Shown here one piece after another: positions 1 to 64,000 of a DNA stretch of 64,000 nucleotides; positions within the stretch are counted from its first letter, which is position 1, and each line of letters begins with the position of its first letter. Under the pieces are notes generated by a model. It worked only from the letters and a program-made list of their open reading frames with translations, was not told where the DNA came from and did not search any database. The DNA is from Smithella sp. (GTDB taxonomy: Bacteria > Desulfobacterota > Syntrophia > Syntrophales > Smithellaceae): contig JBEKRZ010000003.1 of assembly GCA_049517435.1 (NCBI GenBank), forward strand, positions 2,453-66,452, written 5' to 3'. The position numbers were made by a program, and so were the translations under genes.

Positions 1-455
1 ATTTCCTGAACCAGCGGCGTTATACCCGCTGTGGAACTCGGCGTGGCCATTAACTCGTCTACAGGCTGTCCCGCGTCTTCCACATAATCCGCCACGCGAG
101 CCCCCACCGCCAGGACTTTGCGGTTTTCTTTTTTCACGCCGGCGGCTTTGATGTAATCCAGCGCGAAAACGGAAATCTGCTCATTTAGTTGTCCGCATAA
201 ACCCTGATCGGAACCGAAAATTATCGCTCCCATGCGCTTAACAGCCGCGTCTTTGCTTTGCATCATCCCGCTCATTCGTTCCTTAAGCACAATTTGCAAT
301 CCCATTTCTACAGTCCGGTTGTAGTCGTTAAGAGACTCAACGGCCTTTTGATATTGCCGGATGCTCACGGCGGCCAGAGCCTTCATCGTTTTGACCACCG
401 ATAAAAGATCTCCCGCGCTTTTAATTCTTCTTTTCAGGGACTCAGTTGTTTGCAT
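1..455 (-). CDS. atpG: F/N-type ATPase gamma subunit (5' part of gene; runs off window start)
   Basis: Absent from the ORF track because it has no stop in the window. The minus-strand ATG at 455..453 translates to [42 protein letters not shown]..., a gamma-like N-terminus. It overlaps the atpA stop by 14 nt and takes the last position in the atpDCQRBEFAG order. Confidence 0.75.
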
Positions 456-2010
456 TTGCTTCCTCGACTTCTTCAAACGGAGCGATGGTCGGTTTGATTT
501 TATTCATGATGCTGTCACGATCCGCCATTTCCAGTTTTTTACCTTCTTCGATACGCCCGCACAATTCCGGCAATTGTTCGTTGACCGTTTGCAACAGGTG
601 TCCTTCCGCTTCGCGTATCTTATCGATCGGAACATGATCCAGGGCGCCGCCGGTCACTGACAACAGACTGGCAATTTGTTCTGACGCGCGCAAAGGCTTG
701 TACTGCCCCTGCTTCAGAATTTCACGAACGCGCCAGCCTCTCTCCAATACGCGCTTCGTGCTTTCGTCAAGCCTGGTGCCAAAACGAGAGAACGACTCCA
801 GCTCTTCAAATTGCGAGTAAGACAGGCGCAAATCTCCAGCTACGGAACGATAAGCGGGCAACTGAGTTTTGCCGCCAACACGCGAAACGGATTTGCCGAC
901 ATCCACCGCAGGCAAAATTCCTTTGTTGAAAAGCACCGGCGAAAGATAAATCTGTCCGTCCGTGATGGAAATCAGATTGGTCGGAATGTAAGACGACATG
1001 TCCTGCGCTTCCGTTTCGGTAACGGGCAAGGACGTCAACGACCCGCCGCCCAATTCCGGCCGCATATGCGTGGAACGCTCCAACAGACGCGAGTGGATAT
1101 AAAATATATCGCCGGGGAAAGCTTCACGCCCCGGTGGCCGCCGTAAAAGCAGCGACACTTCCCGGTAAGCACGGGCATGCGATGTCAGATCATCATAGAC
1201 AATCAACACATCACGTCCCTGCTCAACAAAATATTCTCCCATGCTTGTGGCCGCGTAAGGCGCGATAAACTGCAGGCCCGGCGTGTCTTCGCCCGTGGCC
1301 ACAACGACGATACACGATCCCATCACACCATGATCGCGCAATTCGGCAATCACTTTGGCCACATCGGCGCTTTTCTTGCCGACGGCGCAATAAATGGAAA
1401 TAATACCCGTTTCTTTTTGGTTGATAATTGTATCCACGGCAATGGCTGTTTTGCCGGTCATTCTGTCGCCCAAAATCAATTCGCGCTGGCCGCGGCCAAT
1501 GGGAATAAGCGCGTCAATGACTTTAATGCCGGTTTGCAGGGGCACTACCACAGGCGCGCGGTCCATAACCGCCGGCGCGGGTCTTTCGACCGGATAGCGC
1601 ATGACTGTATTGACCTCGCCCAGACCGTCGAGCGGACGTCCGAGAGGATCAACCACTCTTCCCAAAAGGCCGTCTCCCACCGGCACATCCAGAACGCGCT
1701 TGGTGCGGTGCACTTCCGAACCCACCTGCAGGTTTTCACTGGGGTCCAGAAGAATCACACCGATCTCCTCCGGATCAATATTAAACACCAGCCCCATATA
1801 GTTACCTGCAAAACGAACCAGTTCCTCTGCGCGGATGTGCGGCAGGCCGCCGACTCTGGCAATATCGCGTCCGACAAAATTGACCGTGCCGATTTCATAT
1901 TGTTTCAGTTCAGGATTCTGCTCGTCCAGAACCTTTTCCATGGTATCAAACGTATCGTCCAGGAAAGTCTTTAATTCCTTATTTTCCAATTGGCTAGACT
2001 CTTGATTCAT
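442..2010 (-). CDS. atpA: ATPase alpha subunit
   Basis: 522 aa. Walker A GDRMTGKT. Alpha-subunit similarity along the whole length ([21 protein letters not shown]). Confidence 0.95.
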
Positions 2011-2029
2011 TCTTCGCCTCCATTATTAT

Positions 2030-2187
2030 CTCTCGTCGCTTAGCTCCTTGGATAATTCCACTTACGCTTCGAATTTCATTTCATTCGTTTTACCACGGCG
2101 CTACGCGCCTGGTATAATTCGTCCAGCAAGCTTCAGCACACGCTGTTTCTGAAGTTTGGGTCTCATTATCAGCGAGTGTCATTATCA
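2030..2187 (-). repeat. H-family modular hairpin tract, copy R1 (inside the ATPase operon, between atpF and atpA)
   Basis: The minus strand reads AATGACACTCGCTGATAATGAGACCC...CGAAT-GAAATGAA-ATTCG-AAGCGTAAGTGGAATTATCC... It shares GGATAATTCCACTTRCGCTTCGA..TTCATTTCATT and AGCGAGTGTCATTA with R7. It lacks the CCCGTGATT terminus. Confidence 0.7.
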
Positions 2188-2958
2188 TCATGCCGCGTGC
2201 GCCTCTTTCTGGAGCGTTTCAGTCAGACTTTCCACCAGCGTCTCCAGATACTCATTGAGACTCCAGGCGATCTTATGCCCATTCACACGCAATTCAATGC
2301 CTGATACTATCTCCGGCTGCCTCATATACTGCAGAGTAAAACCGTTGGTTATCTGCTTCTTCAGAACTTCCTCGATTTGCGCCTGCCGGGACGCGGAAAT
2401 GCTAAAAGCGCTCTGGATAATCACCCGATTGCCGCCGCCCCTGATGGCATTGCGCATCTGAATGCTTTTTTCTTTATCGAGCGCTTTGATCCGGCGGATG
2501 AATTCATCCACAATCCGTTCCTCCAGATCGGCGTCCGCCAGATCGCGCAAGGCTTTACGCGCCGTGGCATATAATTGCTTGGCCACCCGCTGGCGCAAAT
2601 CGGAGAAAAAAGCGTCCTTTTCGCGAACCAGCATATCCTGCCAGCGCACCTTGACCTGATCAACTTCCTCGCGGACTTTTTCCATCAGTTCTTTACGCTT
2701 GGCATCAGCGGCCATTGTCGCCTCATTGAGCATCTGCTCTTTTGCTTCGTTGAGCAACTGGTTGCGCTTTTCATAAAGCCCGGCAGCCTCGGTTGCCTTG
2801 ACTTTCATATCTTCGGCGTCGGCAAACCGCGCGGTAATCTTCGCTTCTCTATCGTCCATCGCTTTAATGATTCGCCCATAAAGAAAGCGCTTCAGCAGAT
2901 AGACAAGCAAAAGAAAATTGAAGATCTGGCAAAACAAAACAAACCAGTCGATATGCAT
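2188..2958 (-). CDS. atpF: ATPase subunit b, long form with delta/OSCP-like C-terminal region
   Basis: 256 aa. N-terminal TM helix (WFVLFCQIFNFLLLVYLL) followed by a long charged helix. The C-terminal ~90 aa (RVIIQSAF...IELRVNGHKIAWSLNEYLETL) resembles the delta C-terminal domain. The operon has no separate delta gene. Confidence 0.8.
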   Translation of the reverse strand: MHIDWFVLFCQIFNFLLLVYLLKRFLYGRIIKAMDDREAKITARFADAEDMKVKATEAAGLYEKRNQLLNEAKEQMLNEATMAADAKRKELMEKVREEVDQVKVRWQDMLVREKDAFFSDLRQRVAKQLYATARKALRDLADADLEERIVDEFIRRIKALDKEKSIQMRNAIRGGGNRVIIQSAFSISASRQAQIEEVLKKQITNGFTLQYMRQPEIVSGIELRVNGHKIAWSLNEYLETLVESLTETLQKEAHAA

Positions 2959-2961
2959 GGA

Positions 2962-3237
2962 TCATCCCCCTGCCTTTACAAAGTAGCCCCAGAAAGGATT
3001 CGCAAAGATCACGATCATGGAAATAACAAAGCAGTAAATCGCGATAGATTCGATCATGGCGAGTCCCACAAATAGTGTTCTGGTCAAAGAATTTCGCTCA
3101 TCGGGTTGCTGGGCAATGGCGGCAAGAGCCTGCTGAATTGCCCGTCCTTGTCCCAGGGCCGGTCCGATTGAACCGATCGCCATCGTTAAACCCGCCGCAA
3201 TAATTGAAGCCACTGCAACTAAACTCAATTTATCCAT
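2962..3237 (-). CDS. atpE: ATPase c subunit (rotor ring), Na+-type ligand pattern
   Basis: 91 aa two-helix hairpin. Q in ALGQGR, and E-S...Y in MIESIAIY. This matches the Q32/E65/S66/Y70 Na+ ligand pattern of the Ilyobacter tartaricus c subunit, with I at the T67 position. Confidence 0.9.
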   Translation of the reverse strand: MDKLSLVAVASIIAAGLTMAIGSIGPALGQGRAIQQALAAIAQQPDERNSLTRTLFVGLAMIESIAIYCFVISMIVIFANPFWGYFVKAGG

Positions 3238-3272
3238 AAAAACTCCTCCTTATATAAATTTATTTATCAGGC

Positions 3273-3992
3273 TTATATGCCTTCGCTAACCTCTGTTTTA
3301 TGTGACTCCTCCTGGGCGCTCGCTGCCGAAGCGATATACACCATAGAAAGTATGGCAAAAATATATGCCTGGATCACCCCAATCAAAAGCCCCAGTGCCT
3401 GCATGATGACAGGGAATAACAGAGGCGTGACAGAAAGAAGAATTCCGATAACCTTCTCATGACTCATGATATTGCCAAAAAGCCGGACTGTCAGGGCGAG
3501 CGTTCTGGATATTTCCCCCATGACATGGAAAGGGAAGAAGATGAAATTGGGTTGAAAATACTCTTTCAAATAATGGAACACGCCGTTGCGCGAGATGCCG
3601 TAATAAGGAACTGCGACAAATACACACAAAGCAAGCGCCGCCGTTGTCATGAGCGATGCCGTGGGCGGAACATAACCGGGAATAATAGCCAGAACATTGG
3701 AGAGACAAATGAAAAGAAATAGAGTGCCGATCAAGGGAACATAGTCATCGACTCCCTTCTTGGTCATTTCCCTGATTTCTCCGCGGATAGTAGAAATAAC
3801 CACTTCGAGGAAATGCTGCCAACGGGAAACATTGATGCCGGTGGAAAGATTGCGCGTTATCAGCAAGGACCCGCTCACCAGAATTGCCATAACCAGCCAT
3901 GTATAGACAAGGGTTACATTTATAGTGATAAAACCCCATGTCCAGAGAATAACCTGATCTGGGCTGATTTGATTAATGGCTACTATTTCCAT
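3273..3992 (-). CDS. atpB: ATPase a subunit
   Basis: 239 aa polytopic membrane protein with the stator Arg motif LTVRLFGNIMSHE. Confidence 0.9.
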   Translation of the reverse strand: MEIVAINQISPDQVILWTWGFITINVTLVYTWLVMAILVSGSLLITRNLSTGINVSRWQHFLEVVISTIRGEIREMTKKGVDDYVPLIGTLFLFICLSNVLAIIPGYVPPTASLMTTAALALCVFVAVPYYGISRNGVFHYLKEYFQPNFIFFPFHVMGEISRTLALTVRLFGNIMSHEKVIGILLSVTPLLFPVIMQALGLLIGVIQAYIFAILSMVYIASAASAQEESHKTEVSEGI

Positions 3993-4032
3993 TTGAACTC
4001 CTAAGTTGGCTGTGGAAAAATTTTATAATATT

Positions 4033-4341
4033 CTAAATCGCTTTATCCATTCCCAGGCGTCGTGTGAGAATCATCCTCATTAAAATGAAACCGATAAGCG
4101 CCATGGCCAGACGCTCCCAATGCTCTCCGCCCATAACTAAATAAAATCCCGCCATCACCACCGCCATCCGTATAATAAAGCTTCCGAGCATCAGGCGCGC
4201 GGGACTATGAGCTTTCGGCAACTGACGCACTGTTCGCCACAGAGCGGTAAAATAAAACGCTCCAAGGGCTAGACCAGCGGCAAAAGCTACGATTGTCGGA
4301 AACAACATTGCCGGATTAAGTATGCTGTTCATCATCTTCAT
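4033..4341 (-). CDS. atpR: N-ATPase AtpR-like small membrane protein
   Basis: 102 aa with about 3 TM helices and an Arg within a helix (ALWRTVRQL). It sits between atpQ and atpB, as in N-ATPase operons, and overlaps atpQ by 26 nt. Confidence 0.7.
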   Translation of the reverse strand: MKMMNSILNPAMLFPTIVAFAAGLALGAFYFTALWRTVRQLPKAHSPARLMLGSFIIRMAVVMAGFYLVMGGEHWERLAMALIGFILMRMILTRRLGMDKAI

Positions 4342-4669
4342 CTTCCTCGATAATTTTGCTGCGAACTTTTTTTACCCAGTATGCCGCATTGATGCATCCC
4401 AACACCACACCGATAATCAGAAACATCAACGCCCAGGAATAACGGCTCGGCCAAGTACGGTCAATCCACAGACCCAGCGCAACCCCGATCAGTGTGGGGA
4501 TAGCTACAGACCAGCCGACAATGCCGAACATACCCAGACCGAACCAGACGGTCTCGTCTTTGTGCCGAAGTGCCTTCTGCCGCAGCGCCTCTTTTTTGGC
4601 CACCTGTTCGGTGAAATGATTTGCCATTTTTTGGCGTCGCGTGCTTGGTGTTCGTCTTATTTCAACCAT
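4316..4669 (-). CDS. atpQ: N-ATPase AtpQ (AtpI/AtpZ-like) membrane protein
   Basis: 117 aa ORF; the more likely start is MANHF at 4627. Two TM helices WFGLGMFGIVGWSVAIPTLIGVALGLWIDR typical of ATPase_gene1-type proteins. Position follows atpC. Confidence 0.7.
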   Translation of the reverse strand: MVEIRRTPSTRRQKMANHFTEQVAKKEALRQKALRHKDETVWFGLGMFGIVGWSVAIPTLIGVALGLWIDRTWPSRYSWALMFLIIGVVLGCINAAYWVKKVRSKIIEEDEDDEQHT

Positions 4670-4711
4670 GTTTCTTACTCCCCTGGAGATGTTCTACGTT
4701 CTAATGTCCTT

Positions 4712-4931
4712 TCACTATTCATCCCGCGTCGCTGCGCTCCTGGGATAATTTCCAATAGCCTTTGGCTATTGGATAATTCGTCTTGCAAATTTCACTACAC
4801 TTCGCTTGTGAAATTTGAGACTCATTACGACTTACACTTCAAACCTACAGTGACCTTTAGGTTATTCGCTATGCTCGTTTTCAGAGAGTCTCACTACGAC
4901 TTACTCTTCCTATAGTCAGTGAGTCTCATTA

Positions 4932-4946
<15 letters not shown>
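4712..4946 (-). repeat. H-family modular hairpin tract, copy R2 (inside the ATPase operon, between atpC and atpQ)
   Basis: The minus strand reads GTGGAACTAAAATAGTAATGAGACTCACTGACTATAGGAAG..., colinear with the start of R5. Shared modules are AACGAGCATAGCGAA, AAATTTCAC-N12-GTGAAATTT and CCAATAGCCAAAGGCTATTGGAAATTATCCC. Its first 15 nt encode the last 4 codons and the stop of atpC. Confidence 0.75.
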
Positions 4947-6705
<1,759 letters not shown>

Positions 6706-6730
6706 CTATCGAATTTATGCTGTAAATTTC

Positions 6731-7558
6731 TCAATACAGCTCTTCTACTTTTTTAATACCTTCCATAAGCCAGCCTATTACTCCGCCGATTACAACAAAC
6801 ATAACCGCTCGGACAACATCTCCTAAAATGGGCATCCCCGTCAAGAAAAGTGCATGACTGGTTAAAATCAGAACACCAAGAAAAATGGCTGCAAAGATGC
6901 CTTTTTTACCCCACCAGATAGAAGCCAGAATAATTGGGATATAGAAAAGATGAGTGAAAAGCCCTTCTGTTTTAAGGGTTGCATGATAATGATACGTGAG
7001 GATACAGGCGACAAGGAGAAAGATTGTCATCAACCCGACTTTATAGGTGCTACCTTTACCACCAATCTGCCCCTTCATCATCAGTGTTTTAATAGCGCCA
7101 AGTCTTCTCTCCACACTGCCAATGATTAACTCCTGATACTTTTCCGTGACCTGGTAGGATACATAATCGAACATGAGAATTGTTCGATTCAGACTCTCCA
7201 CCGCCTGCTGTTTTTCCAGAGCGGTCACGAAAATTCCCTGAAATTCCGCGTAAAGCCACAGATTCCGTCTCATTAACATCAGCGCGTAAATAGCTTCATG
7301 CAGGGGTGTCTTTTTCCTGTAGAAATCCTCTGCGTACTTCCAGGAAAAAGTTTTGGCCTCTTCATAGGAGTTTTCAGCCAGAGACATTCGACGAAAAAGC
7401 TTGTAAAAATCGATCCCCTGCTCAATCACCATGTCTTTCGGCAGAGAGTGATACGAGGGCGTTCTGTCATGCTTCATCACATCTGCCGCCCATTGTCTGG
7501 CAATACCCTCAGCCTTGCTTTCTATAAGGTCAAAAAGTTTTGTGGCATAAGCTTGCAT
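6731..7558 (-). CDS. Sensor-like protein: N-terminal RsbRA-N/globin-fold-like domain plus C-terminal 4-TM module
   Basis: 275 aa. The N-terminal ~145 aa is paralogous to the next gene upstream, with shared runs PLHEA.YAL.LMRR, WLYAEFQ and RTILMFDY. The C-terminal half is hydrophobic (FLLVACILTYHY, IPIILASIWWG, IFLGVLILTSHALF, VMFVVIGGVIGWL). Only 34 nt upstream of atpD. The domain name is from memory and is tentative. Confidence 0.55.
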   Translation of the reverse strand: MQAYATKLFDLIESKAEGIARQWAADVMKHDRTPSYHSLPKDMVIEQGIDFYKLFRRMSLAENSYEEAKTFSWKYAEDFYRKKTPLHEAIYALMLMRRNLWLYAEFQGIFVTALEKQQAVESLNRTILMFDYVSYQVTEKYQELIIGSVERRLGAIKTLMMKGQIGGKGSTYKVGLMTIFLLVACILTYHYHATLKTEGLFTHLFYIPIILASIWWGKKGIFAAIFLGVLILTSHALFLTGMPILGDVVRAVMFVVIGGVIGWLMEGIKKVEELY

Positions 7559-7672
7559 TCTTTCATCCCTCTTTCCATAGAGTTACTATGATAAAAAAAT
7601 CTCACTTAAGTGAATCCGTCCTGTCAATTCCGTTACTTGGAATCCCCCGGTTCCTGCTGGAGGGGGCTCCAC

Positions 7673-8143
7673 TTACTGTGTATTCTTTATCGCCAGCAAT
7701 TCCAGTTTCATTAATTTCCAGAATTGTCTGGCAATAACATACATAATGTAGTCGAACATGAGAATTGTCCGGCTAAGACTTCCCACCGCCTGTCTGTGCT
7801 CTACCTCTGCATTAAACATGGCTTGAAACTCCGCATATAACCACATATGCCTCCTCATCAGAATCAGAGCATACAACGCTTCGTGCAGAGGAATTCCCTC
7901 TCTATATCTTTCCTCCGCGTACTTTTCGAAAATTTCTTCCGCCTGTTCATACGGTGATTCATGAAAAAACATCATTTGAAAATTACTGTAAAAATCTTTG
8001 GCTTGAAGAATAATTTTATCCTCAGATGCCTCATGATAGGTATAAGTTTTCGCGTTAGTCTTCACATCCTTTGCCCATTGCTTGACGATTGTTTCAGCGT
8101 TTTTCTGAGTTAAATCTATGAGTTTTGTGGTAAAAGCTTTCAT
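7673..8143 (-). CDS. Soluble RsbRA-N/globin-fold-like sensor domain protein (paralog of 6731..7558)
   Basis: 156 aa, alignable end to end with the N-terminal half of the downstream gene. Preceded by a sigma54-type promoter and an AAGGG ribosome-binding site. Confidence 0.55.
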   Translation of the reverse strand: MKAFTTKLIDLTQKNAETIVKQWAKDVKTNAKTYTYHEASEDKIILQAKDFYSNFQMMFFHESPYEQAEEIFEKYAEERYREGIPLHEALYALILMRRHMWLYAEFQAMFNAEVEHRQAVGSLSRTILMFDYIMYVIARQFWKLMKLELLAIKNTQ

Positions 8144-8173
8144 CGCAACCCTTTCTTTTCAATAATCAGAAAG

Positions 8174-8189
8174 AGCAATGGTCATGCCA
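8174..8189 (-). promoter_or_regulatory. sigma54 (-24/-12) promoter candidate
   Basis: The minus strand reads TGGCATGACCATTGCT, against the consensus TGGCAC-N5-TTGCW. It lies 31 nt upstream of the ATG at 8143. A sigma54-dependent activator gene lies immediately upstream on the same strand. Confidence 0.65.
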
Positions 8190-8514
8190 TAAAAAGTTTT
8201 TTTGTATTTTGATGTCTTCTTGCTTCTTGATAAAAGTCCGAATTAACTTCTATCCGTCATTTCCGCTAGGGCGATAATCCAGTATTGTTGAATGGTTATG
8301 AATTCCCGTTCAAATGGAATTGCACACTTGATAAATAAATAATTTAATCGTCTTTTGCCGGACATTCATGAATTATTAATAGAGGAAATAAACGGAAATA
8401 CGAAATAAACGTCGCCAGAAAAGTCGCTCGGAGAAATTTGCGAACATTAAAAATAACAATAGTCTCTAAATACAGGAGTTTAGCAATAGAGACTTTTATG
8501 TCACCCCAAATAAC

Positions 8515-9882
8515 TTAAATGTCGCGAAGAATTGATTCCCATTGGGGATTTTTTTTCATGGCGGCGATCTTCCGCTGAAGTTGCCTGACGGTTATTCCAA
8601 GAATTTGCGCGACCTTGCCGCGATCGCCATTAGCATTGGTCAAAACATAGACCAGATGCGCTTCATCGTTTTCTTTCAAGGTGCATAATTGGCGCGCTAA
8701 AGGAGATGGAGCAGTTGACATCATCCCAAGATGACCAGGCAGAATAAGATTGGAGTCGGTTAGCAAAACGGCGTTATCAATAATTTGAGACAATTCTCGT
8801 ACGTTGCCGGGGTAATCTCTACCGTTTAATAAATCCATGGCTTCCGGGCTGAAACCGAGAACCTTTTTATTATAATTACTGCATGCCTTGCGCAGAAAAT
8901 GGGACGCGAGCAAAGGAATCTCTCCCTGTCTTTCTCTCAAAGGAGGCAGGTGGATATGGACTGATTTCAGCCGGTAGAGCAGATCCAGCCTAAAATTGCC
9001 CTTCTGGCAGGCCTTTTCAATATTACTATTGGAAGCGGATATGACTCTTACGTCCACCCAGATCGGCTTTGATGCGCCGAGAGGGTAGAAAGATTTTTCT
9101 TCCAGCACACGGAGTAGTTTTGTTTGCAGGCCTATCGGCAGTTCCCCTATTTCGTCAAGGAAAAGAGTCCCGCCGTCCGCCTGTTCAAAATAGCCCCGAT
9201 GCGGCGTCTCCGCGCCTGTAAAAGCTCCTTTAGCGTGACCAAAAAACTGGCTTTCAAACATGCTGGCCGGAATAGCGCTGACATTAACGGCGATGAATGG
9301 GCCCTGGGGCATCGGTCCGGCCTGATGAATGCCTTTGGCGACAAGTTCCTTGCCGGTTCCGGATTCTCCGGTAATCATTATGGGATTGCCGCCTCCGGCC
9401 ATAACCTGAGCATAGGACAGGATGGAACACATCTGCGGACATTGGGTGATAATCCCGGAGAAGGCATTCGGAATTTTCTTTTTATTATCCCCAGCTGTCG
9501 CCGATAAACCTATAAGTAAACCCCTGTGTTCATAGGCTCTCTTAATGGCCAGAAAAAGGAGATCGTTATCCACCGGTTTGACAAGATAATCGTAAGCGCC
9601 CAGACGAATCGCTTTAACCGTGGTAGGAATATCATCAATGGCTGTGAGAATGATGAATTCTGTATGGGGACGATAAGGTCTTGTTGATTCCAGAACCTGC
9701 AACCCCTCAACTTCCGGCATAAGCAGATCAAGAAGCACAATATCAAAATCCGTTTCTTTAATTTTGGTAATGGCATCTCTGCCGTTATTACAGATATCAA
9801 CGTTCCTGATGCCCCGCCATTTGAGCAGACGCTTCACCGAATTCAGGGCTACTTCTTCATCATCAACAATCAGAATTCTCAT
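8515..9882 (-). CDS. sigma54-dependent response regulator (NtrC family)
   Basis: 455 aa. Three parts: a receiver domain (DIVLLDLLMPEVEG), an AAA+ sigma54-interaction domain (GESGTGKE, GAFTGA) and a C-terminal Fis-type HTH (VAQILGITVRQLQRKI). Confidence 0.9.
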   Translation of the reverse strand: MRILIVDDEEVALNSVKRLLKWRGIRNVDICNNGRDAITKIKETDFDIVLLDLLMPEVEGLQVLESTRPYRPHTEFIILTAIDDIPTTVKAIRLGAYDYLVKPVDNDLLFLAIKRAYEHRGLLIGLSATAGDNKKKIPNAFSGIITQCPQMCSILSYAQVMAGGGNPIMITGESGTGKELVAKGIHQAGPMPQGPFIAVNVSAIPASMFESQFFGHAKGAFTGAETPHRGYFEQADGGTLFLDEIGELPIGLQTKLLRVLEEKSFYPLGASKPIWVDVRVISASNSNIEKACQKGNFRLDLLYRLKSVHIHLPPLRERQGEIPLLASHFLRKACSNYNKKVLGFSPEAMDLLNGRDYPGNVRELSQIIDNAVLLTDSNLILPGHLGMMSTAPSPLARQLCTLKENDEAHLVYVLTNANGDRGKVAQILGITVRQLQRKIAAMKKNPQWESILRDI

Positions 9883-12023
9883 AATCTCTGCCTTCCCATT
9901 TCAAGAATTATATTTTGTAATTGCAGCATGCTGAAAGGTTTCTTAAGTAGATAATCAGGTTTGCCCGTCATTATTCCTTCCGGTTTCCCGGCCAGAGGGT
10001 CGGATGAGTAAAAAATTACGGATAAAAGAGGAAAACGTTCTTTGATTTTTTTCACAAGCTCCCATCCGTTTATTGCCGGCAGATTTATTTCCGAAATGAA
10101 AGTGTCCACCTCGGGATGGGTCTCAAGATAAGAAATGACATCTTCGCAGGTATCTTCGAAACAGCAGCACCAATCAAATACGTCAACAAAACTCATTTTG
10201 ATCTCATTGAGATAAGAGGCGTCACCGTCACAGCAAAGTATTGCCGGACGAATATTTATCTGTGTTTTGGCATCAAGAGGAAGGTAGATGGAAAACCGGC
10301 TGCCTTTATTGGGGCGGGAAAGAACTCCTATTATTCCCCGATGCTCTTTGATGAGCCCATAAGATATGGAAAGCCCAAGACCAGTTCCTTCCCGATCCCG
10401 GCGAGTCGTAAAAAAAGGTTCAAAGACATGATCCAGCACTTCTTTTTCCATGCCGATTCCGTTGTCTTCAATTTCAATCAGAATCGCGTTCAATCTTTCA
10501 ATACTTCTGGCGGTAATAATTATTTTTCCTTTTCTGTCGGGCGTAATGGATTGATGCGCGTTAATCAGCAGATTGGCGATTACCTGTTCAATTTTTTGAA
10601 AATGTCCCTGAATGGTCGGCAGATTGCTGTCTATGTAAAGATCGATGCGGGAGACAGTTTTACGTACCTGAGCGCCTACAATAATTAATACTCCCTGAAT
10701 GACTTCCTCGATTTTAACCGGTTTTTTTTGTATTGTTTCATCCGCCCTGGCAAATTCTTTTAATCCCGTAATAACGCGCTTGATTCGTTGAGAAGCTATT
10801 TTGAACTCTTCAATGATTTCTTTCATATTTGTGCAGACTTCCACATAACCGATGCCCTTATCACCCCAATCCGGATTGGAGGCTCCGTCACTGGCCAAAA
10901 TCGGTTCAACGGCAGTCCACATTTCCTCCAGAAGAGTAATGTTGTTGGCAATAAAACTGACCGGATTGTTTATTTCGTGAGCGACTCCCGTCACAACTTC
11001 ACCCAGCGCTTTTAGTTTGTGGGATTGAATCATCTGCTGCAGACGGAGTTCCCCTTCCTGACGTATTCTTTTGTCCTCTGTGATATCCTGCCATGCTCCG
11101 ACCATATAACTTCGGGAGCGATTGCTTGGTTTAATCAAGCGGCGATGATCGGAAAACCAGCGATAAGAACTGTCGGCAGTCTGAAACCTGTATTCAAACT
11201 GGTGAGTTCCTTTGTGCGTGGCCGATTTTAACTCTTTGAGTATTTCTTTTTGTTCGTCAGGATGGATGTGCTCCTGCCAAAAAGTTGGATTATCCGTGAA
11301 TTGGGCGGGAGTGTATCCGGTAATTTCTTTGACGCGGTTGCTGACAAAAGTGATTGTTAAATTCTCATCGGCGTTGCAGGTATAGGAAACAATAGGAAGG
11401 AACTCGAGGATAAGGGACAAGTGATCTGTAGTTTCTTTCAGGGCTTTGTTGGTTTTCGCTAACTTTTGCGTGCGTTCTTTTACTTTAATTTCTAGCTCTT
11501 CATGAGCTTTTAATAACGCCTCTTCCGCCATTTTTGCCTGAGTTATATCTTCAAGCGTTTCTACTGCTCCAATAACGGCACCCTTGGAGTTTCGGATAAC
11601 GGCGGCGGTAAAGCGCAGCCATCGCCCCTTTTTTCCCAGTTCCGGAAAAAAATCGGTGGCCTCGTAAGCGCCGTCAATCAATTTTGACTTTATGAATTTA
11701 CCAGAATACCATCGGGGGATCTCTTTCTGATATTTATCGACAAGCAAATCGGCCATGCAGGGTCTTGCCGTTTTATAAAACGCCCTCCATTGCTGTCCGG
11801 TACCTACTACCTCTTCGGACTTGATTCCGCTTAGTTCTTCCAGAGCTTTATTCCAGTAGATAATCAGATGGTCCTTCCCGATTATAAACGCGGGAATAGG
11901 AGAGCTTCCAATAATGCTTTTCAGGGATTGCTGGCCGTTGCTGAAAACTTCCCGCACCCATACATTTTCGCTGTATTTGGGTTTCTTCTTTCTATCTTTG
12001 TGTTGGCAATCTTTATCTTTCAT
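9879..12023 (-). CDS. PAS-domain sensor histidine kinase with C-terminal receiver-like domain
   Basis: 714 aa. Two PAS-like regions, an H-box VTGVAHEINNPVSF, and ATPase N/G boxes (DNGIGM, GTGLGLSI). The C-terminal ~115 aa is receiver-like but has E in place of the phospho-Asp (DTFISEINLP). A 4-nt overlap with the response regulator gene suggests co-translation. Confidence 0.85.
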   Translation of the reverse strand: MKDKDCQHKDRKKKPKYSENVWVREVFSNGQQSLKSIIGSSPIPAFIIGKDHLIIYWNKALEELSGIKSEEVVGTGQQWRAFYKTARPCMADLLVDKYQKEIPRWYSGKFIKSKLIDGAYEATDFFPELGKKGRWLRFTAAVIRNSKGAVIGAVETLEDITQAKMAEEALLKAHEELEIKVKERTQKLAKTNKALKETTDHLSLILEFLPIVSYTCNADENLTITFVSNRVKEITGYTPAQFTDNPTFWQEHIHPDEQKEILKELKSATHKGTHQFEYRFQTADSSYRWFSDHRRLIKPSNRSRSYMVGAWQDITEDKRIRQEGELRLQQMIQSHKLKALGEVVTGVAHEINNPVSFIANNITLLEEMWTAVEPILASDGASNPDWGDKGIGYVEVCTNMKEIIEEFKIASQRIKRVITGLKEFARADETIQKKPVKIEEVIQGVLIIVGAQVRKTVSRIDLYIDSNLPTIQGHFQKIEQVIANLLINAHQSITPDRKGKIIITARSIERLNAILIEIEDNGIGMEKEVLDHVFEPFFTTRRDREGTGLGLSISYGLIKEHRGIIGVLSRPNKGSRFSIYLPLDAKTQINIRPAILCCDGDASYLNEIKMSFVDVFDWCCCFEDTCEDVISYLETHPEVDTFISEINLPAINGWELVKKIKERFPLLSVIFYSSDPLAGKPEGIMTGKPDYLLKKPFSMLQLQNIILEMGRQRL

Positions 12024-12144
12024 CTTCTATTACCCGAGAGAATTAAATATAATATTGCTTGGACAATTTTATGAAAAAACCTGTAATTCAGAAAGAGCCG
12101 GTTCCTGCGGGGAAGATGATCTTATATAAGAAATAACCATTATG

Positions 12145-12372
12145 ATACCATTTCGATTGGAAGTTGCCACCTGTTCGGCGTCACTTCCCGGTAGGGTAAA
12201 AAGTTATTATTGCGTGCCCCTTGGTTACGCACCCGGTCAAAGGATCAGCATCGGTAAGGAAAAGGCGATGAGGCGTATAACCTGAAGATCACGCTAGGTC
12301 ACGCGTTGCACATACGTTAAGGAAGCCGACAACGATGCCAACAAAAATAGTGCTTTGATTTAAAATTAGAAT
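12145..12372. mobile_element. M-family MITE-like element, long variant with degenerate termini
   Basis: Left end ATACCATTTCGATTGG; right end CTTTGATTTAAAATTAGAAT. The core GGCGATGAGGCGTAT...ATACGTTAAGGAAGCCGACAACGATGCCAACAAAAATAG is shared with 16086, 42094, 49433 and 63236. Confidence 0.6.
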
Positions 12373-12503
12373 AACATAAATTATTCTTATCTACAAATAA
12401 TAGTTATAACTTTTTTAAATTTTAAGAAAAGCCCCGGACTTTTTTGCATATATATAGGTTGAAACTACCGCAAAAGAGGAATATAAAACTTCTTTGAAAC
12501 CTT

Positions 12504-13400
12504 ATGCATTCAACAACAAATAAAATTGTTTTTAAAGATGCGGCAACCGTCATTTTAGTCCGGTCATCAAAGGTCAATGACGGGGAAGTATTTTTGGCAC
12601 GGCGTCACCAGAAGCAATCCTTCATGGCTGGGGCGTATGTGTTTCCCGGTGGACAAGTCGAAGAATCCGACAGTGATCCTCATCTCAAAAAATACATTAA
12701 GACCGCTGATATCTTTGATCCGTGCCGATTACTGCAGGATAGCAGTTTGCCCATAGAAAAAGCACGGGGGTTTTTTATCGCTGCCATCAGGGAAACTTTC
12801 GAAGAGGCCGGTATTCTTTTAGGCGGCAAAACCATCGGAAATTATGTTTCGTTTCATGACGAAAAAGTTCTTAAAAGATTTAATGACTACCGGCATCAGC
12901 TTAACACCTCTCAAAATACACTGGCGGGGATTGCTCAAAAAGAAGAAATTTCATTTTTCCCTGACGCTCTGGTTCCTTACGCTCACTGGATCACACCGGA
13001 ATTTGAAAAAAAGAGATTTAACACCCTCTTTTTTCTGGCCAAGTTGCCGCCCCGCCAAATGCCTGTTGCCGATGCGGCAGAGCTTACGGAATCTCTCTGG
13101 GTAACGCCGCAAAAAGCACTGGAAATGCATCGCAAGAAAAAAATTATTTTAATGCCGCCCACATTTAAAACGATAGAAGAACTGTCCGCTTTTAGAGATA
13201 TTGATGAGCTTTTCTCCGCGGCTAAAATAAAAATCATCTATCCTATTCTGCCGCAATTGGCAGGGAACATCCTTAAGCTGCCGCACGATCCCGAATACAG
13301 TATTGATGCGTATAAAAGGCCGGTTAATTTAAGCGAACCTTCCCGAATATTAGTTGAAAGAGGTGTGTGGAAAACATCTTTCTATAAAGAACAGCCCTAA
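12504..13400 (+). CDS. NUDIX-family hydrolase
   Basis: 298 aa. Nudix-box elements GGQVEE ... IRETFEEAGILL with an insertion between them. Confidence 0.7.
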   Translation: MHSTTNKIVFKDAATVILVRSSKVNDGEVFLARRHQKQSFMAGAYVFPGGQVEESDSDPHLKKYIKTADIFDPCRLLQDSSLPIEKARGFFIAAIRETFEEAGILLGGKTIGNYVSFHDEKVLKRFNDYRHQLNTSQNTLAGIAQKEEISFFPDALVPYAHWITPEFEKKRFNTLFFLAKLPPRQMPVADAAELTESLWVTPQKALEMHRKKKIILMPPTFKTIEELSAFRDIDELFSAAKIKIIYPILPQLAGNILKLPHDPEYSIDAYKRPVNLSEPSRILVERGVWKTSFYKEQP

Positions 13401-13455
13401 ATCTTATATTAAAAAGATTCAGGGCTGATTAAAATATCACAAATTAAATTCGCGG

Positions 13456-14031
13456 CTAGAATTTAACCTTGACTGCTTCTTTCGCTTCTTTTGGCGCGTC
13501 AAAGAATGCTGCTTCTTTAAAACCAAACATGCCGGCAAGCAAATTAGCCGGGAATGATTTAATTGTCTGATTATAAATTTTTACAGCTTCATTGTACCTC
13601 ATTCTTTCCACGGCGATTCTGTTTTCCGTCCCCGCCAGTTCGTCCTGCAGGTGCATGAAATTTTGGTTGGATTTCAAATCAGGGTATTTTTCTACAACCA
13701 CCATCAGTCTGCTCAGAGCGCCGGACAATTCGTTATTAGCATTAATTTTATCAGGAACATTTCCCGCGCCACCAACTTTAGCACGGGCGTTGGTCACTTC
13801 CACCATAACATCTTTTTCTTGTTTGGCGTAACCCTTGACAGTTTCCACCAGATTGGGAATCAAATCGAAACGCCGTTGTAATTGATTTTCCACCTGCGCC
13901 CACGAAGTTTTAACTGTCTGATCCAAATTGACAAATTTATTGTAGTTGCCCGCGAAAAAAGAATAAGCGGCGATAGCCAGAAAAACAATTACTGCCAGCA
14001 CAATGATTAAAGTTTTCTTTTTTGAATCCAT
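13456..14031 (-). CDS. lemA: LemA family protein
   Basis: 191 aa. N-terminal TM anchor followed by LemA-typical WAQVENQLQRRFDLIPNLVETVKGYA. Confidence 0.85.
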   Translation of the reverse strand: MDSKKKTLIIVLAVIVFLAIAAYSFFAGNYNKFVNLDQTVKTSWAQVENQLQRRFDLIPNLVETVKGYAKQEKDVMVEVTNARAKVGGAGNVPDKINANNELSGALSRLMVVVEKYPDLKSNQNFMHLQDELAGTENRIAVERMRYNEAVKIYNQTIKSFPANLLAGMFGFKEAAFFDAPKEAKEAVKVKF

Positions 14032-14057
14032 TTTTTTCTTTCCTCCTGCATTATTTT

Positions 14058-14195
14058 AAATTTATAATGAGACTTAATTTTTACAATCCCGCAGGATTGC
14101 GGGAGAAGTAAAAATTTTTAGTCGAATTATCCCGATACCAAAGCGTATCGGGATTAAATTCCAAATATGGTCTTAGGTTTTGCCCAAGAGTAATG
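14058..14195 (+). repeat. H-family modular hairpin element, copy R3 (degenerate termini)
   Basis: Starts AAATTTATAATGAGACTT. Contains hairpins TCCCGCA-GGAT-TGCGGGA and AATTATCCCGATAC-CAAAGC-GTATCGGGAT. Ends TTCCAAATATGGTCTTAGGTTTTGCCCAAGAG. Confidence 0.6.
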
Positions 14196-14207
14196 CCTTT
14201 TTACAAT

Positions 14208-14942
14208 TTATAATTCGTCAACTATGTTGCAAATCTTTTCGACTTCGTACAGATATTTTTTGAAGACACCAGCGACTTCTTCGCCAGAGAGCTTATCCAC
14301 ACCTTCTTTAATGTCGGCACAAGATAAGAATACTTCTGCGTCAACCGCAAAAAGTTTAGCCACTTCTTTTATTGTATCGCGTCTCTTATGCGGCGCCGAT
14401 CCCTGCTTTAAATAAAGCAGGGCATTGAAGATGGAAATAAAAGCCGTAAATGACCGGGTGATCAGCTGTTTCAATTGCCGCGAGTTACCTTCCGTTTCCA
14501 GATAACCCTGGCGGAGCAAAATCAGTTTGCCCTTCAGTTCCTTTTCAATTTGCAGACGTAAATCTTCCGGTTTAAAATTTAATTGTTCCAAAATATTTTC
14601 GCCATAAATTAAAATGTGGCGGTTTTTCATATTCAAAAACTCTATCGGATAACAATCCAGAGAAGACTCAATAAATGCCTTTGTCATTACCAGAGGCACG
14701 GCCACACGGCACTTTTTCCAATGTTTAACTGTGGCCAAAGAATCTTCCAGCCTGTTGATCGCTTCCGGTGTCAGAACAACGAGCAGGTTAATGTCCGATT
14801 TTCCTTTTACATAAGAACCACCGGCAGCGCTCCCGTAAAGAATAAGAGAAATCAACTCCTTGCCGAATATTTTCTGATAGTCTTGAGTTAAAGGAACAAA
14901 AACATCTTCTGGTTTATTTGGTATTTTTGCCATTTCATACAC
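14208..14942 (-). CDS. Nucleotidyltransferase-domain protein (Pol-beta superfamily)
   Basis: 244 aa. The minimal NTase motif YGSAAGGSYVKGKSDINLLVV is followed by a helical C-terminal domain. The real start may be ATG at 14933 (MAKIPNK). Confidence 0.65.
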   Translation of the reverse strand: MYEMAKIPNKPEDVFVPLTQDYQKIFGKELISLILYGSAAGGSYVKGKSDINLLVVLTPEAINRLEDSLATVKHWKKCRVAVPLVMTKAFIESSLDCYPIEFLNMKNRHILIYGENILEQLNFKPEDLRLQIEKELKGKLILLRQGYLETEGNSRQLKQLITRSFTAFISIFNALLYLKQGSAPHKRRDTIKEVAKLFAVDAEVFLSCADIKEGVDKLSGEEVAGVFKKYLYEVEKICNIVDEL

Positions 14943-14956
14943 CCGATTAATTTATT

Positions 14957-15063
14957 GTTGAAACTCTAATTCTAATGAAACTCAGATATTACAAACGTAG
15001 TGCAGTAATATCTGCAAATTGAATTATCCCACGTGTGAAGCTAAGGGGGACTATACCTGTGAT
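14957..15063 (+). repeat. H-family modular hairpin element, copy R4 (shortest, both termini)
   Basis: GTTGAAACTCTAATTC ... hairpin CAGATATTAC-N13-GTAATATCTG ... AATTATCCC ... GGGGGACTATACCTGTGATT. The 3' end abuts the TPM gene stop codon. Confidence 0.7.
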
Positions 15064-15851
15064 TAAAAATCTCCCCCGGCGCCGCCGCCGCCGCTCATGC
15101 CGCCACCAAAACCACCAAATCCTCCGCCGAAACCGCCGCCATCACCTTTACCACCGCCACGGCCGCCGCTCAATAACAGAAGCAATATCCAAGGAAGCAT
15201 TGATCTGCCTGTTCTTGTGCCTAAAAGCAAAGCAGCCGCAATCAGAAAAAAAATGATTTGAAAAACGTTAATGCTTTTTTGCTTGACCCGGGCATTGGTC
15301 CGGTATGGCGCGGGCGAACCACTCAACTGAACACCGGCATCTTTGGCAATAATAGAGCTAAGAACATACACCGTATCATAAAAAGCCTGACCATAATTAC
15401 CTGCCTGGAGTTGCGGTTTTAGATATTTGTCTCTAATTTCGCCGACTAAACCATCCGGCAATATACCCTCTACGCCGTAACCGGTTTCAATCCTGATTTT
15501 GCGTTCCTTAAGCGTCAAAAATACTAAAACGCCCTTGTCTTCGCCTTTTTTGCTGATACCCCACGCCTTATAAAGGCCATTGACATAAAGACTGGTTTCT
15601 TCCCCTTCTCCGATAGTAGGGACCGTTACCACAACAACCGCCGTGCCTGTTTTTTCTAAGACTTCACGCGACAGGGCTTCAATTTTAGCGGCGTTATCCT
15701 GATCAATGATATTGGCAAAATCATTGACGGCGCCACGCGGCAAAGGGTACTTATCGGCTGCAAATATGGCATTGGTTATCAGCGCCATAAACAGCGCGAC
15801 GGCCAGAGCCAGTATTATTTTATATCTATTGCTTAAAGATTTATTTTTCAC
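15063..15851 (-). CDS. TPM-domain (YgcG-like) membrane protein with Gly-rich tail
   Basis: 262 aa. Signal/anchor, then a TPM-like region (VNDFANII...VVVVTVPTIG...GVLVFLTLKERKIRIETGYG), a TM helix, and a GGGFGGGFGGFGGG tail. Confidence 0.8.
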   Translation of the reverse strand: MKNKSLSNRYKIILALAVALFMALITNAIFAADKYPLPRGAVNDFANIIDQDNAAKIEALSREVLEKTGTAVVVVTVPTIGEGEETSLYVNGLYKAWGISKKGEDKGVLVFLTLKERKIRIETGYGVEGILPDGLVGEIRDKYLKPQLQAGNYGQAFYDTVYVLSSIIAKDAGVQLSGSPAPYRTNARVKQKSINVFQIIFFLIAAALLLGTRTGRSMLPWILLLLLSGGRGGGKGDGGGFGGGFGGFGGGMSGGGGAGGDF

Positions 15852-16085
15852 AAATTACCAGAAGACTTTATTAATTCTACATTAATCTTTTCAACTATGG
15901 TGCAAATATAACAATCTATTTAGAAAAAGCAAGACACTGACAAAAACATTACTCAATACTGATGACCTTGTTGGCTTTATGCATTATTTCAAATACTTCT
16001 GGCCGAAACATGATAATCTTAGCTATCATGCGAGGTGACTATTACGTAAAGAATGCCACCTGTCAAGCGGCAAATAAGAACTGTA

Positions 16086-16277
16086 ATACCAATTCGATTT
16101 CTTTGGCTAACTTTGTTGGCGTCGTTGTCGGCTTCCTCAACGTATTACCAATACGCCTCGTCGCCTCCGCCTAGCCCCACTCAAGAGGGACAGTTTAACT
16201 AACGAATTACAGATTACTGCGTAACTGTAATTCGAGTTTCACTGCCGCCTCGTTATCCTTTGAAATCGGAATGGTAT
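16086..16277. mobile_element. M-family MITE-like element, full copy
   Basis: The termini ATACCAATTCGATTTCTTTGG and CCTTTGAAATCGGAATGGTAT are inverted repeats. The core is GTTGGCGTCGTTGTCGGCTTCCTCAACGTATTACCAATACGCCTCGTCGCCTCCGCCTAGCC. Confidence 0.7.
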
Positions 16278-16331
16278 AAAATTGGCCTTGCGCAGGCAAC
16301 AATTAGATACTAAAGAAATATCAAAATCCTT

Positions 16332-17873
16332 TTGTGCAGAAAACCTATGTCACTAAAAATAATTTTGATCCATCCGCCGATTGCCAAATGTTCTGAACCG
16401 CCAGCGGGCATCGCCAAATTATCCGCCTGTCTGAATGCGAATAAAATTTACCATAAAGTTATTGACGCCAATCTGGAAGGCATCCTCTACCTGCTTAAGC
16501 ATGTTTCCAATAACAATACAACCACCGATAGATGGACAACACGTGCCGTAAAAAATCTAGAACGCAATCTTGTTGCTCTGCAAGACATCGCCACCTACAA
16601 AAGTCCAAGCCGCTACCAACGGGCAGTTATGGATATTAATCATCTTTTAAAGGTGGCGGGTAAATCATTGGGAGTTGATCTATCGCTTGCCGATTATCAC
16701 GATCTATGTCTATCCCCGATAAAGAGTACCGACTTAATATCCGCGGCCGAAAAACCGCGGGCTAATCCTTTCTATCCTTACTTTCAACATCGCCTGATTA
16801 ATGCGCTGGAAGAAAATCCGGATTTTGTCGGTTTTTCTTTAAATTACCTCAGCCAGGCGCTTTGTACTTTTGCCATGATCGGTTTCGTCAAGCAACTTCA
16901 GCCGCGACAAAAAATTATATTAGGCGGATCGCTGGTTACTTCCTGGATTAGACTCGGCACAGATAGGAATATTTTTCATGGGCTTGTGGATGAAATGATT
17001 GCAGGTGCGGGAGAACAAAAATTATTGGAGCTTCTAGGCGTTGAAGACGACTCGACCACCCACCCACCTGATTACAATTGTTTTCCACTTGATCAATATT
17101 TATCGCCTGGTCTGATCCTTCCCTACAGCAGCGCGCGTGGCTGTTACTGGCACAAATGCGCTTTTTGCCCGGAAAAAGCGGAAGGCAATGCTTATTTGCC
17201 TCTTGAGATTTCTCAGGTCACACAAGATTTGCAAATCTTAACAAGGCAGATGAATCCCACACTGATTCATATTCTGGATAGCTCTATTTCTCCGTCACTG
17301 CTCAACGCTCTGGCGCAAACGCCACCAGGCGTTCCCTGGTATGGTTTTACCCGGATCACTCAACATTTAACTGATGAAGATTTTTGTTTTTCCTTAAAAC
17401 GTAGCGGCTGTGCCATGCTCAAACTGGGAATTGAATCCGGCGATCAAGAAGTGCTTGATCAACTGAACAAAGGAATAGATTTGCCGACAGCGTCAGCTGT
17501 TTTAAAAACGCTGAAAAAAGCAGGCATTGCCACTTATTGCTATTTTCTGTTCGGCACACCACCGGAAAATCAGGAAAGCGCAGCAAAGACGATGGATTTT
17601 GTTTGTCAGCATCATGATTGCATTGATTTTTTAAATCTGGCAATTTTTAATTTGCCGTCTCAGAGCGTTGAAGCGCAAAGCCTGGCGACGCATGATTTTT
17701 ATGAAGGCGATTTGTCTTTGTACAAAAACTTTCAGCACCCCTTTGGCTGGCAGAGACCTGCCGTGCGCAATTTTTTAGAGAAGACTTTTAAAAAGCATCC
17801 GGCAATAGCTCCAATACTCCGACGCACACCGGAATTTTTCACCTCCAACCACGCACCGTTTTTTTGTTCGTGA
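16332..17873 (+). CDS. B12-binding-domain radical SAM protein
   Basis: 513 aa; the likely true start is ATG at 16347 (MSLKIILIHPP). Radical SAM cluster motif CYWHKCAFC (CX3CX2C). Confidence 0.85.
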   Translation: MCRKPMSLKIILIHPPIAKCSEPPAGIAKLSACLNANKIYHKVIDANLEGILYLLKHVSNNNTTTDRWTTRAVKNLERNLVALQDIATYKSPSRYQRAVMDINHLLKVAGKSLGVDLSLADYHDLCLSPIKSTDLISAAEKPRANPFYPYFQHRLINALEENPDFVGFSLNYLSQALCTFAMIGFVKQLQPRQKIILGGSLVTSWIRLGTDRNIFHGLVDEMIAGAGEQKLLELLGVEDDSTTHPPDYNCFPLDQYLSPGLILPYSSARGCYWHKCAFCPEKAEGNAYLPLEISQVTQDLQILTRQMNPTLIHILDSSISPSLLNALAQTPPGVPWYGFTRITQHLTDEDFCFSLKRSGCAMLKLGIESGDQEVLDQLNKGIDLPTASAVLKTLKKAGIATYCYFLFGTPPENQESAAKTMDFVCQHHDCIDFLNLAIFNLPSQSVEAQSLATHDFYEGDLSLYKNFQHPFGWQRPAVRNFLEKTFKKHPAIAPILRRTPEFFTSNHAPFFCS

Positions 17874-18159
17874 AACTACAATTTAATGAGACTCGCTGAC
17901 TATAGGAAGCGTTAGTTGTAGTGAGACTCAAATTTCATAAGCGCAGCAGAATGAAATTTGTAAGTCGAACTAATGACACTTGCTAAGAACGAGCATAGCG
18001 AAGTTCGAAGCACAAGTGGAATTATCATGCATGCAAAGCATACAGTGGTATCCAATAGCCAAAGGCTATTGGAAATTATCCCGCATAAGCGGGGTATGAT
18101 ACCCAACAGCTTGCCGAGAAATGTTTCCAAAGTTTGCTTTTGGTTTCATACCCGTGATT
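17871..18159 (+). repeat. H-family modular hairpin element, copy R5 (longest, both termini)
   Basis: Begins at the rSAM stop codon (TGAAACTACAATTTAATGAGACTCGCTGACTATAGGAAG). Carries at least 5 hairpin modules. Ends TTTCCAAAGTTTGCTTTTGGTTTCATACCCGTGATT. Confidence 0.8.
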
Positions 18160-18349
18160 GATAATAAGCAATAATATTATGATTACAATATTTGTTACAC
18201 CTACAGAGTTTCGGGAGTAGGCAGTTATCCGAATTGAGGATTACCATTTTAATTGTGGTATCCGACATAATCTAATGAGACAAGTAAGGACTTGCCCTGC
18301 ATTTGTAATGGCAGTGCGATCTGGAAACGCTGGGGTGTCAAGCGGAACT

Positions 18350-19969
18350 TCACTGCATTTTAGGTTCTGCTGTGAAAAGGGGTAGCAGCTTTTTATACCT
18401 AAGGGTGGAGATAACTTTCAGAGCCTCATCCTCGCTGTTGAATTTCCCGACTACAACTCGATACCATGTCTCGTTAGGGGTTGCTTTTTTGGATACAATC
18501 TCGATTTTTTTTCCTCTTAATGACGGTTCACTTCTGTAAACCTCGGCGAATTTAGGACTCCAGAACGTTCCGACATTAATTTTATACGTTCGATCGGAGG
18601 ATTTGACAATCAGGCTTTCTTCCGTAATTTTCGGCATCCTGACTTTTTGGTTTACAGAAATTAGATTGGCATTGGTAATCTCGGGGTTAGAATCTAAGAT
18701 GAGGCCAGCGCGGGTTATATTCGACCCTCCGTAATATTGTTGCGCTAAGCGACTAATGCTTTGCCCTTTCTTAACTATAATAGATTCCGTTGATATTGCA
18801 TCCTTACTTACGAGAATCGAAGATGCGGACGGCGGCATAGCTGTTTTGGTGGATTCAACGGGCAGCACCCTTGTCTCAACAGGTAGATAATGCACGTCTA
18901 CTTTTGAAGTCTTTGTGGTTGTTGTTTTAGGACCTGTGACAAGAGATCGTTCAGTATGGAAAAGAGAAGTCCACATGGATTCGATACCCCATTGATTTGA
19001 ATGCCCATATCGAAGGAATCCCAACATCAGAAAAAATATTACTACCAAACCAAGCAGGAACAGGAGGCTAACAGAGATCTTCCTTAGAGAAAGAATTCTT
19101 TCACGACGGATTGGATGCGTTCTTTTGACGAACATGGAGATTTTCCTGGGCTTGAATCTACGGGGTGACGGGCCTTCCAGATTTTTTATAACTTCACGAA
19201 TGATCTTTTCATCTATTATTTTTTGGGATTCACTGAAACCGTTTAGCAAGGCGTTGTCGCACACGATGTTGATGACGCGCGGAATTCCCTTCGCATGCTC
19301 GATGATTATAGAGATTGCCTTGGGGGTGAATGTCTTAGAAGTACTGCTCCCAACGAGTTTAAGGCGATGCTCAATATAGCCACGCGATTCTTCAGCGGTC
19401 ATGGTCGTAATTTCGTGTCTGATTCCTATATGTTGGTTGAGTGTTTTTAGGTTCGGTGAATTGAGCATATTTATAAATTCTGGTTGTCCCACGAAAACAA
19501 TTTTAAGACGCCCTGATACCAGGCAGGCCAAATCGGATAATTCCTCCAGTTCTTGCAGTGTTTCTTCCGAAAGATGCTGTGCCTCATCGATAATCACCGC
19601 CAGCGTCTCATCTCTGCCGATACGTGACAGATATTCAACAAAATGATGTAGAAGAGTTTTCTTGTCCTTTCCTATAACCTCAAGGTATCGCTCCTTGAGG
19701 ATGATTTCCAGAAGTTCTTCAAAGGTGATTGATGGATGAAAAATGAAGGCTGTTTTTACTTTATCATCGAGGTTCATCAAGAGATAGTGAATAAGGGTTG
19801 TTTTGCCTGTTCCCACTTCCCCTGTTATGCTAATAAATCCCTGCCGACTTTCTATGCCCTTCATCATCGCATCCAAGGCTTTTCGGTGGCTCGATGTTAA
19901 ATATAGAAATTTGGGATCCGGCGTGATTTCAAAAGGCTTTCCCGAAAATCCGTAAAATTCATTATACAT
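18350..19969 (-). CDS. ExeA-like AAA ATPase with TM segment and C-terminal LysM + SPOR-like peptidoglycan-binding domains
   Basis: 539 aa. The N-terminus YGFSGKPFEITPDPKFLYLTSSHRKAL...ITGEVGTGKTTL is ExeA/MshM-like. It is followed by a TM helix (LLFLLGLVVIFFLMLGFL), a LysM-like region (IVKKGQSISRLAQQYYG) and a SPOR-like end (WYRVVVGKFNSEDEALKVISTL). Confidence 0.75.
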   Translation of the reverse strand: MYNEFYGFSGKPFEITPDPKFLYLTSSHRKALDAMMKGIESRQGFISITGEVGTGKTTLIHYLLMNLDDKVKTAFIFHPSITFEELLEIILKERYLEVIGKDKKTLLHHFVEYLSRIGRDETLAVIIDEAQHLSEETLQELEELSDLACLVSGRLKIVFVGQPEFINMLNSPNLKTLNQHIGIRHEITTMTAEESRGYIEHRLKLVGSSTSKTFTPKAISIIIEHAKGIPRVINIVCDNALLNGFSESQKIIDEKIIREVIKNLEGPSPRRFKPRKISMFVKRTHPIRRERILSLRKISVSLLFLLGLVVIFFLMLGFLRYGHSNQWGIESMWTSLFHTERSLVTGPKTTTTKTSKVDVHYLPVETRVLPVESTKTAMPPSASSILVSKDAISTESIIVKKGQSISRLAQQYYGGSNITRAGLILDSNPEITNANLISVNQKVRMPKITEESLIVKSSDRTYKINVGTFWSPKFAEVYRSEPSLRGKKIEIVSKKATPNETWYRVVVGKFNSEDEALKVISTLRYKKLLPLFTAEPKMQ

Positions 19970-20195
19970 TTTTTGCCTCGTAAACTTCCTTTTGCGGTTT
20001 CAATGAGTTTGCACCTGAGTGCTGGGTCCGGTTGACCCGCCTTGGATATTTGTACCACATGTTAAGTTAGAGTTCAGCAGTTTTTTGATTATTTCCAATT
20101 GAAATGTTGTATGAATTTGGAAAATAAGAAAAACAACCAGGAAGAAATGCTTGCTGAAAACAAATTATGAAAAACGAATGATACTTATTCTAATC

Positions 20196-20330
20196 TGGCA
20201 GAGACATGCCGTGCGCAATTTCCTGGAAAAGACTTTCAAAAAGCATCCGGCGGTAGCTCCGATAATCAGACGCGCACCGGAATTTTTCACCTCCAACCAC
20301 GTACCGTTTTTTATTGACAACAAGCAATAA
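20196..20330 (+). pseudogene. 5'-truncated remnant of a paralogous B12-radical SAM gene (last ~40 codons)
   Basis: In-frame match to codons WQRPAVRNFLEKTFKKHPAIAPILRRTPEFFTSNHAPFF of 16332..17873. Over 39 codons I counted 7 synonymous-only and 5 replacement differences. No homology upstream of 20196. Confidence 0.7.
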
Positions 20331-20342
20331 TATTATAATTAT
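20314..20342 (+). promoter_or_regulatory. Promoter-like box (TTGACA, AT-rich -10 region) conserved after three rSAM gene tails
   Basis: TTGACAACAAGCAATAATATTATAATTAT. Related boxes occur at 18158 (TTGATAATAAGCAATAATATTATGATTAC) and 28665 (TTGACAACAGATGGTTAATATTATAGATA). The -10 assignment is ambiguous: AATTAT at a 17-nt spacer, or TATAAT at 14 nt. Confidence 0.45.
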
Positions 20343-20416
20343 AAGACTTGTTACGCAGGTCCACACAGTCTAAATAAATTGCAATAAATAATTGATTATT
20401 AAAGTTTAGGAGGTTA

Positions 20417-20522
20417 ACATAGATAAAGGCAAACATGGGGTAATCCGGCAACGCAAAACCACGTGTCCGAAAGTATTCGTTAAGAGGATACACGGAAAGA
20501 CGGGTTACCGAAGTGCATATGG
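20417..20522 (+). promoter_or_regulatory. Candidate c-di-GMP-I (GEMM-I) riboswitch in the adhesin leader
   Basis: Ordered blocks: AAAGGCAAAC (20425-20434); a short hairpin UGGG-GUAA-UCCG with a GNRA loop (20436-20447); ACGCAAAAC (20451-20459); a hairpin CGUGUCC...GGAUACACG (20462-20494); and GGGUUACCGA (20502-20511). From memory, Vibrio cholerae Vc2 has GGGCAAACC / GAAA hairpin / GACGCAAAGCC / P3 hairpin / GGGGUUACCGA. Confidence 0.55.
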
Positions 20523-20557
20523 AGAATACTCAGGTAGGATGACCTCTCCCTCTCTGT

Positions 20558-23500
20558 ATGGGAAATAAAAGCGTTTTTACCGGTGTTGTATTGATTATTT
20601 GTTATGGGAAAAAACTGGTTGACCAAGCGAGTTCAAGCCTGAACAATTGGCGTATCATGGCGACGCGCATTATGCTTTTGCTGATGGCTAGTGCCATTTG
20701 GCTGGTATGCGCCGGTGCGTCGTACGGAGCCATCATTATCAATGCTCCGATGACCGATACCAATAGCGCTGGCTGGGTATTGGGCGGCACACCCACTTCA
20801 TCCTTGCTGACAGGAAACGGTACAATCGATCCCGCTGGTTCGGGGTGGCTACGCCTGACCAACAATTCTGGTAACCAGACCGGTTTTGCCTATAATACAA
20901 CATCTTTCGATCTGAGCCAGGGAGTTCTCGTCCAGTTTGACTATGCCACATGGGGAGGAACCGGAGCAGACGGCTATAGTGTCTACCTGTTCGATGCAGG
21001 GGTAAGTACCTTCAACATAGGCGCCTTCGGAGGTTCTCTCGGCTACGCGCAAAAACTGCCACCAGCCGTTACCCCAGCCGTTCCGGGGATCAGCGGCGGT
21101 TATGTGGGGGTTGGCGTCGATGAGTACGGTAACTTTAGCAATCCCACTGAAGGGCGTTATCTAGGCCCCGGCGCTTATCCCAATACGGTAACAGTCCGTG
21201 GTCCTGTCGTCGGTTTCGGAGGGGGTGCAATCGGTGATACGATCAACGCCTCCTCCTATCCCTGGATAGCAACGTCCGCCAACAACGGCTCACTCTGGTA
21301 CAACGGCACAACCAGACCGGATCAGACCAGCACGAACTATCGGAAGGTGGTGATACTGGTCAGCCCTGCGCCGAATCCGGTCGTCAATGCCTGGATTCAA
21401 TTCGGTTACAACCAGCCGCTTACCCAGATGATTACCAATCAAGCGCTTCCCGCGATCTCGACGTCGCAACTATTGCATATCGGCTATGCCGCAAGTACCG
21501 GCGGTTCTACCAACTATCATGAAATCCGTAACCTGCTGGTAACCAGCCTAAACACGAGCACCGGAATCGACTTGGGCATCACCAAATCTGTTCTCGACAC
21601 GACGACAAGTTCGACAACTATCACAGCCGTAGGGGATGGCATCCGCTATACCGTTACCGCCCGTAACTACGGCCCCAACAACGTGACCGCTACCGGCGTG
21701 GGGATTGTCGACAACGTGCCGGCAACCATAACAGGGGTCACTTGGACCTGCGCCGTCGTTTCCGGCTCGCCGGCTGGGACAAGCTGCGGGGCGGCCTCCG
21801 GCTCAGGAAACAACCTGAACACCACTGCCAACCTTCCATATGGCGGAGCGGTTACTTATACCATCAATGGTACCGTGGGCGCGTCGGCACCAAGTACGCT
21901 CAGTAATACTGTAATCCTCGTCATCCCTGGATCGGTCGTAGATTACAATTCAGCCAACAACAGCGCCACAGCTAGCATTGCTGTTACATCCAACCTCTCG
22001 ACTTCGACCAAAACATGGCAGGATTTAAACGGAGGCGATCAGAATCCCAACGACGTGTTGCAGTTCACAATCAATCTGAAAGAGACCGCTGGCGCTGCCG
22101 CTTCAGGCGTTTCGGTAACGGACACACTACCGCTTACTCTGACTAATCTGACGGTCATAAGTTTCCCCGCCGGTGCGACCAACAACTCCACCAGTAGCGC
22201 TCTTAACATCACCGGCGTGTCGGTCCCGGCAAACGGCTCTGCTACGATCGTCTTCCAGGCAACCATCGCGAACGGGACGGCGGCAGGAACCCTGATCAAT
22301 AATACAGCGACCATCACCAACCCGAACGGCGCTATCGCGAGCCCTTCTTCGCCGACGATCACGGTCTCCGCGTCGCAGATTCCCGCCACTGGCAACAAGC
22401 CGCTCTATCTCTATGGAGGGGCTGCATCACCTTACAAGATGTCCCGTTACCCTACGCCGGGCACACCCACCACCGCTGCCATCGCTGCCAACGGAGGTTC
22501 GGCGGTCTGGAACGGGAATTGGAACGGGCTTGCCAGCAGCACGTTGCCCCTGCAGCTCAACGACACGATAACATCGGCCACCGCCACGCTCTACATCAAC
22601 GGTAGCTCCAATAACACTCGTAATGTCGAAGTACGCTTATACTGCTCCTCGAACGCTGCGGCCTACGCCTCCTGGCCATCAGCGGCCCTTGCCACGAACC
22701 CGCCCGTACCACCGGCGACGCCGACGGCGTATATCTTCAATCTGACGACTCTCAACGGTGGATTTACCTTCCCCGCCACCTGTGCCACGCCTAACTACTG
22801 GGTGCTGCAGGTGTTCAACAGAACCACAACTGCCGGACGGACGATTACCGTTGTTCCGGTGAGTGGCACGAACATTTCACAAGTCCTATTGGCCTCTAAC
22901 AACGTTATCAACGTGAACAGCGTCAACAACTACAGCGCGCCCTATCCCAGCGTTTCAACTCCCGCTGCGGGATATTATGTGGGAAGCCAGTGGGTCTATG
23001 TGCGGGCTTTGGTGAGCGACCCCTTTGGCAGCTACGATATCACTTCGGCATCAGTCACGATCAAGGATCCCAATAACAATGTCGTTGTAACCGCCGCCCC
23101 AATGTCTGTGCCCACCGGCGGCGACTCGGGCGCTGCGACCAAGTACTACGAGTACGCCTACCAAATCCCTTCCGCCGGCCCGGCGGGATACTGGACCGCC
23201 AGCGTGACGGTAAAAGAAGGGACTGAGAACACGGTCTCACATACCGCCGCGGGCGCATTCCAGGTGGTTCTGCCGCCGCTCCTGACTGTCGTTAAGTCAT
23301 CGAGTCCCAGTCCCAGCGTAAGCCCCGGAGGGGTTGTCATCTACACGGTACTTGTTACCAACACCGGCGCCGGAACAGCTACCAGCGTAGTTATAAATGA
23401 TATCTTAAGTCCCTACGTCCAGTGGGGGCTTAATTCCTATGGTACAGGAATCGCATTCCAGTTTACGGACGGTACGCCCGCTTCGGGGCTAACCCTCGGC

Positions 23501-23656
23501 ACGCCTGTCTATTCCAATAACCACGGAGCCACGTGGACCTATGTGCCCTCTGGCACGTACGACGGCAATGTTACTAACTGGCAGATTCCCATGAGCGGTA
23601 CGATGAACGCTAACGGGGCTAATTTTACTATCAAATATAAGGTGCGCGTCAATTAG
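20558..23656 (+). CDS. Large secreted surface protein: N-terminal lectin/ConA-like domain plus DUF11-type repeat domains
   Basis: 1032-aa ORF. The probable start is ATG at 20657 (MATRIMLLLMASAIWLVCAGASYGA, a signal peptide). GWLRLTNNSGNQTGFAYN is lectin-like. DUF11-like units are present (DLGITKSV...GDGIRYTVTARNYGPNNVTATGVGIVDNVPATITG; LTVVKSSSPS...VIYTVLVTNTGAGTATSVVINDIL). GC is about 55% against 30-38% in the flanks (hand-counted 60-nt samples). Confidence 0.75.
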   Translation: MGNKSVFTGVVLIICYGKKLVDQASSSLNNWRIMATRIMLLLMASAIWLVCAGASYGAIIINAPMTDTNSAGWVLGGTPTSSLLTGNGTIDPAGSGWLRLTNNSGNQTGFAYNTTSFDLSQGVLVQFDYATWGGTGADGYSVYLFDAGVSTFNIGAFGGSLGYAQKLPPAVTPAVPGISGGYVGVGVDEYGNFSNPTEGRYLGPGAYPNTVTVRGPVVGFGGGAIGDTINASSYPWIATSANNGSLWYNGTTRPDQTSTNYRKVVILVSPAPNPVVNAWIQFGYNQPLTQMITNQALPAISTSQLLHIGYAASTGGSTNYHEIRNLLVTSLNTSTGIDLGITKSVLDTTTSSTTITAVGDGIRYTVTARNYGPNNVTATGVGIVDNVPATITGVTWTCAVVSGSPAGTSCGAASGSGNNLNTTANLPYGGAVTYTINGTVGASAPSTLSNTVILVIPGSVVDYNSANNSATASIAVTSNLSTSTKTWQDLNGGDQNPNDVLQFTINLKETAGAAASGVSVTDTLPLTLTNLTVISFPAGATNNSTSSALNITGVSVPANGSATIVFQATIANGTAAGTLINNTATITNPNGAIASPSSPTITVSASQIPATGNKPLYLYGGAASPYKMSRYPTPGTPTTAAIAANGGSAVWNGNWNGLASSTLPLQLNDTITSATATLYINGSSNNTRNVEVRLYCSSNAAAYASWPSAALATNPPVPPATPTAYIFNLTTLNGGFTFPATCATPNYWVLQVFNRTTTAGRTITVVPVSGTNISQVLLASNNVINVNSVNNYSAPYPSVSTPAAGYYVGSQWVYVRALVSDPFGSYDITSASVTIKDPNNNVVVTAAPMSVPTGGDSGAATKYYEYAYQIPSAGPAGYWTASVTVKEGTENTVSHTAAGAFQVVLPPLLTVVKSSSPSPSVSPGGVVIYTVLVTNTGAGTATSVVINDILSPYVQWGLNSYGTGIAFQFTDGTPASGLTLGTPVYSNNHGATWTYVPSGTYDGNVTNWQIPMSGTMNANGANFTIKYKVRVN

Positions 23657-23810
23657 GCTATTGCCGCTGCATAAGCAAACTGTTTACAGAAAAAAATGTG
23701 ATGTTATTTTAATAGCTCATTGGGGAGTAATGACAACGATCCCGCTTTTATTCCATGCGGGCCGGAATTGGAGAGAACTACTGCGAAATCGGGTTACAAA
23801 GCCTACTTGT

Positions 23811-24305
23811 TCATAACTGCGATTGATCGGTCACTTCTAAAATGGCATCTACAGCCGGTTGCACAAGCGCCTGCACCTTGGGCGAAAGGGTTCGTTTAAA
23901 ATCAAAATCGTAACCGCGTATGGATACCAGATGCGCCTTGGGTTCACTCTGATGCATAGTTTTGAGAAATGCCAAAAGTGTCGCAGGCGTCATGTGATGG
24001 GTAAATGAAGAAGAAACATATTGTGCTTCAACCGGCGAGCAGTTGAGATCTTCCAGATCGGAACCGACATGGGCATCAACAAAAATTATTTTATCATAGC
24101 CCGTGAGCAGTTCCATTATTTCCGGCACAAGCTGGAGTAGGAAGATTGAATCATTGTCGCCACTCAGTTCATCCAGACCGGTATCACCTTCTTCCAGCAG
24201 TTTCTGCCCCAGTTGCCGGCGCAATTCGTTTATGACAGCAAAAGCAACGCCATCGTCCGCGCAGTATATATTGCCATAACCAATAATAATTGTTTTGGAA
24301 TTCAT
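23811..24305 (-). CDS. [NiFe]-hydrogenase maturation endopeptidase
   Basis: Start reassigned to ATG at 24305 (MNSKTIIIGYGNIYCADDGVAFAV), a HycI/HoxW-type motif. The 58-codon N-terminal extension in the ORF track runs through repeat R6. Confidence 0.8.
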   Translation of the reverse strand: MNSKTIIIGYGNIYCADDGVAFAVINELRRQLGQKLLEEGDTGLDELSGDNDSIFLLQLVPEIMELLTGYDKIIFVDAHVGSDLEDLNCSPVEAQYVSSSFTHHMTPATLLAFLKTMHQSEPKAHLVSIRGYDFDFKRTLSPKVQALVQPAVDAILEVTDQSQL

Positions 24306-24311
24306 TTTATT

Positions 24312-24448
24312 GTTGAAACTCCAATTTCGAAAGCGAAGCGCAGCGGAATTGGTAAGTTGAACAATCCCGCGAAGCGGAGGGTTTAATACCCCGCAGCTTG
24401 CTGCGGAATCTGTTTCCAAAGCTTGCTTTAGGGTTCGTTCCCGTGATT
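24312..24448 (+). repeat. H-family modular hairpin element, copy R6 (both termini)
   Basis: Starts GTTGAAACTCCAATTTCG-AAAGCGAAGCGCAG-CGGAATTGG. Contains CCGC-GAA-GCGG and CCGCAG-CTTG-CTGCGG. Ends TTTCCAAAGCTTGCTTTAGGGTTCGTTCCCGTGATT. It is antisense to the hydrogenase operon. Confidence 0.8.
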
Positions 24449-24454
24449 TTTCAG

Positions 24455-24492
24455 AAAAAAACAGGCGGGCAAGCATCACACTTATCCGCCTG
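24455..24492 (-). terminator. Intrinsic-terminator-like hairpin after the hydrogenase large subunit
   Basis: The minus strand reads CAGGCGG-N17-CCGCCTG followed by TTTTTTT. It starts 21 nt after the stop at 24513. Confidence 0.5.
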
Positions 24493-24512
24493 AAATATTA
24501 TTTGTGCCTGCA

Positions 24513-25940
24513 TTAGCGGCTGATGCGGTCAAGAACGGTGCCATCAGCAGCGATCAATGTAACTTCCAGCGGCATTTTGCCGATGGCATGTGTGGAACAT
24601 GACAAACAGGGATCATAGCAGCGAATAGCCGCCTCCACTCTATTTAACATTCCTTCAGTCAGCTTTGTACCGTCAACATATGCCTTAGCCACAGCTCCGG
24701 CCGCTGTGTGCATGGCCCAGTTGTTATTGCCTGTAGCCACAATGAGATTAACTCTGGTCAACACACCGTTTTCATCTGTGCCATAGTCATGGAAAAGCGT
24801 TCCGCGAGGCGCCTCAATTACGCCCACACCCTGACCGGGAACATTCGAAAGCGGCGGATAGTTGCGAACATTAGTAGACATAATATCCGGATCATCCAGC
24901 AACTGGCCGATGCGTTCCAGACCATAAAGAACTTCAATCATCCGCGCGTAGTGATAATACAGAGAACCCTCTACAGGTTTACCGCCATTTATTTGCCGGA
25001 ACAGTTTGAATTCTTCCTGAGCCAGCGGTGTGCCGATTTTATCGATGACATTCAGTCTGCCTAAAGGTCCGACGCGATAGAAACCCTGAGGGAAGCCCAT
25101 CTTACGCAGGTAAGGATGCTTCAAGAATGACCACGGCTCGACATGCTCGGCAATGAAAGACAGATAGTGCTCCGGTTTAAACTGAGCCAGAAAATTGCCC
25201 TGCGCGCCTTTCACGCGAATTTCACCATCATATAGTTGAAGTCCTCCTTCCGCATCCACCAGCCCCATATAGCTGGAGGGAAAAGAGGCAAAAGATGAGG
25301 CGGTCTCCTTATTAGCTTCAAGCCAGCCTTTAGCAATGCTGATCGCCTCCTGAGCTATTGCGGTCATTGCTTTTAGCTCTGACGCTATGGTTTTACGATC
25401 TTCCTTGGTCAACGGAGCATTAACTCCGCCCGCAACAGCAAAATTAGCATGAACGCGTTTTCCGCCCAGCTTCTCGATTATCTGCTGACCATAGCGGCGC
25501 AGGTTAACCGCTTTCAGCGCCAGTTTCGGATTTTCTTTTATTATTCTGAAAACATTGCGCGTTGCGGGATCAGAATCAAAGCCAAAGAGAAGATCAGGTG
25601 CCGCCAGATGGAAAAAATGCATGCCATGTGACTGAACTGTCTGTCCCATGTGCATCAATTCGCGCAGTAGCTTGGCGGTACGCGTAGGCTGCACACGAGA
25701 AATCGCATCGCATGCCTTGGAAGCCGCCAGGTGATGGCTGATCGGGCAAATTCCGCATATGCGCTGTGTAATTTGCGGCATTTCATAATACGGACGGCCT
25801 TCGCAAAATTTTTCCAAACCACGGAATTCATCAACGTGGAAAAAAGTTTTTTCCACCACGCCTTGATCATCCAGATGTATTGTTACACGTCCATGACCTT
25901 CGATACGTGTTACAGGCTCAATAGTTATCTTCCGACCCAT
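24513..25940 (-). CDS. [NiFe]-hydrogenase large subunit (group 3-like, cytosolic)
   Basis: 475 aa. N-terminal RIEGH and RICGICPISH; C-terminal DPCLSCSTHA metal-site motifs. Confidence 0.92.
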   Translation of the reverse strand: MGRKITIEPVTRIEGHGRVTIHLDDQGVVEKTFFHVDEFRGLEKFCEGRPYYEMPQITQRICGICPISHHLAASKACDAISRVQPTRTAKLLRELMHMGQTVQSHGMHFFHLAAPDLLFGFDSDPATRNVFRIIKENPKLALKAVNLRRYGQQIIEKLGGKRVHANFAVAGGVNAPLTKEDRKTIASELKAMTAIAQEAISIAKGWLEANKETASSFASFPSSYMGLVDAEGGLQLYDGEIRVKGAQGNFLAQFKPEHYLSFIAEHVEPWSFLKHPYLRKMGFPQGFYRVGPLGRLNVIDKIGTPLAQEEFKLFRQINGGKPVEGSLYYHYARMIEVLYGLERIGQLLDDPDIMSTNVRNYPPLSNVPGQGVGVIEAPRGTLFHDYGTDENGVLTRVNLIVATGNNNWAMHTAAGAVAKAYVDGTKLTEGMLNRVEAAIRCYDPCLSCSTHAIGKMPLEVTLIAADGTVLDRISR

Positions 25941-25952
25941 AAAAGTTCTCCT

Positions 25953-26498
25953 CTAATCGTATGTAAATAATTCGGGCGGCAAAATTACCGGTGTGCGTCC
26001 CGCAAGCAACTCCGTTAATGCATAAAAAAATGCATCCGCCCTCGGCGGACAACCCGGAATGAACAGATCAACCTTGACCACTTTATCTACTCCAACAACC
26101 ATATCCAAAGGCTTTCCCAACTCATCGGAATCCGGAATAACTCCATCAACCGTGCTTTCCGTTTCCAGGTACGCGCGCCTTAAGGCCGCATCGGTACCCA
26201 CCAGATTACGCATGGCCGGAACACCGCCGAATGTTGCGCAGTCGCCAACAGCGATGAGGATATCGCAACGCTCACGCATTTGTTTGGCTACTTCAACATT
26301 ATGAGTATTGCAAATAGCTCCTTCCAGAATGCCCACAGTTACGCCTTCTTTAGGCGGATGCTTGAGATCCGTTATCGGGCTCGATGTAAATTCAACCAAT
26401 TCCGACAACGCTACAATACGCTCATCAATATCTAGAAACGACATATGACATCCTGCGCAGCCTGCCAACCAGTCTGTCGCTACCTTGACTTTTACCAT
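25953..26498 (-). CDS. [NiFe]-hydrogenase small subunit (short, HoxY/delta-type)
   Basis: 181 aa. ATDWLAGCAGCHMSFLD and IPGCPP motifs. No Tat signal. Confidence 0.88.
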   Translation of the reverse strand: MVKVKVATDWLAGCAGCHMSFLDIDERIVALSELVEFTSSPITDLKHPPKEGVTVGILEGAICNTHNVEVAKQMRERCDILIAVGDCATFGGVPAMRNLVGTDAALRRAYLETESTVDGVIPDSDELGKPLDMVVGVDKVVKVDLFIPGCPPRADAFFYALTELLAGRTPVILPPELFTYD

Positions 26499-26511
26499 CC
26501 AGGTTCTCCTT

Positions 26512-28326
26512 TCATTTAAGTGACTTCATCACTTCGGCTGAAACTTTATCTATAGACACGGCAATATTCTTGCCCAGTTCTGCGGATAATAATTGCAATG
26601 CTTCCCAGTCCGGCTTAGCATCGCCCGCAGGTTCTACCGCTTTATTGATATTCTGTATTCTTCCTTCGATATTGGTCAAACTGCTGTTTTGTTCCGACCA
26701 GATTGTCACAGGCAATACCAGATCCGCCCGTTCTGTAAGAGGCGATAAGTAACTTGCCTGCGCCACGATAAACGTATTTTTGGGAACCCCCTTGAATAAA
26801 TCATCGCTCTCGTAATTTTGCTCACCCATTAAGACATATAAAAGTTTGAGGCCGGCCGGATTATAACCGTTATTTAATCCTAACGCCGCCGCGGCTTTCG
26901 TGTTGACGCCCGATTCAATTATAATGTAGTTTGCTTTATCTTTCAGTTTCTTGAGCTCGGCCATGGCAGTTTTGGTAATACCAGTGCCGTAGAGAATAAA
27001 CGGATTATTGGCTCTTTTGGCAACTTCAATGGCTTTATTTATATCAGCCATATTGACATTCATGAAGGCAAACGGAGCCAGACCGTTTTTCTTATTATCA
27101 ACCACAATCAGTCTTGCTCCTTTGTCCACGGCGCGTTTAATAATGAAGGAAGCAACCGGCTGGTCGTTTAAAGGATCGGCACCGGCAACAAGAATAATAT
27201 CGCTTTTGGCAATATCCTCCAACTTGCTCTGAACCTTGTCGAAAATCCTGGGAGCCACAGTATTGGTGAGGCCGATATTGGAGACCTTCAATTTCTCATT
27301 GAATAATTTTTTAATTAAATACAGGGCTTCATTAGAAGAATAACTTCCCGTAAGCACGCCTATTTCCGAAGCCTTGACTGTGTTAATCTGTTTAGCCAAA
27401 GTCTGGATTGCTTCTTCCCAGCTTACTTCTTTGAACTTTCCTTTAGTGCGTAAAAGAGGAGCGGTAAGTCTCTGGCGGCTATCATATAAGGGTTCAAAAC
27501 GGCCCATTTTGCAGAGCAGTCCTTTATTGACCGGAGCATCCCAATCACCCAAAACACACAGAACATTTCCGCCGCGTGTTACAACTTCCGTACCACAGCC
27601 GATGCCGCATTGATTGCAGGTGCTTTTAACTTTTGTAGTCAGGCTGTCTTTGCCCATAAAAGCGCTTCTTTTATAAAACAGCGCTCCCGTTGGACAAACC
27701 TGAGTACAGGTGCCGCAGGAAATACAGGAAGATTCACCAAGCGGAATATTGGCATCCGCTCGAACCATACTCTCGCTTCCGCGTTGCCCTAAACCCAAAG
27801 TGTGATTGGCCACAAGCTCATCGCAGGCGCGAATACATCTTCCGCAAAGAACACACCGGTTGTGTTCCATCAGGTAGTATTTATGCGTGGCATCCAGTGG
27901 AAAAGCTTTTGTATAAGTGGAGAATACCCAGTGATCTACATGATAACGGTAGCCGAGATTCTGCAACTCGCAACTGCCGCTCATCTCACAATATGGACAA
28001 AAATGATTTCTTTCCGAAAAAATCATATCCAGAACAAGCTTGCGGGCATCAGTCACCATTTTGGAATCTGTCTGTATTTCCATTCCTTCGGTTACAGGAA
28101 ATGTACATGAAGTCTGCAAAGCACGCTGCCCTTTTATTTCTACGATACACATTCGGCAAGCCCCAACCGCAGACAGCGCGGGATGGTCACAAAGCGTGGG
28201 GATATCAATGCCCGCTTCCCTTGCGGCCTGCAGAACGGTAATTCCCGCCTTTGTGCTGATTTTCTGGCCATTAATAATAATATTTGCCATAGTCATCTTT
28301 TGTCTCGCCTCCTTATCATTAACCAT
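26512..28326 (-). CDS. Fe-S electron-transfer subunit, HoxU/NuoG-like (2Fe-2S + multiple 4Fe-4S + truncated molybdopterin-oxidoreductase-like domain)
   Basis: 604 aa. Cluster motifs: CDHPALSAVGACRMC (2Fe-2S), HFCPYCEMSGSC, CVLCGRCIRAC, CISCGTCTQVCP and CNQCGIGC. These are followed by a roughly 360-aa NuoG/FdhA-like C-terminal domain. Confidence 0.8.
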   Translation of the reverse strand: MVNDKEARQKMTMANIIINGQKISTKAGITVLQAAREAGIDIPTLCDHPALSAVGACRMCIVEIKGQRALQTSCTFPVTEGMEIQTDSKMVTDARKLVLDMIFSERNHFCPYCEMSGSCELQNLGYRYHVDHWVFSTYTKAFPLDATHKYYLMEHNRCVLCGRCIRACDELVANHTLGLGQRGSESMVRADANIPLGESSCISCGTCTQVCPTGALFYKRSAFMGKDSLTTKVKSTCNQCGIGCGTEVVTRGGNVLCVLGDWDAPVNKGLLCKMGRFEPLYDSRQRLTAPLLRTKGKFKEVSWEEAIQTLAKQINTVKASEIGVLTGSYSSNEALYLIKKLFNEKLKVSNIGLTNTVAPRIFDKVQSKLEDIAKSDIILVAGADPLNDQPVASFIIKRAVDKGARLIVVDNKKNGLAPFAFMNVNMADINKAIEVAKRANNPFILYGTGITKTAMAELKKLKDKANYIIIESGVNTKAAAALGLNNGYNPAGLKLLYVLMGEQNYESDDLFKGVPKNTFIVAQASYLSPLTERADLVLPVTIWSEQNSSLTNIEGRIQNINKAVEPAGDAKPDWEALQLLSAELGKNIAVSIDKVSAEVMKSLK

Positions 28327-28490
28327 TTTATGCTTTTACGTAATAATGACTGATCCTGTTGATGTTAATCAGGTACTTTTACTTAAATATTATCTAGTGG
28401 TATGCCTTTCTTGTCAATAAAAAAATGTCATAAGGCTAAAAAACTGCAAGTTATGAAAAATAAATATTCGTAATCTTGTAGGAGGCTGAT

Positions 28491-28601
28491 GTACATAATT
28501 TCTCGGAGAAAAGTTTCAAGAAACATCCGGCAACAGCTCTAATACTCAGGCGCAAAACAGGATTTCTTTCCTTCCAACTACACACCATTTTTCATTTTTA
28601 A
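28491..28601 (+). pseudogene. Second, more diverged 5'-truncated rSAM gene-tail remnant
   Basis: The in-frame translation VHNFSEKSFKKHPATALILRRKTGFLSFQLHTIFHF* aligns with VRNFLEKTFKKHPAIAPILRRTPEFFTSNHAPFF. A TTGACA box follows at 28665. Confidence 0.5.
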
Positions 28602-28785
28602 TAAATCCGGCTAATACACCTTTGCTTCCAGCTGAATTAACGCAATAGAGATTCATTGACAACAGATGGTTAATATTATAGATATTTCAGCCAACCCGGA
28701 TAATAAATGATTTTTACTCAGAACACTAAACTTCAGGTTACAAGACCTTGATATTAAATTCTAAAGATGTGATGAATATATCATA

Positions 28786-30039
28786 ATGATATTTGATAAT
28801 ATAAACATATCCCAAGCTATAATTCTTTTTGCGATCTACTCTTTCATGGGGTGGATCATAGAAGTCGTGTACAGGTCCATCTCCGAACGCGAATTTATCA
28901 ACCCCGGTTTTGTATACGGGCCGTTCATTCCCATCTACGGTTTCGGGGCCGCTTTTATTATCATCTTGGAATTTCTGATCCATCACTGGCCACTTCCAAT
29001 CAAACTGATCGTGTACGGCATTGTTTTGACCATAACCGAATATTTTACCGGTTTCATATTCGAAAAAGTATTCAAATTAAAATTGTGGGACTATTCGGAT
29101 AGTAAGTTTAATATCCATGGAAGAGTCTCTCTGCTTTTTTCACTGTGCTGGGCAGCCCTGGCTCTAATATTTATCACCTTCATCCATCCGGCTGTTTTGC
29201 GGTATGTGCAATCGCAAGACGGATACTTTCTCCGCATCGTTTCTATTGTCTTGCTGGTTTACGGCGTTACGGACTTCGTTTTTTCTATTGCTACGATTAC
29301 CGCTTTCAGGAGAAAGATCTCTTATCTGTATTCTGAATATTTTAATCTGAGTGACGCTGAAATTGATAAGATATTTAGTTCTTTCCAACGGCTCCGCTCC
29401 GCGTACCCCAATCTGAGAAGGTATATCGATAACAACATCGACATGGAGATCAAGAACAGGATTAGCACGTTTTTAAAATCCATTCTGAGCAAAATCAGCC
29501 TGAACATAGAAGGACGGAAGCCTTTTGAAAATGAATTTTACGGCATAATCAACGACATTTACGAACATGATGAATTTTTGAAACTCAAACTGCATCATCA
29601 TCATAATTCTTCAATTTACGAACACGTGATGGATGTGTCCTATTTTTCATATAGTGCATGCAAGTTTCTAAAACTTGATTATCAATCCGCCGCTCGAGGC
29701 GCGCTCCTTCATGATTTTTTCCTGTACGACTGGAGAGATCATGATGTTCCTGATCTTCCCGATGATAAATTTCATGGCATCGAACATCCCAAAATTGCCC
29801 TTGCTAATGCTGAAAAACATTTCACTCTGAACGATATCGAAAAGGATATTATCATAAAGCACATGTGGCCGCTTACACTGGTTCCACCGAAATATAAGGA
29901 ATCCTTTATTGTTTCTTTTGCGGATAAATATCTTGCTTCAAAAGAATTTGTCACCAAATTTAAACGGAACAAGAATAGTTCGCGCACGAATAAACGGCAC
30001 AAAACTCATCAGCCGCGGAAGAAACACAAGAATGGTTAA
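28786..30039 (+). CDS. Membrane protein (CmpB/DUF1113-like N-terminal half) fused to an HD-domain hydrolase
   Basis: 417 aa. The N-terminal ~190 aa is polytopic. The C-terminal part has an HD signature (YEHVMDVS...GALLHDFFLYDW...HGIEHP) and a basic tail. Confidence 0.65.
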   Translation: MIFDNINISQAIILFAIYSFMGWIIEVVYRSISEREFINPGFVYGPFIPIYGFGAAFIIILEFLIHHWPLPIKLIVYGIVLTITEYFTGFIFEKVFKLKLWDYSDSKFNIHGRVSLLFSLCWAALALIFITFIHPAVLRYVQSQDGYFLRIVSIVLLVYGVTDFVFSIATITAFRRKISYLYSEYFNLSDAEIDKIFSSFQRLRSAYPNLRRYIDNNIDMEIKNRISTFLKSILSKISLNIEGRKPFENEFYGIINDIYEHDEFLKLKLHHHHNSSIYEHVMDVSYFSYSACKFLKLDYQSAARGALLHDFFLYDWRDHDVPDLPDDKFHGIEHPKIALANAEKHFTLNDIEKDIIIKHMWPLTLVPPKYKESFIVSFADKYLASKEFVTKFKRNKNSSRTNKRHKTHQPRKKHKNG

Positions 30040-30351
30040 CGCTCTAGTGGGGCCACCTCCGAGATAAAATGATATCCGGCACTTTACACAAACAATAGAA
30101 AAGAAATTTCAACTTAATCAGATCATTCAAGCAGATGATGCAAAAAGACACTACGTCATCTGCTTGCCCCTGCCGATTCTCCATTTTTCCGGACGAACCA
30201 AAAATATTATCTGAAAAAATATTTACGTCTCTATATGTATGATAACAATTTTATTTAACTTCTATTAAAAAAGGTTTATAGTATGCAACAGCCATTTACA
30301 AACCGGCAGCGGATTACTATATTTACAACGTAGCCGCTTAAAAACAAACAG

Positions 30352-30801
30352 GTGAGAGATATGAACTTCATAAAAATCAGGTTCGGCAATAATTTTGAAG
30401 ATGAATTCCAGAAGGCCGTTGACGAGGTGTTTCATCTTGTCCTCCCGTCATACAGACATTTTGAATGTATCTGGAGGCCCAATGTCGATGTTTATGAATC
30501 GCTGGAAGAAATAATCGTTCTGGCCGACATGGCGGGATTAAATAAGGAAGAACTGCATATTGAACTCGACCGGAAAAAAATAAAAATCGCCGGAGTGCGC
30601 AAAGCCATCCAGCTTTTGAAAAATGCGCGTTACTGCCAGGCAGAAATACCGCATGGTTATTTCGAAAAAAACGTGCTCCTTCCTGCACCGGTGGATGCTC
30701 GATCAGCGGTTGCCTCTTATGCCGATGGAATCTTGATGGTAAGGATCAATAAGTTGCCGGCAAACAAAACGCATCGGATTTCCGTTAAGACTGGACAATA
30801 G
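30352..30801 (+). CDS. Hsp20/alpha-crystallin small heat-shock protein
   Basis: 149 aa; the likely start is ATG at 30361. WRPNVDVYE...ELHIELDRKKIKIAG...FEKNVLLPAPVD...ASYADGILMVRI. Confidence 0.85.
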   Translation: MRDMNFIKIRFGNNFEDEFQKAVDEVFHLVLPSYRHFECIWRPNVDVYESLEEIIVLADMAGLNKEELHIELDRKKIKIAGVRKAIQLLKNARYCQAEIPHGYFEKNVLLPAPVDARSAVASYADGILMVRINKLPANKTHRISVKTGQ

Positions 30802-30832
30802 CCGGATGCTGTAATTCTTTTCGATTGCGAAT

Positions 30833-33259
30833 TTGGAGGGTTTAATGACTGAACAAAAAATATTTGAAGATAACAATAAATTTTCCATCCCGGAAGTGAT
30901 TCCCATTCTTCCTCTGCATAATGCGTTGGTGTTTCCCAAAACAATGATTCCTCTGGAAGTATCAGGTAGCGCAGCGCAGCTGATTGACGAAGCGATGATG
31001 AAGGACAGGCTGGTCGGTCTGATTATGGCCAAACAAGAGCCGGATACTCAAAGCGGTATTTATACGCTGGAGGGGCTACATGACATGGGCACCTGCGCCG
31101 CCATTCTGAAAATGGCTAAGACATCAGAAAATAGAACCCAGATGCTTTTGCAGGGAATCAGCCGTTTTAGGATAGTGGAACTACTGGAAGGCAAGTCTTA
31201 TCAGCGAGCACGCATCAAATTAATTGAAGAAAAGGAAATCAAGGATATTGAAACGGAAGCGCTCATGTCCAACCTGCTGGTGCTGTTTGATCGTATCCTG
31301 AAGCTCTCTCCGTTTCTGCCGCCGGAATTCGGTCCGATGGCCAAAACCATTACCGATGCTGGAATTCTTGCCGACCTGATTGCGTCGATTATCAATGCGC
31401 CGGTTGAAGAAAAACAAAAGATACTGGATATTGCCGATGCCAAGCAGCGCCTGAAAGAGTTGACCCGCATGGTTAACCACCAGATGGAAATCCTTGAACT
31501 GGGCAATAAAATTCAAACCAAGGTTAAAGATGATATTGATAAAAACCAGCGTGATTATTATCTGCGCCAGCAGTTGAAGGCCATAAAGCAGGAGCTTGGC
31601 GAAACGGAAGAGAATGTTGTTGAGACCGACGAATATCGCAAAAAGATTGAGGCAAAAAATCTTCCGGAGGAAGCTAAAAAAGAAGCAGAGAGGGAACTGG
31701 AACGCCTTTCCCGCATGCATCCCTCCTCCGCGGAATACACGGTTGCCTCGACATATCTGGACTGGATCACAGCGCTGCCTTGGAATGAATCAACCACGGA
31801 TAACCTGGATATCAAAAAGGCCCGCAACGTTCTGGATGAAGATCACTACGGGTTGGCCAAGGCTAAAAAACGCATCATTGAATATCTGGCCGTGCGCAAA
31901 CTTAAACCGGATTCCAAAGGGCCGATCTTATGCTTTGTGGGGCCTCCGGGCACAGGCAAAACATCGCTTGGCCATTCCATCGCGCGAGCGCTTGAGCGCA
32001 AATTTGTACGCATGTCGCTCGGCGGGGTGCATGACGAAGCGGAAATACGCGGCCATCGCCGCACCTACATTGGCGCTCTGCCCGGACGCATTATCCAGGG
32101 ACTGCGGCGGGCGGAATCGAATAATCCCGTTTTCATGCTTGATGAAATTGATAAAGTAGGCAGCGATTTTCGCGGCGATCCGTCATCAGCCTTGCTGGAA
32201 GTTTTAGACCCGCAGCAGAATAATACCTTTGCCGATCATTATCTGGATGTGCCGTTTGATCTATCGCACGTTATGTTTATTACTACGGCGAATATTCTGG
32301 ACACTATTCCACCGGCGCTGCTGGATCGCCTGGAGGTGATTGAGCTTACGGGATACACCCAGGAAGAAAAAGTAAAAATTGCCGAACGGTATTTGATCCC
32401 CCGGCAATTAAACGAAAACGGCTTGACCGCAGAACAATTCATGATCACAACCAAAGCGCTCAACGAGATAATATCAGGCTACACAAGGGAAGCAGGCGTG
32501 CGGAATCTCGAAAGAGAAATTGCCAACGTCTGCCGCGGTGTTGCCGCACAGATTGCGGAAGATAAAATCACATCCAAAACTATCAAGAGCGGAGATATTC
32601 ACAAGTATCTTGGTCCGGTGCGCGTCATAACGGATATAGATGCGCGTATTGCCAAACCCGGTATTGCCATAGGCCTTGCCTGGACACCGGTTGGCGGTGA
32701 TTTGCTCTTCATCGAAGCTACGGCCATGAAGGGCAAAAAAGGATTGACTCTGACCGGACAACTGGGAGATGTGATGAAAGAGTCAGTGTCCGCGGCACTG
32801 AGTTTTATTCGCACCAATGCGAAGGATTTAGGAGTGAAGCCGGATTTCTTTGATGACCTGGATATTCATATCCATGTGCCGGCCGGGGCTATTCCCAAGG
32901 ATGGCCCGTCGGCGGGTGTGACAATGCTTACGGCCCTGACTTCTCTTTTGACCAACCGCAAGATTAAGAAGAATCTGGCCATGACGGGAGAAATCACATT
33001 GCGCGGAGCTGTGCTGCCGGTAGGCGGGATTAAAGAAAAGGTGCTGGCGGCTTACCGCGCCGGTATTAAAACGATCATTCTTCCTGCCTGGAATAAGAAG
33101 GATCTCGAAGACATTCCAGCCAATGTACAAAAGAGCATCAAGTTTCTTTTTGTGAGCGATATGCTGGAAGTGGTGAAACTGGCTCTGGAAAATGGCAACT
33201 GGAAAAAACCGGCAAAGCCGCAGGTGAAGAAGCGTAAAGCGGTTACGAAAAAAAGATAA
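30833..33259 (+). CDS. lon: ATP-dependent Lon protease
   Basis: 808 aa. Lon N-domain, Walker A GPPGTGKT, and proteolytic DGPSAGV with a downstream Lys. Confidence 0.95.
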
Positions 33260-33375
33260 GTGGAGCCCCCTTTGGCATGAGCCGGAGGCTCCCCAAAATA
33301 ACGCGACCTCCCGCGGATTACACCGCATTCCTCCCCCGGCTGAAGCCGGGGGATTCTAAACCGCGGGATTGAAGG
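33260..33375 (+). repeat. L-family ~115-nt structured repeat, copy A
   Basis: GTGGAGCCCCC...GGAGGCTCC..AATAACGCGACCTCCCGCGGATTAC.CCGCATTCCTC...CCGCGGGATTGAAGG. Aligns with 52825..52940. Sits between the convergent lon and hrpA genes. Confidence 0.65.
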
Positions 33376-33380
33376 CTTTT

Positions 33381-36300
33381 TTAAAGTTTTTCAATCTCCT
33401 CAATCAACTGGTTCATTTTTTTCGGTGATACAGGGTAAGGGGTTTTGAGTTCCTGCGCGAACAGAGATACTTTGTATTCTTCAATCATCCAGAATAATTC
33501 TTCAATCAACTTTTTTTTCTCTTCCGGATAATCCACTGAAATATCATCCTTAAACCGGCTGATTTCCTGGATTCCGGTACTCGATGGCATAAAGTCGTTT
33601 GTGGCTGGGGTAAGCATTTGCTGCAGCTGCCGGGAATAAATCATAACTTGCTGCATTTTATTTTGCGCCGCGGCGAGATTAAGACTTCCCCGCTCGGCCC
33701 GCAGAGCAAGGGCTTTGCTATAGCGCGGCAAATCCTTCATGCGGTCAAATGCATAAAGCTCGGGAAAATCAACAGGCGTAAGGCTCTGCAGCTCTGTCTG
33801 GATGTCCTGGAGAAATTTCAACACGGGATTATTGCCGGTGTTCTTTATCATGAGCTTGTGCACACAAGCATGAGTATCGTTAAAGCCTTTCAATACCGGT
33901 TCTATGGAAACAAGCACATGCTGACCATATTGCAGAATTTTAGAATTCAGGGAATCGGCGTGTTGAATAAAATCTCCCTGCTTACGCCATGGTTTTAAAA
34001 ATAAATCCTTTTTAACTCTGTTGATAATTGATTGTTCCAGGTGTTTGGGATTGCCGATATTTGCCGCAATTGCTTTCATCCCGGCGTTCAGAGCAACATT
34101 CTTTTTGAGTTGCTTCAGTTTATCGGCAAAATGAATTTCATAAAGAGCCGCAACGCCCGTGGTGTGATTAGCGGCGCTTTCTTTTTGATCGGAAAAGAGC
34201 CGGAGATTAACAGAATCATTCATTAAATGCAGGGCCGGATAGGCATAATCGATAAGACCTTGAATACCGGTGAGAGGAATTTGCCGTGGCAATTCGCCGA
34301 AGTCCCAGCGGGTGATTCCTTCTTTTTCCCAATCACCGCGGATTTTATCCAGCGCTAATGTATTTATCGTGTCCGCAAGTTCCTTTTGAAGCAGATTGAT
34401 GTCCCGGCTGTTTTTTATTTCTTTTCCTGTTTCATCAATCACACTGTAACGAATATTTAAGTGAGCCGGCAGCTTTTCCAACGCCCAGGCATCACGAGGA
34501 ACTGTTATTTTGTATTTATCGTATAGCAATTGGCTCAAGGCTTGCGGCAAAGATTTATTTAAATATGATTTCTGCTCCAGTAATAACTGCGCGGTTTGCA
34601 CAGGCGAGGGAAGTTTTTGCCGCAGTGATTTAGGAAGCGACTTCAATAAGTAAACGGCCTTCTCCTGCAATAATGACGGCAGGTAGCTGTCGATATTTTC
34701 CGCGGCCGCCCGCGAAACAAATCCCAGGGGAACATTTACGGTCACGCCATCATCGGCTTTGCCGGGCTCAAAACTATAATGGCAAGCAAAAGCAGCCTCG
34801 CCGATTTTTATTTGATCGGGATATTGAGATATTTCTTCAGGATCAGGTTCATTGGCAATCAAATCCTCTTCCCGAAAACGTAGGAATTCATCGCTGCCTT
34901 TTTCTTTAATGAGATTCAGTAAAGACCGGGTATCGGAAATCACCGGCAGCCTTTGTTCGTAAAGACGGGCGATTGTTTCTTCATCAACAACAAGACCGCG
35001 TTTACGCAGTTTTTCTTCCATAGTCTTTACATGATTGAATAAAGACAAATTGTGTTCCAGAAAAGGAATCCTGCGGGGAACTTCTCCGGCAACAAGGGCT
35101 TCCCGGATAAAAATTGATCTGGCTTCCTCGGGATTAATTATTTCATAAGCTACGGGTCTTTGTTCCACAATTGTCAAACCAAAAAGAGTTACTTTTTCCA
35201 AAGCGACAACTTGCCCGCGATTTTTCTCCCAATGAGCGGCGGCATAAGTATAGCGGCAATTATCACGTCCCAGCTCCTCCAACCACTCGCATTTAATATT
35301 GGCAACATTGCGGGCGAAGACCCGTGAGGTCATACTTATTTCTGCCGCCACGATCCAACCTCCGGCGCGATTGAATAAGCCGGAACCTGGGAAAATCATC
35401 ACAGATCTGCTCTTGGCCGCGTTGTAAAAGTTTTTTTCCTTTTTTTGGGCAATATTGGAAAGATAACCGCTGAGAATGCAGCGATGAATTTTATCGGATA
35501 TTATCTGATCTATTTCAATCTTGATGTGTTTTTTACCCCGCGGCAGAAAGCCCCCGGCTCCTGCCGGATGGGCTCCACTTTTTGCCGTTTTGCTTTTCCC
35601 GCCGATAATGTCCATTATTTGATGATAGATGTCACGCCATTCAATCATTCTTTTATAGGAGAGAAAATGATCGCGGCAGAATTTTCTTAGTTTGCTCTGC
35701 GAAGGCAGGCTTTCCAGCGATCCATGGTAGCGATTCCAGATGTTAAGATAGGTTAAGAAGTCTGACTCGGGATGCGCGAATAGAGCATGGGCTTTTGAGG
35801 CCTTATCGGCCTTGTCATAGGGCCGTTCGCGGGGGTCCTGAATGGAGAGAGCCGCGGCAATGACGGCAATCTCGTTTACGCATGCTTCTTTTTTAGCTTC
35901 GATCAGCATTCGGGAAACTCGGGGATCAAGCGGAAACTCGGCCATTGTCCGGCCAACTTCAGTCAGTTTATAGTGGTTTGCGTCTTCGGAACGATCATCT
36001 TTGGTCAGAGCTCCCAAGTCATGCAAAATATCAATGCCATCGCGGATACTTTTTGGTTGGGGCCGGTCAACAAAAGGGAAGGAGTTGACAGAGCCGAGAT
36101 TAAGGGAAAGCATCCGCAAAATAACGCCGGCCAGATTGGAACGCATTATCTCCGGAGGTGTGTATAAAGGCTTTTGGGAGAAATCTTCCTGTGAATAGAG
36201 CCTGATACAAATACCGTTTTGCACCCGGCCGCAGCGTCCCTTTCTTTGTTCGGCGCTGCTCAGTGATATTGGTTTTATCGGCAGACCGGTAGTTTGGCTG

Positions 36301-37433
36301 CGGGGATTATATTCCAGTATGCGCGCGAGCCCCGCGTCAATCACATATTTAATTCCGGGAATGGTTAATGAAGTCTCCGCGATATTTGTGGCCACAATGA
36401 TCTTTTGCTGACCAGCAGCGGCAAAAATAAGTTTTTGCTGAGCACCAGAAAGCCTTGCGTATAAAGGCAGAATAAGACCTGTGCATTTTCTGGCTAAAAG
36501 ACCGCAGGTTTCCCGGATATCCTGTTCGGTGGGCATAAAAATCAAAATATCTTCGTAGCGTCTTTCCTGCTGTAAATTCTCCACGCAGGCAATAGCTTCA
36601 TCTATATATGTTGTTTCGCCGTTTTCTTCTTTGACCGGATCAACCGGACGGTAGCGGATTTCCACAGGATACATCCGGCCGGAAACTTTGATTACCGGCG
36701 CATTATTAAAAGCCTCGGAAAATTTTTCTGTATCAATCGTTGCCGAGGTGATGATCAGCTTTAAATCTTTTCTTTTGGCCAGCAGTGTTCGCAGATAGCC
36801 TAAAATAAAATCGATGTTCAGGCTGCGTTCGTGAGCTTCATCCACAATGATGGTATCATAGGCCAGCAAATTGCGGTCTTTAACCGTTTCCGCAAGCAGA
36901 ATTCCATCGGTCATAACTTTGATCAGCGGCTCGGAGGATGTCTTTTCTTCAAAGCGGATTTTATAGGCGATGGATTTACCGCATTCTTCACCACATTCTG
37001 CCGCAATGCGCTGAGCAATGCTGACAGCAGCAATGCGCCGTGGCTGGGTAAGACCAATTATTCCCCGCAACCCGCAGCCGGCGGCAAGACACATTTTGGG
37101 AATTTGTGTCGTCTTTCCCGATCCGGTTTCGCCGGTAATAATGATCACTTGATTGTTTTTGATGCTGTCAATAATATTCTGTTTCTTTGCTGATATAGGC
37201 AAGTCCGGCGGAAAGTTGATATTGGGAATACTTTGTGACCGCTGATGATAACGTTTATTGGAAAGAGTTAAGATTATTTTCAGCCTGTTCAATTTTCTGA
37301 AAGAAGCGGCTTCATCCTTAAATTTATTTTGTTCAATATTCTTCAGTTCGCGGGTAATATTATAATAATCCGCAATCATGACAGAATCAAGGGTTTGTCT
37401 AATTTGCCGAATATATTGTATTGTACTTGGCAA
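33381..37433 (-). CDS. hrpA: ATP-dependent RNA helicase HrpA
   Basis: 1350 aa. Walker A GETGSGKTTQ and a DEAH box (VDEAHERS). HrpA-length C-terminal extension. Confidence 0.92.
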   Translation of the reverse strand: MPSTIQYIRQIRQTLDSVMIADYYNITRELKNIEQNKFKDEAASFRKLNRLKIILTLSNKRYHQRSQSIPNINFPPDLPISAKKQNIIDSIKNNQVIIITGETGSGKTTQIPKMCLAAGCGLRGIIGLTQPRRIAAVSIAQRIAAECGEECGKSIAYKIRFEEKTSSEPLIKVMTDGILLAETVKDRNLLAYDTIIVDEAHERSLNIDFILGYLRTLLAKRKDLKLIITSATIDTEKFSEAFNNAPVIKVSGRMYPVEIRYRPVDPVKEENGETTYIDEAIACVENLQQERRYEDILIFMPTEQDIRETCGLLARKCTGLILPLYARLSGAQQKLIFAAAGQQKIIVATNIAETSLTIPGIKYVIDAGLARILEYNPRSQTTGLPIKPISLSSAEQRKGRCGRVQNGICIRLYSQEDFSQKPLYTPPEIMRSNLAGVILRMLSLNLGSVNSFPFVDRPQPKSIRDGIDILHDLGALTKDDRSEDANHYKLTEVGRTMAEFPLDPRVSRMLIEAKKEACVNEIAVIAAALSIQDPRERPYDKADKASKAHALFAHPESDFLTYLNIWNRYHGSLESLPSQSKLRKFCRDHFLSYKRMIEWRDIYHQIMDIIGGKSKTAKSGAHPAGAGGFLPRGKKHIKIEIDQIISDKIHRCILSGYLSNIAQKKEKNFYNAAKSRSVMIFPGSGLFNRAGGWIVAAEISMTSRVFARNVANIKCEWLEELGRDNCRYTYAAAHWEKNRGQVVALEKVTLFGLTIVEQRPVAYEIINPEEARSIFIREALVAGEVPRRIPFLEHNLSLFNHVKTMEEKLRKRGLVVDEETIARLYEQRLPVISDTRSLLNLIKEKGSDEFLRFREEDLIANEPDPEEISQYPDQIKIGEAAFACHYSFEPGKADDGVTVNVPLGFVSRAAAENIDSYLPSLLQEKAVYLLKSLPKSLRQKLPSPVQTAQLLLEQKSYLNKSLPQALSQLLYDKYKITVPRDAWALEKLPAHLNIRYSVIDETGKEIKNSRDINLLQKELADTINTLALDKIRGDWEKEGITRWDFGELPRQIPLTGIQGLIDYAYPALHLMNDSVNLRLFSDQKESAANHTTGVAALYEIHFADKLKQLKKNVALNAGMKAIAANIGNPKHLEQSIINRVKKDLFLKPWRKQGDFIQHADSLNSKILQYGQHVLVSIEPVLKGFNDTHACVHKLMIKNTGNNPVLKFLQDIQTELQSLTPVDFPELYAFDRMKDLPRYSKALALRAERGSLNLAAAQNKMQQVMIYSRQLQQMLTPATNDFMPSSTGIQEISRFKDDISVDYPEEKKKLIEELFWMIEEYKVSLFAQELKTPYPVSPKKMNQLIEEIEKL

Positions 37434-37684
37434 TTCTTTTCTCCGGAAAAATATTAATGAATGTTTTATTTCATATGTAGAGTGTCACTGTCAATGCCGG
37501 AATTGTAGTACCAATTTTCGAATTAATTATTTATCCAGTAATCTATATGATCTGGTGGGGCCGGTGCTTAGCGAAAGATTACGAGCTTAGCCGAATGAAT
37601 ATTCCCTATTGTGCTGTACGGAGTTTACCTACAAACACGTATTTATAGCCACCTGTAAATTCTTTGAAATACCAAGTGAAACGT

Positions 37685-37733
37685 CCAGAACATCAAAATC
37701 AATCGGGTGTGTAACACACGTCTGGGTTTTTTT
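37685..37733 (+). terminator. Hairpin + T7 run (plus-strand terminator-like; possibly bidirectional)
   Basis: CCAGA...GTGTG-TAA-CACAC..TCTGG followed by GTTTTTTT. There is no plus-strand gene upstream. It lies 90 nt downstream of the minus-strand ALDH stop. Confidence 0.35.
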
Positions 37734-37820
37734 GTTGACGAGGCAGAGATAAACACAATCTTTAAGTTGGGACTCTTGCAGCCTTTGTAACTAGCGCCAC
37801 AGCAACTGAGGCAGTTTGCT

Positions 37821-39239
37821 TTACGTCAACCAACTCGTCGAGAGCTGGATGCATTTTTTCACCCACGCGGTATATGGTGGATAAATCATTTTCAATAGAT
37901 CCGGCCACCCTTGCGTAAGCACCGCACGCTGGTGCGAGAAAGTCACAAACCCGAAGTGGCCGTGGTAGTTGCCCATGCCGCTGTTACCGATACCGCCAAA
38001 AGGCAAGTTTCCATTGGCAAGATGCATGATGAGGCTGTTCACACATGTACCGCCAGCCGTTGTTTCACCAAGAATCTTTTCGATGTTCGCGTGGCTTTGA
38101 CTGAAGATGTAGAGCGCCAGCGGTTTCTCGCGTCTGTGGATGATCTCGATCGCTTCATCCAATGTATGAAACGAAATAACAGGCAGAATCGGCCCAAAAA
38201 TCTCGTTTTGCATGATGGGTGAATCGTTACGGACATGAGTGAGCATAGTGGGCGCGACAAAACGTTCATCAGGAGCAGCTTTCCCTCCAAATGCCACCTG
38301 CGCTCCTGCGGCAATGGATTTATCGAGGAGCGTTTCCAGTTCGCGGGCTTTACCGACGGTTACAATGCGACAGAAGTCCGGGCTTTCGCTTTGGCTCGCA
38401 ATCGATGCTCCAAATCGTGCCGCGATCACCTGCCGGGCGATTGTGACGAAGTTATCCACAATGGATTCGTGCATCAGGATGTAATCTGGTGCAACGCAAG
38501 TCTGACCGGCATTGATGAACTTGCCCCACAGAATACGCTCGGCTGCCGTCCGGGGATCTGCGGTTTCATCGACGATGACTGGCGACTTTCCGCCAAGCTC
38601 AAGCGTCACGCTGGCAAGGTTTTTCGCGGCTGCGGCCATTATTTTTTTCCCGACCGAAGGACTACCCGTAAAGAAAATGTGATCAAACGGAAGTTCTAGA
38701 AGGGCATCCGATACCAATGAGTTTCCTTCAAAGAAAGCAACTTCGTTTTCGGGAAAAACATCGACAAGCAACGCCTTCATCATGGCACTTGTTTTCGGTG
38801 TCTTGCTCGATGGCTTAACGATAACGCAGTTGCCAGCGGCAATCGCGGATGTGAGCGGTGTGATTGTCAAGTTGAAGGGGTAGTTCCACGGTGAAAGGAT
38901 GAGTACCATACCTTTGGGTTCGTGCCGATATTCCGAGCGCGTACCAAAGAGAGAAAGCGGTGTGGGCACTCTGACCGGTTTCATCCACGAAACGAGGTGA
39001 GCAATTGTATGTTTAATTTCAGAAATAGCCGGAATAATTTCGGTGAGATCCGATTCTGCGGGGTTTTTGCGAAAGTCTTCGTAAATTGCTTTTTGGATCA
39101 ACGGCGTTCTAACCTCGATCAGATCCCGTAGGCGTTTCAGTTTACCAATGCGTTCCAAGGCGGTGGTCTTAGCAACCTTCCAACGGTTGGCTCTCTGGAG
39201 TTCGAAAACGCGTGTGATTTCGTTTTGTATGTTGTCCAT
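37821..39239 (-). CDS. NAD(P)-dependent aldehyde dehydrogenase (class-3-like)
   Basis: 472 aa. ELGGKSP and the catalytic Cys in GQTCVAPDY. GC is about 55% against about 35% in the next gene (hand-counted samples). Confidence 0.9.
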   Translation of the reverse strand: MDNIQNEITRVFELQRANRWKVAKTTALERIGKLKRLRDLIEVRTPLIQKAIYEDFRKNPAESDLTEIIPAISEIKHTIAHLVSWMKPVRVPTPLSLFGTRSEYRHEPKGMVLILSPWNYPFNLTITPLTSAIAAGNCVIVKPSSKTPKTSAMMKALLVDVFPENEVAFFEGNSLVSDALLELPFDHIFFTGSPSVGKKIMAAAAKNLASVTLELGGKSPVIVDETADPRTAAERILWGKFINAGQTCVAPDYILMHESIVDNFVTIARQVIAARFGASIASQSESPDFCRIVTVGKARELETLLDKSIAAGAQVAFGGKAAPDERFVAPTMLTHVRNDSPIMQNEIFGPILPVISFHTLDEAIEIIHRREKPLALYIFSQSHANIEKILGETTAGGTCVNSLIMHLANGNLPFGGIGNSGMGNYHGHFGFVTFSHQRAVLTQGWPDLLKMIYPPYTAWVKKCIQLSTSWLT

Positions 39240-39363
39240 AAAATTTCCTTTCTAATTTGCCACACTTCTTTGGCCTTGGGTCAAAGAGAAAAACGATGCA
39301 GAATAATTATTATGTTTATAACGCTTCTTCGGCAAGTCTACTAGCCCAACCTTACTAAACATA

Positions 39364-40287
39364 TTAAATTTTAATGCCCTTAATGAAATCTATATAATGC
39401 GTTGCTGTTTCCTGCGGTTTTTCCATCATGGGCACATGGCCGCAATTTTTTATGATCACAGTTTTGTGATTCTTTAGTCCCTTTTCAAAAACCGGTACGC
39501 TGGAAACATCAATAACTTTATCCTGATCGCCCCAAAGGATTAAAGCTGGTGCTTTTATATTTTGCAGGTCTTTTTCGAGAGAGTACAAATCAGGAGCGAA
39601 TTCTTTGCGTTCCTTTTCATAAAACTGACGATTGGCTAAAGCAGTTTTGATCATTACCTTTTTGATCGGATAAGGTAAACTTGGCTCGTTGACACAAAGG
39701 AGTGCCGTCAAGCGTGGAACATCGTTGCTGTCTTTTAATAAAAGTGGATTTTCGCCTTTTTCTGCCATTTTATATACTACACTTTTCCCCAGGGATGTGA
39801 CTCCTCCGGCATCAAACAGTCCCACGCTGATAACTTCATCAGGATAGCGCACAGCATAAGTACCTGCAAATAAACCGCCCATGGAATTACCGGCGATATG
39901 AAATTTTTTCAACTCAAGCGCCTGTACGAATTTATGCAAACGCGACATTTGATTGGATAAGTCGTAGGAGTCCTTCTCGATCATCGAGCTTTCTCCATAG
40001 CCGGGAAGATCGGGGATCACCACATGGTAATCCTTAGTTAAATAAGGAGCTAGCATTATCCAGTTGTCTTTGCTTCCCATATAACCGTGTAAAAGTAATA
40101 TTGTCGGTCCCTTGCCTCCCTCCAGATAAACAATGTTATGGTCATCGATCTTGATTTCTTTTTTAGTCAGGCCAGCCTTGCTTCTGGCCGCGTTGATCAT
40201 ATAATCGGCTACTTTTTCCGGGAAAGCATAATAACAGGCCACTAACGCGACGATAATAACTAATACAGCAATTAAGAATTTTTTCAT
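39364..40287 (-). CDS. alpha/beta-fold hydrolase with N-terminal anchor
   Basis: 307 aa. HG oxyanion motif (LLLHGY), nucleophile elbow GNSMGG, and a C-terminal His (CGHVP). Confidence 0.8.
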   Translation of the reverse strand: MKKFLIAVLVIIVALVACYYAFPEKVADYMINAARSKAGLTKKEIKIDDHNIVYLEGGKGPTILLLHGYMGSKDNWIMLAPYLTKDYHVVIPDLPGYGESSMIEKDSYDLSNQMSRLHKFVQALELKKFHIAGNSMGGLFAGTYAVRYPDEVISVGLFDAGGVTSLGKSVVYKMAEKGENPLLLKDSNDVPRLTALLCVNEPSLPYPIKKVMIKTALANRQFYEKERKEFAPDLYSLEKDLQNIKAPALILWGDQDKVIDVSSVPVFEKGLKNHKTVIIKNCGHVPMMEKPQETATHYIDFIKGIKI

Positions 40288-40311
40288 TTTCCCCTCCTCA
40301 TACTTTTGGTA

Positions 40312-41466
40312 TCAGAATGCAGGATTCGGCTTATTTTTTTTGGGCAGAATCCTCACGATTCTTTCTTTGCCTTCAACCATTGATATCGCGTTTTGCGGAC
40401 AGAAATGCGCGCACACCCCGCATCCGATACAGCGTTCTACCTTGCGGCGGGCTTTTTTATCGTCGTTTAAATAAGCTGCGTAGGTGTGACATTTCTTCAC
40501 GCATGTGCCGCACCCGATGCAGAGATCGTCGTTGACCACGGATAGAAAATTGGTCGTATTGGCTATAGGCACGATCATGTTATCGACTCCGTTGGCACAG
40601 CAGCATCGGCAGCAGTTGCAGATGCTCGTTTCATCCTTGCTGGTATCGAAATTCGGATGATAGGCCTTATGCACAAGCCCCGCGTCCTCTGCCTTCTTTA
40701 AAACCATCAATGCTTCATCCTTCGAGATCATCCTCGAAAAACCCTGCTCCGATGTGAATCTTGCTGATTTGCCGAAAGTAAAACAGTTTTCCCTTTCATC
40801 CGTCTGTTTGCAGGGCGTTCCGGACATGTCTTTATGATGCCGGCAAAAGCAATGTCCCAGTGCGATTTCATCAAATTTTTGTATTAGCTCCTCAACCTTT
40901 TTAGTCGGAACAATTTTGTCCGCGGCGGCGCTGATTTCTTTATCAATAATAATTTTTATTTTTTCATTTTTAGGTTTGTTGTCAAAGACAGGCACTGTTC
41001 TGTCGACCGGCGGCAAATTCGATAAATGAGGGATGAGAGCGTCATAATTCTGCTGGACCATATTATCAAATTCCCCGAACAATTTATCGAATAACAGGGA
41101 TAGTTCCCTGTTTCTTTCATTCATCTCAATCTTGCCCATAAAAGTATATTCAAAGGCTCCCACGTTTATCAGCGGCAGTAATCTGAAAACCATAATCCCC
41201 TTGCTGTTGGGCTGATTGAAGATAACGCCCCTGCTGGCCAGGTCCTTCACTTTTTTATTGATTTCTTCTTCCGATAAGCCGCTCGATAACTTTAACTGTT
41301 CCATCGTCTGGGATTTTTTATCATGGAATGCAGAGATAAAATCCAATTCATCTTCAATAATATAATATTTTAAAATTTTAATCAGAGTATCATTGACAGG
41401 AATCGGGGTCCCTCCGGCTGTGCTTATGATTTCGCCGGCTTTTTTGTATTTTTCATCAATATTCAT
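40312..41466 (-). CDS. 4Fe-4S dicluster-containing protein of unknown function
   Basis: 384 aa. CIGCGTCVKKC and CIGCGVCAHFCP at the C-terminus, extra Cys clusters (CNCCRCCC), and a helical N-terminal domain. Confidence 0.6.
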   Translation of the reverse strand: MNIDEKYKKAGEIISTAGGTPIPVNDTLIKILKYYIIEDELDFISAFHDKKSQTMEQLKLSSGLSEEEINKKVKDLASRGVIFNQPNSKGIMVFRLLPLINVGAFEYTFMGKIEMNERNRELSLLFDKLFGEFDNMVQQNYDALIPHLSNLPPVDRTVPVFDNKPKNEKIKIIIDKEISAAADKIVPTKKVEELIQKFDEIALGHCFCRHHKDMSGTPCKQTDERENCFTFGKSARFTSEQGFSRMISKDEALMVLKKAEDAGLVHKAYHPNFDTSKDETSICNCCRCCCANGVDNMIVPIANTTNFLSVVNDDLCIGCGTCVKKCHTYAAYLNDDKKARRKVERCIGCGVCAHFCPQNAISMVEGKERIVRILPKKNKPNPAF

Positions 41467-41510
41467 ATATTTTCCTCCGGATTTAATTTTATAAACAAGT
41501 TAGCATTGAA

Positions 41511-42068
41511 TTAAAACATCGCCTTATCCAGTGTATTCAAATACACTATTTCGGAGATTGGTTTGCGTGGAGGCCCTTCTCTCGGCGGCACGGCAGGCTT
41601 TCCAATCGGAATGACGGCAACAACTTTATGCCCTTCCGGAACAGCGAGAATATTTTCACAACCTTTATGATCCATCAAGCCAACCACAACAGTGCCTAAC
41701 CCCAACTCGTGTGCTTTTAAGCAAAGTGTTTGGACGGCTATACCCAAATCGAACATATACCAGTTATGAATCGCCGTGACTTCTTTCCCGCCGTAACAGC
41801 CGGATATGCCGGTTTTCGCGCAAGCGACAATCAAGGCGGAAGCAGCAAGCGAACATTTTGTCGCCGGATTCTTTTCGACATAAGTCCCGGTTACCTTTTC
41901 AATCAACGCCTTATCGCGGATAACTATAAATTCCCATGTTTGAGTATTAGCCCAGGAAGGAGCCCAACGCACCGCCTCGAATATCTGCCGAAGCTCCTCG
42001 TCAGTTACAACATTTTCGGTAAATTTTCTTATGCTCCTGCGTTTTAAGATAGCTTCTTGTAGTTCCAT
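41511..42068 (-). CDS. Nitroreductase-family flavoprotein
   Basis: 185 aa. N-terminus ILKRRSIRKF and WAPSWANTQTWEF. Confidence 0.8.
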   Translation of the reverse strand: MELQEAILKRRSIRKFTENVVTDEELRQIFEAVRWAPSWANTQTWEFIVIRDKALIEKVTGTYVEKNPATKCSLAASALIVACAKTGISGCYGGKEVTAIHNWYMFDLGIAVQTLCLKAHELGLGTVVVGLMDHKGCENILAVPEGHKVVAVIPIGKPAVPPREGPPRKPISEIVYLNTLDKAMF

Positions 42069-42093
42069 AGTCTGATCTCCATTTTTTTATTTT

Positions 42094-42218
42094 ATACCAA
42101 TTCTAAATCAAAGCGCTATTTTTGTTGGCGTCGTTGTCGGCTTCCTCAACGTATGTATAATACGCCTCGTTGCCTCCGCCTAGCCGCCCCAATATCATCT
42201 TTGATTTAGAATTGGTAT
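42094..42218. mobile_element. M-family MITE-like element, compact copy with perfect 20-bp terminal inverted repeats
   Basis: ATACCAATTCTAAATCAAAG ... CTTTGATTTAGAATTGGTAT. The interior carries GGCGTCGTTGTCGGCTTCCTCAACGTAT-GTATAAT-ACGCCTCGTTGCCTCCGCC. Confidence 0.8.
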
Positions 42219-42394
42219 TATTTATAAACTGCATCTGACGTCTCGGATTTACTTGATTTAGTCTTTGTAATTTTTTCATCAAAAAAACTTCGGGCTTGAT
42301 CAGCGACGGCGGAAATGGGGAAAATATTTCCTTTGTAATCCGGTTCCAAAGAGCCGATTAATTCTATAAATATATGAATTGCAACGAACTTGCA

Positions 42395-43123
42395 TCAGCA
42401 TATTCCGCCATTAATGCTCAGGACCTGTCCGGTTATGTAAGAGGCGTCAGTAGAACACAAAAAGCGAATGACGTTGGCTACTTCTTCCGGTTTTCCCAGA
42501 CGTGCCATGGGAATCATTTTTTTGATTTCGGCCACAGGCGCGTCCTTAATCATGTCGGTTTCAATTAAACCCGGGGCAACGAGATTAACGCGAATACCAA
42601 AGCGCGCTACTTCCGTGGCCAGCGCACGGGAAGCGGCAATTATTCCCGCCTTGGCCGCGGCATAATTTGTCTGCCCGCGATTAGGCATCAGTGCAGATAA
42701 GGAGGAAACGGAAACGATGGAACCGCATTTACGCCGGACCATTTCGCGCAAAACAGGTTTCGTGATGTTATAAAAACCTTTCAGCGTTGTGTTGATGACA
42801 CTGTCCCATTCTTCTTCTCCCAATAACATAAAAAGACCGTCGGCATTAATTCCGGCATTGTTAACGAGCACCTGAATATTTTTATGACGTTCGATAATTG
42901 TTTTAACAGCATCTCTAGTTTGTGCCGTGTCGGCAACATCAAATTGAAAAATTTCTCCGTCTCCACCGGCGGATTGCACAAGCTTTAATGTTTCCGCCGC
43001 CGCATCTTCATTGGACTTAAAGTTGATGATTACAAAATATCCGGTTTTTGCCAGTTCCACGGCTGTGGCGCGACCGATGCCGCGACTTGCTCCTGTAATT
43101 ATCGCTGTTTTTTTATCGTCCAT
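42395..43123 (-). CDS. fabG: 3-oxoacyl-ACP reductase-type short-chain dehydrogenase
   Basis: 242 aa. TGASRGIG cofactor motif, NNAG, and the catalytic Y-x3-K in NYAAAKAG. Confidence 0.85.
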   Translation of the reverse strand: MDDKKTAIITGASRGIGRATAVELAKTGYFVIINFKSNEDAAAETLKLVQSAGGDGEIFQFDVADTAQTRDAVKTIIERHKNIQVLVNNAGINADGLFMLLGEEEWDSVINTTLKGFYNITKPVLREMVRRKCGSIVSVSSLSALMPNRGQTNYAAAKAGIIAASRALATEVARFGIRVNLVAPGLIETDMIKDAPVAEIKKMIPMARLGKPEEVANVIRFLCSTDASYITGQVLSINGGIC

Positions 43124-43180
43124 ATTCTAATAGTGCTCCTAAAAAATAATTTCCTTATTGTCTTCATTCATGCGTAAGGA

Positions 43181-43336
43181 CTAAAGTGAATTCAAAGAGT
43201 TTCCGTCATAAAGAGGCCATTGGGTATTTACAAAAGCAGTGCTGATGGCAGTGGCGGCTTTTATTTCCAGAATTCCACTGATAATTTTTATTTTCTCCCG
43301 ATGCGGAATCAAACTTTCAATATCAACGTTAATCAT
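43181..43336 (-). pseudogene. Possible truncated hotdog-fold (3-hydroxyacyl-ACP dehydratase-like) gene remnant
   Basis: MINVDIESLIPHREKIKIISGILE... resembles the N-terminus of FabZ/ApeI-type dehydratases (LLPHR.PM.L.D). It stops after about 51 aa, only 57 nt before fabG. Confidence 0.3.
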
Positions 43337-43513
43337 AGGCAACTTTTGGAAATATTTTTTATATAATAAATGAAAAAACCACGTAGAAGTCAATAAGAAT
43401 TGTTCTTTTTACGGTAAAAAAGTAAAAAAAAAGATGTTATTTTTTTCGGATACAGCTTCGGCTATGTATTCAAATTACTTGCCATTCCCCTACTTTTCGA
43501 TACATAATATCTC

Positions 43514-43542
43514 TTGACAAGAAAATACAGCCCTCATATACT
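43514..43542 (+). promoter_or_regulatory. sigma70-type promoter for the enolase-PilZ-HD-GYP operon
   Basis: TTGACA, a 17-nt spacer, then TATACT. Located 93 nt upstream of the ATG at 43635. Confidence 0.6.
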
Positions 43543-43634
43543 TAATAAGCTGTATAAAAGTTACAACGAATAATAAACTATATTCATATTTTGCATTATA
43601 AGCGGCAATTAAGGTTAGAGGAGAAAATCGAAGG

Positions 43635-44846
43635 ATGAAGCAGGCCCTAGTAATAAAAGCTGAACCATTACGGTTAAATTTGAAAACAACTATTCGTCAT
43701 GCCGCGGCAACGAGAGATGAAGGAGAGAGCATCTGGGTCCAGGCAAAAAGGCATGGACATACAGGGTACGGTGAGGGTTGTCCTCGAGTCTATGTGGCCG
43801 GCGATGATCTCGACACAAGTCTCACTTGGATAAAGGAAAATTTTTCCTCCGGCAAGGTGAATTTTGAAACACTGGAAGATCTGAAACAGTGGGCAGAAGA
43901 GAAAGAAAAAGAAATTGATAACTACCCGTCGGCATGGTGCGCCATAGAAATGGCGATGCTTGACCTGCTTTCCCGGGAGAGGGGTTGCACTGTTGAAAAG
44001 CTACTGGGACTCGACGACGGCAAACTTTGTAGCCGTTACACTGCTGTGCTGGGAGACGGCAAGAAATGGAAATATACCACAATGGCAGAGCAATATCTGA
44101 TCCGCGGGATTTCGGATTTTAAAATCAAATTAAGCGGCAATCTGGAACGTGATATTGAAAAACTCGATATTCTTGAAAAATTATCTGTAGAGCATCATGC
44201 CAAGCCCATACGTGTTCGTCTTGATGCCAATAATTTATGGAAGGATCGCTGTGACGAAGCTATAGAGTATACAATTATGCTGGGGGCTGGGCGGATCTTT
44301 GCCATGGAAGAACCTGTGCGGGCGAAAAATGCCGAAGATATAAGCAGGTTCAGCACCGCTACGGGACTCCCCGTTATTCTAGATGAAAGCCTTTGCACCC
44401 TCGATGATTTGTTGCTCTACAGAAAGATTGAAGGGAAATTCATAGCGAACATTAAAGTATCGAGGGTGGGTGGCCTTATAAGAGCCTTGAAAATGATTGA
44501 AGAGCTGAAAAAACTGCGCTGGCCAGTTATTATCGGATGCCATGTGGGCGAAACATCTTTGCTTACAAGGGCTGCTCTTGTTGTCTCCGGCGCTACCGGA
44601 GATAGTCTTATTGCCCATGAGGGAGCATTTGGCGACTATCTGGTGAAACGGGAACCGGTAAGCCCAATGTTAAAATTTGGCCTCGAGGGGCTGCTGGATT
44701 TGAATTCTCCCTACTACCTCAAGACTGTTCAGGGACTTCAGGTTATCCCTCCCGAAAACTGGAGCGTTGGATTCGGGATGCAGTGTCGTATGCCAATCAT
44801 TACGGAAGTTACCACCGAAAATTTAACCTTTACTCGGAAGAACTGA
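43635..44846 (+). CDS. Enolase-superfamily enzyme (MLE subgroup: OSBS / N-acylamino-acid racemase / dipeptide epimerase-like)
   Basis: 403 aa. KxK motif (FKIKL); metal ligands in RLDANN, AMEEP and ILDESL; second catalytic Lys in NIKVSRVGG. Confidence 0.8.
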   Translation: MKQALVIKAEPLRLNLKTTIRHAAATRDEGESIWVQAKRHGHTGYGEGCPRVYVAGDDLDTSLTWIKENFSSGKVNFETLEDLKQWAEEKEKEIDNYPSAWCAIEMAMLDLLSRERGCTVEKLLGLDDGKLCSRYTAVLGDGKKWKYTTMAEQYLIRGISDFKIKLSGNLERDIEKLDILEKLSVEHHAKPIRVRLDANNLWKDRCDEAIEYTIMLGAGRIFAMEEPVRAKNAEDISRFSTATGLPVILDESLCTLDDLLLYRKIEGKFIANIKVSRVGGLIRALKMIEELKKLRWPVIIGCHVGETSLLTRAALVVSGATGDSLIAHEGAFGDYLVKREPVSPMLKFGLEGLLDLNSPYYLKTVQGLQVIPPENWSVGFGMQCRMPIITEVTTENLTFTRKN

Positions 44847-44937
44847 TGAAAAAATAAGACTCATGAGAAAAAACCACTTTATCGATTTTCTGTTTTTTAC
44901 AAAACAGTCGATAATAAATTAGGAAACCTTATCAACA

Positions 44938-47079
44938 ATGAAGGGTTTTAATATGTTTAGCATAGATCGAAATATTAAGCCAGTATTCAAGCTGTATAAA
45001 GGCCTAGCTGAACGCAACGAAATAACTGCCCCTTGGCGTTTCCGCAATCAGGATCTTATCCGAAATCACAAACCCAACAAGAAGATTATCAAACAGAAAG
45101 AACTGATTAATCTATGGAATAGTCATCACTTTACGGATGGCATGGTATACGTGCAGCTCCATCACCCTCAGTATAACGAAGATATTCTAGTCCGGGCACA
45201 TCCGGAACCTTGCGGCAATGGCTCGATGACCTGCCGCTGGCCGGAGAAGAGCCGCAGCATTACAGAAAGGGCAGATATTTTAAATATCATTTTCACGGAC
45301 GGTCTTTCGGTGTTTCTTATCCCCACCCGGCTAAAGGACGTTCAAAAGGATTATTTCACCATTCACCTGCCCGACAAGGGTTATATACTTGGTCAACGTC
45401 GGGCCAGACGCTATCTTTGCCAAGGCATTGAGGTCGCAGTGGTGCAAAACGGTTTTTGGTCTCAAGGCCGGCTTGTTGATTTCAGCGCCCTGGCTTTTAG
45501 CGTTGAGGTCAGCCCTGAGCCAGCGGGGTCTTTTCGCTGGTTTAATGCCGACAGCCCATCAACCATCCATCTTTATCGGAATGAGCAGATAATTTTTTCG
45601 GCATCCTGCAACTTAATCCGGCAGACATCTGATCAGACAACACGGGATATGGTCTTTGCCCCGGCAACCAGCCAAACGAGTCGTGTTCTTAAGAAGAAAT
45701 CGCGCAATTCCCGCGTCGGGGTCACCCCCATGCCGAATATTACTTTTGATCACCCGGCAACAAGAGAAAAAATTCAACTGGATATTTATGATCTTTCAAC
45801 CTCGGGCTTTGCCGTTTATCTATCGGCCGAAGAGGATGTACTGATGACCGGAATGATCATTTCTGGTCTGACCATTAATTATGCCGATGCCTTGAAAATG
45901 AAATGCAATGCCCAAATCCTCTACCGTCGCGAGGAGAAAAAGGGAAATATTCGCTACGGCTTTGTCATCCGTGATATGGATATCGTCAATTATAACCGTT
46001 TGGGTCATATTATCATGAATATTATCGATCCGAACACCCATATTGCCGATGAAGTGGATGCGGATAAATTATGGAAATTTCTTTTTGAGAGCGGTTTCAT
46101 TTATCCTAAAAAATATAATCTGGTTCAGTCTCACCGGCAGCCCATGAAAGAATTCTATCGGAGGCTTTATCGCGACAATCCGGAATTCATCGCTCAACTG
46201 ACATACCAGCGAAACGGCCGGATTTACGGACACATCTCCATGATCCACTCCTACGAGCGGACATGGATGATTCATCACCTTGCCGCCGGTACGCTCAACA
46301 ATAAGCGGACAGGCGTGCAAGTTCTGAAACAAGCCCTCCGTTATATTGATGGTATCTATCGTCTCCCCGCCGCCCAAATGGACTATATGATGTTTTATTA
46401 TCGTCCCGAAAACAGTTTTCCCGATCATTTTTTTGGCGGTTTTGCCAGGCATCTCAATAATCCGCAAGCCTGTTCTCTTGATCTCTTTTCCTATCTTAGT
46501 TATCCGACGTCCGGTGTCCGTCAACCGCTTCCGGCGGGGTGGTCACTGGAACCGTTTATATCATCCGATTTCGGTGAAATAGACCGTTTTTACCGGAATA
46601 TCTCCGGAGGTCTCTTCCTAGAAATTTTACGTTTGGACAAAGAACAGGAAAACACTGAATCTCTGTCGCAACTGTATGCCCGGAACGGGTTCAAAAGAAG
46701 TTGTCAAAGCTTTTCATTGAAAGAAAAAAGGAGGTTAAAGGCTGTACTCATTGTAAACCAATCGGATCCGGGCCTTAGCCTGTCGGACTTCCTCAATGGG
46801 ATTAAAATTATAGTCAATGATGCGGACGGATTGCCCTGGGAAGCGCTATCGTCTGCCATTTCTCAATTAGTCGGCTCTTATACGATTGACAAAATACCTA
46901 TTCTAGTTTATCCATCAAGTTACTTGGAGTCAAAAGAAGTTCCTTCTAAAAAACAATATAATTTATGGGTCATGGATGTGAATTATGGTAAAGAGCTTGG
47001 TGAATATTTTGTGGCAAATACAAAACATTGGTTTAAATCTTTAATCCGTTTTCTCATTAGGAAATATCTGAAAAAATAA
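44938..47079 (+). CDS. Tandem PilZ-like domains fused to a large GNAT-like C-terminal half (function unknown)
   Basis: 713 aa. PilZ-like 1 has QRRARRY (RxxxR) followed by DFSALA. PilZ-like 2 has KSRNSRV followed by DLSTSG (DxSxxG). The C-terminal region WMIHHLAA..NKRTGVQVLKQALRYI...MMFYYRPENSFPDHFFGGFA resembles GNAT motif A/B topology. All domain calls were made by eye. Confidence 0.55.
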   Translation: MKGFNMFSIDRNIKPVFKLYKGLAERNEITAPWRFRNQDLIRNHKPNKKIIKQKELINLWNSHHFTDGMVYVQLHHPQYNEDILVRAHPEPCGNGSMTCRWPEKSRSITERADILNIIFTDGLSVFLIPTRLKDVQKDYFTIHLPDKGYILGQRRARRYLCQGIEVAVVQNGFWSQGRLVDFSALAFSVEVSPEPAGSFRWFNADSPSTIHLYRNEQIIFSASCNLIRQTSDQTTRDMVFAPATSQTSRVLKKKSRNSRVGVTPMPNITFDHPATREKIQLDIYDLSTSGFAVYLSAEEDVLMTGMIISGLTINYADALKMKCNAQILYRREEKKGNIRYGFVIRDMDIVNYNRLGHIIMNIIDPNTHIADEVDADKLWKFLFESGFIYPKKYNLVQSHRQPMKEFYRRLYRDNPEFIAQLTYQRNGRIYGHISMIHSYERTWMIHHLAAGTLNNKRTGVQVLKQALRYIDGIYRLPAAQMDYMMFYYRPENSFPDHFFGGFARHLNNPQACSLDLFSYLSYPTSGVRQPLPAGWSLEPFISSDFGEIDRFYRNISGGLFLEILRLDKEQENTESLSQLYARNGFKRSCQSFSLKEKRRLKAVLIVNQSDPGLSLSDFLNGIKIIVNDADGLPWEALSSAISQLVGSYTIDKIPILVYPSSYLESKEVPSKKQYNLWVMDVNYGKELGEYFVANTKHWFKSLIRFLIRKYLKK

Positions 47080-49421
47080 TGAATGACACCCCCCTTTATA
47101 ATAGTCGTATCTTCAAGAGCTATGTGGAGTATCTGAACAGGTACTTTCCGGATATTGATATTGCTCCCATTTTAAAATATGCGAATATTGAAGCCTATCA
47201 ACTGGATGATGAGGGGCATTGGTTGACGCAGGAACAGGGTGATCGTTTTAACGCAATAATTACAAAGATGACCCAGGATCCGGACATTTCCAGAAAAGTA
47301 GGACGGTTTTCCGCTACCTCCCGTGCCTCCGGGGCGTTGGGACAGTATGTGATTGGCCTCATTAATCCGAAGATGGCTTATGCCATTCTCGGGAATCTTA
47401 ACGCCCGTCTCAGCCGGGGGACCATTTTTACGACCAAAGTCGTTGGGCCTTATCAAGTTGAGGCAAGAGCTGTATTACAGCCGGGGGTGGTTGAAAAACC
47501 TTATCAGTGTCTTAACCGGCTGGGTACACTGGAGTCGATGACGAAACCTTTCACCGATGAATTTGCCAATATAGAGCATCCTGTCTGTATTCATAAGGGA
47601 GGGGACTGCTGCCTCTATATCATCAGATGGAAAAAAACACGCGCCTTTGTCTGGAAAAAGATCCGCAGTTATTCTTTGATTATCGGTTTTGTGATCTCCC
47701 TCGTCTTATTTGACATTCTCAAACCCGCTCACTGGGATGCGCTGATCTTGATGTATATGATCATGGTCATGGGCGTTACGCTATATACAGAACATCTGGA
47801 AAAAAAGGAGCTCCTCGCCAATATCCAGAACCAGGGGGATTCAGCGGAACGTCTCCTGGAGCAGATCAATAAACGATATAATGAGTCCCTGTTGATCCAG
47901 GAAATCGGCCAAGCCTCCTCCATGATCATGGAGGAAGATCAACTGCTCAACTTCATAATGGAGTCCCTGGGAAAAAGACTGGATTTCGACCGGGGCATGA
48001 TTATGCTTGCCAACAAGCAAAAAGACAGTCTCGTTTATACGGTCAGTTATGGATATAACCCAAGAGATGAAAATTTCGTGAAGAACATTAAATTTCATCT
48101 GGATAACCCTCTCTCCAAGGGTGTGGCGGTAAATGCTTTCAAAAACCAAAAACCAATCTTGGTTAATGATATCTCCGAAATCGCGAATGATCTTTCAGCG
48201 AAAAGCATCGATTTTGTCCGCGCCATGGGCGCCCAATCTTTTATCGTCGTTCCTATTGTTTATAAAGGGGAATCCATAGGTATTATGATGGTGGATAATG
48301 TGCAGTCAAAAAAACAACTCGGCCAGACGGAGATGAGTCTTTTGATGGGCATTGCCCCGCAGATCGGTATCAGCATCAATAATGCCATCTCTTATCAGAA
48401 AATAAAAGAGAGCGAGGCGCGGTTCAGATCGCTCAGCGAAAATGCGCCGGATATAATTTATACCTTGGGTATCAACGGGGAATTTACCTATGTCAACCCG
48501 GCAATTGAAACGATTTTGGGGTATCGGCCCGAGGAAATCATTGGTAAACATTTTATAAATATTGCCAGAAAAGAAGAGATAGCGACATATATTAAAGCCT
48601 TTAAGCAAGTCAGAGACCGGAAGCAAACCATTAAAGAAGAGATAGGCACCCTTCTTCATAAGGATGGTACGGAGCGGTACTTCAGCCTCAGTGGTGCGCC
48701 AAATTTTGATTCAGAAGGAAATTTTATCGGATTGGTCGGAACATTTAAAAATCTGACTGACATCAGAAGATCGGAAGCAGAACTGAAAAAGAGCCTTGAA
48801 AAGCTTCAATCAGCCATGAGCAGCACCATTGATGCTATTTCCCTGATTGTTGAATCAAGGGATCCCTACACGGCAGGTCATCAAAGACGCGTAGCTAAGC
48901 TCGCCGTGGCCATAGCCGAAAAATTGGGTTTATCGGAAGAGAAAATCGAATTTATTCGTATGGGCAGCCTGATCCACGATATAGGGAAAATATATATTCC
49001 CGCTTCTATCCTGACAAAACCATCACGATTGAGTGACCTTGAATTCGCAATGATGAAAACTCATCCGACCGTGGGTTATAAAATATTGAATAAAGTTGAT
49101 TTTATTCCAGTTATCGTTGATATAGTTTATCAACACCACGAAAGAATAGATGGTTCGGGATATCCATTAGGGATTTCCGGTGATAAAATATTTTTAGAAT
49201 CCAGAATTGTCGCCGTTGCAGACACGGTTGAAGCCATTGCCAGCAACCGTCCATACAGACCTGCACGGGGAATAGCGTTTGCGCTGGAAGAAATTAAAAA
49301 ACAACGCGGTCTTGGCCTCGACGCCAGAGTTGTTGATACCTGTCTGGATCTTTTTGAAAAACAAGGCTTCGAGTTTAAGCAGGATGACGCAGAATTGGAT
49401 ATTGGTGTTCAATGGATTTAG
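47079..49421 (+). CDS. Sensor-TM-GAF-PAS-HD-GYP protein (putative c-di-GMP phosphodiesterase)
   Basis: 780 aa. The start overlaps the upstream stop (ATAATGA). An unassigned N-terminal sensor (~190 aa, Cys-rich HPVCIHKGGDCCLY) is followed by 2 TM helices, GAF, PAS (NAPDIIYTLGINGEFTYVNP) and HD-GYP (HDIGKIYIP; HHERIDGSGYPLG). Confidence 0.85.
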   Translation: MNDTPLYNSRIFKSYVEYLNRYFPDIDIAPILKYANIEAYQLDDEGHWLTQEQGDRFNAIITKMTQDPDISRKVGRFSATSRASGALGQYVIGLINPKMAYAILGNLNARLSRGTIFTTKVVGPYQVEARAVLQPGVVEKPYQCLNRLGTLESMTKPFTDEFANIEHPVCIHKGGDCCLYIIRWKKTRAFVWKKIRSYSLIIGFVISLVLFDILKPAHWDALILMYMIMVMGVTLYTEHLEKKELLANIQNQGDSAERLLEQINKRYNESLLIQEIGQASSMIMEEDQLLNFIMESLGKRLDFDRGMIMLANKQKDSLVYTVSYGYNPRDENFVKNIKFHLDNPLSKGVAVNAFKNQKPILVNDISEIANDLSAKSIDFVRAMGAQSFIVVPIVYKGESIGIMMVDNVQSKKQLGQTEMSLLMGIAPQIGISINNAISYQKIKESEARFRSLSENAPDIIYTLGINGEFTYVNPAIETILGYRPEEIIGKHFINIARKEEIATYIKAFKQVRDRKQTIKEEIGTLLHKDGTERYFSLSGAPNFDSEGNFIGLVGTFKNLTDIRRSEAELKKSLEKLQSAMSSTIDAISLIVESRDPYTAGHQRRVAKLAVAIAEKLGLSEEKIEFIRMGSLIHDIGKIYIPASILTKPSRLSDLEFAMMKTHPTVGYKILNKVDFIPVIVDIVYQHHERIDGSGYPLGISGDKIFLESRIVAVADTVEAIASNRPYRPARGIAFALEEIKKQRGLGLDARVVDTCLDLFEKQGFEFKQDDAELDIGVQWI

Positions 49422-49432
49422 ACCTTCTCTTA

Positions 49433-49484
49433 ACGGAAGCCGACAACGACGTCAACAAGAATATCACTTTGATTTAGGATTGGA
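49433..49484. mobile_element. M-family half element
   Basis: GGAAGCCGACAACGACGTCAACAAGAATATCACTTTGATTTAGGATTGG matches the right half of the family. Sits between the convergent HD-GYP and PEBP genes. Confidence 0.6.
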
Positions 49485-49487
49485 GAA

Positions 49488-50069
49488 CTACCTCTTATAT
49501 CTGACCATCACCTGCGCTTCCGCCAGCACATGACCCTTCATCGCTTTGAGCAGTTCTTCTTTAGATAATCCGGCATTCAGATTCAGCATAGTATCCAGAG
49601 CATACAATTTAAAGTAATAGCGGTGTGTGCCGCCAGGAGGACAGGGGCCATCGTAGCCAAAACGGTGGGAAGTGTTTTTGCCGCTTTTTCCCAAACCAGC
49701 GATTTCTTCCTGTCGGGAAACTTTTTCCGGCAGAGAATTGACATTTGCCGGTATATCGAAAATTACCCAGTGTACCCAGATACCCGCGGGCGCGTCGGGA
49801 TCATCGCAGATGAGCGCGAAACTTTTTGTTTCTTTCGGCGCGCCACTCCAGGCAAGCGGCGGCGAAATATTCTGGCCGTCACAGGTGTACCTAGCCGGGA
49901 TCATATCTTCATGGTTAAACGACGAACTTTTTATTTCCATGGTTTTTCCTCCTTTTATTTTAGTGTTCATTTGATCTTTTGCTTGCGCGAGCATGTTTCC
50001 GCCGCCAGCAATTAAAAAGATGGTCAGGAAAAAACAAAATGGATAGTTTTTCATTTCTGTTCCCTCCAT
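49488..50069 (-). CDS. YbhB/YbcL-family PEBP-like periplasmic protein
   Basis: 193 aa. Signal peptide, DDPDAP and HRYYFKLYALD motifs. Confidence 0.85.
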   Translation of the reverse strand: MEGTEMKNYPFCFFLTIFLIAGGGNMLAQAKDQMNTKIKGGKTMEIKSSSFNHEDMIPARYTCDGQNISPPLAWSGAPKETKSFALICDDPDAPAGIWVHWVIFDIPANVNSLPEKVSRQEEIAGLGKSGKNTSHRFGYDGPCPPGGTHRYYFKLYALDTMLNLNAGLSKEELLKAMKGHVLAEAQVMVRYKR

Positions 50070-50230
50070 ATATCAAAACAAACTAAAATCAATTTAATAA
50101 TGTTATTACACTCAAAAAGTTTCGCCGCCTCACTCTGAATCGTGCACATCTCCCTGACAAATCCTAGTAATGCCAGAGACACAGTCATGTGCGCCACACA
50201 CCCCAGCCCAGCGTATGGGGGCAATATTTC

Positions 50231-50259
50231 TTGACATACAAGACTGAAATTCCTATAAT
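50231..50259 (+). promoter_or_regulatory. Consensus sigma70 promoter
   Basis: TTGACA, a 17-nt spacer, then TATAAT: a perfect match to both hexamers. The -10 hexamer ends 6 nt before the ATG at 50266. Confidence 0.7.
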
Positions 50260-50265
50260 TCAAAA

Positions 50266-50397
50266 ATGAAGAAGCAATGTTTTATCAAAAATGAACTTGA
50301 AACGGATTTCATATATCCGGAAAAGTACAACCACATATATCAGAGCCGTCAGGTATTAAAAGAAATATATGATATATTGTACAGGATGGCAATGTGA
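50266..50397 (+). CDS. Unannotated 43-aa ORF, possibly leaderless, translationally coupled to the radical SAM gene
   Basis: MKKQCFIKNELETDFIYPEKYNHIYQSRQVLKEIYDILYRMAM. Below the ORF-track size cutoff. Its stop overlaps the rSAM GTG start (ATGTGA). The ATG is 7 nt after the TATAAT. Confidence 0.3.
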   Translation: MKKQCFIKNELETDFIYPEKYNHIYQSRQVLKEIYDILYRMAM

Positions 50398-51731
50398 AAA
50401 TATTGTTAATTCACCCATTAAAACGTGGTAGACTTGGCAGCAAGAAACTAATCAAACCTTACCTACCTCCTCTCACCATCCCAACCCTCGCAGGTTTGAC
50501 ACCGAGAGGTGTTCACGTAGAGTTGTGCGATGAAAGCGTCGATGAAATAGATTTTAACACTGATGCGGATCTAATAGGAATCACTGGAATTACAAGTCAA
50601 ATAAACCGCGGCTATGACATTTCCAAGGCTTTTCGTAATAAAGGCAAAAAAGTGATTATGGGTGGGATTCATGTTTCTTCACAAAGAGATGAAGCGCGGC
50701 AGTTTGCCGACAGCATAGTAATTGGCGAAGCGGAAGATGTCTGGTCTGACATTATAGAAGATTTTCAAAACAACAATTTAAAAGAAGAATATAAGGCCGA
50801 TAACTACTGCGATTTAAAGACCTTGGTAATCCCCCGATATGAATTGCTGAAACTTGATAGATACCGAAAGTCTACTGGCACTAATATGCCGCGCTTGCCA
50901 ATCCAGGCTACAAGAGGTTGTCCGTTCAACTGTAATTTCTGTACTGTCACGAAATTCTGGGGTCCGAAGATCAGGAAGAAACCTTTGGAGAATGTTGAAA
51001 GAGAATTATTAAATATTAAAGCTCTGGGTACGAACAGAGTTTTTTTTACAGATGACAATTTTATTGCCGATGTACAATACACCAGAGATCTGCTTAAATT
51101 GATAAAAAAGCATGATTTTACCTTCTTTTGCCAGGTAAGTACGAATATCGAAAAACATGAAGACATTATAATTGCGATGGGTGAAGCCAAATGTACAGGG
51201 GTCTTCATGGGCATTGAATCATTGTCAGAGGATAATTTGGCAAATATGAATAAAGAATTCAACAAATTGGTTGATTACAAAAAATTATTTGCATTATTCG
51301 ATAAATCAAATATTCAGGTCACTGCAAGCTTGATCATGGGCTTGGATGGCGATAATAAAGAAACGATGGAAGGCACAATACAAAAACTCAGCGATCTAGG
51401 TGTAAACTATATTCAACTATATGTGCCTGCATTACTCCCTGGTACTGAGTTAAGAGAACAGTATGTGAAAGAAGACAGAATTACGGATTACAACTGGGAT
51501 AATCAAGATGGCATCAGTGTCACATTTCGGCCCAAACTGATTACCGCTGACGAACTGCAGCATGCATATTGGGAAATATATAAGGCCTTCTACTCTTATC
51601 GATCCATAAAAAAGCGCATCATTAATTTGAATAATTTACGACGTGGGCTGAAGACTATGTTAATTAGGCTAAGAACAAACATATATTTTAATCACAGATT
51701 AAAATACGGATTACATCCATATGAGAATTAA
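50394..51731 (+). CDS. B12-binding-domain radical SAM protein
   Basis: 445 aa. N-terminal B12-binding-like region (DLIGITGITSQ...KVIMGGIHVS) and cluster motif CPFNCNFC. Confidence 0.85.
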   Translation: MKILLIHPLKRGRLGSKKLIKPYLPPLTIPTLAGLTPRGVHVELCDESVDEIDFNTDADLIGITGITSQINRGYDISKAFRNKGKKVIMGGIHVSSQRDEARQFADSIVIGEAEDVWSDIIEDFQNNNLKEEYKADNYCDLKTLVIPRYELLKLDRYRKSTGTNMPRLPIQATRGCPFNCNFCTVTKFWGPKIRKKPLENVERELLNIKALGTNRVFFTDDNFIADVQYTRDLLKLIKKHDFTFFCQVSTNIEKHEDIIIAMGEAKCTGVFMGIESLSEDNLANMNKEFNKLVDYKKLFALFDKSNIQVTASLIMGLDGDNKETMEGTIQKLSDLGVNYIQLYVPALLPGTELREQYVKEDRITDYNWDNQDGISVTFRPKLITADELQHAYWEIYKAFYSYRSIKKRIINLNNLRRGLKTMLIRLRTNIYFNHRLKYGLHPYEN

Positions 51732-51879
51732 CGCGGATACCTCTGAATGACAGCAATGGATAAACATACCTTTAAATTAGCTTAGCGATCATTTCCAGCT
51801 TCATCCTCTTCTTGAAAATAAGTTTTCGCTATCAGCGGCATTTGCGGATAACACCATTTAATAATGAAAGGAAAATATT

Positions 51880-52209
51880 ATGTTCTGTCCAAAATGCAAA
51901 AGCGAATATCGCGATGGTTTTTATAAGTGCGTCGATTGCGGCGCTGATCTGGTTACCGAACAGCCTCCGGAACTTATGGAAGAAGTAAGTTATGTCGATC
52001 TCGTTGAAGTCTATTCCACGTATCAGCAAAGCGATATCGCTTTTATAAAATCTGTCTTTGATGGCGAAGGCATAACATATTTTTTTGAAGGAGAAAGTTC
52101 TATTATGATCGTCGCGGGGGGAGCTTATGCCCGTCTTTTGGTGAAGGCCGAAGAAGTTCAGAGGGCAAAAGAGATTTTGCAGGACTTGGGATTTTTGGAA
52201 AGAGTTTGA
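51880..52209 (+). CDS. Zinc-ribbon + DUF2007-like small protein
   Basis: 109 aa. CPKC...CVDC ribbon, then a DUF2007-like fold (IAFIKSVFDGEGITYFFEGE). AAGGA ribosome-binding site. Confidence 0.55.
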   Translation: MFCPKCKSEYRDGFYKCVDCGADLVTEQPPELMEEVSYVDLVEVYSTYQQSDIAFIKSVFDGEGITYFFEGESSIMIVAGGAYARLLVKAEEVQRAKEILQDLGFLERV

Positions 52210-52297
52210 ACTTTGATAGGCCCCGAGCCGATAATCAAAACTTTCTTTATATCTTTGCGTTTTCCCCTTTGTTATCCTTTCATCATTAATGAATTAA

Positions 52298-52741
52298 TCA
52301 TTTCTTGTATTCTGTATCGACTGTTATCCCAATGCCCCCGCGCGCTGCAAATTCCGCACTTACCTTGCACCAGCGCGGCTGGAGCGCGACTACCAAATCA
52401 TCAAGCATTATATTGGTGACGTGTTCGTGGAAAACGCCTTCATTGCGGAAAGACCACAAATACAATTTTAATGATTTGGATTCGATAATTTTCTTATCCG
52501 GAATGTATTGAATTTTAATTTTGGCGAAATCCGGCTGGCCCGTTTTGGGGCAGACACAGGTAAATTCTTCGGTTTGCAGTGTAATCACATAATCACGTCT
52601 ATCATTGTGATTGGGAAATGTCTCCAGCTTGCGTATAGGCTTTGCCGGTTTGCCCAGCAGAGTTAAACCTGCCAGATCATTTTTTTTTGTGTTTTTTGCC
52701 ATGAGTTCCCCTGAAAAATAAGTAGTATGTTTGGTTACCAA
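52298..52741 (-). CDS. queF: NADPH-dependent 7-cyano-7-deazaguanine reductase
   Basis: Unimodular QueF: EFTCVCPKTGQPDFAKI and ESKSLKLYLWSFRN. The likely start is MAKNTKK at 52702. Confidence 0.88.
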   Translation of the reverse strand: MVTKHTTYFSGELMAKNTKKNDLAGLTLLGKPAKPIRKLETFPNHNDRRDYVITLQTEEFTCVCPKTGQPDFAKIKIQYIPDKKIIESKSLKLYLWSFRNEGVFHEHVTNIMLDDLVVALQPRWCKVSAEFAARGGIGITVDTEYKK

Positions 52742-52824
52742 AAGAAAGGATTAATATCAAGAATATTTGATGCGCAAAAAAATCCCCCTTTTGGAGATGT
52801 TTTTGTGATAAATTTACAGCAAGA

Positions 52825-52940
52825 GTGGAGCCTCCTCATTCAGGAGCCAGAGGCTCCTTACAATAACGCGACCTCCCGCGGGTTACGGCGCATTCCTCAC
52901 CAAACTGGAGCCGGATGATTACAAGTCGCGGGATCAAAAA
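52825..52940 (+). repeat. L-family ~115-nt structured repeat, copy B
   Basis: GTGGAGCCTCC...AGAGGCTCC..AATAACGCGACCTCCCGCGGGTTACGGCGCATTCCTC...GTCGCGGGATCAAAAAGGG. Sits between the divergent queF and zinc-ribbon genes. Confidence 0.65.
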
Positions 52941-52954
52941 GGGAGAAATGCACT

Positions 52955-53137
52955 ATGACAGAACAAAAGCCAGCCATTCCGGAAAATACCTGGAAATGCA
53001 GTAATTGCGGCAACACGGTTGTGGAAATTCAGCCGCCGGAAGTATGCCCTTCCTGCCAACAGAAATGCGAATTTCTGAATGTGACCTGCTACCAGCCGGA
53101 TTGCGGCTTTACCGGAATGGATAAACGATTAAAGTAA
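52955..53137 (+). CDS. Rubredoxin-like zinc-ribbon protein
   Basis: 60 aa. CSNC...CPSC plus additional Cys residues. Confidence 0.5.
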   Translation: MTEQKPAIPENTWKCSNCGNTVVEIQPPEVCPSCQQKCEFLNVTCYQPDCGFTGMDKRLK

Positions 53138-53138
53138 G

Positions 53139-53993
53139 CTACTGGATTTCATCTTGAATATATTCCACAATAATACGTCCCGCTTTTTCGCTGTGAGTTT
53201 CCATATTACTTTTAAGCTCTATGTAAGTGGAATCAGGTAGTATCTTTATAAGATGCTTTATGTTTTCTGTATCATGGAGCGTGTCTGTCGTAGCGCCGAT
53301 AATGAGACATGGAACAGTGATGTTGTCTATGCGATCCCATATCGCGTAGTTTCTAATAGCAAGCGCGTTAGCTTTCAGTTTGTATGGATCTGCGCAGTCT
53401 ATGGTGTTTTCATATTTTTCAATCTGTTCTTTACAGTTTTTTTTATCCAGCCTGAAGTTTCTTAGATACCATTTTATTACAGGCTTTACCGTAAAGTAGA
53501 GTGAAGGATGTATTGCTGGAATTATTGTTCCCAGTATTTTGGGGAATCTAAACTCGGTATTTGGAGCGATCAATACCGCGGATGAAGGTTTCTGCTTCTC
53601 TGATCCGCAGTATTCAAGAATCGCAGAAGCACCGAGTGAACTTCCCGCAAGTATAAATTTTTCTGATGGTGAGATAACTTTTTCTACGATCTCACCTATG
53701 TCGAGTTTAAGACGCTCAATGGAGAAGCTTACTTTTTTTACATCAGGAACCGTTGATGACTGTTTTTCCCTCGACTCAAGGTAGATGACTCTGTACTCAG
53801 CGGTTAGAACTTTCAGCACGTCTTTCCATCCGGAGATCAGTGAAATCCATCCTGCTACAAAAAAAATAACAGGTTTTCCCTGCGAAACATTTTGTGGAGT
53901 GAAATCAATTATCTTAAGAGAAACTCCATCTGAAACGTTAAGCATATATTCTTTAACGCTTGTTGAATGGTCAGTGTATAGGGAATAATCCAT
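53139..53993 (-). CDS. alpha/beta-fold hydrolase
   Basis: 284 aa. Nucleophile elbow GSSLGA. Confidence 0.7.
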   Translation of the reverse strand: MDYSLYTDHSTSVKEYMLNVSDGVSLKIIDFTPQNVSQGKPVIFFVAGWISLISGWKDVLKVLTAEYRVIYLESREKQSSTVPDVKKVSFSIERLKLDIGEIVEKVISPSEKFILAGSSLGASAILEYCGSEKQKPSSAVLIAPNTEFRFPKILGTIIPAIHPSLYFTVKPVIKWYLRNFRLDKKNCKEQIEKYENTIDCADPYKLKANALAIRNYAIWDRIDNITVPCLIIGATTDTLHDTENIKHLIKILPDSTYIELKSNMETHSEKAGRIIVEYIQDEIQ

Positions 53994-54119
53994 ATTATTT
54001 GCCTTGGACTATTTGCATTTGAAAGAGTTCTACATTAATCTATTTAGGTTAATCTAAAAATTATTTATAAATCTAACGAATATGAAGAACAGCTTTTCCT
54101 CATCTCTACCGGATCCCAA

Positions 54120-54467
54120 CTAGCCGGGTACAATGATTTTAGATGCTTCCTGACGCCTCATCTCTTCTGCTTCGGCAATCATATCCTGAACTGATTTTTC
54201 AATGGCTGCAGGTAATTTCGCCGCCGCTTCGCTTAAATTTTTTGCACCTTCAATAAGGCACTGAACCGGAATCGGTCCGTTGGGCGACATAAGCTGAGTC
54301 ATGCCGGTAAAAATGGCCTCTCGGCTCTCATCAATCGAACCGTCAATTTTCACCGGCGTGAGGCGCCGGATTGTGGCAAAAGTCAGATCGGTGAAGGCTT
54401 CTTCTTTGTAAAGGTTATCTATATTTATTTTAATATCCGTTATTTTGGTTCCGTTGGCGTTATTCAT
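54120..54467 (-). CDS. Hypothetical cytoplasmic protein
   Basis: 115-aa ORF with coding-like composition and no recognisable motif. Confidence 0.45.
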   Translation of the reverse strand: MNNANGTKITDIKINIDNLYKEEAFTDLTFATIRRLTPVKIDGSIDESREAIFTGMTQLMSPNGPIPVQCLIEGAKNLSEAAAKLPAAIEKSVQDMIAEAEEMRRQEASKIIVPG

Positions 54468-54650
54468 GGATTGTCTCCTCCTTAAATATGCGGGCTTCTT
54501 CGTATGCCCCGAAAAACAACGGAAACTGTAAGCTAAACGGCCTCCTCTTTTTTCGGATCATTACTCACTTCAATATAATTTAAAAACCAGTTACGTTAAA
54601 TTGATGAAAACTTCAATTAATATTTTTGCCGATTCCAGATAAAAGCGCAA

Positions 54651-56237
54651 TCAGCTTTTTTCCATCGTTTTATGGAATTGAATCCGCGGCCATTCTTCCA
54701 TGGTGTGGGACAGGCGCCATTCACTCAAGGCCAGATAAACTAGGTTTCCTTCGGTGTCTAAAGCAAGGTTGGTCTGATTTTTCTTTTGAAAATCTTCCAT
54801 TATTTTGGCGTCGTCACAGGTTACCCAACGCGCAGCGGCATAATCGGTTTTTTCATAGTCGGCATAGACGCTGTATTCGTTTTTAAGGCGCGACATTGTT
54901 ACGTCAAATTGCAGAACGCCGACGGCGCCAAGGATATTGTCCGAGCCCCACAAGGGTTTGAAAACCTGAATCGCGCCTTCTTCGGATAGCTGAGTAAGCC
55001 CTTTTTGCAGGTGTTTTATTCTCAGCGGATCTTTTAAGCGTACGCGGCAGAAGTGTTCCGGAGCAAAATGGGGAATGCCGGTAAACTTCAACGGCTCCTT
55101 CTGCGTGAAAGTATCTCCAATTTTGATTGTTCCGTGATTATGGATGCCGATGATGTCTCCCGGATAAGCTTCTTCAATATTGGTGCGATCCTGCGCCATA
55201 AAAATTGTGGCATTGGATAAAGATATTTCTTTGCCGATACGGTGATGGATTACATGCATTCCTCGCTGGAACTTTCCGGAGCAAATCCGTAAAAACGCGA
55301 TGCGGTCGCGGTGCGCCGGATCCATATTGGCTTGTATTTTGAAGGCGAAACCGGAAAAATCATCTTCATCGGGGCTAACTTCTCTGGTTGTTGTGGGACG
55401 CGCGACAGGCGGCGGCGCTATTTCCACAAAAGCATCCAGTAATTCCTTCACGCCGAAATTGTTGATGGCACTGCCGAAGAAAACAGGTGTTTGGCTGGCT
55501 TTTAAGTATTCTTTCAAATCAAATGGATTGGCCGCCCCTTCCAGCAAGGCAACTTCTTCGCGGAGTTCATTAGCCTGACTTTCCAATAATTCATCAAGAA
55601 GCGGATCGGATAAATCATTAATGACAACTCCGTCCTCCGAACGCCGCGCTTTGCCCGGTGTAAACAGATGCAGTTTCTTATCATATATATTGTAAACGCC
55701 CTTGAAACGCTTGCCCATGCCGATGGGCCAGGATAGCGGCGAACACTCAATTTGCAGTTTGTCTTCAATATCCGCCAGAATATCCAGCGGCGCCAGAGAA
55801 TCACGATCCATCTTATTAATAAAAGTTATTATCGGAGTATTGCGCAGACGGCATACTTCCATGAGTTTCTGGGTTTGGGATTCCACACCTTTGGAACCGT
55901 CAATAACCATCAGCGCGCTATCCACGGCGGTCAGCACGCGGTAAGTATCTTCCGAAAAGTCCTGATGACCGGGCGTGTCCAGAAGATTTATTTCGCAATC
56001 CGCGTATTCGAATTTCATGACTGACGAGGTGACGGAAATGCCACGGTCTTTTTCGATGGCCATCCAGTCGCTTAAAGCGTGCTTTGACGCTTTACGGGCT
56101 TTGACCGCTCCGGCAAGTTGAATGGCTCCGCCGAAAAGCAGAAGCTTTTCAGTTAAAGTGGTCTTGCCTGCGTCGGGATGGCTGATAATGCCGAATGTGC
56201 GGCGGCGTTCGATTTCTTTTTGTAAATGCTTACTCAA
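54651..56237 (-). CDS. prfC: Peptide chain release factor 3
   Basis: 528 aa. GTPase G1 [23 protein letters not shown], and RF3-wide similarity. Confidence 0.93.
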
Positions 56238-56250
56238 AATAACCTCATCA

Positions 56251-58074
56251 TCAATTATCTCTTTGTCCTTTTTGCATTGACGCCCGCCGTGTCGCGTCCA
56301 GTTCCATTTTCCGCAGGCGCACGCTTTGGGGAGTTACTTCCACCAACTCATTCTCGGAAATGAATTCGATGGCCTGATCCAGAGACAGAACACGCGGCGG
56401 CCGGAGAATTATTGTGGCATCAGATGTGGATGCTCGCATATTCGTCAACTTTTTTTCTTTAGTGATATTAACATCCATATCGCCTGTACGGTTGCGCTCT
56501 CCCACTACCATTCCTCCATAAACTTCCGTGCCGACTTCCACGATCATTTCTCCACGGTCTTCCATGGCGAAGCTGGCGTAAGACGTGATCCGTCCGGGAC
56601 GGTCAGCCACTAAAACACCGCTCATGCGTTGAGGAATCGGGCCGAACCAGGGAGCATAACTTTCCAACAGCGAATTCATTACTCCGCCGCCTTTGGTGTC
56701 CGTCAAGAACTGGCTGCGAAAGCCGATTAAACCTCGAGACGGGATTAAAAATTCCATGCTGACTCTGCCACTGCCTTTATTCACGAGGCTCTCTAACCGA
56801 CCCTTGCGCACAGCCAGTTTTTCCGTAATTTTTCCGACAAATTCTTCCGGTATATCCAAAAATAATCTTTCCACCGGTTCCACCGTTTTGCCGTTTTGTT
56901 CTTTGGTGATAACCTGTGGGCGGGAAACCATTAATTCATAACCTTCGCGGCGCATGGTTTCAATTAATACTGCCATTTGCAATTCACCGCGCCCACAAAC
57001 TTCAAAGGCGTTGGTTTTTCCCAATTTCTTTATTTTGATGGCAACATTTCTCAGCGATTCTTTTTCCAGCCTCTCCAGCAAATGGCGAGAAGTGAGAAAT
57101 TTACCTTCTTTGCCGGCGAAGGGACTGTCGTTTACATAAAATATCATAGATATGGTTGGTTCATCGACCAGCAAACGGGGCAGCGGCTGCGGAGATATAA
57201 AAGAAGAAATTGTATCGCCGATAGTGACATTTTCCACTCCGGACAGAGCAATAATATCTCCGGACTCAGCGATAGTCACCGGTTTTTTTGCCAGACCATA
57301 AAAAGTATAAAGAGCGCTTAATTTGACACCGGGAATTATTTTATCTTGGGAGCAAAGGCTGTAATTGGTGTTCATTTCCAATTTGCCGCTTTGCAGACGG
57401 CCGATGGCAATTTGTCCAACATAAGAATCATAATCCAAATTGGTAACCAGAAATTGTGTAATGGCTTCATCATCTCCCTCAGGAGCCGGTACATAATCAA
57501 TGATTGTCTGAAGCAGCGGCTGCAAATCGGCGGAGTCATCGCCCAGCTTTCTATGGCTGACTCCGATTTTGGCATTGGTGTAAAGGATGGGAAATTCAAT
57601 TTGTTTTTCTTCCGCGCCTAAATCGATGAAAAGATCGTAGGAATCATTGATCACTTCGTCAATACGGGCATCACTTCTATCAATTTTATTTATGACTAAA
57701 ATAATCGGCAGGCGCAGTGCCAGAGCTTTTTTTAAAACAAATCTTGTTTGCGGCAATGGTCCTTCACTGGCATCAACCAGAAGGATTGCGCCATCAACCA
57801 TATTAAGGCTGCGTTCCACTTCGCCACCGAAATCGGCATGGCCGGGCGTATCAACGATATTAATTTTTACCCCGTTGTACTCCACGGCGGTATTTTTTGC
57901 AGTGATTGTGATTCCACGCTCTTTTTCCAGATCCATCGAATCCATCACGCGATCCTCTACAACTTGATTAGAACGAAAAACCCCCGTCTGTTTTAATAAG
58001 GCATTAAGCAACGTTGTTTTGCCATGATCGACATGGGAAATAATGGCAATATTTCTTAAATGATCTTTTTTCAT
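56251..58074 (-). CDS. typA: Translational GTPase TypA/BipA
   Basis: 607 aa. [24 protein letters not shown], and BipA-specific C-terminal domains. Confidence 0.95.
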
Positions 58075-58318
58075 TTTTTAAAATCCTTTTGGGTTATGGT
58101 TTTGAACTGAATTCTCTGATTTACAGCAGTTTTGAACACAACCAATTTTTACTTAGGGATGGTTAAACATAATCTTTCTTCAAAAATCATAGCAAAAAAC
58201 TCATATTTTAACCAGCTATTTCTTTTATAACAATTTATACTGTTTGTTATTCAAAACTTTGATGAGGTCGCTATGACGAGGCGCTACGTTTTTATATTAC
58301 GGTAAGTCAATAATGTTC

Positions 58319-58347
58319 TTGACTTGCAACCACCTTTTTTTTATGCT
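58319..58347 (+). promoter_or_regulatory. sigma70-type promoter
   Basis: TTGACT, a 17-nt spacer, then TATGCT. Located 45 nt upstream of the ATG at 58392. Confidence 0.5.
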
Positions 58348-58391
58348 CCGTGAAATTAATATAAATATTTTGTATCTTTAGGAATACTATT

Positions 58392-59300
58392 ATGCTGAAT
58401 TTTTTGCCGTCAAGTCTTGTGGGAGTGATCGCGGGATTTCTTCTTTTCATTAATGTGTTATTTTGGGTAACTATTTTATATGTGTTCTCCATTCCGAAAA
58501 TCCTTTTTCCCTGGCCACCGTTGCTCCGGGTGATCAACAGAATTCTTCATTGGATTGGAGAAAATTGGATTGCCTGTAACAGCGGGTGGATGCGCCTTAC
58601 TCAAAAAACCCAGTGGGATGTGCAGGGCGTAGAGGGCTTGAATTATCACGGTTGGTATTTGGTCGTCAGTAATCATCAATCCTGGGTTGATATACTAGTG
58701 ATGCAGCATCTGTTGAATCGCCGCATTCCCCTGCTGAAATTCTTTATTAAGAGGGAACTTATTAAAGTGCCGTTAATGGGTCCTGCCTGGTGGGCGCTGG
58801 ATTTTCCGTTCTTATATCGCCACGGCATTGAATACCTGAAAAAGTATCCCGAACAAAAAGGCAAGGATTTTGAAACAACGCGCCGGGCCTGCGAGAAATT
58901 TGCGTATATTCCTACCAGCGTGATGAATTTTCTCGAAGGCACACGCTTTACCGAAGCAAAGCACGACCGGCAAAATAGTGAATACAAATTTCTCCTGCGT
59001 CCCAAATCCGGCGGACTTGCATTGGCGTTAAACGTGCTGGGCGAAAAATTTAATTCCATACTGGATATTACCATTGTATATCCGGATGGAATTCCAACAT
59101 TTAAGGAATTTCTCTGCGGCAAGGTCAAACGTATAATTGTGCGTATGAAGACAATAGAAATTCCGCAACAGTTTTTGCACGGCGATTACGAAGGCGATCA
59201 GGCCTTTCGTGTTGCCATTCACAAATGGGTGCAGCAGCTTTGGCAGGAAAAAGATCTGCAGATACAAGAGCTGAGGAAAAAGGCCGGAGCCATCGAATAA
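58392..59300 (+). CDS. Lysophospholipid acyltransferase family protein (YihG-like)
   Basis: 302 aa. N-terminal TM, HX4D motif (NHQSWVD) and EGTR motif. Confidence 0.8.
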   Translation: MLNFLPSSLVGVIAGFLLFINVLFWVTILYVFSIPKILFPWPPLLRVINRILHWIGENWIACNSGWMRLTQKTQWDVQGVEGLNYHGWYLVVSNHQSWVDILVMQHLLNRRIPLLKFFIKRELIKVPLMGPAWWALDFPFLYRHGIEYLKKYPEQKGKDFETTRRACEKFAYIPTSVMNFLEGTRFTEAKHDRQNSEYKFLLRPKSGGLALALNVLGEKFNSILDITIVYPDGIPTFKEFLCGKVKRIIVRMKTIEIPQQFLHGDYEGDQAFRVAIHKWVQQLWQEKDLQIQELRKKAGAIE

Positions 59301-59413
59301 CCTGGAATTTCCCAACTTGCTTAAATAAAGTATTAATATAACGAAAATCGGAAAATACCAACTTGGTATATTAAATGTTGGCCTAGACAATGTCAGACCA
59401 GAGGTGAGAAATC

Positions 59414-60313
59414 GTGATACAGAGGCACCTAGTTCACAGCTTTCCTCGGCCGAAACCAAGAGAGACTGAGGAATCGACCTTAAGAAGAGCACTTGCGATT
59501 CTTGCATTGATCCGAAAAATCGGACTAGTTCTCGCTCCTGAAATTCTCGATTGGGACCTACGAGCAATTGCCGCAGGAAGCGAAAAACTTCAATTGCTTC
59601 AGCGACGGCTTTGCTTGACAGAAATTTCTCCCTCCGAGCTTTGCCAGCACAGCACAATGTTCGGGCCTATCGCCATTGCATTTGATGTTGAAAAGATGCG
59701 TGACGCATACCACACGAAGTATGTTTTAGAGCGTCTGCAGGAGCTCAAGAACTTAAGCGATCCTGCCTTCGTTGCGGAACATATCCAGAAGCCGGTGGAC
59801 CCAAACTACAACTTGAATTTGCGTAATTCAGATCCTGCTGGAAACATAATTGCTACGTATGACGTACCTGCCAAACAAGTTCAAAGTATGCTCAAGTACG
59901 TTGGATTCAACAACATTCCGTTTGACCATAGCATTGGCATCTTAAGCATATTCCTGAACATGTTTTGTCCCACGGATAATACTCAAACAGGTGAGCAGCT
60001 TGGTTACTATCGTCAGAGGGAGTGGCGCGTGATAGCCGGCGACGTGAAATTAAATGACCGATCGCTCGGGCGGCAACTCTTGGATGAGGAGAAGGCGGAA
60101 CTGTTGGCAATCGATCAACTGTTCTGGGATAAGGTTCTTACTTACGGCGATCACCAAAGTCGACGCTGTGACTTAGCATTGGTTTACAAACCAATCACAG
60201 GTTGGAACGCTTTCGAGTTTGCTGAGGCAATCTATGCTCCCGGACACGCGCTCGAACAAGTTCGGGCAGTAGTAGGTGATGACATTCCCATTTATAGCCT
60301 TCCGAAAGGATAG
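59414..60313 (+). CDS. AbiGi/DUF2971-like protein (possible abortive-infection-type defence gene)
   Basis: 299 aa with a GTG start. N-terminal LVHSFPR and an internal YYRQREWRV motif recall AbiGi-type proteins; this is from memory and the family assignment is uncertain. GC is 47-58% against 30% in the flank. Confidence 0.45.
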   Translation: MIQRHLVHSFPRPKPRETEESTLRRALAILALIRKIGLVLAPEILDWDLRAIAAGSEKLQLLQRRLCLTEISPSELCQHSTMFGPIAIAFDVEKMRDAYHTKYVLERLQELKNLSDPAFVAEHIQKPVDPNYNLNLRNSDPAGNIIATYDVPAKQVQSMLKYVGFNNIPFDHSIGILSIFLNMFCPTDNTQTGEQLGYYRQREWRVIAGDVKLNDRSLGRQLLDEEKAELLAIDQLFWDKVLTYGDHQSRRCDLALVYKPITGWNAFEFAEAIYAPGHALEQVRAVVGDDIPIYSLPKG

Positions 60314-60432
60314 ATTCTTGAGCGCGCACTGGCCCATCAATCGCTTCCAGCCCTCGCTCCGCCATGGCAAATCCGCGGCTGAAGCGGAGCGTTATGCCCA
60401 GCATTCGCCGGGGTTCCCTGCCGGGATGTGTT

Positions 60433-60461
60433 ACCAACAAAAATAACGCTTTGATTTAGAA
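60433..60461. mobile_element. M-family right-end fragment
   Basis: ACCAACAAAAATAACGCTTTGATTTAGAA matches GCCAACAAAAATAGCGCTTTGATTTAGAA of the 42094 copy. Confidence 0.5.
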
Positions 60462-60467
60462 ATGAAA

Positions 60468-61778
60468 TCAAACCGCCATTGGTGATCTGGGCGACCATAA
60501 AGACCGATTACTATTGTCGAAGGAACGCTGCGTCGGCCTTCTTTTTGCTTGCGGCCGGGTAGAAAAAAGCTTTCTGCCTCCATTGAACTTCATTTCGTTC
60601 GCGCCTCGATTGCTATGGGCTGGGGCTTTGTCTGACGGCATTCCGCTGGTTAATCCGTCAACACTGCGGTATTGGAGTTTTTCTCCGAGCACTCTTTTCA
60701 GAGAATGAGCAAGGCCGGCATCCTCGGCTGTCACAAAAGTAAAGGCATCGCCGATTTTGGAGGCGCGCCCTGTTCTGCCGATGCGATGAGTATAGGCATC
60801 CGCAGTTGACGGCATATCATAATTAATAACATGGGAAATTCTTGTCACATCAATGCCGCGGGCGGCGATATCGGTCGCCACCATAATTTCATAACGGCCG
60901 TCGCGGAAGCCGTCAAGAGATTGCTGACGTTTCTGCTGCGATAAATTTCCATGCAGTGAAGTAACCTTATATCCTGATTTATCCAACTGCTGGGCAACGC
61001 TTTTTGCGCGCGATTTTGTCCGGGTAAAGACGAGAACGGAATCAGTTTCGGTACTATCAAGAATATTTTTCAACAGCTCTGTTTTAGAACTCATTTGTAC
61101 CGGGTAAAATTTATGTGCAACCGTTTCTACCGGCGCTGCGTGGCCGATTTGGATATTGACCGGATTTAGCAGAAGATCATTAGCCAGGCTTTTTATATCG
61201 TTGGGCATGGTCGCGGAGAAAAGCAACGTTTGACGCTGCTTGGGAAGATGTTTCACGATTTTCCGGACATCCGGCAGAAAGCCCATATCGAACATATGAT
61301 CCGCCTCATCAAGTACCAGCACCTCTACATGGGATAAATCAATTGTGTTGCGTTGGATATGGTCAAGCAGGCGGCCGGGACACGCGGAAACAATGTCAAC
61401 TTTATCGCGGAGCCTTGATATCTGGCCATTAATGTTCACTCCGCCATAGATGGAGGCGCTGTGGATTTGCGCCCTGCGACCTAATTGCCCTATCGCTTTG
61501 TGTGTTTGTTCACTCAACTCCCGCGTCGGCGCTATGATCAGGGCGCGGATACGGCCGCGCGGCCCCTGCATAAGGCGCTGCAGAATCGGTAGAACAAAAG
61601 CGGCTGTTTTCCCGGTTCCGGTTTGGGCAAGCCCCATAACATCTCGGCCTTCCATAATCGGCGGGATTGATTCTAATTGAATTGGTGTCGGCACTTTGTA
61701 GCCTTGCGCCTGCACGCCGGCAAATATTTTCGCATGTAACTCAAACTTCTCAAAACTCATTATTTCTTTTTCCTTCAT
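60468..61778 (-). CDS. DEAD-box ATP-dependent RNA helicase (RhlE-like)
   Basis: 436 aa; the likely start is MSFEKF at 61760. Motifs AQTGTGKT, DEAD, SAT and HRIGRTGR. Basic C-terminal tail. Confidence 0.92.
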   Translation of the reverse strand: MKEKEIMSFEKFELHAKIFAGVQAQGYKVPTPIQLESIPPIMEGRDVMGLAQTGTGKTAAFVLPILQRLMQGPRGRIRALIIAPTRELSEQTHKAIGQLGRRAQIHSASIYGGVNINGQISRLRDKVDIVSACPGRLLDHIQRNTIDLSHVEVLVLDEADHMFDMGFLPDVRKIVKHLPKQRQTLLFSATMPNDIKSLANDLLLNPVNIQIGHAAPVETVAHKFYPVQMSSKTELLKNILDSTETDSVLVFTRTKSRAKSVAQQLDKSGYKVTSLHGNLSQQKRQQSLDGFRDGRYEIMVATDIAARGIDVTRISHVINYDMPSTADAYTHRIGRTGRASKIGDAFTFVTAEDAGLAHSLKRVLGEKLQYRSVDGLTSGMPSDKAPAHSNRGANEMKFNGGRKLFSTRPQAKRRPTQRSFDNSNRSLWSPRSPMAV

Positions 61779-62089
61779 TTTCAGTATTGGTGACTATTGA
61801 ACCCATTTCTAATCGTTGCGGCTTTTCAATATATGCCATATGCCGCTTTATTGTGCCGGGCAGCATCCGCAAAGATGATATGCATTCATGGCACTATAGC
61901 TGGATTCTATTACGATTAGCTGGATTTTCCTGCCGAAGTTTCCAAGAGAAAAAAGTTAGGAAGGTAATTAACTATCGCTATCACGAGGCACTCTTTACAG
62001 GCATAATTAATAAATAGCAAGGAATATCTTTATGCCGGGATTAATACCAATTAGCTATCGGATACTAAAAGGTTGCTTAACCGGGCATA

Positions 62090-62144
62090 ATACCAAGTAA
62101 GCTTTCAAAAATTCTTATCTTAATTTTTGAAAGCAACTTGGTAT
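62090..62144. repeat. 55-bp near-perfect palindrome with M-family-like ends
   Basis: ATACCAAGTAAGCTTTCAAAAATT-CTTATCTT-AATTTTTGAAAGCAACTTGGTAT. Confidence 0.6.
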
Positions 62145-62204
62145 TATCTTCCTTAAATCATATAAATTGCCGATTCGACATTTTGCCTTCATAGATGCCA
62201 ATAT

Positions 62205-62375
62205 AATCACGGGTATGACCCCCAAAGCAAGCTTTGGGAAATTGTACCCCACAAAGCGGAGGAGAATTCGCTAACTGTAAAGTCCCACATGGCTTCGCAT
62301 GTGGGATAATTCCACTTGCGCTTCGATCTTCATTTCATTTGATCTTAGCGAGTGTCATTAAATTGGAGTTTCAAC
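62205..62375 (-). repeat. H-family modular hairpin element, copy R7 (both termini, inverted orientation)
   Basis: The minus strand reads GTTGAAACTCCAATTTAATGACACTCGCTAAGATC...GGAATTATCCCACATG-CGAAGC-CATGTGGG...TTCCCAAAGCTTGCTTTGGGGGTCATACCCGTGATT. Confidence 0.8.
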
Positions 62376-62552
62376 AACAAAAATACCTTGACATATTCCT
62401 CATAATATTTAAACGTTTGGTTAAACTGGACGGTTAAAAAAGACTTCGTAAAAAACTCTCGGCACGTGTGACCTTCAGGTTATAAGCCGGAATGACTGGT
62501 AATACTTAGAAAAGATTTCTCGAAGCTTTGCTTCGAGAAATGAGAAGCAGTC

Positions 62553-63200
62553 ATGGTGTCAACATTGATTAAAAAAGTAATTGATATAGAAAAACCGGGA
62601 AAGACCGCTGAGAAAATTTTAACGGCGGCACGCGCCGTATTTGCCGAAAATGGTTACAACGGGGCTCATGTTGATGAAATCGCCGAGCGCGCCGGTGTGA
62701 ATAAAGCGACTCTCTATTATCAGATTGGCGACAAGGATACTCTTTACGCCAACGTGATCCATCAGGTACTAGGCAACACTGCCAAAAATATTGCCGGAGC
62801 AGTGGCCAAGGCTGATCATCCGGAAGAAAAGCTTAAAGCTTATATACATTATATCGCTAACACCGTGGATAAAAATCCGGAATTACCGCCGATCATGATG
62901 CGGGAGATTGCCTCGGGCGGCCAAACCTTGCCGCAAGTCGTCGTTGAAGACATTGCTTCAGTCCTGAAAGTATTAATTAGCATTCTCGATCAAGGGAAAA
63001 AGAAAGGAATATTTACGGATACCATACCTTTCCTTATCCACATGATGATTGTGGGAACAATTCTTTTTTATAAAAAGGCTCTGCCGATTAAAGATAGGCA
63101 GTCATGGCTGCCTGCCGCGATTAAAGCCCGTGATAAAAAATTAAAGGGGACTCTGGGTGAGGAAGTGGCGAAGTTGGTGCTAAAGGCGATAAAGAGATGA
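62553..63200 (+). CDS. TetR/AcrR-family transcriptional regulator
   Basis: 215 aa. N-terminal HTH (FAENGYNGAHVDEIAERAGVNKATLYYQIGDK). Confidence 0.88.
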   Translation: MVSTLIKKVIDIEKPGKTAEKILTAARAVFAENGYNGAHVDEIAERAGVNKATLYYQIGDKDTLYANVIHQVLGNTAKNIAGAVAKADHPEEKLKAYIHYIANTVDKNPELPPIMMREIASGGQTLPQVVVEDIASVLKVLISILDQGKKKGIFTDTIPFLIHMMIVGTILFYKKALPIKDRQSWLPAAIKARDKKLKGTLGEEVAKLVLKAIKR

Positions 63201-63235
63201 TCGTCAGGATGGTAAAATCATTATAAATAGCAGTA

Positions 63236-63360
63236 ATACCAATTTGCAGTCAAAAGTATACCGAGGCAGCAAGGAAGAGGCGACGCAGGCGTATTCTAAT
63301 ATACGTCGAGGCGCCGATGACGTAGCCAACAAAGGTAGACGAATGAATGCGAATTGGTAT
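63236..63360. mobile_element. M-family MITE-like element, diverged copy
   Basis: Ends ATACCAATTT... and ...GAATTGGTAT, with flanking GCAGTA/TACTGC extending the inverted repeat. Core is GAGGCGACGCAGGCGTAT-TCTAAT-ATACGTCGAGGCGCCGATGACGTAGCCAACAAAGG. Lies between tetR and the hlyD-like gene. Confidence 0.7.
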
Positions 63361-63398
63361 AAATACTGCGGACAAAAATGTGAAACGGAGGTTGAGCG

Positions 63399-64000
63399 TT
63401 GAAAAAAAGAATAATAATTATCGTTTTTATAATTCTCTTTGTAACAGTCGGATCGCTGGTTTATTTCGGCCAAAAAAATAATCGCGAAAAGGGGCTTTTT
63501 TATTCCGGCACAATAGAAACAACACAGGCGAATTTATCTTTCCAGATTCCCGGGCGTGTTGTTAAGGTCAATGTTCAGGAAGGGCAGCCCGTTACTAAAG
63601 ACCAGATTATCGCTGAGTTGGACCGCGTGGAATTTGAATCACGTTATGAGCAAGCCAAAGCAAATCTGGATCGGGCGCAAAAAACAAAACAGCAACTTCA
63701 AACAGTGCTGGATATCAACAAGAAAACGCTGCCCTCGGAAGTGGCCAGAGCCACGGCGGCCGTGAATAGCGCCAGAGATACTTTGATAGATGCCAAAAAG
63801 AATTACCAGCGGTTCGAGGAACTATTTGGAAAGGGTGTGGCTACGGAAAAAGAGAGGGATACATTGAAGCTCAACTATGAAGTGGCCCAATCACGGCTCG
63901 CTGAAAGTGAATCCATGCTGAAACTGGCGCAGGGTAATTTAACCAGAATAGACGCCGCCAAGCAGGATATCGAGGTAGCCTCTGCGCAAATCAATTCGAT
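63399..64000 (+). CDS. HlyD-family periplasmic adaptor / membrane fusion protein (5' part; runs off window end)
   Basis: Absent from the ORF track. A TTG start follows a GGAGG ribosome-binding site. The translation is LKKRIIIIVFIILFVTVGSLVYF...GTIETTQANLSFQIPGRVVKVNVQEGQPVTKDQIIAELD..., followed by a coiled coil. tetR lies upstream. Confidence 0.8.
   Translation, partial: MKKRIIIIVFIILFVTVGSLVYFGQKNNREKGLFYSGTIETTQANLSFQIPGRVVKVNVQEGQPVTKDQIIAELDRVEFESRYEQAKANLDRAQKTKQQLQTVLDINKKTLPSEVARATAAVNSARDTLIDAKKNYQRFEELFGKGVATEKERDTLKLNYEVAQSRLAESESMLKLAQGNLTRIDAAKQDIEVASAQINS

Follow-up and report, generated by a model that had tools for sequence, protein, structure and literature searches.

The hairpins described here are building blocks of non-coding mosaic repeats, a family not described before and REP/BIME- or BOX-like in kind, from the genomes of Smithella/Syntrophaceae. 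The reading that we favor, with a probability of roughly 0.6, is that their fold is kept for propagation, likely in single-stranded DNA, with individual copies decaying neutrally. Eight loci of the family were found by self-comparison and motif scans in the window, that is, the whole 64-kb stretch of DNA analyzed, which corresponds to about one copy per 8 kb. The copies are mosaics, having modules in common and differing in the number and order of these. Perfect hairpins of at least 9 bp numbered 16 in the window, 9 of them inside the repeat elements; random sequence from a first-order Markov model gave 4.05 ± 2.4. The window itself is ordinary chromosome and carries an N-type ATPase operon, an NiFe hydrogenase, sigma-54 regulators, EF-G-type GTPases (BipA/RF3-like), and Lon.

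Each element is a string of units of about 50 nt, and each unit combines a conserved single-stranded linker, (G)TAATGAGACTC or G-Y-AAGT-N-GAATTATCC, with a hairpin module of 30–33 nt built in three tiers: a stem of 9–10 bp that is free to vary in sequence, then a small internal loop rich in A and G, and at the top a mini-stem of 2 bp that closes a purine-N-A triloop, often as GCGNAGC. In M1 modules GAGAC(T/C)C comes before the stem, and extra hairpins are nested inside some of the M1 loops. M2 modules follow the same three-tier plan, composed of CGCT/AGCG, a GA/GA (or AA/GA) internal loop, GANC/GN′TC, and a mini-hairpin. Complete elements have asymmetric ends, 5′ TTGTGAAACTCCAATT (starting TTGT(T)GAAACTCCAATT) and 3′ CAAAGCTTGCTTTGGGGTTCATACCCGTGAT(T), and the foot of the 3′ subterminal hairpin lies about 14 nt from the element end.

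Two of the window copies sit in the N-type ATPase operon, both on the minus strand and thus sense on the operon strand. RF (2011–2187; R1 in the first-pass annotation of this DNA) lies between atpF, whose stop codon is at 2188–2190, and atpA, and contains an M1 hairpin at 2127–2158 and a degenerate M2 module at 2070–2087. RE (4670–4931) lies between atpC (stop codon 4932–4934) and atpQ and comprises about five hairpin modules, including the hairpin singled out in that annotation. A short plus-strand copy at 14065–14155 carries an M1 module with a hairpin nested in its loop plus an M3-type hairpin at 14129–14154. RC (14951–15064, plus strand) is a complete short element with the 5′ end TTGTTGAAACTC, the 3′ end ACCTGTGATT, and an M1 hairpin, CAGATATTAC/GTAATATCTG, at 14983–15014. 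On the minus strand at about 16185–16246, GTGAAACTC precedes an M1 hairpin, CGAATTACAG/CTGTAATTCG (16203–16234), and the same variant is present at the loci L158 and L218. RA (17865–18156, plus strand), about 292 nt long with the 5′ end TGTTCGTGAAACT and the 3′ end CATACCCGTG, was delimited in part from the self-comparison repeat families D1 and D9. RB (24305–24448, plus strand; formerly R6) has a hairpin at 24321–24352 and a 3′-terminal hairpin with a CTTG loop. RD (62205–62386, minus strand; formerly R7) lies between divergent genes and also has a 3′-terminal CTTG hairpin, together with an M2 module at 62325–62344 and an M3 hairpin, TCCCACATG-GCTTCG-CATGTGGGA on the plus strand (62283–62306), the loop of which reads CGAAGC on the element sense strand. 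Relative to neighboring ORFs, RE, RF, and RA are sense, whereas RC and the copy at 14065–14155 are antisense to both flanking ORFs and RB lies antisense to the neighboring hydrogenase gene as well as to the ORF downstream. Along the window the orientations run −, −, +, +, −, +, +, −, with no simple pattern against GC skew.

The first-pass annotation had described one module at two sites, at which the closing pair changes from C-G to T-A and a 9-bp stem stays intact. The minus strand of 4787–4816 indeed reads AAATTTCAC-AAGCGAAGTGTA-GTGAAATTT, the plus strand of 17930–17959 reads AAATTTCAT-AAGCGCAGCAGA-ATGAAATTT, and the C-G to T-A change is present; the stems are 10 bp long, not 9, as a flanking C-G pair lengthens both (C-AAATTTCAC/GTGAAATTT-G at 4786–4817, minus strand; C-AAATTTCAT/ATGAAATTT-G at 17929–17960, plus strand). 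The 12-nt loop AAGCGAAGTGTA consists of a 2-bp mini-stem (G·T, C-G) and a GAA triloop, and the loop AAGCGCAGCAGA has a GC-GCA-GC tip. Wider similarity surrounds the two M1 hairpins (4742–4931 versus 17884–18082, in opposite orientation).

Compensatory change was found to reach far beyond this one pair. M1 copies were picked by their flanks alone (left anchor TGAGAC, right anchor G..G.CGAA, core of 32 nt), without the use of pairing. The resulting gap-free alignment, A2, held 49 distinct copies, on which a structure of 10 stem pairs plus the 2-bp mini-stem around the triloop was tested. Standard pairs filled 95.7% of the cells, against 79.2 ± 0.9% in shuffles, and 0 of 500 shuffles reached as high a value. 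Both-side changes occurred at 12 of the 12 pairs, the covariation score was 0.557 versus 0.232 in shuffles, and compensatory cells numbered 113 versus 31 in shuffles, a count that exaggerates the number of independent events because the M1 copies share descent. When the 3′ partner was slid by 1–3 columns as a control, pairing fell to 24–39%. The closing pair in question takes all four Watson-Crick forms in A2 (GC 23, AU 16, CG 6, and UA 2). Among the 34 distinct 10-bp M1 stems, 13 are perfect and the others carry 1–3 mismatches.

For M2, covariation was read in 79 copies at the positions that the search pattern left free, part of the 3′ arm having been fixed by it. Positions 9/24, within GANC/GN′TC, were A-T in 40 copies, G-C in 28, T-A in 3, and mismatched in 8 of the 79. 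Positions 13/19 were G-C in 51, A-T in 27, and G·T in 1, and positions 14/18 were C-G in 43, T-A in 23, T·G in 8, and C·A in 2. What had been taken as the M2 loop, AATGAAATGAA, is an A-T/T-A mini-stem around a GAA triloop. A second module had been proposed to keep its loop and to swap CGAAT/ATTCG in R1 for GATC/GATC in R7. The R7 half of this proposal stood, GATC-GAATGAAATGAA-GATC being present at 62325–62344 on the minus strand. In R1 (2070–2087, minus strand), by comparison, the proposed CGAAT/ATTCG stem overlaps the string taken as the loop; it is an alternative pairing in the degenerate M2 copy and not a homologue of GATC/GATC. Conservation of the hairpin fold through compensatory change is supported by the data from both modules.

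Mismatches in the long stems were then counted with a stem finder that treats G·T and A·C alike and is therefore strand symmetric, the elements being oriented by their linkers. In stems of at least 7 pairs with one transition mismatch allowed, G·T occurred 76 times and A·C 80 times, and with any single mismatch allowed, each occurred 67 times. Unique stems of at least 8 pairs gave 21 G·T versus 19 A·C. The 10-bp M1 stem had five of each, besides 19 mismatches of the transversion type. When copies between co-directional genes were scored on the mRNA strand, G·U occurred 19 times and A·C 15 times. This parity indicates that the long stems bear no wobble signature of a folded strand, so that the earlier argument from strand-specific G-U pairs does not hold for them. 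The T·G pair on which that argument drew is present on the plus strand of the R6 stem CCAATTTCG/CGGAATTGG at 24321–24352, but it is one C-to-T step off the family consensus CCAATTCCG/CGGAATTGG, and the M1 hairpin of RF carries the opposite, an A·C on the sense strand (CAAACTTCAG/CTGAAGCTTG, 2127–2158). Furthermore, perfect stems were found in 42% of sense-in-operon copies versus 47% of antisense copies. Taken with the G·T/A·C parity, this equal upkeep of sense and antisense stems points to neutral decay of the individual copies.

Strand-symmetric long-stem mismatches, many of them transversions, are also what unselected decay predicts if the arms were kept complementary mechanically, by intrastrand template switching with quasipalindrome correction or by gene conversion between arms and between copies, with no selection on structure. 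Matched arms could arise without selection in this way, since template switching corrects palindromes, and this counts against the reading that we favor. The shuffling of modules between copies and the equal folding of the two strands of RA as DNA (z = −4.6 and −5.1 versus shuffles) also suit a mechanical process. We nevertheless regard a purely mechanical origin as decidedly unlikely. The stem length of 9–10 bp, the core of 32–33 nt, and the three-tier layout are constant over 34 stems and two module types; strand specificity is strong both in the tip motif and in the internal loops, which are rich in purines; and the tip stems prefer G·T over A·C. Template switching accounts for neither the constant layout, nor the strand-specific tips, nor this preference in the tip stems.

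The polarity of the elements is real, and the evidence for it is located at the hairpin tips. Over 20.9 kb of elements there are 107 occurrences of GCGNAGC on the sense strand, compared with 4 on the antisense strand (5.1/kb and 0.19/kb, against 0.21/kb in the window background), and GCTTGC occurs 29 times versus 4 times, bearing out the earlier remark that the loops are enriched in motifs of high hairpin stability. The M1 triloop is purine-N-A (C-RNA-G type) in 43 of the 49 copies. The 2-bp tip stems, M1 and M2 taken together, contain 16 G·T/T·G against 3 A·C/C·A pairs, spread over various sequence contexts (binomial p ~0.004, from only 19 events), and the G·T excess is confined to these stems. 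A plausible reason is that one mismatch is minor in a 10-bp stem and fatal to a 2-bp stem, so that selection is visible only at the tip. The defined polarity that the first-pass annotation had claimed is thus retained, on the tip motif and the tip G·T pairs in place of the long-stem G-U pairs.

RNA folding energy was considered as further evidence of polarity and rejected. Folded as RNA, RA beats shuffles on each strand (z = −5.6 sense and −3.5 antisense), and the sense strand has the raw advantage in 101 of 154 elements. Compared with own-strand shuffles, which control for composition, the difference between the strands vanishes (z = −2.96 versus −2.85, p = 0.14).

The orientation of the copies in the genome bears on whether the fold serves a transcript. 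With ORFs called by a crude longest-ORF rule, 66 copies fell between co-directional genes; 46 of these had their sense strand on the gene strand, and the other 20 (about 30%) were antisense. Where an upstream gene lay within 300 nt, 63 copies shared its orientation and 31 had the opposite one. This sense bias could reflect an RNA-level cost or benefit, or equally strand-specific insertion beside T-tracts, which follow genes on the coding strand. Since an RNA-level effect would explain the 46-to-20 bias too, it counts against the reading that we favor. The elements might, accordingly, be functional structured RNA, acting in cis as a 3′-UTR or intra-operon stabilizer, as a processing site, or as a protein platform, with the hairpins kept by selection on the transcript. 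Such a role would suit RE and RF, which are sense inside the ATPase operon, the frequent opening of elements with TAATGA at or just past a stop codon, and one orthologous site at which L140 has an element in place of the intrinsic terminator of L206; the tolerance of G·U in the tip stems and the stronger sense-strand RNA fold of RA point the same way. We still judge it unlikely, although less so than a mechanical origin. Almost a third of the copies between co-directional genes are antisense, with RB, RC, and 14065–14155 as cases in the window, many copies lie downstream of intrinsic terminators, the long stems have no excess of G·U over A·C on either the element sense strand or the mRNA strand, and the stems of sense copies are no better kept than those of antisense copies. 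The selection in situ that the first-pass reading implied is therefore not borne out. In addition, the folding advantage of the sense strand disappears with composition control, the tip motif that prevails is characteristic of DNA, and RA had no match in Rfam 15 at E values up to 5. The sole window match above an Rfam gathering score was a c-di-GMP-I riboswitch at 20418–20512. On neither strand did the elements contain a terminator-like site, such as a GC-rich hairpin with a T-run behind it; what follows their hairpins is GTAAGTCGAA or GGAATTATCC.

Comparison of filled and empty sites indicates that the elements are mobile or expandable DNA, inserted with neither target duplication nor terminal inverted repeats. 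RA splits one copy of a 160-nt sequence that recurs in the window (17747–17864 plus 18157–18198) and the paralogue of which is intact at 20195–20354 on the plus strand, with the empty junction TTTTTT|ATTGAC. The atpC-atpQ spacer of the window is about 262 nt longer than that of L176, where the stop-start gap is 13 nt with no element. A canonical 151-nt element of L175 is cleanly absent from L235, and further filled/empty orthologous pairs are L219/L177 and L129/L134. Other strains (L176, L166, and L137) have shorter arrays, made of other modules, at their atpF-atpA and atpC-atpQ junctions; the atpF-atpA junctions of L176 and L166 carry shorter arrays of differing modules, and this difference in content at orthologous ATPase junctions indicates that arrays change in place. 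No target-site duplication was seen at five filled/empty junctions or in 33 full-length copies and their flank consensus. Nor were there terminal inverted repeats, the end consensuses of the 33 full-length copies sharing at most TGAA(A)C/GTTCA; an apparent TGAAAC/GTTTCA terminal inverted repeat in RA is not kept across copies. The 5′ flank is rich in T, and its last three letters are TTA in most copies, RA being an exception. Many copies lack canonical ends and begin at TAATGA, right behind a stop codon or the T-tract of a terminator, and in L166 TAATGA itself provides the atpF stop codon. Because so many copies are without canonical ends, the mobile unit is not defined.

Being short, non-coding, multi-copy, intergenic, and polymorphic for presence and absence, the elements could be taken for classical MITEs moved by cut-and-paste through a DDE transposase. 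This we consider highly improbable. Their ends, 5′ TTGTGAAACTCC and 3′ GGTTCATACCCGTGAT, are not inverted repeats, target-site duplication is absent from the filled/empty junctions and full-length copies just described, and they contrast with a true MITE with 30-bp terminal inverted repeats that is present elsewhere in the window, at 42084–42228. The best-scoring Pfam families of 32 window ORFs included no transposase or other partner protein, and thus no RAYT gene of the kind that repeats flank in a REPtron. In about 640 kb, a small sample, no pair of 5′ and 3′ end motifs 0.45–6 kb apart enclosed a gene, as a parent element would, and a tblastn search of the same sequence for an IS200-like TnpA was negative, both searches being weak tests.

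The absence of target-site duplication and terminal inverted repeats, the asymmetry of ends that include a subterminal hairpin, the occurrence of antisense copies within operons, and the absence of maintenance in situ together argue that the fold is selected in propagation, with single-stranded DNA as the likely folding molecule. We therefore propose that the lineage of elements would retain the fold because it needs hairpins to propagate, that the folding molecule would most likely be one defined strand of single-stranded DNA, and that a structure-specific enzyme may recognize the hairpins, as HUH/Y1 transposases (IS200/IS605 TnpA, RAYT) recognize REP or IS-end hairpins. Single copies would decay neutrally after insertion, and copies in operons would be co-transcribed, their RNA hairpins being a side effect that presumably leaves transcription unterminated. 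The tip motif is consistent with a DNA fold, as GCGNAGC forms an extraordinarily stable DNA mini-hairpin, whereas the corresponding RNA r(GCGAAAGC) is far less stable (PMC13037366). GCGNAGC/GCGNNAGC mini-hairpins are known at single-stranded phage origins, at the ssiA primase site, and in N4 single-stranded promoters (PMC13037366), and the E. coli RAYT binds and cuts REP hairpins as single-stranded DNA (PMC3733652). A more radical variant is that the units are new single-stranded DNA signals, forming arrays of hairpins that are defined by structure, tipped by the DNA mini-hairpin, and read on one strand. A dedicated enzyme, which might be a recombinase, a nuclease of the HUH type, or a protein resembling a primase, would copy or insert them into arrays singly, as units of about 50 nt, a mode of propagation unlike those of REP/RAYT and IS200/IS605. 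Arrays inside operons would then lengthen one ~50-nt unit at a time. We give this variant a rather small chance of being correct.

The family is abundant in metagenomes. The exact 20-base module pattern TCGAAGCNNAAGTGGAATTATC was found at at least 120 metagenome loci, from fen/peat, lake sediment, digester, and sludge samples, and 182 non-redundant element clusters were recovered in 574 kb. A 14-base 5′-end pattern, TGTTGAAACTNNAATT, gave at least 120 matches on genome contigs and proved too unspecific, most of these matches being due to chance. True copies lie on a Smithella sp. MAG contig (L112) and on a Syntrophaceae MAG contig (L074), which points to a host in Smithella/Syntrophales, phylum Thermodesulfobacteriota. 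Among viral contigs the module pattern occurred on one only, an apparent tailed-prophage fragment; as this sole viral carrier does not resemble a single-stranded-DNA phage, a phage link was rejected.

The family is new, but its kind is already familiar, that of REP/BIME/BOX-like selfish repeats, and it entails no new principle. A search of the literature found no description of Smithella or Syntrophus repeats, and the REP surveys found do not include these taxa. Like the RAYT-mobilised REP/BIME sequences of Enterobacteria and Pseudomonas, the Smithella repeats are short, extragenic, imperfect palindromes in mosaic clusters with linker motifs, lie after stop codons and between operon genes, where they are co-transcribed, and show neither target-site duplications nor terminal inverted repeats. 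Their size and number, with modules of 30–33 nt at the eight window loci and the at least 120 metagenome loci, agree with the REP description of high-copy extragenic sequences of 20–40 nt. REP structure is read on one strand of single-stranded DNA (PMC3733652), and the same is likely for the Smithella repeats. A REP tag, a conserved GTAG (or CGTC), stands at one stem foot (PMC3733652), whereas the Smithella repeats have neither motif there, GTAG occurring only in a minority linker, TAGTGAGAC (4 of 49), 8 nt from the stem. Furthermore, the REP palindrome is conserved, whereas the Smithella repeats keep their linkers and vary freely in their stems, have a three-tier hairpin with a purine-N-A tip, and in many copies have defined asymmetric ends.

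Other known systems resemble the family in part. BOX elements of Streptococcus pneumoniae (boxA-boxB(n)-boxC) are likewise modular and non-coding, with distinct 5′ and 3′ end modules, a variable internal number, stable predicted folds, and positions both intergenic and within transcripts. This resemblance is architectural only: the host phylum differs, BOX modules are conserved in sequence whereas the Smithella modules covary, and the Smithella repeats have several internal module types and hairpins nested in loops. With IS200/IS605-derived PATEs they share the lack of terminal inverted repeats and target-site duplications, the asymmetric ends, and the 3′ subterminal (CTTG) hairpin. Their T-rich 5′ flank, with TTA at its end in most copies though not in RA, may correspond to the fixed short target 3′ of which PATEs insert. 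They differ from these in a body made entirely of hairpins and in the many copies without canonical ends, and no parent IS was found in the ~640 kb. The tip of many modules is the exact GCGNAGC heptamer of the DNA mini-hairpin (Hirao et al.; PMC13037366), with its 107-to-4 strand preference; that mini-hairpin is a structural motif and not an element family, and its known natural contexts do not include chromosomal repeats. The unusual traits of the Smithella repeats are the combination of conserved linkers with freely covarying stems, the fixed three-tier hairpin, and the strand-specific DNA-mini-hairpin tip.

The family offers a clean natural case of strong covariation in selfish DNA with no sign of upkeep of individual copies, and it cautions that covariation among repeat copies is not proof of a functional RNA. 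Its strand-specific GCGNAGC tips provide a natural system for studying the cellular role of this motif. Smithella and its relatives are key syntrophic degraders of alkanes and propionate and are known almost solely from metagenomes. A repeat at such density fragments assemblies, interferes with binning, and leads to too many predicted structured non-coding RNAs, and it could possibly serve as a lineage marker. Moreover, since copies lie directly after stop codons in essential operons such as those for ATP synthase and hydrogenase, the expression of these operons may be affected.

The H-element, the mosaic intergenic hairpin repeat that is found at eight loci in the window, occupies two intergenic junctions of the N-type ATPase operon (442-6696, minus strand; atpD, atpC, atpQ/gene1, atpR, atpB, atpE, atpF, and atpA). 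The corresponding junctions of this operon in related strains carried shorter H-element arrays or none.

Another H-element copy, RA (17865-18156, plus strand), splits a repeat of about 160 nt, the terminal part of which is a promoter-like TTGACA-N17-TATAAT. Three copies of this repeat, with identities of 89% and 65%, were detected in the window. The first, interrupted by RA, lies at 17747-17864 and 18157-18198 and overlaps the 3′ end of a radical-SAM ORF (16332-17873); the second spans 20195-20354 (20195-20312 plus 20313-20354); and the third lies at 28475-28592. The second copy sits upstream of a c-di-GMP-I riboswitch (20418-20512, plus strand; Rfam RF01051, 48.3 bits, E = 2e-6), which is followed by an ORF of 1032 aa (20558-23656).

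A second repeat family, which has no relation to the H-element, is represented by a full copy of about 145 nt at 42084-42228. Since this copy is bounded by 30-bp terminal inverted repeats (TTTTATACCAATTCTAAATCAAAG... and ...CTTTGATTTAGAATTGGTATTATTTATAAA), it is a classical MITE, and related pieces were located at 12310-12380, 16106-16176, 49435-49484, 60417-60472, and 63309-63363. MITE-similar sequence also occurred immediately after the H-element 3′ end in two contigs from the sequence collections, L155 and L174. In addition, 7624-7693 and 33239-33372 form an inverted repeat pair (55 + 43 nt, 71-72% complementary) containing GC-rich hairpins, such as TCCCCCGGCTGAAGCCGGGGGA at 33332-33353, and this pair may represent a third small repeat family. 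The cumulative GC skew of the window reached its minimum at approximately 28000-30000, where the GC content was 0.387, the second-lowest in the window, and most genes switched orientation around this region; a change in the direction of replication could account for this, as could chance.

Within the viral collection, the sole contig bearing the H-element was L244 (IMGVR_UViG_3300028603_003986), in which two H-element fragments were found at 2500-2800, closely upstream of an ORF. The predicted N terminus of this ORF looks like that of a GH108-type phage lysin; the H-element has thus colonised a prophage-like region too. Furthermore, in contig L212 (Ga0209719_1000231), three or more near-identical units, each composed of the hairpin modules M2 and M3, were arranged in tandem, head to tail, and recurred about every 75 nt, which shows that H-element units are capable of local amplification.

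What the first reader, a model, noticed from the sequence alone, without database searches (positions are those of the whole stretch)
6731..12023. Histidine kinase / NtrC-type regulator, sigma54 promoter and two paralogous sensor-domain genes stacked directly upstream of the N-ATPase
All elements are on the minus strand, in this order: a PAS histidine kinase (4-nt overlap with the next gene); a sigma54-dependent response regulator; a 370-bp spacer; TGGCATGACCATTGCT (-24 GG / -12 GC) 31 nt before the ATG at 8143; a 156-aa sensor-like protein; a 275-aa paralog carrying 4 TM helices; and, 34 nt later, atpD. I found no other promoter-like sequence between 8143 and atpD. N-ATPase expression may therefore be driven by this two-component system through sigma54. 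The two globin-fold-like proteins could be co-expressed accessory or sensor subunits. Regulation of N-ATPases is essentially uncharacterised, and I am not aware of such paralogs being described with these operons.
Basis: partly seen in the sequence, partly recalled or inferred. Interest (0 to 1): 0.55.

Follow-up and report, generated by a model that had tools for sequence, protein, structure and literature searches.

The report
Sigma-54 switch and globin-like sensors on N-ATPase
In a Smithella-like syntrophic bacterium and about 70 related species, a second, probably sodium-pumping ATPase sits behind a conserved sigma-54 promoter with an adjacent two-component switch, and is preceded by two small haem-less globin-type sensor genes not previously linked to such pumps.

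Summary
On the minus strand lie a PAS histidine kinase, an NtrC-type activator (GAFTGA present), a 371-bp spacer, a near-consensus sigma-54 promoter, two paralogous genes (156 and 275 aa, 50% identical over 145 aa) and atpDCQRBEFAG.

- **Conservation:** 74 of 79 related Syntrophales loci have S gene(s) directly before atpD.
- **Promoter:** the exact motif occurs once per locus, always before the first S gene, in 51 loci.
- **Enhancer:** a pair of GAC-N6-GTC dyads about 21 bp apart lies 210-390 bp upstream in about 60 loci.
- **Co-transcription:** the gap to atpD is only 10-55 nt.
- **S proteins:** they model as globins (pLDDT 93). They match the haem-less sensors pXO1-118/pXO2-61 of Bacillus anthracis and have no invariant histidine. 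The 275-aa form adds four membrane helices.

One clade replaces the two-component system with a PAS-LuxR regulator but keeps the S genes. Three N-ATPase operons from other phyla lack the whole module.

My verdict is a sigma-54 operon that co-produces haem-less globin sensors with the pump. What the sensors do is unknown. No transcript or binding data exist. This is a new variant of known kinds, of moderate interest.

The parts
9879..12023 (-). Cytoplasmic PAS-PAS histidine kinase with a C-terminal receiver-like domain (714 aa)
   Evidence: Pfam finds PAS_4, PAS_3, HisKA, HATPase_c and a weak Response_reg. The H-box AHEINNP is present, and the acceptor position of the receiver-like domain reads Glu by manual alignment. 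The closest NCBIfam model is AtoS, far below its cut-off. The first PAS (residues about 26-177) recurs at 55-62% identity in the PAS x3 proteins of related loci.
8515..9882 (-). NtrC-type sigma-54 activator and response regulator (455 aa); its start overlaps the kinase gene by 4 nt
   Evidence: Pfam finds REC, Sigma54_activat (E 3e-61), AAA_lid_14 and HTH_8. GAFTGA and the Walker A motif GESGTGKE are present. The closest NCBIfam models are AtoC and NtrC, below their cut-offs.
8512..8523 (-). Enhancer-like dyad 1, GACATTTAAGTT; it overlaps the regulator's stop codon
   Evidence: This is the degenerate copy in the window. It reads GACATTTAAGTC in most relatives. A search allowing one mismatch finds this pair only once in 64 kb.
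8491..8502 (-). Enhancer-like dyad 2, GACATAAAAGTC, 21 bp from dyad 1
   Evidence: A pair of GAC-N6-GTC sites 21-23 bp apart occurs in 61 of 79 loci: 63 pairs in 1.3 Mb, with under 1 expected by my estimate. The pair lies 210-390 bp upstream of the first S gene. The background rate for single sites is 0.39 per kb.
8402..8413 (-). Possible third, degenerate site, GACGTTTATTTC
   Evidence: This is a conserved block in an alignment of 19 upstream regions. It is a full GAC-N6-GTC in L009. The evidence is weaker than for dyads 1 and 2.
8174..8189 (-). Sigma-54 promoter TGGCATGACCATTGCT (-24 GG, -12 GC); the predicted transcription start is near 8163
   Evidence: It is the only exact match in the window. 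The same pattern occurs exactly once, on the coding strand just upstream of the first S gene, in 51 related loci. It lies 25-36 nt from the ATG in most of them.
7673..8143 (-). S156: a soluble, stand-alone haem-less globin-fold protein (156 aa)
   Evidence: The AlphaFold model has pLDDT 93 and is all-helical. The best PDB matches are sensor globins and pXO1-118, pXO2-61 and RsbR, with TM-scores of 0.61-0.75. The family profile matches pXO2-61 at E 9e-7. Pfam HisK_N and RsbRD_N score just below their cut-offs. The family has no invariant His.
6731..7558 (-). S275: the same globin domain (residues 1-159), a linker and four membrane helices (about 171-266), with no output domain
   Evidence: It is 50% identical to S156 over 145 aa. 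The model has pLDDT 84, and its best PDB matches are 3pmd and 3pmc. A weak DUF4118 match on the membrane part is seen in 8 of 36 family members.
6697..6730 (-). 34-nt gap with the ribosome-binding site AAGAGGAG before atpD
   Evidence: The equivalent gap is 10-55 nt in nearly all loci, and 15-20 nt in many. There is no sigma-70-like or sigma-54-like match here.
5302..6696 (-). atpD, N-ATPase beta subunit
   Evidence: TIGR03305 (alternate F1F0 beta) scores 828.5 bits against a cut-off of 752.
4932..5312 (-). atpC, epsilon subunit
   Evidence: Pfam ATP-synt_DE_N.
4316..4669 (-). atpQ
   Evidence: PF09527. TIGR02230 scores 123.8 bits against a cut-off of 46.7.
4033..4341 (-). atpR, the hallmark gene of N-ATPases
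   Evidence: PF12966 AtpR, E 2e-25. TIGR03165 scores 82 bits against a cut-off of 55.5.
3273..3992 (-). atpB, a subunit
   Evidence: Pfam ATP-synt_A.
2962..3237 (-). atpE, c subunit
   Evidence: Pfam ATP-synt_C. The sequence has GQG and ESIAIY, so the Gln, Glu, Ser and Tyr sodium ligands are present, but Thr67 is replaced by Ile (residue comparison from my own knowledge of the Ilyobacter tartaricus c subunit).
2188..2958 (-). atpF, the long b subunit (256 aa)
   Evidence: The ORF is listed and is conserved in all full-length loci.
442..2010 (-). atpA, alpha subunit
   Evidence: The ORF is listed and is conserved in the loci.
1..479 (-). 5' part of atpG (gamma), cut by the window start
   Evidence: tblastn with the gamma subunit of L001 gives 94% identity over 159 aa.

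Best explanation
**The unit.** S156, S275 and atpDCQRBEFAG form one sigma-54-dependent operon.

**How it is switched on.** The adjacent cytoplasmic PAS kinase phosphorylates the NtrC-type activator. The activator binds two (perhaps three) GAC-N6-GTC dyads about 300 bp upstream. By DNA looping it opens the sigma-54 promoter at 8189-8174. Transcription starts near 8163 and runs through both S genes into the pump genes. The N-ATPase is therefore an inducible pump, probably exporting Na+, and not a housekeeping enzyme.

**The S proteins.** They are haem-less globin-fold sensor proteins of the HisK_N / pXO1-118 kind. One is soluble and one is anchored by four membrane helices. Neither has an output domain, so they must act through protein contacts.

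**My preferred sub-mechanism.** The two globin domains dimerise, and the pair reports a membrane or small-ligand cue back to the PAS-based regulator. That would be a feedback or partner-switch loop like PspA/PspBC on PspF. I give this about 0.4. Direct control of the pump comes second, at about 0.3.

**Shown and inferred.** Shown: the gene content, the domain and fold assignments, and the conservation of synteny, promoter, dyads and short gaps. Inferred: promoter use, activator binding to the dyads, co-transcription, ion specificity and every statement about what the S proteins do.
For: - **Domains and motifs:**
- **Promoter:** one exact match in the window and one per locus in 51 relatives, always before the first S gene.
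- **Dyad pair:** 63 pairs in 1.3 Mb across 61 loci, upstream of an S gene. It is also present in loci where the kinase and regulator are not adjacent (L034, L036-L038, L062).
- **Second promoter unit:** L048 has two dyad pairs, each upstream of an S gene. A sigma-54-like motif (TGGTAC...TTGCT) was checked only before the one next to atpD.
- **Co-transcription:** the gap from the last S gene to atpD is 10-55 nt with a strong ribosome-binding site. No sigma-70-like site lies on the minus strand between 8143 and 6697, and there is no convincing terminator there.
- **Synteny:** 74 of 79 loci; 43 have the regulator within 700 nt upstream on the same strand.
- **Globin fold and relation to pXO1-118/pXO2-61:**
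- **No invariant His:**
- **Link between S proteins and PAS signalling:** a PAS x3 gene paired with a 170-aa S gene lies near the operon. In L056 it sits in a row with the kinase and regulator genes. The PAS repeats are 55-62% identical to the kinase's first PAS.
Against: - No transcript, transcription start, binding or phenotype data exist for any of these loci.
- rpoN is not in the window.
- The dyads lie unusually far from the promoter (about 300 bp).
- Eight loci (L041-L047, L059) have no sigma-54 motif or dyads. They carry a PAS x3-LuxR regulator instead, so this circuit is not the only way the operon is controlled.
- An internal promoter inside S275 cannot be excluded.
- A weak 4-bp hairpin followed by T7 (7613-7593) after S156 could attenuate read-through.
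- S275 is decayed or absent in several species (L066, L076, L079 and the S156-only loci), so it is dispensable.
- The kinase has no globin domain, so the signal-titration mechanism proposed for pXO1-118 cannot simply be carried over.
Confidence: 0.72

Rival explanations
1. The S proteins are regulatory or assembly partners of the rotary ATPase itself. They would bind the enzyme, with S275 contacting the membrane sector (a, c, AtpQ, AtpR), and gate or stabilise it in response to a ligand. They would not feed back on transcription.
For: The S genes stay fused to atpD when the regulator type changes from the two-component system with sigma-54 to PAS-LuxR. S275 has a membrane anchor and no output domain. 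Two distant homologues are the last gene of V/A-type ATPase operons that differ in gene order. These are L080 (P0152) and L085/L086 (P0346, a Desulfobacteraceae MAG).
Against: Closer relatives of P0346 (P0385, P0381, P0345) and six other family members are not next to any ATPase. N-ATPase operons in Picosynechococcus, Legionella and Polymorphobacter have no S gene, so the enzyme does not need one. S275 is lost in several Syntrophales. Characterised members of the fold act in signalling.
Confidence: 0.3
2. There are two transcription units. The sigma-54 promoter serves only the S genes, and atpD-G is transcribed from its own promoter inside or after S275.
For: A weak hairpin plus T-run follows S156 in the window and its closest relatives. 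Some clades have strong GC hairpins in the S156-S275 spacer (z below -2 in 9 of 53). Internal promoters cannot be ruled out from sequence.
Against: The gap between the last S gene and atpD is 10-20 nt in many species and carries only a ribosome-binding site. No promoter-like match lies on the minus strand in 6697-8143. The hairpins sit between the two S genes, not before atpD. They lack U-runs in the GC-rich cases, and the spacer fold in the window is not significant (z -0.62). The order and spacing hold across an order-level clade.
Confidence: 0.1
3. The S proteins are haem-binding gas or redox sensors (O2, NO, CO), like globin-coupled sensors.
For: Among the best fold matches are haem sensor globins: DosC, AfGcHK, BpeGReg and GsGCS (TM-scores of about 0.66-0.75). 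The hosts are strict anaerobes, for which oxygen sensing would be useful.
Against: No His is invariant in the family. H99 is present in 63% of members and is Asn in S275 itself; H37 is present in 52%. The sequence-level relatives are the haem-less pXO2-61 and pXO1-118 and the HisK_N and RsbRD_N families.
Confidence: 0.07

Closest known systems
N-ATPase operon atpDCQRBEFAG (Dibrova et al. 2010, PMC2881411)
   Same: The gene order is the same, AtpR and AtpQ are present, there is a long b subunit and no delta, and the beta subunit passes the alternate-F1F0 model. Syntrophus aciditrophicus is already listed as a host.
   Different: Here the operon is extended at its 5' end by one or two globin-type genes and placed behind a sigma-54 promoter with a dedicated two-component system. 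The papers found and read describe no regulators or extra upstream genes. Three N-ATPase operons from other phyla lack the module.
pXO1-118 / pXO2-61 (SkiA) and the BA2291 sensor domain of Bacillus anthracis; PDB 3PMD, 3PMC; Pfam HisK_N
   Same: These are also stand-alone, haem-less globin-fold sensor domains of about 150 aa, and they are the closest solved relatives by profile (E 9e-7) and by fold. They act on a histidine-kinase pathway (PMC5862856).
   Different: Identity is only 18-20%. The local kinase has no homologous globin domain to compete with. One paralog is membrane-anchored. The genes sit in an ATPase operon rather than on virulence plasmids. Fatty-acid and chloride binding by pXO1-118 is from my memory of Stranzl et al. 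2011, a paper that is not held in the library.
RsbR N-terminal domain / stressosome; Pfam RsbRD_N
   Same: It has the haem-less globin fold (2bnl among the hits). RsbRD_N matches 22 of 54 family members.
   Different: There is no C-terminal STAS domain, and no RsbS or RsbT genes are nearby.
Phage-shock system: sigma-54 promoter, PspF, PspA, PspB/C (my own knowledge)
   Same: A sigma-54 operon whose first products include a soluble protein and membrane proteins that could feed back on the activator. It is a useful working analogy.
   Different: There is no sequence or fold relation. Here the activator is a phosphorylated response regulator, and the effector is an ion pump.
KdpD/KdpE control of the Kdp P-type ATPase (my own knowledge)
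   Same: A two-component system lies next to an ion-pump operon and controls it. The membrane part of S275 weakly resembles the four-helix DUF4118 domain of KdpD.
   Different: Kdp uses a sigma-70 promoter and an OmpR-type regulator. The DUF4118 match is below the cut-off. S275 has no kinase domain.
AtoS/AtoC and ZraS/ZraR two-component systems
   Same: These are the best-scoring NCBIfam models for the kinase and regulator, and the domain architecture REC-AAA+-HTH_8 is the same.
   Different: The scores are far below the equivalog cut-offs (190 against 646, and 380 against 714). The sensor part (PAS-PAS, cytoplasmic) and the target operon differ.

Membership tests
N-ATPase (atpDCQRBEFAG) | Gene order D-C-Q-R-B-E-F-A-G on one strand | tested here: met
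   ORFs and Pfam; the start of atpG at the window edge.
N-ATPase (atpDCQRBEFAG) | AtpR present; it is the tell-tale gene | tested here: met
   PF12966, E 2e-25. TIGR03165 scores 82 bits against a cut-off of 55.5.
N-ATPase (atpDCQRBEFAG) | Beta subunit clusters with the alternate F1F0 enzymes | tested here: met
   TIGR03305 scores 828.5 bits against a cut-off of 752.
N-ATPase (atpDCQRBEFAG) | A second copy beside a normal F-type ATP synthase | not testable with these tools
   No other ATP synthase lies in the 64-kb window, and the rest of the genome is not available.
N-ATPase (atpDCQRBEFAG) | Full Na+ ligand set in the c subunit | tested here: inconclusive
   The Gln, Glu, Ser and Tyr equivalents are present, and the Thr67 equivalent is Ile. 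This is a manual comparison.
Sigma-54-dependent promoter | -24 GG and -12 GC elements with consensus spacing (TGGCAC-N5-TTGCW) | tested here: met
   TGGCATGACCATTGCT at 8189-8174.
Sigma-54-dependent promoter | Conserved in orthologous regions | tested here: met
   One exact match per locus in 51 loci, always before the first S gene. 57 of 70 loci score at least 14 of 15.
Sigma-54-dependent promoter | A cognate enhancer-binding protein and upstream activator sites | tested here: met
   An adjacent NtrC-type regulator with GAFTGA and a conserved GAC-N6-GTC pair. Binding itself was not tested.
Sigma-54-dependent promoter | Transcription start about 12 nt downstream of GC, dependent on RpoN | not testable with these tools
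   This needs 5'-RACE, RNA-seq or mutants.
NtrC-type bacterial enhancer-binding response regulator | Receiver with acceptor Asp, AAA+ domain with GAFTGA, and a Fis-type HTH | tested here: met
   (VLLDLLMP, GESGTGKE, GAFTGA, HTH_8).
Haem-less globin sensor domain (HisK_N / pXO1-118 type) | Globin fold | tested here: met
   Models with pLDDT 93 and 84. TM-scores are 0.72-0.75, normalised by target length, to 3pmd, 3pmc and sensor globins.
Haem-less globin sensor domain (HisK_N / pXO1-118 type) | Sequence membership in Pfam HisK_N or RsbRD_N at the gathering score | tested here: not met
   S156 scores 22.7 bits against 24.4, and S275 scores 19.1. Some relatives do better: the best E-values are 4e-8 for HisK_N (20 of 54 members match) and 1e-9 for RsbRD_N (22 of 54). 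The family profile matches pXO2-61 at E 9e-7. It is best treated as a sister group.
Haem-less globin sensor domain (HisK_N / pXO1-118 type) | No proximal His; no haem | tested here: inconclusive
   There is no invariant His in 54 diverse members, and H99 is Asn in S275. Absence of haem needs biochemistry.
Haem-less globin sensor domain (HisK_N / pXO1-118 type) | Acts on a histidine-kinase pathway | not testable with these tools
   There is only contextual support, from the gene pairs with PAS proteins and the kinase and regulator genes.
Stressosome RsbR | C-terminal STAS domain, with RsbS and RsbT partners | tested here: not met
   No STAS domain is present in S156 or S275, and there are no such neighbours.
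Globin-coupled sensor (haem) | Invariant proximal His and a fused output domain | tested here: not met
   No invariant His. There is no output domain; S275 ends after its fourth membrane helix.
DUF4118 (KdpD-type membrane domain) | Pfam match at the gathering score | tested here: not met
   17.6 bits against a cut-off of 28.4. 8 of 36 relatives match at E up to 0.01. This is a resemblance only.

The most novel reading that the evidence does not exclude
S156/S275 and their relatives would be a previously unrecognised class of ligand-sensing regulatory partners of 'secondary' rotary ion pumps. Haem-less globin proteins, one of them membrane-anchored, would bind the pump and switch it on or off in response to a small molecule or a membrane cue. 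They would have been recruited independently to N-type (Syntrophales) and V/A-type (Desulfobacteraceae) ATPase operons.
Probability: 0.2. Interest if true: 0.8.

Novelty: new variant of a known kind. Interest (0 to 1): 0.55.

Why it matters
N-ATPases are widespread second ATPases whose physiological role and regulation are still largely unknown. This work defines a clade-wide regulatory module for one of them: a sensor kinase, a sigma-54 activator, its likely DNA sites, a promoter and two co-transcribed sensor-type proteins.

The question 'when and why is the N-ATPase made?' therefore becomes testable. One can look for the signal of the PAS kinase and the ligand of the globin proteins. A cultured Syntrophus relative with omics data, S. 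aciditrophicus, has an N-ATPase, although whether its locus carries this module was not checked.

For syntrophs living at the thermodynamic limit, an inducible ATP-driven ion pump bears directly on how membrane potential is maintained. If the globin proteins prove to touch the enzyme, that would add a new kind of rotary-ATPase regulator.

Tried and rejected
- **Survey from the ATPase side.** I tried to scan metagenome contigs with AtpR alignments. The first alignment was too divergent. As a small substitute I examined three annotated plasmid-borne N-ATPase operons.
- **Terminator or structured RNA between the S genes.** The GC hairpin at 7666-7644 occurs only in the closest relatives. The spacer fold is not significant (z -0.62). 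Across the loci, structure is clade-specific. Rfam finds nothing in the locus.
- **A general link between S genes and rotary ATPases.** Two V/A-ATPase operons carry a homologue, but closer relatives of those proteins do not. I keep this as a lead only.
- **Haem globin.** Rejected, because no His is invariant.
- **Stressosome membership.** Rejected, because there is no STAS domain.
- **True hybrid kinase.** Doubtful, because the acceptor position reads Glu.
- **Literature.** Searches for any prior description of these genes with N-ATPases found nothing. The key pXO1-118 structure paper is not held.
- **Profile search.** The search with A2 listed only S275-like proteins and gave no new taxa.

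Full report
**1.

| Element | Coordinates (minus strand) | Notes |
|---|---|---|
| PAS histidine kinase | 9879-12023 | 714 aa |
| NtrC-type response regulator | 8515-9882 | 455 aa; 4-nt overlap with the kinase gene |
| Spacer | 8144-8514 | 371 bp |
| Sigma-54 motif TGGCATGACCATTGCT | 8189-8174 | 30 nt before the ATG at 8143 |
| S156 | 7673-8143 | 156 aa |
| S275 | 6731-7558 | 275 aa |
| Gap | 6697-6730 | 34 nt |
| atpD-C-Q-R-B-E-F-A and the start of atpG | down to the window edge | |

- The regulator has the receiver Asp context, Walker A and the GAFTGA loop that contacts sigma-54.
- The kinase has the H-box. It also carries a C-terminal receiver-like domain, and by manual alignment the acceptor position there is Glu.
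- The ATPase is N-type by curated models. The beta subunit scores 828 bits against a cut-off of 752, and AtpR and AtpQ also pass.
- S156 and S275 are 50% identical over 145 residues.
- The promoter motif is the only exact match in 64 kb, but a single match is not improbable by itself: 0.18 are expected, and 16 of 100 shuffles give at least one. No sigma-70-like match lies on the minus strand between 8143 and 6697.

**2. Comparative genomics turns a plausible motif into a conserved circuit**

The nearest homologues of S275 come from Smithella, Smithellaceae and Syntrophaceae MAGs. A scan of one genome per species returned 79 loci, all from Syntrophales. I mapped the window's proteins onto them.

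- 74 loci have one or two S genes directly upstream of atpD on the same strand.
- 54 have both S genes, 12 have only an S156-like gene, and 8 have only an S275-like gene.
- 43 have the regulator within 700 nt upstream on the same strand.
- Of the other five, L054 is cut by the contig end, L068 has an S gene downstream of the operon, and L067, L072 and L074 show no ATPase nearby.

The exact sigma-54 pattern occurs once per locus in 51 loci of up to about 20 kb. It is always on the coding strand just before the first S gene. In most loci it lies 25-36 nt from the ATG, and near-consensus variants occur in further loci.

Two 12-bp dyads, GACATTTAAGTC and GACATAAAGGTC, lie 21 bp apart at the very end of the regulator gene, and there is a weaker third block. 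A pair of GAC-N6-GTC sites at this spacing occurs in 61 loci. That is 63 pairs in 1.3 Mb, against fewer than one expected from the single-site rate of 0.39 per kb (the expectation is my estimate). The pair is also present where the kinase and regulator are not adjacent. L048 has two pairs, each upstream of an S gene. In the window, dyad 1 is degenerate (GTT for GTC), and a search allowing one mismatch finds the pair only here.

The gap from the last S gene to atpD is 10-55 nt in nearly all loci, often 15-20 nt, and carries only a strong ribosome-binding site.

**3. Variation that limits the claim**

- Eight loci (L041-L047, L059) have the order S275-S156-atpD, with no sigma-54 motif and no dyads. 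Upstream they carry a regulator made of three PAS domains and a LuxR-type helix-turn-helix. Its PAS repeats are 55-62% identical to the first PAS of the window's kinase. The same sensory module therefore seems to be coupled to two different outputs.
- S275 is decayed in L066, L076 and L079 and absent from several S156-only loci.
- N-ATPase operons on plasmids of Picosynechococcus PCC 7002, Legionella anisa and Polymorphobacter have no S gene, kinase or activator.

The module is therefore a Syntrophales elaboration and not a general property of N-ATPases.

**4. What the S proteins are**

- Pfam gives only sub-threshold matches to HisK_N and RsbRD_N. These matches recur in 20 and 22 of 54 diverse relatives.
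- The family is small. It has 205 clusters at 50% identity among 1.84 billion proteins, and most members are stand-alone proteins of about 150 aa.
- A profile of the family matches the B. anthracis sporulation inhibitor pXO2-61 at E 9e-7, and pXO1-118 more weakly.
- The S156 model is confident (pLDDT 93, pTM 0.87). Its best PDB matches are sensor globins (DosC, AfGcHK, BpeGReg) and the haem-less globins pXO1-118, pXO2-61 and RsbR, with TM-scores of 0.61-0.75.
- No histidine is invariant. H99 is present in 63% of members and is Asn in S275. Haem binding is therefore unlikely.
- S275 is the same domain followed by a linker and four membrane helices, and it ends there. Its best structural matches are again 3pmd and 3pmc.
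- The membrane part weakly resembles the KdpD-type DUF4118 domain.

Neither protein has an output domain, so any function must run through protein contacts.

**5. Clues to their role point two ways**

Towards signalling:
- The characterised relative pXO2-61 (SkiA) affects sporulation and resembles the sensor domain of sporulation histidine kinases (PMC5862856).
- A third paralog of about 170 aa is paired with an output-less PAS x3 protein near the operon in several genomes.
- In L056 the row PAS x3, S, kinase, regulator lies divergent from S156-S275-atp.

Towards the pump:
- The S genes stay fused to atpD whatever the regulator.
- One paralog is membrane-anchored.
- Two distant homologues (30-31% identical to S156) are the last gene of V/A-type ATPase operons that differ in gene order. 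These are L080 and L085/L086, the latter from a Desulfobacteraceae MAG.

The V-type link is not general, however. Three closer relatives of the Desulfobacteraceae protein and six other family members lie in unrelated contexts. I therefore treat direct action on the pump as a live but minority reading.

**6. Most likely mechanism**

The operon S156-S275-atpDCQRBEFAG is transcribed from a sigma-54 promoter. That promoter is activated by the adjacent PAS kinase and NtrC-type regulator through the upstream dyads. This makes the pump inducible. The c subunit has the Gln, Glu, Ser and Tyr sodium ligands, but Thr67 is replaced by Ile, so sodium specificity is probable and not certain.

The S proteins are haem-less globin sensors made together with the pump. 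My preferred reading is that they dimerise through their globin domains and feed a membrane or ligand cue back to the PAS-based regulator, by analogy with PspA/PspBC and PspF (my own knowledge). All of this rests on sequence and conservation; nothing has been measured.

**7. Novelty**

The N-ATPase, sigma-54 circuits and haem-less globin sensors are each known. Their combination, with the conserved promoter and dyads, is not described in the papers found. I rate it a new variant of known kinds with moderate interest. It gives a concrete handle on the open question of N-ATPase regulation. It also carries an outside chance of revealing a new kind of rotary-ATPase partner.

**8. The rest of the window**

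The remaining genes are ordinary chromosomal genes. There are no tRNAs. A c-di-GMP-I riboswitch lies at 20418-20512, before a large surface-protein gene.

Noticed in passing
window 20418-20512 (+): A c-di-GMP-I riboswitch (Rfam RF01051, 48.3 bits against a gathering score of 35) lies 45 nt upstream of a 1032-aa ORF (20558-23656). That ORF has DUF11 and lectin-like domains and is probably a c-di-GMP-controlled surface or adhesin protein.
   Followed up: no
L080 3158-3598; L085 and L086 9001-9474: Distant S-family homologues (30-31% identical to S156) are the last gene of V/A-type ATPase operons. The orders are ...D-I-K-S in L080 and C-I-K-F-E-A-B-D-S in a Desulfobacteraceae MAG. Closer relatives of these proteins (P0385, P0381, P0345) are not next to an ATPase.
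   Followed up: partly
L001 18912-20306 plus the gene from 20394; L057 18608-20029 and 20112-20624; L056 8277-6889 and 6783-6268: There is a conserved gene pair: an output-less protein of three PAS domains (about 465 aa) followed by a third, soluble S paralog (about 170 aa). It lies either after atpG or in a row with the kinase and regulator genes, divergent from the S-atp operon. The PAS repeats resemble the first PAS of the kinase.
   Followed up: partly
L041-L047, L059 (for example L041 7730-9628): One Syntrophaceae clade has the S genes in swapped order and no sigma-54 motif or dyads. It has a PAS x3-LuxR (GerE) one-component regulator in place of the kinase and NtrC pair.
   Followed up: partly
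window 9879-10150 (-), kinase residues about 624-705: The kinase's C-terminal receiver-like domain appears to have Glu where the phospho-accepting Asp should be (FISEINLP against the usual LLDxxMP). It may therefore be a pseudo-receiver. The Pfam score is just under the cut-off (29.6 against 30.2).
   Followed up: no
window 7644-7666 and 7593-7613 (-): The S156-S275 spacer holds a GC-rich hairpin found only in the closest relatives (L002, L003, L070). It also holds a weak 4-bp hairpin followed by T7. Other clades have different, sometimes very strong, hairpins at the same place (z below -2 in 9 of 53 spacers). This could set the ratio of S156 to the downstream products.
   Followed up: partly
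L066 1878-2191; L076 10466-10884; L079 10469-10641: S275 is reduced to fragments (a pseudogene) in some Smithella species and absent from others. The membrane-anchored paralog is therefore dispensable, while S156 is kept.
   Followed up: partly
window 24513-28326 (-): A cluster encodes a NiFe(Se)-hydrogenase large subunit-like protein, an Oxidored_q6 small subunit and a 604-aa NuoG/molybdopterin-type iron-sulfur protein. It is probably a hydrogenase or formate-dehydrogenase module typical of syntrophs.
   Followed up: no
window 44938-49421 (+): A 713-aa ORF with no Pfam match is followed, without a gap, by a 780-aa GAF-PAS-HD-GYP (HD_5) protein, a likely c-di-GMP phosphodiesterase.
   Followed up: no
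window 13456-15851 (-): A LemA gene, a 244-aa ORF with no Pfam match and a TPM-domain gene lie in a row, as in the widespread LemA-TPM membrane cluster of unknown function.
   Followed up: no
L097 and L098 10001-10486: A further Syntrophus S-family paralog (161 aa) sits after archease and RtcB, close to the replication-origin genes (dnaA, dnaN, gyrBA). The family is therefore expanded in Syntrophales and is not confined to ATPase loci.
   Followed up: no

Follow-up and report, generated by a model that had tools for sequence, protein, structure and literature searches.

What are the hairpin-rich tracts that lie between the genes of this Smithella stretch of 64,000 nucleotides (the window), and how did they come to be there? 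An initial annotation had traced seven of them (2030-2187, 4712-4946, 14058-14195, 14957-15063, 17871-18159, 24312-24448 and 62205-62375) to one vocabulary of modules. The flagged tracts are a real family and the observation is confirmed; they apparently belong to an undescribed family of tiny, gene-less, hairpin-rich mobile elements, termed H elements below. No described family was matched in Rfam, in plasmid and phage records or in full text. Literature on Smithella or Syntrophus repeats and full-text searches for the element's own words yielded nothing relevant, and neither blastn of the 137-nt consensus against plasmids and phages nor the right-end pattern in viral contigs gave a match. 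At the gathering threshold, the sole Rfam match in the whole window is a c-di-GMP-I riboswitch at 20418-20512, outside the tracts. A permissive Rfam search with two copies, at an E-value limit of 10, returned chance-level matches only, the best at E = 0.03 (18 bits against a 100-bit threshold); CRISPR-DR50 (E = 0.76) and a plant-virus element (18 of 100 bits) were among them.

Members of the family in the window

Six window tracts are interlinked by blastn, a repeat search and an nhmmer profile of the canonical element, with E values from 1e-46 to 0.04. The seventh, 14058-14195, is weak, and the suspected eighth at 23725-23790 is a weak match that has only module words in common with the family. 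The density is 7-8 tracts per 64 kb. The members and related features are as follows.

24312-24448, plus strand: canonical H element of 137 nt (nhmmer E = 1.5e-46), target TTATT at 24307-24311
17869-18159, plus strand: H element of 291 nt with left end, four extra hairpin units and right end
20195-20354, plus strand: empty site for the 17869-18159 element (repeat families D1 and D9, alignments)
14957-15064, plus strand: H element of 108 nt with left end, one B-type unit, small hairpin and minimal right end ACTATACCTGTGATT; target TTATT at 14952-14956
62205-62375, minus strand: H element of 171 nt with both termini (blastn, nhmmer, repeat pairs I2, I4, I10, I13 and I23)
4712-4946, minus strand: degenerate H element of 235 nt without intact canonical ends (blastn, nhmmer)
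2030-2187, minus strand: B-type units alone, 158 nt, no canonical ends (nhmmer E = 0.04)
14058-14195, plus strand: weak member, a single B-type unit TAATGAGACTT ... GTCGAATTATCC and a small hairpin (nhmmer E = 0.5)
23725-23824, plus strand: possible decayed remnant (nhmmer match 23779-23824, E = 0.014)
16164-16242, minus strand: H-type left unit consisting of TGAAACTCGAATT, a hairpin, GTTAGTTAAACTGTCCC and a small hairpin (nhmmer E = 6.8e-06)

The terminal words are enriched in the window. The 5′ word TGAAACTCCAATT occurs 9 times with up to two mismatches against 3.4 expected, AATGAGACTC 14 times against 3.3, and the 3′ word CATACCCGTGATT 6 times against 1.35, a count reached by none of 100 shuffles. 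At four places a 5′ and a 3′ word lie on the same strand in the correct order, 108-291 nt apart. Four window copies have both termini, as the initial annotation had stated; the 14957 copy keeps just the final 15 nt of the 3′ terminus and lacks the CCAAAGC hairpin. Boundaries of two copies needed correction, one starting at 17869 rather than 17871 and the other ending at 15064, while 24312-24448 and 62205-62375 are unchanged.

As had been noticed, copies adjoin or overlap start and stop codons. The canonical copy, whose length is the family mode and which is 97% identical to the L028 copy, has the gene for a NiFe hydrogenase large subunit (24513-25940, minus strand) on one side and ORF 23811-24305 on the other. 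The ATG of this ORF (24305-24303) is 6 nt from the 5′ end of the element; Pfam gave it no family, and it is read as a candidate hydrogenase maturation protease on position only. The 291-nt element is inserted behind TTGTT (17864-17868), within the final codons of a radical-SAM gene (16332-17873) whose stop codon TGA (17871-17873) comes from TGAAAC of the element itself. The stop codon of a TPM-domain gene (15063-15851, minus strand) shares the last two bases of the 108-nt element. The 62205-62375 copy occupies the divergent region between a DEAD-box helicase gene (60468-61778, minus strand) and a TetR gene (62553-63200, plus strand), and its 5′ flank on the minus strand is again TTGTT (62376-62380).

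More decayed members lie inside an N-type ATP synthase operon. The 4712-4946 element comprises a diverged left end (GTGGAACTAAAAT), three B-type units, a CCAATAGCC hairpin and a decayed right end (GGGATGAATAGTGA), with a mini-hairpin AACCTAAAGGTCAC at 4850-4863; its 5′ end provides the epsilon-subunit gene (4932-5312) with a stop codon. The 2030-2187 units separate the ATP synthase B gene (2188-2958) from the alpha gene (442-2010). At 14058-14195 the 3′ part is unrelated to the family and the likeness is one of module words only. In 23725-23824 a small CCCGC...GCGGG hairpin is accompanied by weak similarity to the right-end domain. The H-type left unit at 16164-16242 is nested in a member of a different family with inverted-repeat ends (about 16050-16275).

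Ends, target sites and hairpins

Scans of other genomes with the two termini together produced more than 230 further copies, a count that is a lower bound. The right-end scan gave at least 113 matches, and 96 of the 113 listed have a left end within 600 nt; the left-end scan gave at least 127, with a right end within 900 nt in 90 of the 127 listed. The termini thus co-occur far above chance outside the window. Among the matches listed, copy length ranges from 74 to 391 nt and peaks at 137 nt (as in 24312-24448) and at about 110 nt. The first half of the canonical element reads GTTGAAACTCC behind the flanking TTATT, hairpin H1, GTAAGTTGAACAATCC, a mini-hairpin CCGC-GAA-GCGG and an A; the right-end hairpin GGGT...ACCC and a terminal GTGATT make up the second half. 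Minimal copies of about 75-85 nt in the left-end scan indicate that large parts of the interior are dispensable, and different right ends can accompany one and the same left end.

Uncultured Smithella/Syntrophaceae genomes hold the family in abundance, and it is present too in the unrelated Bacteroidales. Identity exceeds 95% among many copies at unrelated loci. Bacteroidales and Smithella copies are 85-93% identical, and their flanking proteins at most 54%; this near-identity in two phyla marks what appears to be a recent horizontal transfer route between methanogenic-community partners. Smithella/Syntrophaceae and these Bacteroidales are known almost solely from metagenomes.

Insertion is precise. 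TTATT directly precedes 152 of the 211 copies listed (72%) and TTGTT another 12, and position -1 is T in 98% of the listed copies. No position of the 3′ flank carries more than 0.2 bit of information. The element itself ends in GTGATT, where TGATT resembles the flanking TT[A/G]TT. Sites that are filled in some genomes are empty in relatives, and in five empty/filled pairs the presence/absence boundaries fall exactly on the element ends:

L044 versus L107
L054 versus L109
L066 versus L092
L088 and L020 versus L019
17869-18159 of the window versus 20315/20316

In the last pair, 20195-20354 is a paralogue of 17747-17864 plus 18157-18198 from which the element is missing, and the insertion point lies between 20315 and 20316, with CCGTTTTTTATT to its left and GACAAC to its right. 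The existence of empty sites means that the elements are mobile, now or recently, and the data show insertion directly 3′ of TTATT (or TTGTT) with an unconstrained 3′ flank. The tracts are not simple duplicates of a single locus: the sites that they occupy are unrelated, and their presence varies among related genomes.

One ATT is retained at the junction of each empty site, while filled sites carry ATT in the 5′ flank and again as the final three bases of the element. The two triplets vary independently: ATT terminates 13 of the 15 copies that follow GTT, and 8 of 13 copies ending in GTT have the flank ATT. There is therefore no target duplication. Read as its reverse complement (AATCACGGGTA), the 3′ end does not match the 5′ GTTGAAACTCC. 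A classical MITE, already excluded in the initial annotation because the two conserved ends are not inverted repeats of each other, is accordingly rejected on both the absent terminal inverted repeats and the absent site-dependent duplication.

H1 starts about 5 nt from the 5′ end, and the right hairpin stops 6 nt short of the 3′ end. In H1, changes on both sides are seen at 5 pairs, in addition to a replacement of A6:T47 by G6:C47. The right-end hairpin is 93% paired, with compensatory change in 7 of its 19 pairs; its score is reached by 0 of 500 shuffles, and in slid controls no more than 27-50% of cells are paired. These patterns support the maintenance of both the left and the right-end hairpin by compensatory substitutions. 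Folding z-scores are -4 to -5, and the right end is predicted to form a three-way junction beside variable flank DNA. Stem mismatches of the G:T and A:C kinds are about equally frequent, so that no single folded strand is indicated and a strand-specific fold is rejected. H1 (CCAATTCCG...CGGAATTGG) and the right hairpin (GGGTAT...ATACCC / CCAAAGC..GCTTTGG) have no similarity. The primary sequence of linkers and loops is strongly conserved across two phyla.

The family is directional, as first described: 5′ and 3′ words stand in order on one strand, and the hairpin units inside an element all share one direction, with inverted doublets (REPINs) absent. Each unit is preceded by the conserved word TGA[A/G]ACTC. 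Interiors vary, likewise as described, through gain and loss of modules. The 137-nt form gives rise to the 110-nt form via duplication/deletion between two AGCTTGCT hairpins, growth proceeds by added TGAGACTC-hairpin units, and an 18-20-nt mini-hairpin TAACCTRAAGGTCAC is inserted into loops; the latter is dispersed and nested in other repeats, even in itself. Internal units join at GGGT/TAATGAGAC-type junctions, not at TTATT, and internal growth therefore needs a second process. At the orthologous site of L049 and L067, the flanks are the same and the 3′ part shares a derived CTTACTG variant, yet the 5′ interiors differ, which makes it clear that in-place remodelling and recombination occur.

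Copies are strictly extragenic, also within operons, and occur in either orientation. Orientation relative to gene direction is unbiased (24 sense, 30 antisense). Relative to the G-rich strand, judged by a local GC-skew proxy, a weak bias of 50:31 (p about 0.04) has the direction expected of insertion into the lagging-strand template. The copies look largely neutral for the host, sometimes supplying a new stop codon.

Several other identities were discarded. Counts of intrinsic terminators or promoters are at chance. A CRISPR-repeat remnant was suggested by GTTGAAAC, which resembles a repeat end, but arrays are absent. attC sites of integrons bound gene cassettes and have their inverse core (RYYYAAC) at one end and their core (GTTRRRY) at the other. 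The H 3′ end CCCGTGATT has no inverse-core partner, and copies lie in ATP synthase and hydrogenase operons with no cassette arrays.

Candidate enzymes and competing explanations

The initial annotation had seen no transposase in the window, and this holds: neither Pfam on 50 window ORFs nor tblastn with Y1 transposases found one there. Outside the window, none of about 240 listed copies encloses an ORF, no transposase is linked to them in 1.5 Mb of loci, and no autonomous element with tnpA and H ends was found in the same set. ORF clustering of the first 112 loci revealed no recurrent transposase or recombinase, and HUH/Y1 motif regular expressions over the loci had no match. The tblastn queries were approximate sequences of the IS200 and IS608 TnpA, which RAYTs may escape. 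In this 1.5 Mb of element-rich DNA, Y1 transposases amount to one complete gene (L072:91-540) and one fragment at the L189 edge. The L072 IS200-like element has identical hairpin ends CTGCGGTCTCTGCCGCAG on both sides, unrelated to the H ends, and was dismissed as the mobiliser. A weak TnpA match at L016 is an acetyl-CoA transferase-like gene. By eye, the translation of a 1.75-kb segment beside the L082 copy looks like an AMP-ligase-type enzyme, the gene between two inverted L153 copies is methyltransferase-like, and ORFs ending upstream of right ends without a left end have the C-termini of ordinary host proteins. An apparent 3.5-kb left-to-right pair at L105, the only one of its kind, is a chance match.

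The best explanation, judged evenly poised between right and wrong, is that the tracts are non-autonomous single-strand miniature transposons moved in trans by an HUH nuclease of IS200/IS605-, RAYT- or IS91-like type. From the ends, the target and precedent we infer the mobilisation step: a trans-acting HUH-type ssDNA nuclease would make two top-strand cuts, one 3′ of the flanking TTATT and one 3′ of the similar, element-encoded TGATT, and the element would travel as single-stranded DNA. Transposition could be of the peel-and-paste kind, as in IS200/IS605 and its gene-less PATE derivatives, or follow related RAYT/IS91 chemistry. The hairpins would be recognition structures for the nuclease, and a flexible distance from hairpin to cut site is proposed to let extra units be carried with the element. 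Weighing against this account are the lack of a mobilising gene in the searches above, the unlike left and right hairpins, the weak orientation bias, which disappears relative to gene direction, the equal frequency of G:T and A:C mismatches, the failure to recognise internal guide tetranucleotides, and the internal junctions that lack TTATT.

A host system of the REP/BIME kind overlaps with the HUH account, RAYT being an HUH enzyme as well, and differs in assuming a single-copy domesticated RAYT-type Y1 nuclease that keeps and spreads the units, no element bounding the RAYT, and arrays with a host role, such as stabilising mRNA or binding nucleoid proteins. It is unlikely. The very high copy number at the window's density, the strictly extragenic sites, some inside operons, and the mosaic of hairpins and linkers all agree with it, and TGA[A/G]ACTC before each unit recalls the conserved 5′ tail of REPs. 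The lack of any autonomous copy among about 240 is the pattern expected of REP/RAYT (PMC3116915). Its weaknesses are that the units run in one direction without REPINs, and that, in contrast to REP clusters, the multi-hairpin element as a whole is sharply and asymmetrically bounded and has a defined target on one side. The presence of near-identical copies in both phyla speaks for recent horizontal spread over co-evolution with a host gene, random orientation to transcription speaks against a role at the RNA level, and a RAYT-like gene was not seen in 1.5 Mb, a weak test with TnpA queries. The likeness to REP/BIME proposed at the outset is thus a fair analogy, but the insertion anatomy is nearer to IS200/IS605-type ends.

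An enzyme other than an HUH nuclease that does not need inverted repeats, such as an IS110/IS1111-type DEDD enzyme with an ATT core or a serine or tyrosine recombinase, is improbable. ATT once in empty and twice in filled sites is formally the pattern of a recombination core, and structured ends without inverted repeats would suit such an enzyme. In bridge-RNA systems such as IS110, target recognition extends to the left and to the right of the core. The H target is conserved in the left flank only, with no information to the right, on which ground IS110/IS1111 was rejected; flank and terminal triplet are moreover independent, and no recombinase gene recurs near copies. It is distinctly improbable that the element is primarily an RNA gene, either an omega RNA guide scaffold in gene-less IS200/IS605 derivatives or another structured ncRNA. 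Linkers and loops conserved across two phyla and the predicted junction next to a variable flank would fit, and PATEs are reported often to encode omega RNAs (PMC10055086). Rfam matches do not exceed chance level, however, the minimal copies leave much of a scaffold dispensable, no TnpB- or IscB-like ORF was noticed in the ORF clustering or among ORFs upstream of right ends, and orientation to neighbouring transcription is random. The view that the tracts are now immobile, as old structured intergenic sequence subject to segmental duplication and gene conversion, with polymorphism arising from deletions, is very improbable. The differing interiors of L049 and L067 and the many decayed copies, such as 2030-2187 and 4712-4946, agree with it. 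It is opposed by boundaries that equal element ends in five independent pairs, by insertion sites alike in TTATT and otherwise unrelated, and by the levels of identity among copies at unrelated loci and in the second phylum.

A broader reading is speculative and rather doubtful. H elements and their relatives, including elements starting with TAATGAGACTC and the H unit in the inverted-repeat family, may form an unrecognised superfamily, hairpin-modular and without inverted-repeat ends, that has crossed between Desulfobacterota and Bacteroidota, is moved by an enzyme encoded by no element and grows by micro-mobility. Palindromic modules down to 18-20 nt inserted into the loops of existing hairpins would be this distinct micro-mobility. 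If true, this would mean that very small DNA can move in a new way, beyond a new PATE or REP family.

A well-defined and abundant miniature mobile family is added for syntrophic Smithella/Syntrophaceae and anaerobic Bacteroidales. H elements reshape intergenic regions inside conserved operons and rewrite the 3′ ends of genes with new stop codons, and short-read assemblies will break at their sites. Ends and target are sharply defined, and the family could therefore be used to seek a trans-acting single-strand nuclease. It also offers many natural examples of hairpin-module accretion.

Relation to known systems

PATEs, such as the PATE-like ISGst copies in Geobacillus stearothermophilus, and H elements are both small, gene-less and presumed to be moved in trans. 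Both have subterminal hairpins, no inverted-repeat ends, no target duplication and scarless empty sites. Both insert 3′ of a one-sided 5-nt motif and end in a target-like one: TTTAT and TTCAC, differing at two positions, in the IS200/IS605 member ISGst2 (PMC10055086), TTATT and TGATT in H. A right-end motif resembling the target motif is the TEM/TAM relation, and ISGst2 also has gene-less PATE-like copies, is mobilised in trans and can capture sequence thanks to its flexible spacing (PMC10055086). In a PATE the two end hairpins should resemble each other because the same TnpA binds both, and those of IS608-type elements and of the L072 element are nearly identical; the two end hairpins of H are dissimilar. 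H further differs from PATEs in its variable chain of hairpin units and its two-phylum range, and no cognate tnpA element with H ends was found among the listed copies or in the 1.5 Mb of loci; internal guide tetranucleotides pairing with TTATT and TGATT were not identified either.

REP, BIME and REPIN sequences share with H the abundance of extragenic hairpin repeats, the hairpin/linker mosaic and tolerance inside operons. Autonomous copies are found in neither, and for each a link to HUH Y1 chemistry is known or presumed. A REPIN is an inverted doublet, but the units of H all run in one direction. H differs also in its unique asymmetric ends and one-sided target, with no flanked RAYT gene seen in the 1.5 Mb of loci.

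IS91 is about 1.5-2 kb long, inserts at GTTC/CTTG and carries a Y2 transposase gene. IS91/ISCR and H both have asymmetric ends, no duplication, a short target motif by one end and a target-like termination motif. Identity with IS91/ISCR is excluded by the target TTATT and by the lack of a Y2, or any, transposase gene inside or beside the copies; IS91-like termination at a target-like motif could, by analogy, explain how one left end comes to occur with several right ends.

The BOX element of Streptococcus pneumoniae consists of boxA, a variable number of boxB and boxC. BOX and H are both directional, modular, intergenic and strongly folding, with two different conserved end modules and a variable number of internal ones; similarity in sequence is not expected. 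The interior of BOX is one repeated unit, that of H holds several hairpin types and nested insertions, and the hosts differ. The TAACCTRAAGGTCAC mini-hairpin, finally, is reminiscent of the small dispersed repeats (SDRs) of Nostoc, reportedly described by Elhai et al. in 2008 (cited in PMC3116915), in being very small, dispersed and nested in repeats; it differs from them in sequence and host phylum, and within the H family its place is that of a passenger or sub-module.

H elements in the window and in other genomes

The tracts that the initial annotation had joined into one family of directional, gene-less hairpin elements (H elements) do form one related set. Besides being read directly, they were linked by blastn against the window, by a repeat search and by an nhmmer profile, which was made at a later stage with the canonical form as its basis.

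H tracts linked by all three methods
2030-2187, minus strand, H tract
4712-4946, minus strand, H tract
14957-15064, plus strand, H tract
17869-18159, plus strand, H tract
24312-24448, plus strand, H tract of canonical 137-nt form
62205-62375, minus strand, H tract

The membership of a further listed tract (14058-14195) and of the possible eighth near 23725-23824 held up less well, their relation to the family being weak only. Terminal and linker words exceed the expectation from dinucleotide-preserving shuffles of the window: TGAAACTCCAATT (≤2 mismatches) was found 9 times against 3.4 expected, CATACCCGTGATT (≤2 mismatches) 6 times against 1.35, a count reached by 0 of 100 shuffles, and AATGAGACTC (≤1 mismatch) 14 times against 3.3. 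Both terminal words lie on the same strand in the correct order, 108-291 nt apart, at four places. The surrounding DNA is ordinary chromosomal sequence (N-type ATP synthase operon, NiFe hydrogenase, Lon, HrpA-like and DEAD helicases, RF3, BipA and others). An identical 7.7-kb contig occurs in an ENA metagenome assembly, and the source organism is thus uncultured.

The copy at 24312-24448 is 97% identical to one in another genome. A right-end scan (pattern CCAAAGYTTGCTTTN{8,12}CCCGTGATT, one genome per species) retrieved at least 112 stretches, from at least 25 species-level genomes (Smithella, including Smithella sp. D17, Smithellaceae, Syntrophaceae and ‘Deltaproteobacteria’ MAGs). Among the matches listed, a single MAG holds up to 15, and six Bacteroidales and Rikenellaceae MAGs are also represented. 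The proposed co-occurrence of the termini is borne out: among the matches listed, the left-end core lies within 600 nt upstream of 96 of 113 right ends, and in an independent left-end scan of metagenome contigs (TGAAACTCCAATTCCGAAAGCG; at least 120 stretches) a right end lies within 900 nt of 90 of 127 left ends. The 211 complete copies among the matches listed span 75-391 nt, with the sharpest mode at 137 nt (consensus GTTGAAACTCCAATTCCGAAAGCGAAGCGCAGCGGAATTGGTAAGTTGAACAATCCCGCGAAGCGGAGGGTTTAATACCCCGCAGCTTGCTGCGGAATCTGTTTCCAAAGCTTGCTTTGGGGTTCATACCCGTGATT) and a second near 110 nt.

The H family has crossed between phyla and has proliferated in each of them. Bacteroidales/Rikenellaceae copies share 85-93% identity with Smithella copies across ~140 nt and have the same target, TTATT. 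Mis-binned Smithella DNA is ruled out as their source by the neighboring proteins, which share at most 54% identity with anything in the Smithella loci and include Bacteroidota-type functions (GalA/GalB beta-galactosidases and a weak SusC/RagA match).

For 35 canonical copies, the structure predicted by RNAalifold has an extended left hairpin (H1), a mini-hairpin of 4 bp whose loop has three bases (CCGC-GAA-GCGG), and a right-end GGGT/ACCC stem enclosing two small hairpins, CGCAG-CTTG-CTGCG and CCAAAGC-TT-GCTTTGG. H1 occurs as CCAATTCCG/CGGAATTGG or CAAATTTCA/TGAAATTTG, with compensatory changes at five pairs, and its outer pair switches from A:T to G:C (TGAAACTC...AGTTG versus TGAGACTC...AGTCG). 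The right-end hairpin, just before the terminal GTGATT, comes in three grades: 13 nt (GGGTATAATACCC), 38 nt (GGGTATGAACCCCAAAGCTTGCTTTGGGGTTCATACCC) and the three-way junction of the 137-nt form. Across 18 diverse versions the 38-nt stem is 93% paired, with both-sided changes in 7 of 19 pairs; its covariation score was reached by 0 of 500 shuffles, and slid controls paired in 27-50% of cells. Folding beats shuffles on either strand, as DNA or RNA (z = -3.9 to -4.9). Mismatches of the G:T and A:C types are about equally frequent in stems, so the data favor neither strand as the folded one, nor DNA over RNA. Many loops are of the GCGAAGC type, and GCGAAGC is an unusually stable DNA mini-hairpin.

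Insertion site and gene context

Of 211 copies, 152 have TTATT as the five bases 5′ of the element, 12 have TTGTT and 9 have TCATT, with T at -1 in 98%, T at -2 in 94% and A at -3 in 84%. The element begins with one or two variable bases (G, GT, CG, AG, TG) followed by TGAAACTC and ends in GTGATT, beyond which no conservation was found at any position. As annotated, neither end is an inverted repeat of the other. At syntenic loci of related genomes, four filled/empty pairs have boundaries that coincide with the element ends. A fifth pair lies inside the window, where 20195-20354 is paralogous to 17747-17864 plus 18157-18198 and lacks the element.

Filled and empty sites in element orientation (/ marks junctions)
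Example empty site: ...AATTATT / GATTAAT...
Example filled site: flank ...ATATTATT / element CGTGAAAC...CCCGTGATT / then GAGTATC...
Window empty site: CCGTTTTTTATT / GACAAC
Window filled site: flank CCGTTTTTTTGTT / element CGTGAAAC...GTGATT / then GATAAT

The repeated segment is the 3′ end of a radical-SAM gene (16332-17873) with 42 nt of the DNA that follows it; the duplicate, a gene fragment with 89% identity, lies upstream of a riboswitch. This first duplicate (20195-20312) keeps the pre-insertion state of the H site; a more distant repeat (65%) of 17747-17864 lies at 28475-28592. The riboswitch is of the c-di-GMP-I class (20418-20512, plus strand; 48 bits against a gathering score of 35), 45 nt upstream of a gene for a 1032-aa DUF11/lectin-like surface protein (20558-23656).

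Each empty site has ATT once at the junction, and filled sites have it both in the flank and as the last three bases of the element. Target duplication was rejected, since the two triplets vary independently: 13 of 15 GTT-flanked copies nevertheless end in ATT, and 8 of 13 copies ending in GTT are flanked by ATT. The anatomy is therefore that of a one-sided target motif and a similar one that the element itself carries at its far end.

Copies are intergenic, with only 3 of 93 inside a called ORF, the enclosing ORFs being probably spurious. The annotated proximity to start and stop codons is seen in the window. The radical-SAM gene has had its last five codons replaced by the 17869 copy, from which its TGA stop now comes. 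The ATP synthase epsilon gene takes its stop from the 4946 end, a TAA stop is overlapped by the 15064 end, and an ATG lies 6 nt from the 24312 end. This placement is probably explained by the complement of TTATT, AATAA, which fits A-rich stretches after stop and before start codons. Orientation relative to co-directional flanking genes is unbiased (24 sense, 30 antisense); the strand of the element has positive local GC skew at 50 of 81 loci (p ~0.04), a bias that is suggestive only. Promoter-like and terminator-like matches are no more frequent than chance. In the ATP synthase operon (442-6696, minus strand; beta, epsilon, gene-1/AtpQ-like, AtpR, A, B, alpha), two H-family tracts lie between genes in sense orientation, both presumably transcribed within the operon's mRNA.

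Interior remodeling and neighboring repeats

Longer copies carry extra units (TAATGAGACYC, a hairpin, GTTAGTCGAATTATCC and a small hairpin) homologous to the left-end unit, and the 110-nt form differs from the 137-nt form in lacking the 27 nt between the two AGCTTGCT hairpins. At one orthologous site, loci L049 and L067, retrieved outside the window by end scans, have a common derived 3′ variant (CTTACTG) and differing 5′ interiors, so elements are also remodeled in place. The left end is also found with other right ends, and the right end with other left parts. A mini-hairpin of 18-20 nt, (A)TAACCTRAAGGTCAC plus 3-5 nt, was counted 53 times across 863 kb of loci. It nearly always lies inside the loop of another, larger hairpin, and at times inside its own; the hosts are larger hairpins of several repeat families and unrelated hairpins. 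It resembles the very small dispersed repeats reportedly found in Nostoc.

Other repeats in the window
Mini-hairpin: 4850-4863, minus strand; 62468-62481, minus strand; about 12275-12300
Second repeat family: 12262-12380; 16050-16275, minus strand; 42084-42228; 49435-49484; 60417-60472; 63309-63363
Third repeat family: 7620-7680, minus strand; 33255-33375, plus strand; 52824-52934, plus strand (also at loci L019, L044, L104 and L211)

The second family has inverted-repeat ends, ATACCAATTCTAAATCAAAG ... CTTTGATTTAGAATTGGTAT, and a core GGCGGAGGCGACGAGGCGTAT..ACGTTGAGGAAGCCGACAACGAYGCCAACAAA; related genomes are polymorphic for it (L054:4067-4300 versus L109). An H-type unit is inserted in the interior of its copy at 16050-16275, and the compact copy at 42084-42228 is without that unit. 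The third family, rich in GGAGCCCCC/GGGGGCTCC-type hairpins with terminus ...CGCGGGATTGAAG, usually lies immediately 3′ of genes. Its L044 copy fills the same TTTATT site at which L032, 92% identical to L044, carries an H element, so both families may use the same target. A related element at L032:5868-6005, with start ATGAGACTCCAATT and a different 3′ end (...CCAGTGCAC), is inserted directly 3′ of a terminator-like GGGGCTTTTTA and is absent from L044 (position 989).

Mobilizing enzyme and known systems

Small gene-less mobile hairpin repeats are a known kind of element. The H family itself is apparently undescribed, with no match in Rfam, plasmid or phage records, or the searchable literature. 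Its unusual traits are that the two ends are asymmetric and unlike each other, that elements grow by hairpin units and have mini-hairpins nested in them, that copies are near-identical across two phyla, and that no autonomous copy is among the ~240 listed. The window has no transposase, as annotated; none of the ~240 listed copies encloses a gene, and no transposase recurs near copies, from which we infer a mobilizer acting in trans. Only two Y1 transposase matches were found in 1.5 Mb of element-rich DNA.

Y1 transposase matches
L072:91-540, complete gene, with its own identical hairpin ends unrelated to H ends
Edge of L189, gene fragment

The first belongs to a complete IS200-like element (L072:60-640, minus strand; 149-aa transposase, identical CTGCGGTCTCTGCCGCAG hairpins on both sides), which appears to interrupt a membrane-protein gene, ACR3-like by eye. 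HUH transposons thus occur in this clade.

H elements resemble IS200/IS605 in their one-sided 5-nt target, the target-like terminal motif inside the element, the absence of inverted repeats and duplication, and subterminal hairpins with scarless empty sites. This set of features is the signature described for HUH-nuclease single-strand transposition in that group. The IS200/IS605 element ISGst2 has a flank motif TTTAT and a terminal motif TTCAC, tolerates variable spacing by which extra sequence can be captured, and has gene-less PATE-like relatives moved in trans (PMC10055086). Unlike the IS200/IS605 definition, the two end hairpins of H elements do not resemble each other, and neither the ~240 copies listed nor the 1.5 Mb of DNA yielded a cognate tnpA element; the family is therefore regarded as IS200/IS605-like in its working and is not classed as a member. 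Almost as good a fit would be offered by an arrangement of the RAYT type (PMC3116915) or by rolling-circle chemistry like that of IS91; both use HUH nucleases, as does the IS200/IS605 system that H elements resemble.
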